A program made the translations under genes and the position numbers. A stretch of 24,000 nucleotides of DNA from Rhizobiales bacterium NRL2 (GTDB lineage: Bacteria > Pseudomonadota > Alphaproteobacteria > Minwuiales > Minwuiaceae). Each line of letters opens with the position of its first letter. Position 1 is the first letter of the stretch. Of this stretch, positions 1 through 24,000 are shown in pieces. Under the pieces are notes generated by a model, which saw nothing but the letters and a program-made list of their open reading frames with translations, was not told the origin of the DNA and did not search any database. Where the stretch lies: contig CP016093.1 in NCBI GenBank assembly GCA_001664005.1, forward strand, positions 3,377,031-3,401,030, given 5' to 3'.

Positions 1-464
1 GGGACGGTCTCGCGTTCGGGCAGCGGTTCCGCCCCGCCAAGAACCCGCTCGGGCAGGCCGTCGCACTGCGCGACGTTGAACACGGTGAAACGCTTGAGGA
101 AGGGCACCGCCTGCGGCTCGTCGCCTTCCTCCGCTGCGCGCTTCTGCTCGTCCTTGGGGATGAAGCGGTCGGCATAGACGACGGTGGTGCCGCGCTCGCC
201 CTTGCGCACATGCCCGCCCAAGGCAAGGGCTTGGCGGAAGGTCAGCCAATGCTGGGCGGGGTATCCCTTCTCGATGACCGCGCCCCACAGGATCAGGATG
301 TTGATCCCGGAATAGGCGCGCTCGGTCGCCGCGTTCCGGGGCAGCCCGATCCCGGCCTTGGCCTTGCCCCAAGGCTGGACCCAGGGCACCCGCCCGGCCT
401 CCAACTCGGCAATAATCCGGTCGGTGACCTCCTGATAGATCGTCTCCCGCTTGCGCTCCGGCAT
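1..464 (-). CDS. ardC: ArdC-family antirestriction protein, N-terminal ssDNA-binding (DUF1738-type) domain; 5' part only, gene continues past the window start
   Basis: Minus-strand translation from CAT at 462-464 reads MPERKRETIYQEVTDRIIAELEAGRVPWVQPWGKAKAGIGLPRNAATERAYSGINILILWGAVIEKGYPAQHWLTFRQALALGGHVRKGERGTTVVYADRF... GGAGG lies 6 nt upstream of the start. This matches the conserved ArdC N-domain pattern (PW..PW, GIN.L.LW, W.TF.QA...G..VRKGE.GT.VV). It is absent from the ORF track because it runs off the edge. Confidence 0.8.
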   Translation of the reverse strand, partial: MPERKRETIYQEVTDRIIAELEAGRVPWVQPWGKAKAGIGLPRNAATERAYSGINILILWGAVIEKGYPAQHWLTFRQALALGGHVRKGERGTTVVYADRFIPKDEQKRAAEEGDEPQAVPFLKRFTVFNVAQCDGLPERVLGGAEPLPERETV

Positions 465-499
465 GGCACACCTCCGCTCGCAAAAACTCGCGCGCCTTT

Positions 500-858
500 C
501 CCCGGAAGCGGGGTGGGCGGCGAGATGCGACCGGAAAGGCCCGCCAAAGGGGCGGGCCGCACCCGGAGGGCCGGAACGGAGTGGAGGACCCGGAGCGGAG
601 CGGAGGGTTGCGGCGCGCCGCGGCGGGCCTAGAAGGGAGCGCCGCCCACCCCGCGCCACCGGGAAAGGCAATAGAAAGAACTTCACCGCCCGCGAGGGCG
701 GCGGCCGTCGGGCAGCCCGCAGGGCTGCCTATCGCGCCAGGGATCGAAGCCCGAAGGGCCGAGACCGGTGAGGAGGAAACGCGATCAGTCCGGTGGACTG
801 ATCGCCCGACGAACGCGGGCTCGGTTCACGAGAGCCCGGCGGCCGGCCGCAGGCCGGG
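500..858. repeat. Array of at least eight GC-rich stem-loops or palindromes in non-coding DNA upstream of ardC
   Basis: Hand-folded structures: 500-513 CCCCG/GAAG/CGGGG; 538-558 GGCCCGCC/AAAGG/GGCGGGCC; 610-621 palindrome GCGGCGCGCCGC; 686-701 CCGCCC/GCGA/GGGCGG; 711-729 GGCAGCCC/GCA/GGGCTGCC; 781-805 perfect 11-bp stem GCGATCAGTCC/GGT/GGACTGATCGC; 816-838 CGGGCTC/9 nt/GAGCCCG; 843-857 CCGGCC/GCA/GGCCGG. ORFs called here are Arg/Pro/Gly-rich and not credible. Confidence 0.6.
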
Positions 859-1415
859 CGGGCGCCCGTCACATCCGGGACGAGGATATAAGGGAGCAGT
901 CAGCCCTCTTTTGCCGCAGCAGGAGCAGTGGCTTCCATCGAGTGCGGTGCCAGCTTACGCACACGAGTTGGAGGCCATCGGCGCCGACGACGTTGCGGCT
1001 GTCTGTCTAAACGGAATGATGGAGGCGCCTCTGCGTCAGCAGGCCCTTCCCCCATTGTGGTCGATGACTCTGCCTTGTGGCGCTGATGTTACCTCGCAGC
1101 GACGGGAAAAACGCCCGTGGGCCCGGTGGACTGCCACAGGTTGACCACACAGAGGGGGTGCGGATTCGAGTTCGCCTGGGTGCAAGACGGTTATCGCCAC
1201 GACTCGTCGCGCTGCTCCACGTAACCTGCACGCTGATCCGTCGGCAGCGCTCGGCACGATCGACGTTGCAGATACGCGGCGCGTCGATCCACGCAATCCG
1301 GCGGCGTCATGAAATCAGCTTAATCCTCCGTTAAGCACGTGGTGCTATCTGTAGGAAAATGTGCGCCTGTGCGAGCCATGGCGGATAAAACTTTCGTGAC
1401 GAAGGCCGATGCGTC

Positions 1416-1444
1416 TTGACCGGCACGATGTCGGCCCCTAGATA
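1416..1444 (+). promoter_or_regulatory. Putative sigma70-type promoter of the cop operon with an internal dyad
   Basis: TTGACC (1416-1421), a 17-nt spacer, then TAGATA (1439-1444), about 65 nt upstream of the ATG at 1510. The spacer contains the near-dyad CCGGCA-cga-TGTCGG. Pattern match only. Confidence 0.3.
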
Positions 1445-1509
1445 GGCAACGCCTTGGTGTGCTGCGAGTGAGTCGCCGTTTGTTGGCTGTTACGGTATTG
1501 CAAAATAGA

Positions 1510-1851
1510 ATGTGGCGTTTGCTGACAGCACTCTTAGTCGTTGTAGGGCTTTTATTGGCCCAGAGTCCTGCCCATGCCTCGCCGCATCATGCGATGCCGG
1601 CTTCCGTCACCACCACGGATACTCTGGGCGCGCCAGCGCCAGCGCCACCGAGCGACCATTCCCACGGCGAGCACGCCGGCTCCGGTCATTGTATTACCCC
1701 GTCGTGTGGGCCCTCGTTTGCAGGGCCTGGAAGCTCTTTCGCCCTGATTCACTCAAACCGCTATGAGCGGTTTCGGCCCGCTGGCGCCGATAGAGATCTG
1801 CGCTCCGTCGCCTTGGACCGCGATCCTCCCGTCCCCCGATCCACCGTCTGA
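1510..1851 (+). CDS. Small secreted His/Cys-containing protein, first gene of the cop operon (possibly CopL/DUF2946-like, uncertain)
   Basis: In-frame ATG at 1510 inside ORF 1459-1851 gives MWRLLTALLVVVGLLLAQSPAHA|SPHH..., a signal-peptide-like N-terminus. Potential metal ligands follow (SDHSHGEHAGSGHCITPSCGP). It sits directly upstream of copA. Its codon usage is less GC3-biased than the neighbouring genes. Confidence 0.5.
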   Translation: MWRLLTALLVVVGLLLAQSPAHASPHHAMPASVTTTDTLGAPAPAPPSDHSHGEHAGSGHCITPSCGPSFAGPGSSFALIHSNRYERFRPAGADRDLRSVALDRDPPVPRSTV

Positions 1852-2057
1852 TCCCGTTTCTGTCGACGCGGCCACGCCGCGTGCCATGACGCACGTCGTG
1901 ATGCGGCGCTAGCGAGGCCGCAAGGCATCCGGCCGCGGCTGGACAGAAGCCTCTTTTGAAACCTCACGGCCGTAAGGCCGGCTGGAACAGACACGTATCT
2001 TCCGTTGCGCAGACCGTGGGCATGAGCCCGAGGGCAGCAGGACGGGGAGCGGAGAGG

Positions 2058-4040
2058 ATGAAAATGCGCCTCAAAGGCATTCTGGTGTCAACGCTGGCAG
2101 CGTTGGCCGTCGCGGGCCCGGCGCTCGCCGGCGAGTACGACCTCGTCATCGAGGAAAAGACCGTCAACGTCACCGGCCGGGAGCGGCCGGCCATGACCGT
2201 CAACGGATCGATCCCCGGCCCCGTCCTGCGCATGCGCGAGGGCGAGGAGGTGACGATCCGGGTCACCAACCGGCTCTCCGAGCTCACGTCCATCCACTGG
2301 CACGGGATACTTCTCCCGGCGAACATGGACGGCGTGCCCATCCTGAGCTTCGACGGGATCGCGCCCGGCGAGACCTTCACCTACCGCTTCCCCGTCAAGC
2401 AGAGCGGCACATACTGGTACCACAGCCATTCCGGCTTGCAGGAGCAGTCGGGCGTCTACGGCCCGCTCGTGATCGATCCCGCGGAGCCGGCGCCGTACCG
2501 CTACGACCGCGAATACGTGGTCATGCTCTCGGACTGGACGGACGAGGACCCGCACCGGGTGCTCTCCAACCTCAAGAAGCAGAGCGACTACTACAATTGG
2601 AACAAGCGCACAGTCTTCGACTTCTTCCGCGACGTCGGGGACAAGGGCTGGGACGTCACGGTCCGCGACCGCCTCGACTGGGGTGCGATGCGGATGGACC
2701 CGACCGACATCGCGGACGTGAGCGGCTACACCTTCCTCGTCAACGGCCAGCCGCCGGCCGCCAACTGGACGGCGCTGTTCAAGCCGGGCGAACGGGTGCG
2801 GTTGCGCTTCATCAACGGCTCGGCGATGAGCTTCTTCGACGTGCGCATTCCTGGGCTGCGCATGCAGGTCGTCCAGGCCGACGGCCAGGACGTGGCACCG
2901 GTGACGGTTGACAAGTTCCGCATCGCCGTCGCCGAGACCTACGACGTGATCGTCGAGCCCAAGAAACACCGCGCCTACACGGTCTTCGCCGAGAGCATCG
3001 ACCGCAGCGGTTACGCCCGCGCCACACTGGCACCGCGCGAGGGCATGGCGGCCGAGATCCCGACGATGCGGCCGCGCCAGATCCTCACGATGGCCGACAT
3101 GGGAGCGGCGCACGGCGGCATGAGCGGCATGCAGCACGACATGCCGGCCCAGGACCAGCAGCCGGGCGGCGCCCACGGTGCGGGGCACGAACCGCCAGGT
3201 GCGATGCCGGCGATGGACCACGGCAGCATGGGCGGCATGCAGCATAAGCCCGGCACGCAGAAGACGTGGCCCGCAGGCGACACTGCCTCGGACCAGCCCC
3301 AGGGCTCGACGGCGCCGCACAGCGCCGCCGGCGCCGGAGACCACAGCGGCATGACCATGCCGATGCAGCACGGCGCCATGCAGGAAGCACCGGCGGGCGG
3401 CGGCGCCACAGCGATGGGCCATTCGGCGATGGGCCATGGGTCGGCCGGGCAACCGGCCGCACAGCCGATGGAGCAAGAAGGCCACGGCATAGCCACTGCC
3501 GCGGGCCGGAGTGGCCCGGAACATGTCGGGCATCAAATGCCCCCCAGGGGCGAAACCGCGCCGGCCGGCGCAGCCCACGGCGGGATGGCGATGGATGACG
3601 GCTCGCCAAAGATTCTCAGCTACGCCGACCTCCGGGCCGTCGTGCCCAATTACGATACGCGACCGCCGGAACGGGAGATCCTGGTCCGCCTCACCGGCAA
3701 CATGGAGCGGTACTTCTGGTCGATCAACGACAAGAAGTTCTCCAAAGCGGAGCCGATCAAGCTCCGCCACGGCGAGCGCGTGCGCATCAAGTTCGTCAAC
3801 GAGACCATGATGAACCATCCCATGCATCTGCACGGCATGTGGATGGAGATCGAGAACGGCAACGGTGCCAATAACCCCCGCAAGCACACCGTTAACGTGC
3901 CGCCAGGGCAGACGGTCTACGCCGACGTGACGGCGGACGCTTTGGGCCAGTGGGCGTTCCACTGCCACCTGCTCTACCACATGGACACCGGCATGTTCCG
4001 GACCGTGGTTGTCGCCAACGTCGTCGCGCAAGCCGAGTGA
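2058..4040 (+). CDS. copA: Copper-resistance multicopper oxidase (CopA/PcoA type)
   Basis: ORF 1956-4040 trimmed to ATG 2058 (GGAGCGGAGAGG upstream). N-terminus MKMRLKGILVSTLAALAVAGPALA. Four MCO copper motifs are visible: IHWHG, WYHSHSG, HPMHLHG and HCHLLYHMDTGM. There is a long Met/His-rich insert. Confidence 0.93.
   Translation: MKMRLKGILVSTLAALAVAGPALAGEYDLVIEEKTVNVTGRERPAMTVNGSIPGPVLRMREGEEVTIRVTNRLSELTSIHWHGILLPANMDGVPILSFDGIAPGETFTYRFPVKQSGTYWYHSHSGLQEQSGVYGPLVIDPAEPAPYRYDREYVVMLSDWTDEDPHRVLSNLKKQSDYYNWNKRTVFDFFRDVGDKGWDVTVRDRLDWGAMRMDPTDIADVSGYTFLVNGQPPAANWTALFKPGERVRLRFINGSAMSFFDVRIPGLRMQVVQADGQDVAPVTVDKFRIAVAETYDVIVEPKKHRAYTVFAESIDRSGYARATLAPREGMAAEIPTMRPRQILTMADMGAAHGGMSGMQHDMPAQDQQPGGAHGAGHEPPGAMPAMDHGSMGGMQHKPGTQKTWPAGDTASDQPQGSTAPHSAAGAGDHSGMTMPMQHGAMQEAPAGGGATAMGHSAMGHGSAGQPAAQPMEQEGHGIATAAGRSGPEHVGHQMPPRGETAPAGAAHGGMAMDDGSPKILSYADLRAVVPNYDTRPPEREILVRLTGNMERYFWSINDKKFSKAEPIKLRHGERVRIKFVNETMMNHPMHLHGMWMEIENGNGANNPRKHTVNVPPGQTVYADVTADALGQWAFHCHLLYHMDTGMFRTVVVANVVAQAE
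3090..3600 (+). other. Met/His-rich low-complexity insert within CopA (repeated M-x-x-M-Q-H and HG/MG motifs)
   Basis: Translation reads MADMGAAHGGMSGMQHDMP...HGSMGGMQHKPG...HSGMTMPMQHGAMQ...AMGHSAMGHGS...HGGMAMDD. The MxxMQH unit occurs three times, alongside many Met, His and Gly residues. Confidence 0.85.
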
Positions 4041-4055
4041 GTGGGGTGGGAGACG

Positions 4056-4787
4056 ATGATCAAGAACGGCATATGGCACCGGCCGCTGCTCGCTGTGGCA
4101 GCGGCCACGCTCCTGCTCACGGGCGCCCAGATGGCGCAGGCCCAGGTCGCCGACGAAGAGGTCTTCACGTTCCTGCAGGTGGAGCGGTTCGAGTACCGAG
4201 CGACAGACGGCAAGGATCTCTTGAACTGGGAGGCCCAGGGCTGGGCCGGGACCGACACCAACAAGGCTTGGCTCAAGACCGAGGGCGAGAAGCTTGTTGG
4301 CGGCAAGGTGGAAGACGCCGAGGTGCAGCTCCTCTACAGCCGGATGATCGCCCCGTTCTGGGACCTGCAGGTCGGCGCGCGTTATGACATCCGGCCGGAC
4401 CCATCGCGCGGCTTCGCCGTCTTCGGCGTCCAGGGCTTTGCACCCTACTTCTTCGAGGTGGACGCCGCGGGCTTCGTCAGCGAGGACGGCGACGTCTCGG
4501 CCCGGATCGAGGCGGAGTACGAGCTCCTGCTCACACAACGGCTCATCTTGCAGCCGTCGGCCGAACTCAACTTCGCCGTCCAGGAGGTCGAGCGGCTCGG
4601 CATCGGGCGCGGCCTCAGCGATGTCGAGCTGGGGCTGAGGCTTCGTTACGAGATCGTCCGGGAGTTCGCGCCTTATGTCGGCGTCTCCTGGGAACGCAAG
4701 GTCGGACGGACGGCCGACTTTGCCCGACGAGAGGGCGAGGACGTCGACAGCCTCGCGCTCGTCGCCGGTGTCCGGTTCTGGTTCTGA
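4056..4787 (+). CDS. copB: Copper resistance protein B (outer-membrane CopB/PcoB family)
   Basis: ATG 4056 (GGGAG upstream) within ORF 4041-4787. Signal peptide MIKNGIWHRPLLAVAAATLLLTGAQMAQA. CopB-like beta-barrel sequence ending ...LVAGVRFWF. It starts 16 nt after the copA stop. Confidence 0.9.
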   Translation: MIKNGIWHRPLLAVAAATLLLTGAQMAQAQVADEEVFTFLQVERFEYRATDGKDLLNWEAQGWAGTDTNKAWLKTEGEKLVGGKVEDAEVQLLYSRMIAPFWDLQVGARYDIRPDPSRGFAVFGVQGFAPYFFEVDAAGFVSEDGDVSARIEAEYELLLTQRLILQPSAELNFAVQEVERLGIGRGLSDVELGLRLRYEIVREFAPYVGVSWERKVGRTADFARREGEDVDSLALVAGVRFWF

Positions 4788-4832
4788 GCCGCAGACATCG
4801 GTCTGACCACCACTGAAGCATAGGAGGTAACA

Positions 4833-5282
4833 ATGCGCGCATTACGCACGCTCACCGGAACTCTGCTCGCGATGGCCGTGGCGGGCGGGATCGCCACGGC
4901 TAACGCGGCAGAAGCCACAATCGAAATGCTCAACAAGGGCGAGGACGGCCGCTTCGTCTATTCGCCGCAGCTCGTCCGCATCAAGCCGGGCGAGACCGTC
5001 ACCTTCGTCGCGACCGACAAGGGACACGACGCTGTGTCGATCGCCGGCATGCTGCCCGGCGGCGCACAGCCGCTCAAGGTCCCGTTCAACAAGGACGGAT
5101 CCTTCACCCTGACGGAACCCGGCGTCTACGGGATCCGGTGCACGCCACACGTCGGTCTGGGGATGGTGACCGTGATTGTCGTAGGCGAGCCGACGAATCT
5201 CGAGGCCGCCGAGGCCGCCGCCAGCAAGCTTCCCCCGAAGGCGAGAGAGCGCATGCAGGCGCTCCTCTCGCAAGTCTCGTGA
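4833..5282 (+). CDS. Pseudoazurin (type-1 blue copper protein)
   Basis: Signal peptide MRALRTLTGTLLAMAVAGGIATANA. Cupredoxin sequence MLNKGEDGRFVYSPQLVRIKPGETVTF with type-1 site C-T-P-H-x-x-x-G-M (RCTPHVGLGM). RBS AGGAGG lies upstream. Confidence 0.85.
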   Translation: MRALRTLTGTLLAMAVAGGIATANAAEATIEMLNKGEDGRFVYSPQLVRIKPGETVTFVATDKGHDAVSIAGMLPGGAQPLKVPFNKDGSFTLTEPGVYGIRCTPHVGLGMVTVIVVGEPTNLEAAEAAASKLPPKARERMQALLSQVS

Positions 5283-5312
5283 GTGCAACTCAACCTACAG
5301 GAGTGTAAGCCT

Positions 5313-5912
5313 ATGAAACTCACAAGCTTTGTATCTATGCGTCACATGCTCGTCGCATCCGCCGCCGTCCTGGCGCTGGGCATCGCCGGTGCGCAGGCCG
5401 GCCCGTCCGGCCATGGCGGAGACCACCACGGTAGTGGTCACGCCACGAGCTTTGGCAAGCCGGGCGACCCGGCCAAGGTCGACCGGACAATAGAGGTGGT
5501 GGCCAAAGGTCTGGACTACGGCATCGACAAGCTCCAGTTCCGGGCCGGCGAAACGGTCCGCTTCGTCGTCACCAACGAGAGCGAGCTCGTCCACGACTTC
5601 ACCATCGGCGATGCCGCGACGCAGAAGGCCCATCGCGAAGAGATGATGAAGATGATGGACCAAGGCGGTATGGCGAGCGGAGAAATGAAGCACGACGACA
5701 CGAACGCCGTGTTCCTTCGGCCCGGCGAGACCAAGGAGCTGGTCTGGACTTTCACTGAATCCGGCACGCTCGAGTACGCCTGCAACGTCCCCGGGCACTA
5801 TGAGGCCGGCATGAAGGGGCCAATTGTCGTGGCCGACTCCGGTGCATCATCATCTTCGGCGTCTGAGGGTCACGACCCAGGACACGATACGGGGGCCATG
5901 CATAAGAACTAG
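5313..5912 (+). CDS. Periplasmic cupredoxin with His/Met-rich segments (CopI-like copper-tolerance protein)
   Basis: ATG 5313 (AGGAG upstream) within ORF 5283-5912. Signal peptide, then GHGGDHHGSGH. Plastocyanin-like fold with HDF...YACNVPGHYEAGM ligands. Internal EEMMKMMDQGGMASGEMKHDD and a C-terminal His-rich tail. Confidence 0.75.
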   Translation: MKLTSFVSMRHMLVASAAVLALGIAGAQAGPSGHGGDHHGSGHATSFGKPGDPAKVDRTIEVVAKGLDYGIDKLQFRAGETVRFVVTNESELVHDFTIGDAATQKAHREEMMKMMDQGGMASGEMKHDDTNAVFLRPGETKELVWTFTESGTLEYACNVPGHYEAGMKGPIVVADSGASSSSASEGHDPGHDTGAMHKN

Positions 5913-5930
5913 GCGCGGGAAGTAGGACGG

Positions 5931-5957
5931 CGTGGCGAGCCGATGGGGCTCGCCACG
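5931..5957 (+). terminator. Stem-loop immediately after the cop operon (likely intrinsic terminator)
   Basis: Perfect 11-bp stem CGTGGCGAGCC (5931-5941) / GGCTCGCCACG (5947-5957) with loop GATGG, 19 nt after the stop at 5910-5912. No clear T-tract follows. Confidence 0.45.
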
Positions 5958-6133
5958 TCTACCGTTCATACCGCTCGGCCAACCGCTATCGTTTGGGTTC
6001 AAATCGTGCTGCACGAGAGATACGCGGGCAGCCGCGAAGAGCCCAAGGGCGGCGCACGCATGCTTCGTGCCGGCTGGTTTCGCCTACTCTGGGATTGTCG
6101 AGAGCGTCGGCCTTGTAGAGGGCGATAAGGACA

Positions 6134-6409
6134 TTAATCACCGTCTCGATTTCTCGGGCGTCCTTCATTCGAGAGAGTGTTGCCGGTGTCGCCGGCAGGA
6201 GAAGACCTGCGGAGGAGATCCGCCGCCTCCATCCCAAGACCTTGGGCGAGTCTCTCGACTACCTCGATGCTGGCGGCATAGACGCTGCGCTCAATGGCGC
6301 TGATGTAGGTGCGGTCGATATCTGCGCGGTGAGCCAATTCTTCCTGCGACAGGCCTTGGGCCTGCCGGCATTTTCGCAAGTTGAGCGCGAGCACCTCTCG
6401 TATCTCCAT
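6134..6409 (-). CDS. qseC: XRE-family helix-turn-helix regulator, QseC-like by position
   Basis: MEIREVLALNLRKCRQAQGLSQEELAHRADIDRTYISAIERSVYAASIEVVERLAQGLGMEAADLL is a canonical HTH_XRE domain. It is divergent from the QseM-like gene, as qseC/qseM are in ICEMlSymR7A. The symbol is assigned from synteny only. Confidence 0.75.
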   Translation of the reverse strand: MEIREVLALNLRKCRQAQGLSQEELAHRADIDRTYISAIERSVYAASIEVVERLAQGLGMEAADLLRRSSPAGDTGNTLSNEGRPRNRDGD

Positions 6410-6427
6410 GGACGAGAGAGCAGCGGC

Positions 6428-6462
6428 TTGTCGAGTATTTCACCACGGAGTATTTTCGACAA
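6428..6462. promoter_or_regulatory. Candidate operator in the divergent qseC/qseM-like intergenic region
   Basis: A 7-bp inverted repeat TTGTCGA (6428-6434) / TCGACAA (6456-6462) encloses two direct GAGTATTT copies (6433-6440 and 6448-6455). Confidence 0.3.
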
Positions 6463-6538
6463 TCGATGGCAGCGAAGGTGGTGTGCTTTAAGACTACCGA
6501 ATAGCCGGTAACGGACACGGCATAGGGAATAGCTCGTA

Positions 6539-6805
6539 ATGGCGAAGGAAGAGCAGAAACCCGAAGTTGCCGACCACGTCCCCTGGGTGGAGCGGATCAC
6601 GCCCTACGACGAGGCGCATTTTGTCACCTACCTCCGGCTGCTGGACGCCGAAGCGGACGGGGCCGAGTGGAAGGAGGTCGCCCGGCTGGTGCTCGGACGG
6701 GAGCCCGACACGGATGCCGCCGCCCGGCACTGTTGGGAAGACCACCTTGCGCGGGCGCATTGGATGACACGATCCGGCTACAGGCAACTGCTCAAGGACG
6801 CCTGA
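6539..6805 (+). CDS. qseM: 88-aa stand-alone DUF2285-like protein, QseM-like antiactivator candidate
   Basis: Its size and position (between the XRE gene and the FseA-like gene, convergent with the latter) match qseM. Its sequence YLRLLDAEADGAEWKEVARLVLG...DHLARAHWMTRSGYRQLL parallels the C-terminus of the neighbouring activator (LQALDGWLDGAPYRDIAIALFG...DHVRRAVRRGRALMRGGYRKFLL). Confidence 0.65.
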   Translation: MAKEEQKPEVADHVPWVERITPYDEAHFVTYLRLLDAEADGAEWKEVARLVLGREPDTDAAARHCWEDHLARAHWMTRSGYRQLLKDA

Positions 6806-6813
6806 GCGGCGTG

Positions 6814-7633
6814 TCAGAGGAGAAACTTGCGGTATCCACCGCGCATGAGCGCCCGTCCGCGGCGGACGGCGCGGCGGACATGGTCGCGCAAGTGGTCGCG
6901 CGGATCGCGCCAGTCGGCCTCGACGCGCGCCTCGCCGAAGAGCGCGATGGCGATGTCACGATAGGGCGCGCCGTCGAGCCATCCGTCGAGCGCCTGCAGC
7001 ACCACGCGGAGCCGCCGCCCGTGCGGCTCGATCATCCGATGGTCTGGAAATCGGCCGCGCCCCATAATGTTGGCGAGGCCTTCGAGCGCAACGAGACGGG
7101 CTCGGAGATGCGCGGCCGGAAGAACGGCATCGGTCAGCAGGCGCACCGGCTCGGACAGGCTTGTGCCGCGGATGTCGAGTTGAAGCGCGCAGCCGGCTTC
7201 CGAAAAGAGAAGGTGCTGTCGCCCATCAGGCATCCGGAGGAGCGCCGCCCGGCATGGGGTTTCCGACAAGCTGAAGCGGCCGGTATCGCCCCGTGCACCG
7301 GCGGGAAGCGCGCGGGTTGGCAGAACGTGCGGACACGCGCGCGAATCCCAGAAGACAACGGCCTCGGTCGCTGTCCGCTGGGGCGCATCGGCGAAAAAAC
7401 AGGCACCAGTCGGCCAGCTCGGGCAGCTCCGTCCGCGCCGTCATGATTGTCAGGTTCGGCGCGGGCCGCTCGATCGTGACGGCAGGCGAGGCCTCGGACC
7501 AGGCCTGCCGGTAGTCTGCGTCGCGGCGCAGGAACTCCCACGCCCACCCCCGCCGCGGCAAGGCGGCGGTGTAGTCGTAGGCCGCGCATCGGCGCCAGTC
7601 CCCACCGGGGCTGATGTTCGGCGGCTTGACCAT
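6814..7633 (-). CDS. fseA: FseA-like transcriptional activator (DUF6499 N-domain plus DUF2285 C-domain) encoded in two overlapping frames; the conceptual product requires a +1 shift
   Basis: ORF 7633-7226 reads MVKPPNISPGGDWRRCAAYDYTAALPRRGWAWEFLRRDADYRQAW.... ORF 7269-6814 reads ...RMPDGRQHLLF...LDGWLDGAPYRDIAIALFG...GGYRKFLL. The second frame is offset by +1. Joining 7633-7394 to 7392-6814 gives a continuous 272-aa protein. Confidence 0.75.
7391..7402 (-). other. Candidate +1 recoding or slippage site CUG UUU UUU C|GCC
   Basis: This is the only homopolymer (T6 on the minus strand, 7399-7394) inside the window where both frames are open (7229-7440). Skipping C7393 yields ...ADWCLFF-ADAPQRTATEAVVFWDSRACPHVL.... 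Staying in frame yields Arg/Cys-rich RRCAPADSDRGRCLLGFARVSARS.... Confidence 0.5.
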
Positions 7634-7742
7634 GCCGGCAGGCTTCCGCGTCGAGCGCGGGAGAAGACCGCCACCTGCCCCCGATATCCCCCGTTGTCTG
7701 CAGTCTCCTCCCCAGTGCCTGATTCCGAGCGCCGGGCCGAGC

Positions 7743-8375
7743 TCACGCGGCGGCGGACGCGACCGGCGCCCAGAGCACCGGGTCCGTGAGGTCGCCGCGC
7801 CGTCGCACGTTGGCGAGGCTGGCCGGGGAGACCTCGAGATAGCCGGCGACCGATCGCGTGCCGGCGAACGACCGTGGCGCCGCGATGCGCCGCAGGGGCC
7901 AGCCTGCCCGCCTCAGGATCCGTTCCATGGCGACGTCGGTGACGGTGACGATGTCGGAGAGGCCGCGGGACAGCCCGAACTCGATCATGCCCGCGAAGAG
8001 CTCGAAGGTCGCCCGGGCGACGCCATGCGCGCCTTCAGGGCCGTCGCGTTCGACGTCGAGCGCGAAGCGGCTGCTCTCCCACACGGCCGGGTCCGACGGC
8101 GCCGGCGCCCCGGCCAGCAGCGCGGCGAAGGTCTCCGTCAGCATGGTCGGGCCAATCGTCGGCAACAGCCGCACGCAGCCCTGGACGCGGCCGCCGGCGC
8201 CACGCTGCAGGAGATAGACGGGGTGGAGCGCGTCGAAGGTGTCGATCTCCATGTCGCCGCTGACCTCGACGTCCCAGTCGAGCCGCTGCTTGAAGACGCG
8301 GTAACGTAGGCGGTACATCTCGGCGAGATCATCGGCGAACGCGCCGTACCGGTCGGACGTGATGAGTTGCATCAT
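7743..8375 (-). CDS. traI: Acyl-homoserine-lactone synthase (LuxI/TraI family)
   Basis: ORF 7743-8450 trimmed to ATG 8375 (AGGAGG 5 nt upstream). MMQLITSDRYGAFADDLAEMYRLRYRVFKQRLDWDV...LLPTIGPTML...ESSRFALD shows typical LuxI-family motifs. Length 210 aa. Confidence 0.9.
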   Translation of the reverse strand: MMQLITSDRYGAFADDLAEMYRLRYRVFKQRLDWDVEVSGDMEIDTFDALHPVYLLQRGAGGRVQGCVRLLPTIGPTMLTETFAALLAGAPAPSDPAVWESSRFALDVERDGPEGAHGVARATFELFAGMIEFGLSRGLSDIVTVTDVAMERILRRAGWPLRRIAAPRSFAGTRSVAGYLEVSPASLANVRRRGDLTDPVLWAPVASAAA

Positions 8376-8434
8376 GATCGCCTCCTGCGAAGGGGAACTT
8401 TCGCGCATTGGAGGCGAACAGCTGGCGCGAGACA

Positions 8435-8454
8435 CCCTGTGCACTTGCACGGGG
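8435..8454 (-). promoter_or_regulatory. 20-bp lux/tra-type box upstream of traI
   Basis: CCCTGTGCACTTGCACGGGG is symmetric at 8 of 10 dyad positions and has the CTG-N10-C(A/G)G layout of lux-type boxes. Its centre is about 69 bp upstream of the traI ATG and it begins 18 bp past the traR stop. Confidence 0.5.
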
Positions 8455-8471
8455 TGACGAGGTGCCCCCGC

Positions 8472-9197
8472 TCAGTGCAACGTCGGCTTGGATGCGGACA
8501 GGCGTGCCACGGCCTGGCAGACCGTGCGGACGTTGAGCTTCATTTTCGCGTTGTCGAGGTGGAACGCCACCGTGCGGCGGGAGATCCCGAGGATGCGGCC
8601 GATTTCCCAGGCGGACTTGCCCTGGGCCGCCCACTCCAGGCACTCGAACTCGCGCGGCGACAGCGCGGCGCCGTCGACGACGCGGTCGGCGGCAAGCTTG
8701 CGGCGGGCATGGGCGTGGAAATACAGCGCCATGAGCTGCAGGGCCGTGGCGTGCGCCTCGACGCTGCGGCGGAACGCCGGATGACGCTCGTCGGCGGCGA
8801 AGGTCACGGCGGCGACCGGCCCACGCCCGTCGTGGATCGGAATGGTGAAGCCGCAGCGGATGCCGAAGGCGGCCGCCTCGTCGAAGAACTGCTGTTGCCG
8901 CTTGGTGAGCTCAGACTGCCCGGCGCCGGGCCCCCATTCGAAGGGGTCGGCACCGCGCGTCGCCTGGAGGATGACCGGGTCGACGCGCTCGTAGTGGCTT
9001 TCGACGTAGTGGCCGATCCAGGCGGCCGGATAGGTGGAGACCACCAGCGCCTCCGCCCCACGCCGGTGGGGCATGGACAGATAGGCGAAGCAGGTGAGGT
9101 CGAGCGCGGCCGCCGCGTCGGCCATGGCCTTGTGCAGGTCGTCGAGGTCGACGCTTTCCGCGAGGCGGTCGATGAAGGTCTGAAAGATGCGATGCAT
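8472..9197 (-). CDS. traR: LuxR-family AHL-responsive transcriptional regulator (TraR-like)
   Basis: ORF 8472-9419 trimmed to ATG 9197 (GGAAGGAAG upstream). The N-terminal autoinducer-binding domain (DLTCFAYLSM...YPAAWIGHYVESHYERVDPV) is followed by the C-terminal LuxR HTH (LSPREFECLEWAAQGKSAWEIGRILGISRRTVAFHLDNAKMKL). Length 241 aa. Confidence 0.9.
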   Translation of the reverse strand: MHRIFQTFIDRLAESVDLDDLHKAMADAAAALDLTCFAYLSMPHRRGAEALVVSTYPAAWIGHYVESHYERVDPVILQATRGADPFEWGPGAGQSELTKRQQQFFDEAAAFGIRCGFTIPIHDGRGPVAAVTFAADERHPAFRRSVEAHATALQLMALYFHAHARRKLAADRVVDGAALSPREFECLEWAAQGKSAWEIGRILGISRRTVAFHLDNAKMKLNVRTVCQAVARLSASKPTLH

Positions 9198-9458
9198 CCG
9201 TCTTCCTTCCGATCGACGCGAATGGGGCCTTCCATTTCGGATCGTCTTGCCGTCGCCTGCCCAGGGCCCATACGCGAAATCCGTTGCAGGAATTCTATCG
9301 CTGGTGCGCTCGACGAAACAAGCAACGAACCAAAACTTGTGAGGACTGTTATTGGCCATACGCCTCGGAAACAACGGCCGATCTTCGGTTTCCTGCCCTC
9401 CTCCGGACGATGTCGGCATCGTCGGCCACCGTCGCCGGCGGTCACCGTGATCGTCGCT

Positions 9459-10379
9459 TCACGTCACGACGCCAGGGGGTCCCCCTTCCGACCATTGCCG
9501 GTCAAACGGCTGCCCTTGGCGGAGCGCTTCCATGAGCGGCGTGAGGAATTCCCTGATGGAGCCGACCACATCGGGGAGCGCCGGTGGCGGAAGAGCCGGG
9601 CGTCCCCAGCGTTGGAATGCCTGCCACTGCTGCTGCTTGCCCCGGTCGCTCGCGAACTCGTCGCTCAGCCCCACCGGGGTGACCTCGGGCAGCGCGGTGC
9701 CGCGCCGGTCGAAGGTGACGCGGACCGCCGGGGCGAGCGTCTGTCCATCGAACGGGAAGGACGACGCCAGCACCCAGAGATCGTAGTAGTCCTTCATCCG
9801 GCTGTTCAGCATGCCGAGCGGGACGATCGCCTCGTACTTTTCGGCGACTACCGTCTCCCGTGGATAGGCGCGGATGCGCGGGGCGGGAAGCGCGAGAAGC
9901 GACGGGGACTCGATCTCCTCGGCCTTCGGCGTCACGGCGTCGCCGAAACCGATGTTGACCTGAACCGACAGGCGGGCACTGGCGAGCTGTGCCTCGAGGC
10001 GCACGCGGGCGCCGGGGTGCCCTTCCTCGTCCCGCATCGGCTCGACCTGGACGGACTCGGTGATGAACTCAAGGCCGTCGTCTTCCTCCACGGGCGTATC
10101 GCAGAGCGCCCGGAAGGTCGTGGTCAGCGCCTCGATGTTCCGTTCGCCGAAGCCGAGAAGGTCGAGGTCGCGCGTGGCGCGATACGGTTCACCGGCCCAG
10201 AGGATGAAGAGCAGGGCGCCTTTCAGGATGAAGCGGTCCCGATGACCAGACGTCCCGAGGCGATAGAGAAGCCGTTCCAGGGCGTAGCGGATGAAGACGA
10301 GATCGACGTCCTCGCCGCGCTCGCGGGCGCGGTTGGTGAGACGCTGGCGAACGGACGCCGAGAGGTGGCTCGGCTTGTC
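9459..10379 (-). pseudogene. AbiEii/AbiGii-family nucleotidyltransferase toxin gene, 5'-truncated (no start codon, no AbiEi partner)
   Basis: The frame upstream of ORF 9459-10091 stays open to 10379 and reads SDKPSHLSASVRQRLTNRARERGEDVDLVFIRYALERLLYRLGTSGHRDRFILKGALLFILWAGEPYRATRDLDLLGF.... This is the typical AbiEii N-terminus with the NTase motif. Upstream of it the frame meets a TAG inside the IS end, with no ATG, GTG or TTG in between. Confidence 0.75.
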
Positions 10380-10580
10380 TGAACAGTTTCGGGGCTGTCG
10401 CTAAGTGGATGTCCGCCTTGGTTATGCTGCGGCCGGGATTGGCTGCTGCGTCGTGAGATATGCCTGATCGGGGGCCTGCCCGCCAAGCGATGATTGAGGT
10501 CTCCGGCCGTTGTAGAACGCCAGGTACCGGCTGATCGAGGCGCGGGCCTCCGGTACGTTGGCATAGGCGCGCAGTTGGCG
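10380..10580 (-). mobile_element. IS3-family (IS407-group-like) remnant: terminal inverted repeat plus the last ~50 codons of the transposase
   Basis: The minus strand encodes ...LRAYANVPEARASISRYLAFYNGRRPQSSLGGQAPDQAYLTTQQPIPAAA* (stop at 10422-10424), the conserved C-terminal end of IS3-family OrfB. The outer end TGAACAGTTTCGGGGCTGTCGCTAAGTGG starts with TG at 10380. Similarity is lost upstream of about 10580. No second end was found in the window. Confidence 0.6.
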
Positions 10581-10629
10581 TCGAACGCCGCCTTGCCTGC
10601 TCTTGCGAGGGGCAGAGCCTCGGAACGGT

Positions 10630-10782
10630 GACGTCAGTCGTCGTGTCGCGCGACAATGGTGCGATGGCTTTCCATCCGACAAAGACAGCACCGGCAGCGA
10701 CCACGGTGATGACAAAAATGGCGGCCGGACTTGAACGGCGCTGCAGGTCCGTGGCTGAGCGCTTATACTTCTTTTGGTTCAT
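10630..10782 (-). pseudogene. 5' fragment of an HlyD/EmrA-type membrane-fusion protein gene
   Basis: ATG at 10782 gives MNQKKYKRSATDLQRRSSPAAIFVITVVAAGAVFVGWKAIAPLSRDTTTDVTV.... This is a basic N-terminus, one TM helix and an sTDDAyV-like motif, after which the sequence degenerates. Weak. Confidence 0.3.
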
Positions 10783-10884
10783 GTCTAATCTCTTCCGATG
10801 CGTTGGCATCCAGTCGAGAGTCGTGCGGGCGCCGTCGACAACCGGTCATTCCGACTGGTCTATGGAGCCGATAATGAATTCGGC

Positions 10885-11556
10885 TCATTGTCGGTCCCCC
10901 TCAACGGCCGGGCTGGTGAAAATGTCTTTGAGGCGGGGCATAAACCGGGGCACTCTCTCGGCGTAGCGTCGGTACACGTCACCCAATTCGGCTTCGACTT
11001 CCCGCTCTTCGCGCAGGGAAAGACGCCAGTACATGACAAGCAGAACGGGAAACATCGCCAGTGTGAGAATGGTCGGCCACTGGAACAGGAACCCAACCAG
11101 AATCAGGACGAAGCCGACATATTGAGGATGGCGAATGCGGGCGTAAGGCCCCGTGGTCGCGAGCGTTCCCGTCCGTTGTGCTTGGTAAAGGACACGCCAA
11201 GCGGCCGAGAGCAGGATGAACCCGCCGCCGATGAAGCCGAAACTCAGAATGTGGAAGGGCCCGAGGTGCGGGTTTGCCTTCCAGCCAAACAGCATTTCCA
11301 GGAGATGGCCGGAATCATGGGCAAGCCAGTCGACGCTTGGGTAGTTGGTCTGCAACCAGCCCGATAGGAAATATATGGTGAGCGGGAAGCCGTACATCTC
11401 AGTGAAAAGCGCGACCAGAAAGGCGCTGAAAGCACCGAATGAGCGCCAGTCCCGGCCAGTCTTCGGCTTAAAGAAGCTAAAGGCGAACAGGATGAAGATC
11501 GCCGAGTTGATCACCACCAATAACCAGAGACCGTAGGCTGGAACTTCGTTGCTCAT
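10885..11556 (-). CDS. Isoprenylcysteine carboxyl methyltransferase (ICMT/PEMT)-family membrane methyltransferase
   Basis: ORF 10885-11700 trimmed to ATG 11556, which overlaps the upstream stop as ATGA. It is a multi-TM protein ending ...TTGPYARIRHPQYVGFVLILVGFLFQWPT...REEREVEAELGDVYRRYAERVPRFMP, the ICMT-family signature region. Confidence 0.85.
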   Translation of the reverse strand: MSNEVPAYGLWLLVVINSAIFILFAFSFFKPKTGRDWRSFGAFSAFLVALFTEMYGFPLTIYFLSGWLQTNYPSVDWLAHDSGHLLEMLFGWKANPHLGPFHILSFGFIGGGFILLSAAWRVLYQAQRTGTLATTGPYARIRHPQYVGFVLILVGFLFQWPTILTLAMFPVLLVMYWRLSLREEREVEAELGDVYRRYAERVPRFMPRLKDIFTSPAVEGDRQ

Positions 11557-11795
11557 CTGTCGTCCTCCCGCGGTTCGTCGCGGTGCGATCCGTGATCGCC
11601 CCCGTGGCTGCCATGCATGAAGAAATGCATGCCCACGCAGAGTCCGAGAATGAGGAGGAGCGGCAGATAGCCCAGAATATGCGCGGCATGCTCTTCCCAC
11701 AGGAAGTAACCCGCCACTGCCAGGAATCCGAGCAACACCATGCCGGAACGGGAGAAAATGAAGCTCCGGAAGCCGCTGGTTTCATGCTGCGCCAT
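11553..11795 (-). CDS. DUF2933-type small membrane protein with a C-terminal His cluster
   Basis: MAQHETSGFRSFIFSRSGMVLLGFLAVAGYFLWEEHAAHILGYLPLLLILGLCVGMHFFMHGSHGGDHGSHRDE. Two TM segments and an MHxFMHGxHGG motif. RBS AAGAGGTGA. Confidence 0.8.
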   Translation of the reverse strand: MAQHETSGFRSFIFSRSGMVLLGFLAVAGYFLWEEHAAHILGYLPLLLILGLCVGMHFFMHGSHGGDHGSHRDEPREDDR

Positions 11796-11843
11796 GTCGC
11801 GTCACCTCTTCCGACCCTCGTCGTTTCCGAAATACGGTCGAGG

Positions 11844-12920
11844 TCATCCGCCCGCGCCCTGAACCATCTGATGGCCTTTGCCGCCGATCTGGATCTCTCC
11901 GCGAATCCTGAGATCCCGCTGATCGATCACCCAAATTTTCGGCTCATCGGCGCTGGAGACGTAGAGCTTGCCCGTCCCGCGAACGACGGCGAGGTGGTAC
12001 GGGGCGGGAGCCAAGGGAACACTGCGCTGGGCGCCGGTAGCGAGATCGATGGCAACCACCTTGTCGCCACCAAGGACCGCGATGAAGAGCGTGCCGCCAT
12101 CATCGGACAGGTCGATCCCGTGGAGGGCCGTTTCGAGGCGAATCGTCTTCACAACCGTTTGGTCGCCGACCTCAACGACGGAGACCGTGCCGTCGTCGAC
12201 GTTGTTGACGTAGAGAGTGACGCCATCTCTGGACAGAACGATGTGTTCAGGGCTGCCGCCGACAACGGTATTCGACCGGACGATCCACCGTGCCGTGTCG
12301 ATCTCGCTGACCGTGTCGTTGCCGGTGTTGCTGACGTAAAGGCGGTCACCGCCAGGAGCGAAGGCCGCGTAATTGGGTAGAGGCCCGGTGGCGACCGTCG
12401 CGACCACCTCATAGGAGCCGAGGTCGATGGCACTGATTGATCCGGCGTTGGGATGGGTGACGACGGCGAACCGGCCATCGTCACTGACCGCGACGTGGTG
12501 GACGGCGCCGGGTACATCGATGCGCCGGACCACGGAGCCGTCGGCCGTTCGAACGACCGAGACCGTGCTGAATTCCGCAACGGCGTTCCTGGCATCGGCG
12601 GACGCGGCGCCATGGTGCGCGGCATGCTCATCTTCGGATACGCCCGCCGGCTTCGCTGGCGCCTCGCCGCCTGATGCTCGCGTCTCGAAGCTTCCGGCTA
12701 GCAGGAACTGCCCATCGGGCGTCCCCGCGAGGCCATGAACTGCCGCCAAGCCGGTTATCGTATCGACGATTTCGTCCGGCGCGGCATCGACAGCGACAAT
12801 CTTGTTCTCTCCGCCGAGGGGCACATACACGAACGGCTCGGCAAGAGCCGCTTGCGCTCCCAACACCAGGATCATCAGTCCTGTCCAGGCGGCGACTCGG
12901 GGAATCGATATGGCGTTCAT
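11844..12920 (-). CDS. Secreted YncE/YVTN-type beta-propeller repeat protein
   Basis: Signal peptide MNAISIPRVAAWTGLMILVLGAQAALA. Repeated propeller blades are visible (VAVSDDGRFAVVTH, LYVSNTGNDTVSEID, LYVNNVDDGTVSVVE, LFIAVLGGDKVVAID, LYVSSADEPKIWVID). A His-rich insert EDEHAAHHG is present. Confidence 0.8.
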   Translation of the reverse strand: MNAISIPRVAAWTGLMILVLGAQAALAEPFVYVPLGGENKIVAVDAAPDEIVDTITGLAAVHGLAGTPDGQFLLAGSFETRASGGEAPAKPAGVSEDEHAAHHGAASADARNAVAEFSTVSVVRTADGSVVRRIDVPGAVHHVAVSDDGRFAVVTHPNAGSISAIDLGSYEVVATVATGPLPNYAAFAPGGDRLYVSNTGNDTVSEIDTARWIVRSNTVVGGSPEHIVLSRDGVTLYVNNVDDGTVSVVEVGDQTVVKTIRLETALHGIDLSDDGGTLFIAVLGGDKVVAIDLATGAQRSVPLAPAPYHLAVVRGTGKLYVSSADEPKIWVIDQRDLRIRGEIQIGGKGHQMVQGAGG

Positions 12921-12972
12921 AGATGGTCGTTCCTTTCCGTAAGGCGCATTGCCGCGATGGGTTGGACTCTTT

Positions 12973-15333
12973 CTAGATCTTGACCGAACGCAGCCGGAGA
13001 GCGTTGCCGACTACCGATACGGACGACAGACTCATCGCCGCGGCCGCGAATATCGGTGAGATCAAAATCCCGAAGTACGGGAAGAGGATCCCCGCCGCCA
13101 CCGGCACGCCCGCGGCGTTGTAGACCAAGGCGAAAAACAGGTTTTGCTTGATGTTGCGCATCGTCGCACGAGAGAGCTTCCTGGCCCGGACGATGCCGTT
13201 GAGATCGCCTTTGACCAGGGTAAAACCCGCGCTCTCGATCGCCACGTCGGCGCCGGTGCCCATGGCGATGCCGACATCGGCCTGGGCCAGTGCAGGTGCG
13301 TCGTTGACGCCATCGCCCGCCATCGCGACCTTTCGGCCTTCGTCTTGCAGCTCCTTGATGATGTGCGCCTTGTCTTCGGGCAACACGTCGGCACGGATCT
13401 CGTCGATCCCGAGTTTTCCAGCCACCGCCTTCGCGGTACGCTCGTTGTCGCCAGTCGCCATGACGATGCGGAAGCCTTGTTCGTGCAGCGCCTTCAGCGC
13501 GTCCGGCGTCGTCTCCTTGACCGGATCGGCGACCGACACGAGACCGGCGATTTCGGACCCGACGATGACGAACATCACCGTTTCGCCTTCGTCACGTCGA
13601 GCATTGGCGGTCTCGGAGAGCTTGCCGCCGTCGAGCCCCAGATCGGCGAGAAGCTTTGCGTTGCCGAGCGCCACTGATTTGCCGTCGACGATGCCTTTTA
13701 CCCCTTTGCCGGTGACGGCTTCGAATTCATTCGCGTTAGCCAGCGCAACATCGCGTTCTTCGGCCCCGGTGACGATGGCTTCGGCGAGTGGGTGCTCCGA
13801 GCCCCGCTCCAGGCTTGCGGCCAAGCGCAGCACGTCGTCCTCCTCATGCCCGGGTTGCGGCAAGACGGCGACGAGCTTCGGCTTGCCGACGGTCAGCGTC
13901 CCCGTCTTGTCGACGATCAGCGTGTCGACCTTGGCGAAGCGTTCCAGCGCCTCGGCGTTCTTGATCAGCACGCCGGCTTGTGCGCCTCGGCCCGTTGCCG
14001 TCATGATCGACATCGGCGTTGCCAGGCCCAGCGCGCACGGACAGGCGATGATCAAAACGGCGACTGCCGAGACCAGTCCATATGAGAGTGCCGGGGCAGG
14101 CCCCCAAAGAGACCATGCGATGAATGAGAGAATTGCAATGACGATCACGGCTGGTACGAACTTGCCCGCCACAGAGTCGGCAAGTTTCTGGATCGGGGCA
14201 CGGCTGCGCTGCGCGTTCGCGACCATCTCGACGATCTGGCTCAGCATGGTGTCGGAGCCGACGCGTTCGGCTTCGATCACGAGACTGCCCGTGCCGTTGA
14301 TTGTGGCGCCGGTTACCTTGTCGCCCTCGACTTTCTCGACCGGAACCGGTTCGCCGGAGATCATCGATTCATCGATCGACGAACGTCCCTCGACCACCAC
14401 GCCGTCGACGGGCACCTTGTCGCCCGGGCGGACGCGCAGCCGATCGCCGACCTCGACGTCCTCGAGCGGGATTTCCTCCTCGCTCCCGTCCTTGCGGATC
14501 ACCCGGGCGGTCTTGGCGGCCATATCCAAAAGGGCGCGAATCGCCGAGCCCGTTCGCTCGCGCGCGCCGAGCTCCATCACCTGGCCGAGCAGCACCAGCA
14601 CGACGATCACCGCGCCGGCTTCAAAATAGACCCCGACATGGCCCTCCGCATCGCGGAATCCGTCCGGGAAAATCTCCGGCACGAGCACGGCGACGACACT
14701 GAAGAGATAGGCCGCGCCGACGCCCATCCCGATGAGCGTGAACATGTTGAGACTGCGGTTGATCACCGACTTGACGCCACGCACGAAGAATGGCCAACCG
14801 GCCCAGAGAATGACCGGTGTCCCCAAAGCGAGTTCGATCCACAGCGTTACACGCTCGCCGAAGATGTCGCGGACGAAACCGAGCCCAACAAAGGGGCCCA
14901 TCGTCAGCACAAGAAGCGGAACCGTCAGCACGGCGCCGATCCAAAACCGGCGCTTGAAATCGACAAGCTCGGGATTCGGTCCGTCATCGGGGGCTGGAAC
15001 CCCCATAGGCTCCAGCGCCATGCCGCAGATCGGACATTCTCCCGGTTCGTCCCGCACGATCTCGGGATGCATCGGGCAGGTATATTTCGTGCCCTTAGGC
15101 GCTGTTTCGGCCTTGTGCTCGCCGGCGAGATAATGCTCCGGGTCGGCCGCGAACTTATCGTGGCACTTTTGAGAACAAAAGTGATAGGTCTCACCCTCGT
15201 ACTCTCGGCTCGGCTTGTCCTGATCCACCTGCACCGTCATTCCGCAAACCGGATCTCTGGCCGTCATAGCCTTGACCGAAGCTGTTGCACCGTCAGAGCG
15301 ATGGCTGTGATCGTGATCATCGTGCTTGTTCAT
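12973..15333 (-). CDS. Cu(I)/Ag(I)-translocating P1B-type ATPase with a His-rich, YHS and CPxCG N-terminus
   Basis: CPC motif ([13 protein letters not shown]), DKTGTLT phosphorylation site, GDGVNDAP, and YN ([12 protein letters not shown]) plus MxxSS ([10 protein letters not shown]) transmembrane signatures of Cu(I) pumps. The N-terminus reads HDDHDHSH, then DPVCGMTV...[12 protein letters not shown], then [22 protein letters not shown]. Confidence 0.95.
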
Positions 15334-15413
15334 TGGCTTGTTCCGGCTTTCCGGTTCGATTGACGATGTATGCTGCGGTCTTCCGCGACTCTGGCTTTTG
15401 TTGGACGACGGTT

Positions 15414-15749
15414 TCAGTCGGAGAGCAGACGCTTTCGTTCTTCGAACTCCTCCTTGTCAATCTCGCCGCGGGCAAAGCGTTCGTGAAGGATGTCGAGGGG
15501 CCCGTTCGTTCGTGATTGCGATCGGGCTACCCGTCCTGAATCGCCACCTAGCCAGCGGGCCGCGAGTATGATCGCGAGGATGATCCCGCCCCAGAAGACG
15601 ATCATCATGACGGAGCCAAAAATCATGTGTCCCCAGCCCCAGCCATAGTGCCAATAGTCGGATCGATCGGCCGGGGTTTGCGCAAGTGCCGGCATCGATA
15701 CCACCGCGGTGGGCAGCGCCAGGGCCAAATTCGTCAATTGTCTTCTCAT
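15414..15749 (-). CDS. SHOCT-domain membrane protein
   Basis: A signal or TM segment, then [36 protein letters not shown], then the C-terminal SHOCT motif [25 protein letters not shown]. It is the first gene upstream of the ATPase. Confidence 0.75.
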
Positions 15750-15960
15750 TTGACGCTCCTTTCGTGGTACATGGCCTGTCCAATCATCTCTTCGATGTGA
15801 AATGCGACTTCGGCGTACAAACCGTCACCGCTGTCGGTATTCGCGGAAACGTTCGCAGGATCTCTGTTCTCACATCTATAAGGACGGCGAGAGACGCTCA
15901 GCGTTACAGTGACGGGGATTCGAGGCAGTGATGGACTGAGGCGGCAGAGATCGTCTGAAG
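15746..15960 (-). pseudogene. Decayed fabI/SDR-like gene remnant abutting the SHOCT gene
   Basis: The minus-strand frame reads ...[38 protein letters not shown]. Compare the C-terminus of the intact FabI at 16389: ASDYTSAITGETLYVDAGFHIEGMVFH*. Its stop overlaps the SHOCT ATG as ATGA. Upstream similarity is weak and changes frame (QTISAASV vs NAISAGAV). Confidence 0.35.
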
Positions 15961-16173
15961 CTCTTTGGGAGCCTCGCCTGCCGTGCCTGAACAGGCGTAG
16001 AGCGAAGGCGGAACAGCGGCACTCGGCCCGAAATCGGCTGCCGATCGTCCATAGATCGGTCGTTCGAAACCCTACAAAATTGTGTTCCGGATACTCGTAA
16101 AGGTCCTCTGCAAGAGACGCATCGCTAAGCTTTCACGACGATCCGTTCTTCGTCTGACGTCACAGGTCTGCGG

Positions 16174-16389
16174 CTACGTATCCTTACCGGCCGATGGCTG
16201 CGAGAAATAGGCCAGTGAGGAGGAGTATCGTTCCGGCGCTGTGAGAAAGAGCTTGTGACAGCCCTCCGAGCAGAAAAAATACGCCCAGCCCTCACACTCC
16301 TCCTGGGCGACGGCCTTTTCGGGCGTCAGGCGCATGCCGCATACTGGGTCGGTTACCATTACGTCTTTTTCGGGTTCGAAGCCGGCCAT
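16174..16389 (-). CDS. YHS (TRASH-type) domain protein, 71 aa
   Basis: DPVCGMRLTPEKAVAQEECEGWAYFFCSEGCHKLFLTAPERY is the canonical YHS pattern (DPVCGM...Y.FCS..C...F...P..Y). Its start overlaps the fabI stop (TGATG). Confidence 0.85.
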   Translation of the reverse strand: MAGFEPEKDVMVTDPVCGMRLTPEKAVAQEECEGWAYFFCSEGCHKLFLTAPERYSSSLAYFSQPSAGKDT

Positions 16390-17171
16390 CAGTGAAACAC
16401 CATCCCTTCGATGTGAAAGCCCGCGTCGACGTAGAGCGTTTCCCCGGTGATGGCGCTCGTATAATCGCTCGCCAGCATAAGCGCCGTACGTCCCACCTCG
16501 CAGGCGTCCACCGTGCGCCGCAGCGGCGCCTTGCGGACGGTCTCATTCAATAGTTCGTCGAAATGCTCGATGCCCGAGGCCGCACGTGTCGCGACCGCCC
16601 CGGCCGAAATCGCGTTCACCCGGATCGCCTTGCCACCGTGTTCATGGGCCAGGTAGCGTACAGACGCTTCAAGGGCGGCCTTCACTGGCCCCATGACATT
16701 GTAATGATCGACCACTTTTTCTGCGCCGTAGTAGCTGAGCGTCGTCAAGCTGCCACCTTTGTCCATGAGCGGCTCGGCGAGCTTCGCCATACGGATGAAG
16801 GAGTGGCACGAGATAAGCATCGATTCAGCGAAGCCTTCTCCCGAACAATCGGTCAACCGGCCATGGAGATCTTCCTTACGGGCCCATGCGATCGCATGAA
16901 ACAGAAAATCCAATCGGCCCCATTTCTGCTCGATCTCCCCGAAGACGGCCTCCAATTGTCCCGGCTCGGCGACATTGCAGGGCAGGAAAAGTTGCGCGTC
17001 CACCTGTTGCGAAAGCGGCTCAACAAAGGGCTTGGCCTTGTCGTTCAGATAGGTGATGGCAAGATCGGCGCCGGCGTTCCCAAAATGCTGGGCCGCCGAC
17101 CAGGCCAAACTGTGTTCGTTGGCAATTCCCACCACCAACCCCTTCCGGCCTTTCATATCGATGAGTTCCAT
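16389..17171 (-). CDS. fabI: Enoyl-[acyl-carrier-protein] reductase (NADH), FabI family
   Basis: ORF 16389-17231 trimmed to ATG 17171 (AAAGGAG upstream). MELIDMKGRKGLVVGIANEHSLAW.... The Tyr-x6-Lys catalytic pair lies in HYNVMGPVKAALE. IRVNAISAGAVATRAASGI and ITGETLYVDAGFHI are also present. Confidence 0.9.
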   Translation of the reverse strand: MELIDMKGRKGLVVGIANEHSLAWSAAQHFGNAGADLAITYLNDKAKPFVEPLSQQVDAQLFLPCNVAEPGQLEAVFGEIEQKWGRLDFLFHAIAWARKEDLHGRLTDCSGEGFAESMLISCHSFIRMAKLAEPLMDKGGSLTTLSYYGAEKVVDHYNVMGPVKAALEASVRYLAHEHGGKAIRVNAISAGAVATRAASGIEHFDELLNETVRKAPLRRTVDACEVGRTALMLASDYTSAITGETLYVDAGFHIEGMVFH

Positions 17172-17282
17172 TTTTGCGCTTGCTCCTTTCTCCGGCCAGG
17201 CGGGCCAGGCGCGATCCGTCTCGCCGCGCACGATATTATTCGGGACCAGACATAGCTGCGGACGACAGGGTCACAGCCTGGG

Positions 17283-19067
17283 TCAGGGCATCAGCACATA
17301 GGTGCCGGGCGCTTCGCCCAGCCGCCGATAGCCCTTGCGCGCCGCCCCCAGGCCAGGGGGCTTAACGGGTTCACCCGAATGGTCGCTAAGCCACCCTAGC
17401 CAACAGGGCCACCATGAACCCTCATGGTGGGTGGCCCGCGCCTGCCAGGCGTCAGGGTCCAGGTAGGCCGCGAGATCATCGTGGGTGGCGATCTGGTGAC
17501 GACGCCGGGTGTTGCCAGGTGGGCTCACAATGCCGGCATTGTGGCCGCCATTGGATAGTACGAAGGTAACATCGGCATTGGTTTGGCTGTGGATCTTGTA
17601 AACCGACCGCCACGGCGCGACATGGTCCGAGAGCGTGCTGACCGCAAAAATCGGAATGCGGATGTCATGCAACGACACCGGGCGACCGTCGACGCGATAG
17701 CGTTCGTCCGCCAGATCATTGTCGAGGAACAGCTGCCGGAGATATTCGGAGTGCATCCTGGCAGGCATGCGCGTGGCGTCAGCATTCCACGCCATCAGGT
17801 CGAACATCGGTCGGCGCTCTCCCATGAGATAATTCTGAACCATGGCCGACCAGATGAGGTCGTTGGAGCGAAGCAGCTGGAACGTGCCGGCCATCTGCTT
17901 GGTATCGAGACAGCCCTGCTCGGCCATGATGTCCTCGAGAAAGCTGACCTGGGCCTCGTCAATGAACAGCATCAATTCGCCGGCTTCCGTGAAGTCCGTC
18001 TGCGCGGCGAAGAGGGTCATGGTTGCCAGCCGGTCGTCGCCATCGCGGACCATGGCCGCCGCAGCAATCGACAAGAGCGTTCCACCGAGGCAGTAGCCGA
18101 CGCCGTGGACGCGGCTTTCCGGCGCGATAGCTGACACCGCGTCGAGCGCGGCCATGACGCCCAGCCGGCGATAGTCCTCCATACCAAGGTCGCGATCTTC
18201 GACCGTCGGATTTTTCCAGGAGATCATGAAGACCGTGTGACCCTTCTCGACCAAGTATTTCACCAGCGAGTTCTCGGGGCTAAGGTCGAGGATATAGTAT
18301 TTCATGATCCAGGCAGGCACGATCAGGATAGGCTCGGGATGAACCTTATCCGTCGCCGGCATGTATTGGATCAGTTCGATCAATTCGTTACGGAAAATCA
18401 CTTGGCCCGGTGTAACCGCCAGGTTGTCGCCGACCGCGAACCGTTCCGTGCCGGCAGGTCGCCCCCCACTGACCGCGCGTTGCCAGTCTTCGAAGAAGTT
18501 CACCGCGCCGCGCACCAGATTTTGGCCCCCGGTATCGAGGGTCTCCTTCAGGACCTCGGGGTTGCTCGACGGAAAATTCGCAGGCGACATCATATCGAGC
18601 AACTGCCGGGCAACGAAGGAAACGACCTCTTCATGGTGCCTGGAGACGCCGGAGATGCCGGTTGTGGCGTTGTGCCACCATTGCTGGGTCAGGAGAAAAC
18701 CTTGATAGATCGCGTTATATGGCCATGCCTGCCACGGATCGCCGGCAAAGCGTTTGTCCTGCGGCAGGGGCTCGATGCAGGCCTCGCAATGAGGATCCGA
18801 GCAAGCCCGTGAACAGTATTCCAGATAGCGCGCCCATTTGCGGACGGCCTTCTGAACTAGTTCTATTTGCTTGTCGGGCGACATGACGAGATGCTGCGCC
18901 CAGTCCGTATACGCTTGAGCAAGCGCCACGGGTGACACACCGGCGGTGATCTGCCCGAGTGTCGCATGGAGAGGTTGATCCAGGGATAAACCCCTCCCCA
19001 ACGGTTCGTTGCGAGGCGTTGCCAGCGCGGTTTGCTCCGTTCGTACTTTCGTTGGATGGTGCCCCAT
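17283..19067 (-). CDS. phaC: Class I poly(R)-hydroxyalkanoate synthase
   Basis: 594 aa. Lipase-box with Cys nucleophile GVGYCLGGT, WNADATRMP (catalytic Asp region) and GGHNAGIV (His). The conserved PhaC N-domain is present (PDKQIELV...RFAGDPW). It starts 3 nt after the pta stop. Confidence 0.93.
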   Translation of the reverse strand: MGHHPTKVRTEQTALATPRNEPLGRGLSLDQPLHATLGQITAGVSPVALAQAYTDWAQHLVMSPDKQIELVQKAVRKWARYLEYCSRACSDPHCEACIEPLPQDKRFAGDPWQAWPYNAIYQGFLLTQQWWHNATTGISGVSRHHEEVVSFVARQLLDMMSPANFPSSNPEVLKETLDTGGQNLVRGAVNFFEDWQRAVSGGRPAGTERFAVGDNLAVTPGQVIFRNELIELIQYMPATDKVHPEPILIVPAWIMKYYILDLSPENSLVKYLVEKGHTVFMISWKNPTVEDRDLGMEDYRRLGVMAALDAVSAIAPESRVHGVGYCLGGTLLSIAAAAMVRDGDDRLATMTLFAAQTDFTEAGELMLFIDEAQVSFLEDIMAEQGCLDTKQMAGTFQLLRSNDLIWSAMVQNYLMGERRPMFDLMAWNADATRMPARMHSEYLRQLFLDNDLADERYRVDGRPVSLHDIRIPIFAVSTLSDHVAPWRSVYKIHSQTNADVTFVLSNGGHNAGIVSPPGNTRRRHQIATHDDLAAYLDPDAWQARATHHEGSWWPCWLGWLSDHSGEPVKPPGLGAARKGYRRLGEAPGTYVLMP

Positions 19068-19070
19068 GGT

Positions 19071-20093
19071 TCACGCTCCCATCGGACAGCACGCGGCTTC
19101 AGGTTGAGCCGCGCAATGAATGGCCGATTCCGATTCTCCTCGTTGCAACTGCTGCGACCGAGGCAGCGCAGATTGATGCATCAGGACGGCGAGCGCCAGC
19201 GCCGCCAACCGGGCGGCCGGCGGATCGGCGCGGGAGCTGAGCACCACCGGCGTGGCGAGGCCCATGACGACGCCCGCCGCCGTGGCGCCGGCCAGATATT
19301 CGAGATTCTTGGTCAAGATGTTGCCGGAAACGAGATCGGGGACCAGCAGGATATCGACATCTCCGGAGACCTCCGAGACGATGCCTTTCTCGCGGGCTGC
19401 GACGGCTGAGATGGCGTTGTCAAAGGCCATTGGGCCGTCGACGATCGCACCTGCAATCTGGCCCCGTTTGGCCATCAAAGCGAGACAGGCCGCGTCGAGG
19501 GTTGATGCAATGGCCGGATTGACCGTCTCGACTGCGGACAACACAGCTGCCTTCGGTGTTTCTATGCCAAGGAGCGTGAAAAGCGCGATGGCGTTCTCAA
19601 GAATCTGCGCTTTCGCGTTGAGGTCCGGCATGATGTTGATGGCCGCGTCCGTGATCGCGAGGAGCTTCGGATAGGCTGGAATGTCGACCATGAAGACGTG
19701 GCTGACGCGGCGACCTGGGAGTCTGAGGCCGCGGTCCGTGTCTAGCAGGGCCCGCATGAAGGCATCGGTGTGAATGTGACCCTTCATGACCGCGTCGGCA
19801 TCGCCGTTTCGGACGAGATCGACACCGGCGCGGGCCATATCGGGGTCGCTCTTTGCGGAGATGATCGCAGCCCGGTCGATCTCCACATTGGAGGAGGCTG
19901 CGCAGTCCAGAATCGCGTCGGGATCGCCGACGAGCCGGGGTACGATCAGGCCAAGCGCCACAGCTTCCTGAACCGTTTCGAGGACAAGGCCTTGATCGGC
20001 GGCGACCACGGCGACGCGGATTGGCGTGCGCTCCTTCGCACGTGCGACGAGATCCTCGAGAGTGGCGGGATGATCAACCATGGGCTCGCACAT
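19071..20093 (-). CDS. pta: Phosphate acetyl/butyryl-transferase family protein (Pta/Ptb-like, 340 aa, no MaoC or DRTGG domains)
   Basis: ...IRVAVVAADQGLVLETVQEAVALGLIVPRLVGDPDAI...DAVMKGHIHTDAFMRALL...HVFMVDIPAYPKLLAITDAAINI...PKAAVLSAVE...SGDVDILLVPDLVSGNILTKNLEYLAG shows the PTA_PTB family layout. An alternative start is at 20081. It overlaps the ackA stop. Confidence 0.85.
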   Translation of the reverse strand: MCEPMVDHPATLEDLVARAKERTPIRVAVVAADQGLVLETVQEAVALGLIVPRLVGDPDAILDCAASSNVEIDRAAIISAKSDPDMARAGVDLVRNGDADAVMKGHIHTDAFMRALLDTDRGLRLPGRRVSHVFMVDIPAYPKLLAITDAAINIMPDLNAKAQILENAIALFTLLGIETPKAAVLSAVETVNPAIASTLDAACLALMAKRGQIAGAIVDGPMAFDNAISAVAAREKGIVSEVSGDVDILLVPDLVSGNILTKNLEYLAGATAAGVVMGLATPVVLSSRADPPAARLAALALAVLMHQSALPRSQQLQRGESESAIHCAAQPEAACCPMGA

Positions 20094-21291
20094 TCTCCTT
20101 TCCGGATGCGCTCAGAATGTTTTGCGTGTGACACGCGATGACCAACTCCTCGTCAGTCTTGAAGGCTTCGATGAGCACACCGCTGTCATCGGTCGATATG
20201 AGGTGTTGTTGACCGGCGTTCCGCTCCGCGTCGAGCGTGAGACCGAGATAGTCAAGCCCCTCGCAGATGCTGGCGCGGATTTCGGGCGAGTTAGCGCCGA
20301 TACCGCCGGTGAAAATCAACCGATCGAGACCGCCGAGCGCGGCCGTCAGGCCAGCCAGGTGCCGGCGTGCATGGTGGCTGAAGAAATCGATCGCCTCCGC
20401 CGCCTCTGGAACGTCCCGCCGGGCCAGGAGATCGGCCATGTTGCGGCTCAAGCCGGACAGACCGAGCAGGCCCGATTCGGTGTAGAGCACCTGTTGAAGG
20501 GCGTCGGGAGTCATTTGCTTTTCGATCAGGAGGTGCAGGAGAACGCCGGGATCGAGATCGCCGGGACGCGTCCCCATGGGAAGGCCGGCAAGTGTACTGA
20601 AGCCCATGGTGGTCTCGACGCTGTGTCCGTTCCTGATCGCCGCCATCGACGCGCCGTTGCCGAGATGGGCAACAATGATTCGTTCCTCCGCAGCTGCGTC
20701 GCCGTCACGCCGGCGTACCTCGCCGATGACATACTCATAAGACAGGCCGTGAAAACCGTAGCGCCGGATACCCTCTTGCTCGAAACGGCGCGGCAAGCCG
20801 GTCAAGCGCGCCACGCGTGACAAGCCATGGTGAAACGCGGTGTCGAAGCAGGCGACCTGCGGGAGATCGGGCCGTTGTCGTCGGACCGCTGTGATGCCGG
20901 CCAGGTTATGGGGCAGATGGAGGGGCGCGAGCGGGACCAGTTGCTTCAGCCGGACCTCGAGCGCGGGCGTGACCACACGCGAACAATCACAGCCCTCTCC
21001 GCCATGTACCAACCGGTGGCCAACGGCAACGGGTGTCGCTTGCGTGTCGCGATCCTCGGCCCAGTTCAGAAGCAGGTCGAGGGCCGCGTCATGGTCGGGA
21101 ATTGCCCGCGTTTCATCGACCAGTGCCGTCCTGTCCGCTGCCCTCACAAGGAAACGTCCTTCGTCGAAGCCAATGCGTTCCAGAGAACCCGACCAGGTTC
21201 GCTGGGGCTCGGCGGGAGCCGCGTCGAACAGCGCGAACTTGACGCTGGAGGATCCGCTATTGATGACCAGGATCGCGCCATCAACGGCCAT
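20074..21291 (-). CDS. ackA: Acetate/propionate (short-chain acyl) kinase
   Basis: ORF 20074-21312 trimmed to ATG 21291. MAVDGAILVINSGSSSVKFALF..., VGHRLVHGG, CFDTAFHH, RRYGFHGLSYEY, AHLGNGASM, FTGGIGANS. It overlaps the upstream stop by 11 nt. Confidence 0.9.
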   Translation of the reverse strand: MAVDGAILVINSGSSSVKFALFDAAPAEPQRTWSGSLERIGFDEGRFLVRAADRTALVDETRAIPDHDAALDLLLNWAEDRDTQATPVAVGHRLVHGGEGCDCSRVVTPALEVRLKQLVPLAPLHLPHNLAGITAVRRQRPDLPQVACFDTAFHHGLSRVARLTGLPRRFEQEGIRRYGFHGLSYEYVIGEVRRRDGDAAAEERIIVAHLGNGASMAAIRNGHSVETTMGFSTLAGLPMGTRPGDLDPGVLLHLLIEKQMTPDALQQVLYTESGLLGLSGLSRNMADLLARRDVPEAAEAIDFFSHHARRHLAGLTAALGGLDRLIFTGGIGANSPEIRASICEGLDYLGLTLDAERNAGQQHLISTDDSGVLIEAFKTDEELVIACHTQNILSASGKENVRAHG

Positions 21292-23104
21292 CGTTCTTCG
21301 CCTCGCCTTCATTCCCTACTGTTCCCGCCGCGGATGTCTCCTGGCCGTAAAGCTGCCCGAACGCCTGTTCGTAGCCGGCGTCGCGCCACTCGCGGACCTC
21401 CTCGATCGCCCCGGAAAATTCGGCGAAAAGCTCTCGTTCCCTTTCCAGCAAAGGATGATCCTCGGGCAGCGGTTTCCGCGTCTTGGCAATACCATCTGCC
21501 AGAGCCGCGACACCGCGCATCCATGGGTTGAACGACTCGGAAAACAAGTAACGGCTCGTTCGCATCGGATGCAGCCACTTCAACGACTCCGCGGTCCATG
21601 GATTGCTCGCCATCTGAACCCACGGACTGACGAAGCTCCGGTAGAACGCCTCGCCCGCCTCGGAAACAGCCCGCACTTGTTCGAATGCCTGGCTTTGCTC
21701 CGGAAACTTCAGATCCTCGACCCGCCGCTCGTCAAACCGCACGGTGAATTGCGGCTTGTGGCAGTCGGGGTCGCCGCTCGGGTTGTCGATCTTCATCTCG
21801 TAGAGGCCCGGGGCGAGGGCTTCGATCTCATCGAGGTTTTCGAGAATGGCGCGATGTTCAAGGCGGGCGACCTTGGCCGACACGAAGATGCCGAGATGGC
21901 CCACATGCGGATTGGTCAGATAGACGATCCGTTGACCCGCCTTCTTCAGATCGGCCGTATCCTCATATACGGTCGGAATCCAGCCCAGAGCCTGATGCGG
22001 CGGCGTGATGTTGTCTCCGTAGGAGGCAAAGATGACCAACGGATTGCGGATGCGGCGCAAATCGGCGATGCAGCCGTCGCAGATGCGCATGATGCCCTGT
22101 TCCAGCTTGTTGCCGATGAACAGGTTTTCGACGATCGCCAGTATTTCTTCGCGGCTGAGGAAATAGAACCCGTTCCACCAGCGCTCGAACTCGAGGAAGC
22201 GCTCGCTCTCGGTATCGACCTTGTGGAACAGACCGGCGTATTTCTCCCAAATAGCCTTTTCCGGCTTCAGGTTCTCGAAATTCAGGGCCAGCCACGCGCC
22301 ATCGAAGCGGCCGTTGCCGAGATCGGCCGTCAAATGCGTGAGCCAGGCGCCGCCGAGCAGTCCTCCGGTCACCCGCATCGGATTGACGCCGGCCTCGCCT
22401 GACCAATAGGACAGCGGCGAGCCGTTCAGCACAGCAGGGCCGACCAGACCCTCACAGTCGGCCGAGAGCAGAGTCATCGCCCAACCGGCCTGACAGTTGC
22501 CGTAAAGGACAGGCGGCGTGCCGGAATGGCGTCCGGCGACCTCCTCCACGAAGCGCCTGAGTGCATGTAACACGTCGGCCAGTGTCTGGCCGGGCGATGG
22601 CTCCGGGAAAAAGATCACGAAATATGTTGGATGCCCCTCGTGGAGCGCCATGCCGACTTCGGAATCGTGCTTGAACCCGCCGATCCCCGGCCCGTGCCCG
22701 GCGCGCGGATCGACCACGATGACCGGCGGCTTGTCGGAATCGACGCAGTCGTCCCAGCAGTCATCGCCGACTTCCGTAATCCGCAGGAGCGCATAGTTCG
22801 CGGGAGGCTCGAAGCGCCGTGCGTCGAGGATCGTCTCGTATTTGAAGTCGAGCAACGGCGGCAAACCGGCGCGTTCATGCTCGAGCATATTGTCGGCGCG
22901 TTGTCTGAGCGTGTCCCAGAAAAGGATCGTCCGCTGCCAGAGGTCGACCTGGTAGTCGACGAGATCCTGGCCCGGCAGTCGAGCGTCCGAAGCATCCCCC
23001 ACACGCTTCTGACGCCGGGCATCCGCCTGGCTTACCAGTTTAAGTGCGGGTGCCCGTTTGTCGCCGGCATCGGTTGTGGCTTTTTGCCTCTTTGCCGTCG
23101 TCAT
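21281..23104 (-). CDS. DUF3141-family alpha/beta-hydrolase-fold protein (uncharacterised; sometimes annotated as PHA-synthetase-like)
   Basis: ORF 21281-23305 trimmed to ATG 23104 (GGGAGG upstream, ATGA overlap with the upstream stop). 607 aa. DLWQRTILFWDTLRQRADNMLEHERAGLPPLLDFKYE..., VDPRAGHGPGIGGFK, a nucleophile-elbow-like LYGNCQAGWAM, and ...YGDNITPPHQALGWI. The family name is recalled, not searched. Confidence 0.8.
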   Translation of the reverse strand: MTTAKRQKATTDAGDKRAPALKLVSQADARRQKRVGDASDARLPGQDLVDYQVDLWQRTILFWDTLRQRADNMLEHERAGLPPLLDFKYETILDARRFEPPANYALLRITEVGDDCWDDCVDSDKPPVIVVDPRAGHGPGIGGFKHDSEVGMALHEGHPTYFVIFFPEPSPGQTLADVLHALRRFVEEVAGRHSGTPPVLYGNCQAGWAMTLLSADCEGLVGPAVLNGSPLSYWSGEAGVNPMRVTGGLLGGAWLTHLTADLGNGRFDGAWLALNFENLKPEKAIWEKYAGLFHKVDTESERFLEFERWWNGFYFLSREEILAIVENLFIGNKLEQGIMRICDGCIADLRRIRNPLVIFASYGDNITPPHQALGWIPTVYEDTADLKKAGQRIVYLTNPHVGHLGIFVSAKVARLEHRAILENLDEIEALAPGLYEMKIDNPSGDPDCHKPQFTVRFDERRVEDLKFPEQSQAFEQVRAVSEAGEAFYRSFVSPWVQMASNPWTAESLKWLHPMRTSRYLFSESFNPWMRGVAALADGIAKTRKPLPEDHPLLERERELFAEFSGAIEEVREWRDAGYEQAFGQLYGQETSAAGTVGNEGEAKNDGR

Positions 23105-23439
23105 GGCCGGCCTCCCCGGCCACTGTGCGCGGCAAAGAAATTGTAAAGCGGCGCGAAGACCAGTGCTACATACCAGCCATAGGCGAAGCTCTCGGCCAGG
23201 CCGAGGAAAAAGCTCTGCCAGCTCAGCCAAGTGAAGCCAGGAAGGAGCCGGAACCAGCTTTGATACATCGCCTGGCCGGGAAACAAAAGGTCGAAGCCGA
23301 CGCAAAGAGCGAAGGTGACGGCCAGGAAGAGGCCTAGGCTCAAGCCGAGCGCCATCACGGGTATTCTTGAAGCAGACTGAACCGGCAGGGGCGTCCCCGC
23401 GCGCGGCGGCGTCCTCGAAGAGATATTGAGATCAGACAT
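23101..23439 (-). CDS. Small two-TM membrane protein (resembles DUF5676-type proteins of metal-resistance loci; name from memory)
   Basis: ATG 23439 (GGAGG upstream) within ORF 23101-23718. MSDLNISS...IPVMALGLSLGLFLAVTFALCVGFDLLFPGQAMYQSWFRLLPGFTWLSWQSFFLGLAESFAYGWYVALVFAPLYNFF. It overlaps the upstream stop by 8 nt. Confidence 0.65.
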   Translation of the reverse strand: MSDLNISSRTPPRAGTPLPVQSASRIPVMALGLSLGLFLAVTFALCVGFDLLFPGQAMYQSWFRLLPGFTWLSWQSFFLGLAESFAYGWYVALVFAPLYNFFAAHSGRGGRP

Positions 23440-23791
23440 GGCGGTCCTCCAACTGGGGCGTCGGCGTCTCGGTCTTGGCACCGGGTCCGACATATTGCTC
23501 GGGCGCAGCCTCAAAGCGCTCCCGGCATTCCCGCGAGCAAAAATAATAAACATTGCCGTCATGGACGCTCGGCTTGGCCTTGTCGGTACTGACGGTCTTG
23601 CCGCAGACGGGATCGACGTCCTTGGTTGGGGGAATCCACCGCAACTCCTCGGCATTCTTTTGCCGGCTGTGGTTCGCATCGCCGTGCTTGGCCTTGCCGT
23701 GCCCATGTCCCATGACATGGGCGCCGCAGCCGAAGCGCATCATCACGAAGATGATCACCGCCCAGATCAGGAAGTAGAAAAGCGCGTTCAT
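23432..23791 (-). CDS. Membrane-anchored YHS-domain protein with a His-rich linker
   Basis: N-terminal TM MNALFYFLIWAVIIFVMMRFGCGAHVMGHGHGKAKHGD (DUF2933-like motif), then DPVCGKTVSTDKAKPSVHDGNVYYFCSRECRERFEAAPEQY (YHS). Confidence 0.8.
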   Translation of the reverse strand: MNALFYFLIWAVIIFVMMRFGCGAHVMGHGHGKAKHGDANHSRQKNAEELRWIPPTKDVDPVCGKTVSTDKAKPSVHDGNVYYFCSRECRERFEAAPEQYVGPGAKTETPTPQLEDRHV

Positions 23792-23806
23792 GAACCCTGC
23801 CCGCGA

Positions 23807-24000
23807 CTACTTTTTCGCTGCGCTTGTCTTCGAGGCTGCGGTGCCGTCGTTCTCCGACCGCTTCACGGCAGCGCTCTCGTCGTCCTGGCCCGCCGCCGCT
23901 CGGCTCGCCTCGTGCACCAGCCCGGCGCAGCATTTGGACGTGATCTCGGCAAGCTCCCCAACATGGCTGGCGAGCGCCCCGAAGAGATCGCGATAGGCCT
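23807..24000 (-). CDS. 3' end of an unidentified gene (start beyond the window) with an Ala/Lys-rich tail; possibly phasin-like, unproven
   Basis: The minus-strand frame is open to the window edge: ...AYRDLFGALASHVGELAEITSKCCAGLVHEASRAAAGQDDESAAVKRSENDGTAASKTSAAKK* (TAG at 23807-23809). It ends 15 nt upstream of the YHS/TM gene on the same strand. Confidence 0.35.
   Translation of the reverse strand, partial: AYRDLFGALASHVGELAEITSKCCAGLVHEASRAAAGQDDESAAVKRSENDGTAASKTSAAKK

Follow-up and report, generated by a model that had tools for sequence, protein, structure and literature searches.

A split fseA gene of a marine copper-resistance element probably encodes a conjugative transfer activator made by +1 ribosomal frameshifting

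Two minus-strand open reading frames (ORFs) of the window, by which we mean the whole 24-kb stretch of DNA analysed here, very probably constitute a single gene, fseA. This gene would encode a DUF6499-DUF2285 activator of the kind that induces ICEMlSymR7A-type elements to excise and transfer, and the activator would be made via a +1 ribosomal frameshift, a reading to which we assign a probability of about 0.85. The FseA protein of ICEMlSymR7A is itself made by +1 programmed ribosomal frameshifting between msi172 and msi171 (Ramsay et al. 2015, reviewed in PMC4755241), and its structure-function relationships have been studied (PMC10359603). The ribosomal nature of the shift in the window, its low efficiency and its regulatory role are proposed by analogy with this work on R7A.

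Results and Discussion

Two reading frames of one gene

The original prediction had assigned the two halves of an FseA-like activator to two minus-strand ORFs offset by +1. The coordinates and the offset were confirmed in the sequence, and Pfam domains were found in both halves with scores exceeding the curated cut-offs. The 0-frame ORF at 7633-7226 contains the motif GWAWEFLRRD and consists of the DUF6499 domain followed by a basic tail of 55 aa past the slip site. The ORF at 7269-6814 is in the +1 frame, has a length of 151 aa and matches PF10074/DUF2285 (now RovC_DNA-bd) with an E value of 2.9e-22. The 0 frame terminates at 7228-7226, and the +1 frame is stop-free from 7440 down to 6816-6814. 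Because both frames are open only between 7440 and 7229, the fusion must necessarily occur within this zone, exactly as had been proposed. The only in-frame UUU_Y codons in this zone are the two in the T6 run. UUU 7396-7394 is codon 80 counted from ATG 7633, and these 80 codons together with the 192 codons resumed at GCC 7392-7390 yield a product of 272 aa. Direct reading of the sequence thus bore out the T run at 7399-7394, the C at 7393 that follows it and the length of the predicted fusion protein. The continuation of the 0 frame beyond the site had been described as non-coding in appearance, and this description holds: the tail is basic (pI 11.6, with 11 Lys or Arg residues versus 3 Asp or Glu residues), it is not conserved, and a stop lies inside it in a sister lineage that is 92-96% identical. 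The positions of all features are collected in Table 1.

Table 1. Features of the fseA region and its neighbours in the window
Feature	Position	Strand	Details
qseC-like XRE-family HTH regulator	6134..6409	-	HTH_3 E 3.7e-15; divergent from qseM
qseM homologue, antiactivator	6539..6805	+	88 aa, acidic (pI 5.26), DUF2285 only: PF10074 E 1.8e-10; PDB 7uqt QseM E 5.7e-19
+1-frame part of fseA	6814..7392	-	192 codons, stop at 6816-6814; middle beta domain and DUF2285 extended-turn HTH
0-frame ORF (msi172 equivalent)	7226..7633	-	135 aa, ATG start at 7633; PF20109 (formerly DUF6499), E 6.5e-11
Zone open in both frames	7229..7440	-	212 nt; 1560-1772 of the reverse-complemented slice
Putative frameshift site UUU UUU CGC	7391..7399	-	P-site UUU 7396-7394 to UUC 7395-7393; A-site CGC 7393-7391; first +1 codon GCC 7392-7390
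0-frame part retained in full-length FseA, codons 1-80	7394..7633	-	contains A31-W-E-F-L-R-R-D38
UGG UGC (Trp-Cys)	7403..7408	-	position equivalent to the R7A Shine-Dalgarno-like UGGGGG (Trp-Gly)
traI-type acyl-homoserine-lactone synthase	7743..8450	-	Autoind_synth E 1.6e-49; adjoins fseA upstream, same strand
traR-type LuxR regulator	8472..9197	-	241 aa; Autoind_bind E 1.8e-31, GerE E 2.4e-18

The joined product is related to FseA over its full length

The 272-aa fusion matches both PF20109 (E 2.6e-11) and PF10074 (E 5.5e-22, residues 175-271), and its DUF2285 domain is basic, with a pI of 11.2. In a BLASTP comparison with R7A FseA the fusion showed 48% identity over 264 aa (E 2e-60), and the alignment crosses the join LFF|ADAP. 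The R7A FseA query was reconstructed from locus L043 (M. loti CJ3sym), which we assume to carry the R7A island. This assignment is supported by the agreement of L043 with the published UUUC and UGGGGG (PMC4755241, PMC10359603). Furthermore, the fusion aligns over the junction, free of gaps, to contiguous DUF6499-DUF2285 homologues with 51-55% identity. For example, ...LADWCLFF-ADAPQRTATEAVVFW of the window is aligned with ...LTRWGCSF-ADAPEHDAATATAFW of the contiguous homologue P0002. An alignment with such contiguous proteins and with R7A FseA (msi172/msi171) had been suggested as a means of placing the junction, and homology favours the one proposed. Together with the register of the slip codon, the two alignments support the junction ...DWCLFF|ADAPQ..., and the identity of the protein as FseA-like is upheld by the 48% identity across the junction and by the presence of both Pfam domains on the fusion. 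With both halves scoring above the Pfam cut-offs and the fusion homologous over its entire length to a protein that has been characterised, the observation is far beyond chance. The residues W32, E33, F34, R36 and R37 and the Asp of LQALDG, which were singled out in PMC10359603, are all present in the fusion. A tryptic peptide predicted to cover the junction of the fusion is, for instance, TELPELADWCLFFADAPQR.

An AlphaFold2 model of the fusion, built on the alignment, had a mean pLDDT of 90.4 and a pTM of 0.87. In this model, strand 78-81 spans the join and contains residues from both frames, pLDDT is 92-93 in the blocks that comprise residues 71-100, and values of 82-96 were obtained for all 10-residue blocks except the first. 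The sole significant fold match of the model in the PDB was RovC (6xz5; Foldseek E 2.7e-8), and the modelled fold of the fusion is thus related to that of RovC. In the three-domain fold of the FseA family, helix alpha-2 of DUF6499 is expected to pack against DUF2285. RovC, a DUF2285-containing activator of type VI secretion in Yersinia, has been named in the literature as a relative. It shares the overall fold with the model (TM 0.66 normalised to the target), and its C-terminal HTH is weakly similar in sequence (E 0.0013). However, the two proteins are only 18% identical, RovC has another regulon, and no frameshift has been reported for it.

The conserved element is an in-frame UUU followed by CGC

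The junction sequence of the window reads GAC UGG UGC CUG UUU UUU CGC CGA, where CUG UUU UUU CGC corresponds to 7402-7391. This site was compared across 77 related loci from species-representative genomes, 10 contigs of the same or the sister element, and 3 contigs with contiguous close relatives. In the 73 loci in which both motifs could be placed, the DUF2285 frame was offset by +1 in 56, by 0 in 14 and by +2 in 3; 10 of the 56 loci with a +1 offset are copies of the window element or of its sister lineage. The site was recovered by script in 52 of the +1 loci, which gave 24 distinct 21-mers. UUU-CGC is found in 23 of these 24 distinct split sites and UUU-UGC in the remaining one (L012), and every site stands in the register W-x-x-x-UUU-CGC; one further locus outside the 24-site set (L007) reads UUU-CGU. 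The split architecture occurs at the same codon in Mesorhizobium, Amorphus, Enhydrobacter, Reyranella and others, and past the site the 0-frame tail of the split loci comprises between 1 and 117 codons.

The length of the T run differs among the 24 distinct sites (T3 in 11, T5 in 7 and T6 in 6). Because the run varies in this way, UUU_C rather than T6 appears to be the signal. The T6 run had originally been put forward as the shift site. Its location was correct, but T6 itself is not conserved; conservation lies in the in-frame UUU and the CGC after it. The R7A site, for which we drew on PMC4755241 and PMC10359603, agrees with this: the slippery sequence is UUUC, with tRNA-Phe shifting from UUU to UUC (PMC4755241), and the adjacent WGL is encoded by UGGGGG (PMC4755241, PMC10359603). 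The site in L043 reads UGG GGG CUC CUG UUU CGC.

Two loci narrow down the position of the shift. L014 has a +1-frame UGA immediately 5' of the site (G UGA UCU UUC GCC), and L042 has a 0-frame UGA right after CGC (UUU CGC UGA), so that the shift is confined to UUU_CGC, that is, to about two codons. The +1 frame of the window itself reads ...TGACFFADAP, and a plausible protein would therefore result from a junction at any point from UGG to the U run. A junction right after the Trp codon, which would replace W-CLFF by W-ACFF and improve the match to the contiguous homologue P0003, was considered and rejected in view of the +1-frame UGA between Trp and UUU in L012 and L014 and the 0-frame UGA after CGC in L042. 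As far as codon-anticodon pairing is concerned, either UUU of the U6 run in the window could slip with perfect re-pairing and with an identical product.

Upstream of the 24 distinct split sites, the hexamers are UGGGGG in 6, UGGGGC in 6, UGGAGC in 5 and UGGUGC in 2, besides others. The window has UGGUGC and lacks UGGGGG, and the split loci as a group have not conserved the G5 element. Since contiguous homologues also carry UGGGGC, the G-rich motif may reflect the Trp-Gly residues. The GGUG of UGGUGC could pair with CACC of the 16S rRNA 3' end and is a putative stimulator. A search for a stimulatory RNA structure downstream of the site gave a single-sequence fold no better than shuffles (z 0.44), and the consensus fold of 11 relatives (alifold, -2.6 kcal/mol) was unsupported. 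This negative result counts against the model of a +1 shift, as do the fact that CGC is not an obviously slow codon at 63% G+C and the replacement of the UGGGGG of R7A by UGGUGC in the window.

According to the proposed mechanism, most ribosomes would continue in the 0 frame through UUU UUU CGC and terminate at 7228-7226, so that the 135-aa DUF6499-only protein with its junk tail should account for most of what is translated. In the remaining, less frequent passages, the tRNA-Phe on UUU 7396-7394 would re-pair one base forward on UUC 7395-7393 and translation would resume at GCC 7392-7390, giving the 272-aa activator ...DWCLFF-ADAPQ.... The slip would attenuate the output of the activator, because the DNA-binding DUF2285 domain exists only on the fused protein. 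This attenuation would act downstream of quorum sensing by TraR and TraI and alongside the QseM encoded next to fseA, such that the full activator would be a minor product, additionally restrained by QseM, and transfer would be rare. In R7A, the efficiency of the shift has been estimated at 4-13% (PMC4755241).

The U run could also act at the level of transcription, a possibility that the original prediction had already raised. RNA polymerase would then occasionally make U5 for U6 on the A6 template, and the resulting subpopulation of contiguous fseA mRNA would be translated without any shift of the ribosome. The run is indeed six U long, deletion of one U leads to the same 272-aa protein, and the T6 and T5 runs counted above make up 13 of the 24 distinct split sites. 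However, the other 11, including the studied R7A site, have UUU only, which is too short for such slippage, and they have nevertheless kept both the split and UUU-CGC. What is conserved is the codon context and not the length of the run. As nearly half of the distinct sites are UUU-only, transcriptional slippage cannot be the mechanism of the family. A run of six bases is, moreover, short relative to the runs that are usual for productive polymerase slippage. In addition, reviews class R7A FseA as a case of ribosomal +1 frameshifting (PMC4755241, PMC5009743). We thus consider it unlikely that slippage by the polymerase accounts for the split gene, although the change from U6 to U5 on the window gene may be a minor contributor. 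Because the loss of one U gives an identical protein, data at the protein level alone cannot separate a ribosomal from a transcriptional slip.

A separately initiated DUF2285 protein would miss conserved sequence

It is conceivable that the two ORFs are translated into two separate proteins that act unfused, namely the DUF6499 protein and a DUF2285 protein starting at TTG 7269 or ATG 7233. Annotation pipelines do call proteins of 135 aa and 139 aa, an interaction between the two domains has been predicted, and DUF6499 is bound by QseM, in which DUF2285 is free (PMC10359603). Against this stands the start-free stretch of the +1 frame: no ATG, GTG or TTG was found in this frame in 7440-7269. The conserved +1-frame residues L104 and A108 and the VFW..CP.VLP block are located upstream of the first possible start, and in total about 41-53 conserved residues (ADAP...VFW..CPHVLP..A...) precede any start codon. 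In the AlphaFold2 model, these residues belong to a confidently predicted beta domain, the first strand of which comes from the 0 frame. A separately initiated C-terminal protein would therefore miss conserved, structured sequence. Furthermore, according to the literature no bona fide DUF6499 occurs unattached to DUF2285, and in R7A the unfused msi172-msi171 showed 0.8% of the promoter activation obtained with the fused fseA gene (PMC10359603, PMC4755241). Two independently acting proteins are accordingly a very improbable outcome of this locus, less probable even than slippage by the polymerase, and we retain the +1 ribosomal frameshift as the preferred reading.

The T6 run is stable in independent assemblies and in a sister lineage

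An index of the assembly collection lists the exact 135-aa product of the 0 frame in 48 blocks, and at least 26 contigs carry it, with sources that include NCBI, JGI/IMG, ENA, Logan, UniRef, nr, Tara and MetaClust. Since the 0 frame must pass through T6, each contig with the exact product has T6 at this position. Six independent assemblies from JGI, NCBI and ENA samples that are 99.94-100% identical to the window over 6000-9500 (3.5 kb) all had T6. The same was true for 4 of 4 Logan contigs of the 92-96% identical lineage, which includes Thalassospira sp. MIT1370, and the surrounding codons were the same. A contiguous (T5) allele of the window lineage was not encountered in a search of 5.8 billion protein clusters, in which no contiguous protein exceeded 55% identity.

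The sister lineage also allowed a comparison of the two frames. In the 166 nt after the site it differs from the window at 18 positions. The changed codons are 6 synonymous and 8 nonsynonymous in the +1 frame, versus 1 and 11, respectively, in the 0 frame, and the 0-frame ORF of the sister lineage is only 116 aa long owing to a gained stop. With only 18 differences the sample is small, but the contrast between synonymous and nonsynonymous changes favours selection on the +1 frame only.

These observations bear on the suggestion, made at the outset, that an assembly error or phase variation might underlie the split, and they weaken it. The split and contiguous forms are one homopolymer base apart, and homopolymers are error-prone in some sequencing chemistries; yet T6 is present in all six independent assemblies and in the four Logan assemblies of a lineage that has diverged by 4-8%, the exact 0-frame product recurs on many contigs, close contiguous versions were not found among the protein clusters searched, and the +1 frame is conserved and open for 192 codons, with the same split codon across genera, so that a one-base homopolymer error, a pseudogene created by a recent inactivating insertion and a phase-variable T5/T6 tract are together the least credible explanation, with hardly any weight.

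Neighbouring genes resemble the regulatory module of ICEMlSymR7A

The qseM homologue is convergent with fseA, and its PDB match 7uqt is the NMR structure of QseM. On the other side of fseA, gene callers placed the start of traI at 8408 or 8375, and traR is given here with the 241 aa called in other assemblies, whereas its longest ORF reaches 9419. The order traR-traI-fseA was kept in 10 of 10 related contigs. A layout with traR/traI, msi172-msi171, qseM and qseC is known from ICEMlSymR7A and its relatives (PMC4755241, PMC8627217), and the genes found here mark the region as the putative regulatory module of an R7A-type conjugative element.

On a contig of the Thalassospira lineage, the genes that come after qseC are ArdC, DUF2958 and ParB-like genes, a set typical of the backbones of conjugative elements. 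In the window, a copper-resistance block occupies the place after qseC. Neither rdfS nor a conjugation backbone was identified among the larger ORFs of the window, which are cargo-like. No Rfam families or tRNA genes were detected in the window, and a clue to the integration site is therefore absent. Under TraR/TraI control, a tra-box operator would be expected at the promoter that drives traI-fseA. Neither the intergenic region of qseC and qseM nor that of traI and fseA (7620-7760 covered) contained inverted repeats; only two short palindromes were present in 9150-9480, and no sigma-70-like promoter was seen in 6000-9600. Members of the FseA family bind the FseA box, which consists of inverted hexamers 15-16 bp apart, and activate the rdfS promoter. 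As rdfS with its FseA box was not identified in the window, this downstream function is ascribed to the protein by homology only.

Comparison with known frameshift genes

The window gene and R7A fseA share the domain order DUF6499 to DUF2285, the sequence AWEFLRR at residues 31-37 and the Asp of LQALDG (D216 in the window protein, D210 in R7A). Both genes are split by +1 at equivalent codons, with UUU placed four codons past the conserved Trp and CGC directly after it, and in both an unconserved 0-frame tail follows. The neighbours are also shared, with traI upstream, a convergent qseM and a divergent qseC. The genes differ in the slippery stretch, which is UUU UUU C (T6) in the window and CUG UUU C in R7A, in the preceding hexamer, which is UGGUGC (Trp-Cys) in the window and UGGGGG (Trp-Gly) in R7A, and in the length of the 0-frame tail (55 aa versus 6 aa). 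Moreover, traR, traI and fseA form one co-directional block in the window. The host of the window element is marine and, by the naming of the source, Parvibaculum-like, the nearby cargo is copper resistance instead of symbiosis genes, and the system is known from sequence alone.

A total of 4709 FseA homologues have been curated across proteobacteria. About 61% of these need the conserved +1 shift and are routinely mis-annotated, while contiguous single-ORF homologues make up about 39% of the curated family (PMC10359603). The contiguous homologues P0002, P0003 and P0006 have the same length and domains as the window fusion, to which they are 51-55% identical, but are made without a frameshift. 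At the level of loci, the three nearest contiguous homologues (L088-L090) retain the slip-site sequence UUUCGC or UUCGC out of frame. Compared with split relatives, they lack one base, located in or close to the G run that follows UGG, and the T run is not involved. This suggests that split genes can be converted to fused genes by indels in the G run; as each of these loci is a single metagenomic contig, a sequencing error in the G run is equally possible.

A +1 site is also known from prfB (RF2) of E. coli. There, the site is CUU UGA C, and the tRNA in the P-site, on a codon of the NUU_N type, re-pairs after moving forward by one base (see also PMC5009743). Forward re-pairing in the P-site is shared with the model for the window gene, and many FseA sites also have an upstream Shine-Dalgarno-like G-rich element. 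In contrast to prfB, in which the A-site codon is a stop, the window has a sense codon (CGC). The G-rich element of FseA sites is spaced by 6-7 nt instead of the 3 nt in prfB, and the FseA shift attenuates an activator, whereas the prfB shift serves autoregulation.

Implications

In public records the two ORFs are labelled 'hypothetical protein' and 'DUF2285 domain-containing protein', and in MAGs of Parvibaculum sp. that carry the exact 135-aa product it is named hypothetical or 'transcriptional regulator domain-containing'. These labels hide the master switch of a mobile element. The switch of this copper-resistance element was seen on many contigs, including a record sourced from Tara and assemblies from JGI, ENA and Logan. 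The window gene is a further example of the known, routinely mis-annotated class of FseA +1 frameshift genes, here on a marine copper-resistance element, and no new mechanism is involved. The value of the finding lies in the correct annotation and in a clean comparative confirmation of the site, neither of which will surprise a specialist: the compared loci confirm the published site independently and from sequence alone, and in them UUU-CGC is invariant except for one UUU-UGC while the length of the T run is free.

A more speculative possibility, which we regard as doubtful, is that the U6 site has been re-tuned in the marine lineage. With two tandem Phe codons and the G5 element lost, the slip might occur at either UUU or be partly transcriptional. 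The activator might then be made at another basal rate, possibly a higher one, and the copper element might consequently transfer at a frequency that differs from that of the R7A symbiosis island. Taken together, fseA, qseM, qseC, traR and traI predict that transfer of this element would be gated by quorum sensing and would be rare.

Contiguous homologues and variation at the slip site

The closest contiguous FseA homologues, found on contigs L088, L089 and L090, still carry an out-of-frame vestige of the slip site (UUUUUCGC or CUCUUUCGCUGA). Judged from their sequences, these genes look like split-type genes in which a single base has been lost from the G run following the UGG or from close beside it, the T run being unaffected. 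They may represent a natural change from a frameshift-dependent to a fused gene. An error in the G homopolymer may equally well explain the missing base, as each of the three is known from one metagenome contig only.

Among the split loci, only two depart from the UUU-CGC slip site. These are L012, whose site (near 2377-2484) reads AUU UUU UGC C and directly follows a UGA in the +1 frame, and L007, which has UUG UUU CGU. In three further loci (L053, L067 and L071) the offset between the WEFLRR motif on the DUF6499 side and the LQALDG motif on the DUF2285 side was +2 (i.e. -1). These three loci may be decayed copies or bear a different indel.

The ‘Shine-Dalgarno-like’ UGGGGG of the R7A site, for which a role in ribosome stalling has been proposed, was not conserved across the split loci compared, where UGGGGG, UGGGGC, UGGAGC, UGGUGC, UGGAAU and UGGGAC occur at this position. 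UGGGGC was also found in contiguous homologues, in which no shift is needed. Together, these observations suggest that the motif may mostly mirror the Trp-Gly residues encoded there.

Features of the window and of related contigs
Feature	Location	Strand	Remark
Multicopper oxidase	1956-4040
CopB	4041-4787
Cupredoxins (two)	4833-5282; 5283-5912
Equivalent of R7A UGGGGG	7403-7408
Longest LuxR ORF	8472-9419	minus	315 aa
AbiEii-type nucleotidyltransferase toxin	9459-10091	minus	E 1.1e-31; immediately upstream of traR
ORF beside AbiEii gene	10189-10809	minus	206 aa
P-type ATPase	12973-15333	minus	YHS and HMBD domains
Metabolic genes	16389-23305	minus
Small YHS protein	23432-23791	minus
Contiguous FseA homologues	L088 348-1157; L089 4001-4870; L090 795-1601

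Genes flanking the regulatory module

Copper-handling cargo flanks the regulatory module (1956-5912, 12973-15333 and 23432-23791). On the qseC side (1-6100), the window has copper genes. In the element of the Thalassospira lineage (L084), the genes that come after qseC (5592-8513) are ArdC, DUF2958 and ParB-like ones and look like conjugative-element backbone. This difference suggests a point of cargo insertion or replacement adjoining qseC.

The LuxR gene as called in six other assemblies begins at 9197 (241 aa), and the additional 74 codons of the longest ORF are probably not translated. The neighbouring AbiEii gene is called at 192, 210 or 277 aa, depending on the assembly. The 206-aa ORF next to it, for which Pfam gave no match, could be the antitoxin partner. 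Further along, genes for an enoyl-ACP-reductase-like SDR, a PhaC PHA synthase, a phosphotransacetylase-like protein, an acetate kinase and a DUF3141 protein lie in one direction, and this metabolic block is either cargo or chromosome.

Length of the 0-frame tail

Relatives at least 90% identical to the 135-aa 0-frame product include 112-aa and 82-aa versions (P0122-P0130 and P0123, from its protein cluster), the latter length occurring in Tepidicaulis sp. LMO-SS28. If these proteins represent the same ORF, the 0-frame stop would shift freely past the slip site, which, if true, would fit an absence of selection on the tail.

Follow-up and report, generated by a model that had tools for sequence, protein, structure and literature searches.

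A DUF3141-containing PHB/acyl-phosphate operon on a mobile metal-resistance island, possibly switched together with copper export by an ECF-type sigma factor

The window analysed here is a 24,000-nucleotide stretch of Rhizobiales bacterium NRL2 (CP016093.1:3377031-3401030), in which gene calls and family profile searches place eight ORFs on the minus strand from 23791 to 16174 (Table 1). A first-pass annotation, made from the sequence alone, had described this set as a single operon; the families and junctions it gave are exactly those that can be read directly from the sequence, and the operon stands, but its gene count does not, as a phasin gene truncated by the window edge ends with its stop codon 16 nt ahead of the YHS/TM start (translation ending ...TSAAKK). 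The 64-aa phasin fragment within the window has no Pfam match by itself; the complete gene is found on the metagenome contig L173. The phasin is the operon's true first gene, and the operon comprises at least nine genes: phasin, YHS/TM, DUF5676, DUF3141, ackA, a ptb-like pta, a class I phaC, fabI (NF005717) and a second YHS gene. The operon is part of a mobile metal-resistance island, most closely matched among public genomes by Thalassospira profundimaris WP0211 (97.8% nucleotide identity), and is followed by a Cu-ATPase with readable transmembrane motifs (CPC, YN, MSLSS).

Table 1. Features of the operon and of the adjoining metal-island genes (window coordinates)
Feature	Position	Strand	Evidence or remark
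Phasin gene, 3' end only (start beyond window)	23808..24000	-	full 148-aa gene on L173: Pfam Phasin_2
YHS-domain protein, 119 aa, one N-terminal TM helix, His-rich linker	23432..23791	-	Pfam YHS 1.8e-12
DUF5676 membrane protein, 112 aa, two TM helices	23101..23439	-	Pfam DUF5676 1e-10
DUF3141 protein, 607 aa	21281..23104	-	Pfam DUF3141, 685 bits
Acetate/propionate-family kinase (AckA), 405 aa	20074..21291	-	Pfam Acetate_kinase 362 bits; TIGR00016 347 bits, cut-off 293
Short Ptb-like phosphate acyltransferase (PTA_PTB), 340 aa	19071..20093	-	NF006045, 374 bits
Class I-type PHA synthase PhaC, 594 aa	17283..19067	-	Pfam PhaC_N, PHBC_N, Abhydrolase_1
PhaC-FabI spacer, 111 nt	17172..17282	-	operon's only loose joint; AGGAG-N11-ATG at its end
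FabI-type NADH enoyl reductase	16389..17171	-	NF005717 406 bits, cut-off 337
Small stand-alone YHS protein, 71 aa	16174..16389	-	Pfam YHS 5e-14
ECF-type promoter-like site GTAACG-N14-CCGTCC	15882..15907	-	132 nt upstream of SHOCT start codon
SHOCT-domain membrane protein, 111 aa	15414..15749	-	Pfam SHOCT 3e-9
P1B-type Cu(I)-translocating ATPase, N-terminal YHS + HMBD	12973..15333	-	TIGR01511 592 bits; Pfam YHS, HMBD
YncE/cytochrome-D1-like beta-propeller protein, 358 aa	11844..12920	-	Pfam YNCE, Lactonase
DUF2933 small membrane protein, 80 aa	11553..11795	-	gene call; PF11666 on L173 (21310-21552)
ICMT/PEMT-family methyltransferase (CzcN-like)	10885..11556	-	Pfam PEMT, ICMT

The geometry of the gene junctions recurs across dozens of related loci and is for this reason more than a matter of chance. 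The YHS/DUF5676 junction, ATGTCTGA, is an 8-nt overlap (23432-23439) seen in 27 of 42 loci, and DUF5676 in turn overlaps DUF3141 by 4 nt in an ATGA (23101-23104; 12 loci), so that both of its overlaps are conserved. DUF3141 and AckA share 11 nt (21281-21291), while the AckA/Pta overlap spans either 20 or 8 nt (20074-20093) according to which ATG is the start, with overlaps of 4 to 29 nt in all 29 loci. Pta and PhaC are separated by 3 nt (19068-19070), within a range of -25 to +18 nt across related loci, and FabI runs into the small YHS gene via a TGATG (16387-16391), the same 1-nt overlap being found in 7 of 11 loci. The PhaC-FabI joint is loose everywhere, the 16 related loci all showing spacings of 57-1467 nt, and no promoter-like or ECF-motif match was found in this spacer. 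Across 12500-24000, a scan recovered no sigma-70-like promoter and two terminator-like matches versus 9.6 expected by chance, one inside the ATPase gene and one on the opposite strand in phaC, with none at the operon junctions.

AckA scores about 270 bits against solved acetate and propionate kinases. The phosphotransacylase is closer to phosphate butyryltransferase models (280-293 bits) than to classical Pta models (63-76 bits); it has no MaoC hydratase domain, its NF006045 match covering only profile positions 157-460 of 467. PhaC falls below the cut-off of TIGR01838 (563 versus 623 bits) and has an intact GYCLGG box along with SDHVAPW and GGHNAG motifs. FabI, with an intact YxxxxxxK active-site stretch (SYYGAEKVVDHYNVMGPVKAAL), scores more than 100 bits higher with NF005717 than with any other FabI model. 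The same model matches the FabIs of the Sinorhizobium meliloti, R. solanacearum and Paracoccus clusters, and this subfamily travels with the Pta/AckA pair across three proteobacterial classes. The remark in the first-pass annotation that a dehydratase step is missing was apt, as Pta in relatives carries a fused MaoC (R)-hydratase. Of 35 metagenome loci with this MaoC::Pta fusion as anchor, 29 have AckA, 15 FabI, 15 PhaC and 11 both of the latter, a neighborhood that offers a Rosetta-stone argument for a predicted chain of hydratase, enoyl reductase, phosphotransacylase and kinase. The island itself has no dehydratase gene, and the fusion appears in just one of the 28 loci of the DUF3141 clade that have a Pta; both points weigh against the explanation given below for the operon.

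The DUF3141 protein possesses three invariant motifs, GNCQAG, SYGDNITPP and HVGHLG, and is a candidate PhaC-like alpha/beta-fold protein with Cys204, Asp364 and His400/403 as potential catalytic residues. In hhalign comparisons its Cys and Asp motifs fall in register with those of PhaC, which bears out the earlier recognition of two Cys-type alpha/beta-fold proteins in the operon. Foldseek searches with a structural model likewise retrieve PhaC structures as best matches; however, the model is mediocre (pLDDT 65.7), the TM-scores are only 0.3-0.5 and generic alpha/beta hydrolases score nearly as high. A search of the PDB for sequence relatives returned none. PhbX, a granule-bound protein that does not complement a synthase mutant (PMC4041789), is probably a DUF3141 protein, judging from the phaR-phaP-DUF3141 clusters in bioRxiv 10.1101/2025.03.12.642780.

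Contig L173 is identical to window positions 11281-24000 and continues past the right edge, where it carries the phasin, a sigma factor gene, a BktB-like thiolase and phaB. The acetoacetyl-CoA reductase and BktB-type thiolase lie 3.5-5 kb further upstream on the same strand, in a unit of the order phaB-bktB-K+ channel-APC permease-sigma, such that the sigma gene is embedded in the phaB operon; the ~98% identical phaB copy on L009 exceeds the TIGR01829 cut-off (357 versus 302 bits), and the L009 thiolase is closest to BktB. Therefore, the earlier contention that the locus departs from the classical phaCAB pathway in lacking a thiolase and a reductase was an artefact of the window edge.

A promoter-like element, GTAACG-N14-CCGTCT, precedes both this upstream unit and the operon itself, in the latter case about 350 nt past the window's right end and 95 nt upstream of the phasin. 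A one-mismatch version, the sole match in the window at up to one mismatch (0.05 expected), precedes the SHOCT/Cu-ATPase/beta-propeller/DUF2933/ICMT unit, and the exact consensus occupies this position in L004 and L023. The motif thus occurs three times on L173/L009 (ahead of phaB, phasin and SHOCT), as against about 0.1 expected. It is kept ahead of the phasin or YHS gene in L011, L012, L014, L017, L023 and L053, even where this lies outside the sigma coding sequence, and ahead of SHOCT or the ATPase in L014, L015, L023 and L053. The 11 loci that encode the sigma factor contain it at 55 per Mb, as against 5 per Mb for the other 69 (14 versus 2 exact matches). The sigma factor has a CxC in its linker and a Cys/His-rich C-terminal extension, hallmarks of the metal-sensing, CorE-like ECF44 proteins (criteria from PMC4937300 and PMC6851896); CxC and C-x2-C-P-x-H-G-x3-C-x-C are conserved in 11 of 11 orthologues, and no anti-sigma gene was found beside it. 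However, its extension has four Cys and two His in place of the six Cys of CorE and CorE2, and the factor could be activated by a redox signal instead of a metal. Moreover, a search of 71 related loci detected the sigma gene in only 11, and others have upstream genes for a two-component system or a regulator of the MerR type; hence, regulation is not uniform.

The gene order proved to be kept well beyond close relatives, spanning several alphaproteobacterial orders. AckA is present in 28/55 DUF3141-anchored loci, Pta in 28/55, FabI in 29/55 and PhaC in 19/55; all four co-occur in 17/55 and all eight genes in 8/51. These counts, the homologous clusters with their shared FabI subfamily and the MaoC::Pta neighborhoods mark the enzyme module as an evolutionary unit. 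In 45/55 loci, DUF3141 has a P1B-ATPase relative no more than 10 kb away, the beta-propeller and DUF2933 genes are each present in 34/55, and the small YHS gene in 13/55, each time just upstream of SHOCT/ATPase. Upstream of DUF3141, YHS/TM is found in 43/71 and DUF5676 in 50/71 loci. The DUF3141 clade thus occurs mainly in copper/metal islands, usually with YHS and DUF5676 genes directly upstream, an association that appears to be new. The bracketing YHS genes and the copper pump, which the first-pass annotation had left unexplained, form a conserved backbone of this clade and, in the present island, share the ECF-type motif with the PHB genes. In one locus (L008), DUF5676-DUF3141 adjoins PPK2, PhoU, PHO4 and CHAD/CYTH genes.

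The enzyme combination itself is already in the literature, and calling it uncharacterised was an overstatement: phaC-pta-ack-fabI clusters have been catalogued (PMC8231600; bioRxiv 10.1101/2025.03.12.642780), phaC-(phaJ::pta)-ackA-fabI clusters have been described in Burkholderia and P. aeruginosa islands, and the S. meliloti orfA-pta-ackA-fabI operon, co-transcribed according to Summers 1999 as cited in PMC8231600, corresponds to DUF3141-pta-ackA-fabI. The latter and its R. solanacearum counterpart are homologous to the present module. What looks new, as predicted from the promoter motif, is the link of a PHB/acyl-phosphate operon to a mobile copper-resistance island via a shared, probably metal-sensing, sigma promoter.

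The overall best explanation, in which we place roughly even confidence, is a sigma-switched operon joining metal export to PHB and acyl-phosphate metabolism. Activation of the sigma factor, most likely by a metal or thiol-redox signal, would turn on metal export and, alongside it, a small network for acetyl-CoA overflow in which no step depends on an iron-sulfur enzyme. BktB/PhaA and PhaB would convert acetyl-CoA to (R)-3-hydroxyacyl-CoA at the expense of NAD(P)H, and PhaC would polymerise it on phasin-coated granules, a store as well as a redox sink. Pta and AckA would take acetyl-CoA, and probably C3-C4 acyl-CoA, through acyl-phosphate to the acid and ATP. FabI, with NADH, might reduce enoyl-CoA to saturated acyl-CoA, a second redox sink supplying Pta/AckA, the enoyl-CoA coming from a hydratase that is Pta-fused in relatives and not encoded here. 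DUF3141 may be a granule transacylase or thiolytic depolymerase joining the polymer and CoA pools, possibly anchored to the membrane by the pair of small membrane proteins co-translated with it. The small YHS proteins probably assist the ATPase that carries a YHS domain, or act in metal delivery or sensing. Against this explanation, 19 of 55 loci lack all four enzymes yet retain DUF3141 next to the ATPase; therefore, the primary role of DUF3141 may have nothing to do with PHB.

The first-pass annotation had proposed a self-contained, non-classical fermentative survival module, running from PHA or 3-hydroxyacyl-CoA via enoyl-CoA, acyl-CoA and acyl-phosphate to ATP, and induced, as is lxa of Burkholderia, when oxygen is low. 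Its comparison with lxa was roughly right, as the lxa paper lists ackA (BCAM0293), phaB (0296), phaC (0297) and pta/ptb (0298), though no fabI; these genes and a P-type ATPase are induced 15- to 224-fold by low oxygen, and deletion of the locus lowers anoxic survival (PMC3721108). The reductive direction favored by FabI, the Ptb-like Pta and the adjacency of MaoC::Pta fusions to FabI and AckA also speak for this proposal. Nevertheless, we consider it improbable: with thiolase, reductase and phasin just past the window the gene set is not non-classical, neither universal stress proteins nor any other hallmark gene of lxa is present in the island, and the neighboring regulator is ECF44-like. The hypoxic regulation it entails finds no counterpart either, as no Anr/FNR box was found in five promoter regions, where a lone 8/10 FNR-like site is within chance expectation, and none of 42 loci has a TTGA-N6-TCAA ahead of its first YHS gene. 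Rather less probable is an acetate-scavenging and electron-sink module, in which AckA/Pta would turn acetate or short-chain acids from outside the cell into acyl-CoA for storage as PHA by PhaA, PhaB and PhaC; the phasin and DUF3141 would be granule proteins, and FabI would contribute a side activity. A full PHB synthesis set and phasin in one regulon, the APC permease and K+ channel predicted to be co-transcribed with phaB and bktB, and the proposal, made both in a review on Burkholderia and in the lxa paper, that PHA synthesis draws on acetate (PMC8231600, PMC3721108) are in its favor. Yet it leaves without a role the FabI that accompanies Pta/AckA so widely, does not account for the (R)-hydratase::Pta fusion, and sits poorly with the S. 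meliloti and Ralstonia clusters, which keep DUF3141-pta-ackA-fabI without any phaC.

Chance insertion of an ackA-pta-phaC-fabI cassette between DUF3141 and Cu-ATPase genes, with co-transfer as the only link between metal and PHB, would be consistent with the modularity seen in the loci reduced to the backbone, with L174, where an IS element replaces the ATPase half and the PHB half is kept, with the presence of an ATPase near only 3 of the 35 MaoC::Pta-anchored clusters, and with the S. meliloti-type clusters devoid of metal genes. We regard it as quite unlikely given that phaB, phasin and SHOCT/ATPase all have one promoter motif ahead of them on a single contig, as seen again in L023, that YHS start/stop overlaps flank the enzyme block at both ends with conserved geometry, and that the sigma gene lies inside the phaB operon. 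The sigma-switched explanation must also contend with the S. meliloti homologue, which, as Summers 1999 is cited in PMC8231600 and PMC5789663, is phosphate-stress-inducible under PhoB control, not metal control. This report, along with the phosphate-related neighborhood in L008, could suggest that the DUF3141-pta-ackA-fabI core serves phosphate economy or acetyl-phosphate signalling under PhoB, which we deem very unlikely for the present operon: its DUF3141 is only about 44% identical to that of S. meliloti and belongs to a separate, metal-island clade, its promoter motif is of the ECF type, ackA precedes pta, and phaC and the phasin are additions.

The eight minus-strand genes between the YHS protein with an N-terminal transmembrane (TM) helix and the small YHS protein (23791-16174) fall into the families named in the first-pass annotation, as both Pfam and NCBIfam agree, and every junction given there agrees with the sequence; the finding is real and the sequence had been read accurately. 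The operon itself comprises at least nine genes, from a phasin gene, whose stop codon lies 16 nt ahead of the first YHS gene, through the second YHS gene. In addition to the overlaps listed in the table, pta and phaC are separated by a gap of 3 nt, fabI and the small YHS gene are joined as TGATG, and fabI is preceded by a 111-nt spacer with a good AGGAG ribosome-binding site at its end. The 8-nt YHS/DUF5676 overlap recurs in 27 of 42 related loci, the AckA/Pta overlap in 29/29 and a 1-nt FabI/YHS overlap in 7/11, while PhaC-FabI is a loose joint in all of them. Because equal overlaps recur in related loci, the junction geometry is selected rather than accidental. No sigma-70-like promoter was found in 12500-24000, where just two terminator-like matches occur, one inside the ATPase gene and the other antisense within phaC, and an Rfam scan of the whole window returned no match.

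Features of the operon and its surroundings. Positions are those of the window unless contig L173 (100% identical to the window and reaching past its right edge) is named; L173 position = 33105 - w, where w is the window position.
Feature	Position	Strand	Detail
ArdC-like anti-restriction N-terminal domain	3-728	-	
CopA multicopper oxidase, CopB, two cupredoxins	1956-5912	+	in a row
RovC-type DNA-binding-domain ORF	6533-6802	+	
RovC-type DNA-binding-domain ORF	6817-7440	-	
LuxI-type autoinducer synthase	7746-8471	-	
LuxR-type regulator	8475-9458	-	Autoind_bind + GerE
AbiEii nucleotidyltransferase toxin	9462-10400	-	type IV TA
Non-coding gap, small YHS gene/SHOCT	15750-16173		424 nt
ECF-type motif	15882-15907	-	one mismatch; 132 nt upstream of SHOCT start codon
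Small YHS protein		-	71 aa
FabI		-	260 aa
PhaC, class I-type		-	594 aa
PTA_PTB protein (Pta)		-	340 aa
ackA/pta overlap	20074-20093	-	20 or 8 nt
Acetate/propionate-family kinase (AckA)	20074-21291	-	405 aa
DUF3141/ackA overlap	21281-21291	-	11 nt
DUF3141		-	607 aa; PF11339, 685 bits
DUF5676/DUF3141 joint	23101-23104	-	ATGA
DUF5676 membrane protein		-	112 aa; two TM helices
YHS/TM-DUF5676 overlap	23432-23439	-	8 nt; ATGTCTGA
YHS with N-terminal TM helix		-	119 aa; first of the eight
Phasin, 3' end	23808-24000	-	last 193 nt (last 64 codons); full gene 148 aa
ECF-type motif	L173		exact; 95 nt upstream of phasin
ECF-type motif	L173		one mismatch; 156 nt upstream of phaB
phaB (acetoacetyl-CoA reductase)	L173 3970-4692		same strand as operon
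Thiolase	L173 4744-5931		same strand as operon

The ENA metagenome contig L173 is 100.000% identical across window positions 11281-24000 and supplies 9.1 kb of further sequence. The best genome in a GTDB scan with the DUF3141 alignment was Thalassospira profundimaris WP0211, whose contig15 is 97.8% identical over 11297-24000; a search of plasmid DNA for near-identity gave only partial matches (72-79%), with Halomonas KO116, Paracoccus and B. thailandensis as leads. The full phasin gene has a precomputed Pfam Phasin_2 match in L173 and the related locus L004, and scores 26 bits on TIGR01841, below the 30-bit cut-off. Upstream of it on the same strand are genes for an ECF sigma factor, an APC-family permease and a two-pore K+ channel, followed 3.4-5 kb upstream by an SDR-type acetoacetyl-CoA reductase (TIGR01829, 357 bits against a 302-bit cut-off) and a thiolase closest to BktB, both scored on a ~98% identical copy of the locus (L009). 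The first-pass annotation had set the enzymes apart from phaCAB for want of exactly these two genes; since they lie just past the window end, that premise is an artefact of the edge. Its wider claim, that the module is non-classical and uncharacterised, loses force through the same edge and through the literature, where the gene combination already appears.

Conservation of the gene order was checked in 80 species-representative genomes, anchored on DUF3141 proteins of at least 69% identity (L009-L088), and it held: all four enzymes (AckA, Pta, PhaC and FabI) are present in 17/55 loci and all eight genes in 8/51, the latter including Algihabitans, Kiloniellaceae, Methyloceanibacter, Oricola and Hyphomicrobiaceae. 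Taken singly, AckA and Pta are each found in 28/55, FabI in 29/55 and PhaC in 19/55, while a P1B-ATPase lies within 10 kb in 45/55, the beta-propeller and DUF2933 genes each occur in 34/55, and YHS/TM and DUF5676 stand upstream in 43/71 and 50/71, respectively. None of the four enzymes is present in 19/55 loci, with the ATPase still adjoining; loci of this kind are seen in Comamonadaceae and Sneathiella, and on a Legionella plasmid and two Burkholderia plasmids DUF3141 sits amid genes for a Cu-ATPase, multicopper oxidase, RND, DUF2933 and ICMT proteins. These counts and plasmid placements show that the architecture is therefore modular, with a metal-island backbone, [YHS/TM-DUF5676-DUF3141] ... 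[YHS-SHOCT-ATPase-propeller-DUF2933-ICMT], and an optional cassette, [ackA-pta-phaC-fabI], between its halves.

A relative with 99.6% identity to window 16221-24000 (L174, GCA_002722295.1) offers a natural rearrangement: an IS element with an rve transposase (L174 16716-18063) cuts the small YHS gene to 57 aa, and lspA, an HMA protein and a MerR regulator stand in place of the SHOCT/ATPase half, with phaB through fabI intact. As the element swaps one half and spares the other, the two behave as separable modules.

A second set, anchored on MaoC::Pta fusions in 80 metagenome loci (L093-L172), of which 35 had adequate flanks, approaches the cassette from the enzyme side. Here AckA is present in 29/35, FabI and PhaC in 15/35 each, both together in 11/35 and a P1B-ATPase in 3/35. 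The enzyme block is an evolutionarily coherent module in many proteobacteria, and the best available argument that its enzymes act in one pathway is that a hydratase-Pta fusion adjoins the cluster-specific FabI and AckA. The proposed order would be (R)-3-hydroxyacyl-CoA to enoyl-CoA, acyl-CoA, acyl-phosphate and finally acid plus ATP. DUF3141 lies near the MaoC::Pta fusion in only 3/80 loci, and only 1/28 Pta-bearing DUF3141-linked loci has the MaoC fusion; this near-complementary distribution may reflect functional substitution or lineage sampling only.

The PhaC ORF retains the GYCLGG synthase box, the Asp of SDHVAPW and the His of GGHNAG, and matches PhaC_N and Abhydrolase_1, with TIGR01838 at 563 bits, below the 623-bit cut-off. 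By its profile scores, Pta is a short, Ptb-like enzyme: it reaches 280-293 bits on models for phosphate butyryltransferase as against 63-76 bits on those for classical Pta, NF008852 gives 344 bits, below its 413-bit cut-off, and the best model is NF006045, for bifunctional enoyl-CoA hydratase/phosphate acetyltransferases (374 bits against 282). As NF006045 is matched at positions 157-460 only, the window Pta is without the N-terminal MaoC hydratase domain of the fused forms seen in Paracoccus (L003), Roseomonas (L078) and the 80 metagenome loci. AckA scores 347 bits on TIGR00016 (cut-off 293). FabI falls in subfamily NF005717 (406 bits against 337, and over 100 bits above any other FabI model), as do its counterparts in the S. 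meliloti, R. solanacearum and Paracoccus clusters (436-451 bits). On the Halomonas sp. KO116 plasmid (L002), the reductase gene at 941-1723 was considered as a FabI and rejected, being a FabG-like 3-ketoacyl reductase (NF006072); it stands before the small YHS gene in an otherwise syntenic cluster, and the reductase slot is thus not fixed.

From Alpha- to Beta- and Gammaproteobacteria, DUF3141 keeps 70-83% identity, a very strong conservation, with invariant GNCQAGW, SYGDNITPP and HVGHLG motifs, and the sequence collection has the exact protein in 187 of its indexed blocks. An hhalign comparison with the window's PhaC lines up the Cys and Asp motifs of the two, at a statistically weak E = 0.0055, and a PDB search with the DUF3141 sequence profile returned no match. 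The AlphaFold model is of moderate confidence (pLDDT 65.7); its top Foldseek matches are PHA synthases (9knj, E = 1.5e-6; 5xav and 5t6o in a similar range), at TM-scores of only 0.3-0.5 and with generic alpha/beta hydrolases almost equal. From these motifs and the model we conclude that DUF3141 is a PhaC-like Cys-type alpha/beta-fold protein. In C. necator, A0671 and B1632, both found on granules, may be DUF3141 proteins whose genes adjoin ackA and pta. PhbX of P. extremaustralis, a granule-bound protein whose gene lies in a phbF-phbP-phbX cluster, failed to complement a mutant of the synthase (PMC4041789), and Pseudomonas islands carry 'phaR, phaP, DUF3141' sets (bioRxiv 10.1101/2025.03.12.642780); from the match of the two arrangements we infer that PhbX is likely a DUF3141 protein.

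A close counterpart in gene content is found on P. aeruginosa islands with a class I.3 PhaC, where phaP, DUF3141, eutD/pta, ackA, fabI, phbB and paaJ surround phaC; these clusters have been described and not functionally analysed (bioRxiv 10.1101/2025.03.12.642780). Their inventory is essentially equal and likewise lies on a mobile element, but they have phaR and EmrA/RbbA/YadH efflux genes, and YHS, DUF5676, a Cu-ATPase and an ECF sigma factor are unreported for them. With the phaCAB/phaP system of the Cupriavidus necator type, the island shares a class I-type synthase with Cys-Asp-His, a beta-ketothiolase, an acetoacetyl-CoA reductase and a phasin; unlike in that system, the genes form two transcription units, among which DUF3141, ackA, pta, fabI and genes for metal-binding proteins are interspersed, phaR was not found, and PhaC is below the TIGR01838 cut-off. 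In the clostridial ptb-buk route, acetoacetyl-CoA is converted via 3-hydroxybutyryl-CoA, crotonyl-CoA, butyryl-CoA and butyryl-phosphate to butyrate and ATP. This route, with Ter/FabI-type enoyl-CoA reduction, equals the chemistry proposed here, whereas in the island it would run by way of the (R)-specific PhaB, with an SDR-type FabI in place of Bcd/Etf and an AckA-family kinase in place of Buk; the island encodes no dehydratase and resides in an aerobe.

The operon shares its promoter motif with the phaB-bktB-...-sigma unit and with the SHOCT/Cu-ATPase unit, i.e., the minus-strand SHOCT, P1B-ATPase, beta-propeller, DUF2933 and ICMT genes downstream of the small YHS gene. The sequence (C)TGTAACG-N14-CCGTCT(ATCT) is common to six related loci, directly after the sigma gene and 93-136 nt before the phasin or first YHS gene, and is kept also where it falls outside the sigma coding region. 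Its core, GTAACG-N14-CCGTCT, would represent a typical ECF promoter, with 'AAC' at -35, 'CGTC' at -10 and ~16-nt spacing. Scans with the N14 spacer and up to one mismatch find three copies on the coding strand of L173; the one upstream of SHOCT is the only match in the 24-kb window (0.05 expected), and the related loci L004 and L023 have the exact consensus at the same spot. A variant with a spacing of 17, weaker than these, points towards the divergent unknown-CDF-EamA genes (CDF, cation diffusion facilitator efflux). Across 80 loci, the 11 that encode the sigma factor have 55 motifs per Mb versus 5 per Mb in the others, with 14 versus 2 exact matches, and the sites lie upstream of phasin, YHS, DUF3141, SHOCT and ATPase genes. 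At three loci (L012 1980, L035 9787 and L036 926), which are without YHS/DUF5676 directly upstream, a one-mismatch motif precedes the DUF3141 start by 42-54 nt, so that DUF3141 seems to be a direct target of the ECF-type promoter. The non-coding gap between the small YHS gene and SHOCT holds the window's ECF-type site, and the ~270 nt upstream of that site in the gap gave no Rfam match and short ORFs only.

The sigma factor is a plausible ECF44 (CorE-like) protein and a candidate metal sensor, as judged on published hallmarks. ECF44 factors are defined by a strict CxC between sigma-2 and sigma-4.2 and a Cys-rich C-terminal extension of 21-50 residues, of variable composition with His and Asp included; they are without anti-sigma factors and lie in metal-related neighbourhoods (PMC4937300, PMC6851896). 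Here the linker from sigma-2 to sigma-4.2 reads FVCVCLYKLLP in L173, with C-x-C in 11/11 orthologues, and ~33 residues past sigma-4.2 (ETCRTCPIHGYLDCECDYAGHVRAEIGEGPSEL) hold four Cys and two His, with ETCRTCPIHGYLDCECDYAGH... likewise kept in 11/11. The gene is adjoined by the APC permease and phasin genes with no anti-sigma gene, on an island with a Cu-ATPase, a CDF transporter, CopA/CopB and cupredoxins. CorE and CorE2 of Myxococcus xanthus have the linker CxC, the Cys-rich extension and no adjoining anti-sigma gene (PMC3107203, PMC4937300, PMC6851896), and a predicted regulon with a P1B-ATPase, and a CDF behind the weaker divergent site, is a further likeness. In contrast, CorE and CorE2 have six Cys, as against four Cys and two His in the extension here; the predicted regulon also holds a complete PHB/acyl-phosphate gene set, unreported for ECF44. 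The best NCBIfam match is SigZ (91 bits, below cut-off). Other clade members have a two-component system or MerR-type gene upstream in place of the sigma gene, and regulation is thus not uniform across the clade.

The operon is part of a mobile metal island. P1B-1 ATPases bear CPC in TM6, YN in TM7 and MxxSS in TM8 (Arguello classification). The ATPase ORF has the CPC, YN and MxxSS motifs of a CopA-type Cu(I) pump (e.g., AMSLSSVSV), N-terminal YHS and HMBD domains, and 592 bits on TIGR01511 against a 397-bit cut-off. The CopA multicopper oxidase, CopB and two plastocyanin/azurin-like cupredoxin genes, on the opposite strand to the operon, are the island's periplasmic copper-handling arm.

The reading that we favour, about as likely as not, is that a sigma factor activated by metal or redox co-induces metal export and an acetyl-CoA overflow network. 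PHB synthesis would serve as carbon storage and NAD(P)H sink, Pta plus AckA would yield substrate-level ATP, FabI, as an NADH-dependent enoyl-CoA reductase, would supply them with saturated acyl-CoA, and DUF3141 would exchange acyl units between granule and CoA. One might speculate that these enzymes, being in no need of an Fe-S cluster, suit copper stress. A more far-reaching and on balance improbable reading makes the operon the metabolic side of a regulon that answers copper (or Cd/Zn, or thiol-redox) stress. Its CorE-like sigma factor would turn on an Fe-S-independent bypass along with metal export, so that acetyl-CoA is parked in PHB and substrate-level phosphorylation yields ATP while copper-poisoned Fe-S enzymes and respiration are down. 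DUF3141 would in this case be a new granule enzyme, a Cys-dependent thiolytic depolymerase or transacylase moving polymer into the CoA pool; it may act at the membrane with YHS and DUF5676, and, given its near-exclusive distribution with the MaoC-fused form, it may replace the PhaC + MaoC 'front end'.

Four other readings compete with the favoured one. The module may serve hypoxic fermentation as in the Burkholderia lxa locus, a likeness that the first-pass annotation had suggested and that proves essentially right: B. cenocepacia lxa includes ackA (BCAM0293), phaB (0296), phaC (0297), pta/ptb (0298) and a cation ATPase (0318), which are induced 15- to 224-fold at low oxygen, and lxa too has a P-type ATPase and was horizontally acquired (PMC3721108). 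Burkholderia 'group D' clusters are of the form phaC-(phaJ::pta)-ackA-fabI, with or without phaB (PMC8231600), and these Burkholderia loci share with the window a class I-type PhaC, Ptb-like Pta, AckA, FabI and sometimes a nearby phaB. However, the Burkholderia Pta is fused to an (R)-hydratase, DUF3141, YHS and DUF5676 are unreported there, and the Anr-like TGA-N6-TCA motif and many USP genes of lxa were not found at the window locus. No such Anr/FNR-like box lies upstream of phasin, fabI, SHOCT or the ATPase, none of 42 loci has TTGA-N6-TCAA upstream of the first YHS gene, and the single site upstream of phaB (ATGAACGTGATCAA, 8/10) is within chance (~0.5, our own estimate); Anr/FNR control was accordingly rejected as unsupported. 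Pfam assignments for the window and 9 kb beyond also hold no USP, alpha-crystallin, nitroreductase or class II RNR genes.

The operon may alternatively respond to phosphate stress, as does orfA-pta-ackA-fabI of S. meliloti, which Summers, Denton and McDermott (1999) found to be co-transcribed under PhoB control, as cited in PMC8231600 and PMC5789663. DUF3141 comes first in the DUF3141-pta-ackA-fabI order of both S. meliloti and the R. solanacearum megaplasmid, and the window shares with the former DUF3141, a Ptb-like Pta (NF008852/NF006045 group) adjoining an AckA-family kinase, an NF005717 FabI, and the tight packing that goes with co-transcription. In contrast, the DUF3141 proteins of S. meliloti and R. 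solanacearum are only ~44% identical and 130-150 aa longer, the S. meliloti order is pta-ackA rather than ackA-pta, phaC, phasin, YHS, DUF5676 and metal genes are absent from that operon, and PhoB control there stands against a predicted ECF-type promoter here. In an 80%-identical relative (L008, 1726-6022 and 9675-11821), DUF5676-DUF3141 lies near PPK2, PhoU-like, PHO4 transporter and CYTH/CHAD genes and without ackA, pta, phaC or fabI, a setting reminiscent of the PhoB-controlled S. meliloti operon and of polyphosphate metabolism. The enzymes may also assimilate acetate into PHA. V93, L122, F179 and P232 belong to the acetate pocket of M. thermophila acetate kinase (in its numbering); the first three are conserved in AckA, and the set is not decisive for C2 versus C4 preference. 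At the P232 position, every cluster-linked AckA has Thr or Ala, those of S. meliloti and R. solanacearum included, as against Pro in solved acetate and propionate kinases; in the window AckA (MGFSTLAGLPMGTR) it is Thr. Finally, the cassette may purely hitch-hike on the island; the strongest points to the contrary are that the promoter motif is shared and that YHS genes are translationally coupled to the enzyme block at either end.

Sets of the DUF3141-pta-ackA-fabI and phaC-pta-ackA-fabI kind have come up repeatedly from 1999 onwards, in rhizobia, in Ralstonia, in the lxa and group D loci of Burkholderia and on Pseudomonas islands. New against the literature searched are the embedding in a metal island, the clade-specific link of DUF3141 to a P1B-ATPase and the candidate CorE-like regulon: the five papers there that name DUF3141 do not deal with metals, none that is relevant links copper islands to these genes, and the copper transcriptome of C. 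metallidurans does not mention them. The locus offers a testable handle: its regulon is compact, has a promoter that can be recognised and a sigma factor that is a candidate metal sensor, and on a mobile element it links copper export with PHB metabolism and substrate-level phosphorylation. Should this link prove functional, it would show that such islands bring a module for metabolic survival beyond pumps and oxidases, and adding metal would become a condition for assaying DUF3141, the Ptb-like Pta and the FabI specific to these clusters; if not, the locus is another member of a known, uncharacterised cluster family.

Several minor features bear on the island as a whole. On the plasmids of B. 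thailandensis (L001, p1) and B. vietnamiensis (L090, pBVIE02), a methionine adenosyltransferase gene directly adjoins DUF3141, with ICMT-family methyltransferase, beta-propeller and P-type ATPase genes nearby and, in G4, also a 'PHB depolymerase domain' gene; the island may thus include a SAM-dependent step. The AbiEii, ArdC-like and RovC-type ORFs are mobile-element hallmarks and support an ICE or plasmid origin of the whole region. The LuxI and LuxR genes, between the cop genes and the ATPase block, give the island its own quorum-sensing pair, in a stretch of 70% GC with long spurious ORFs on the opposite strand.
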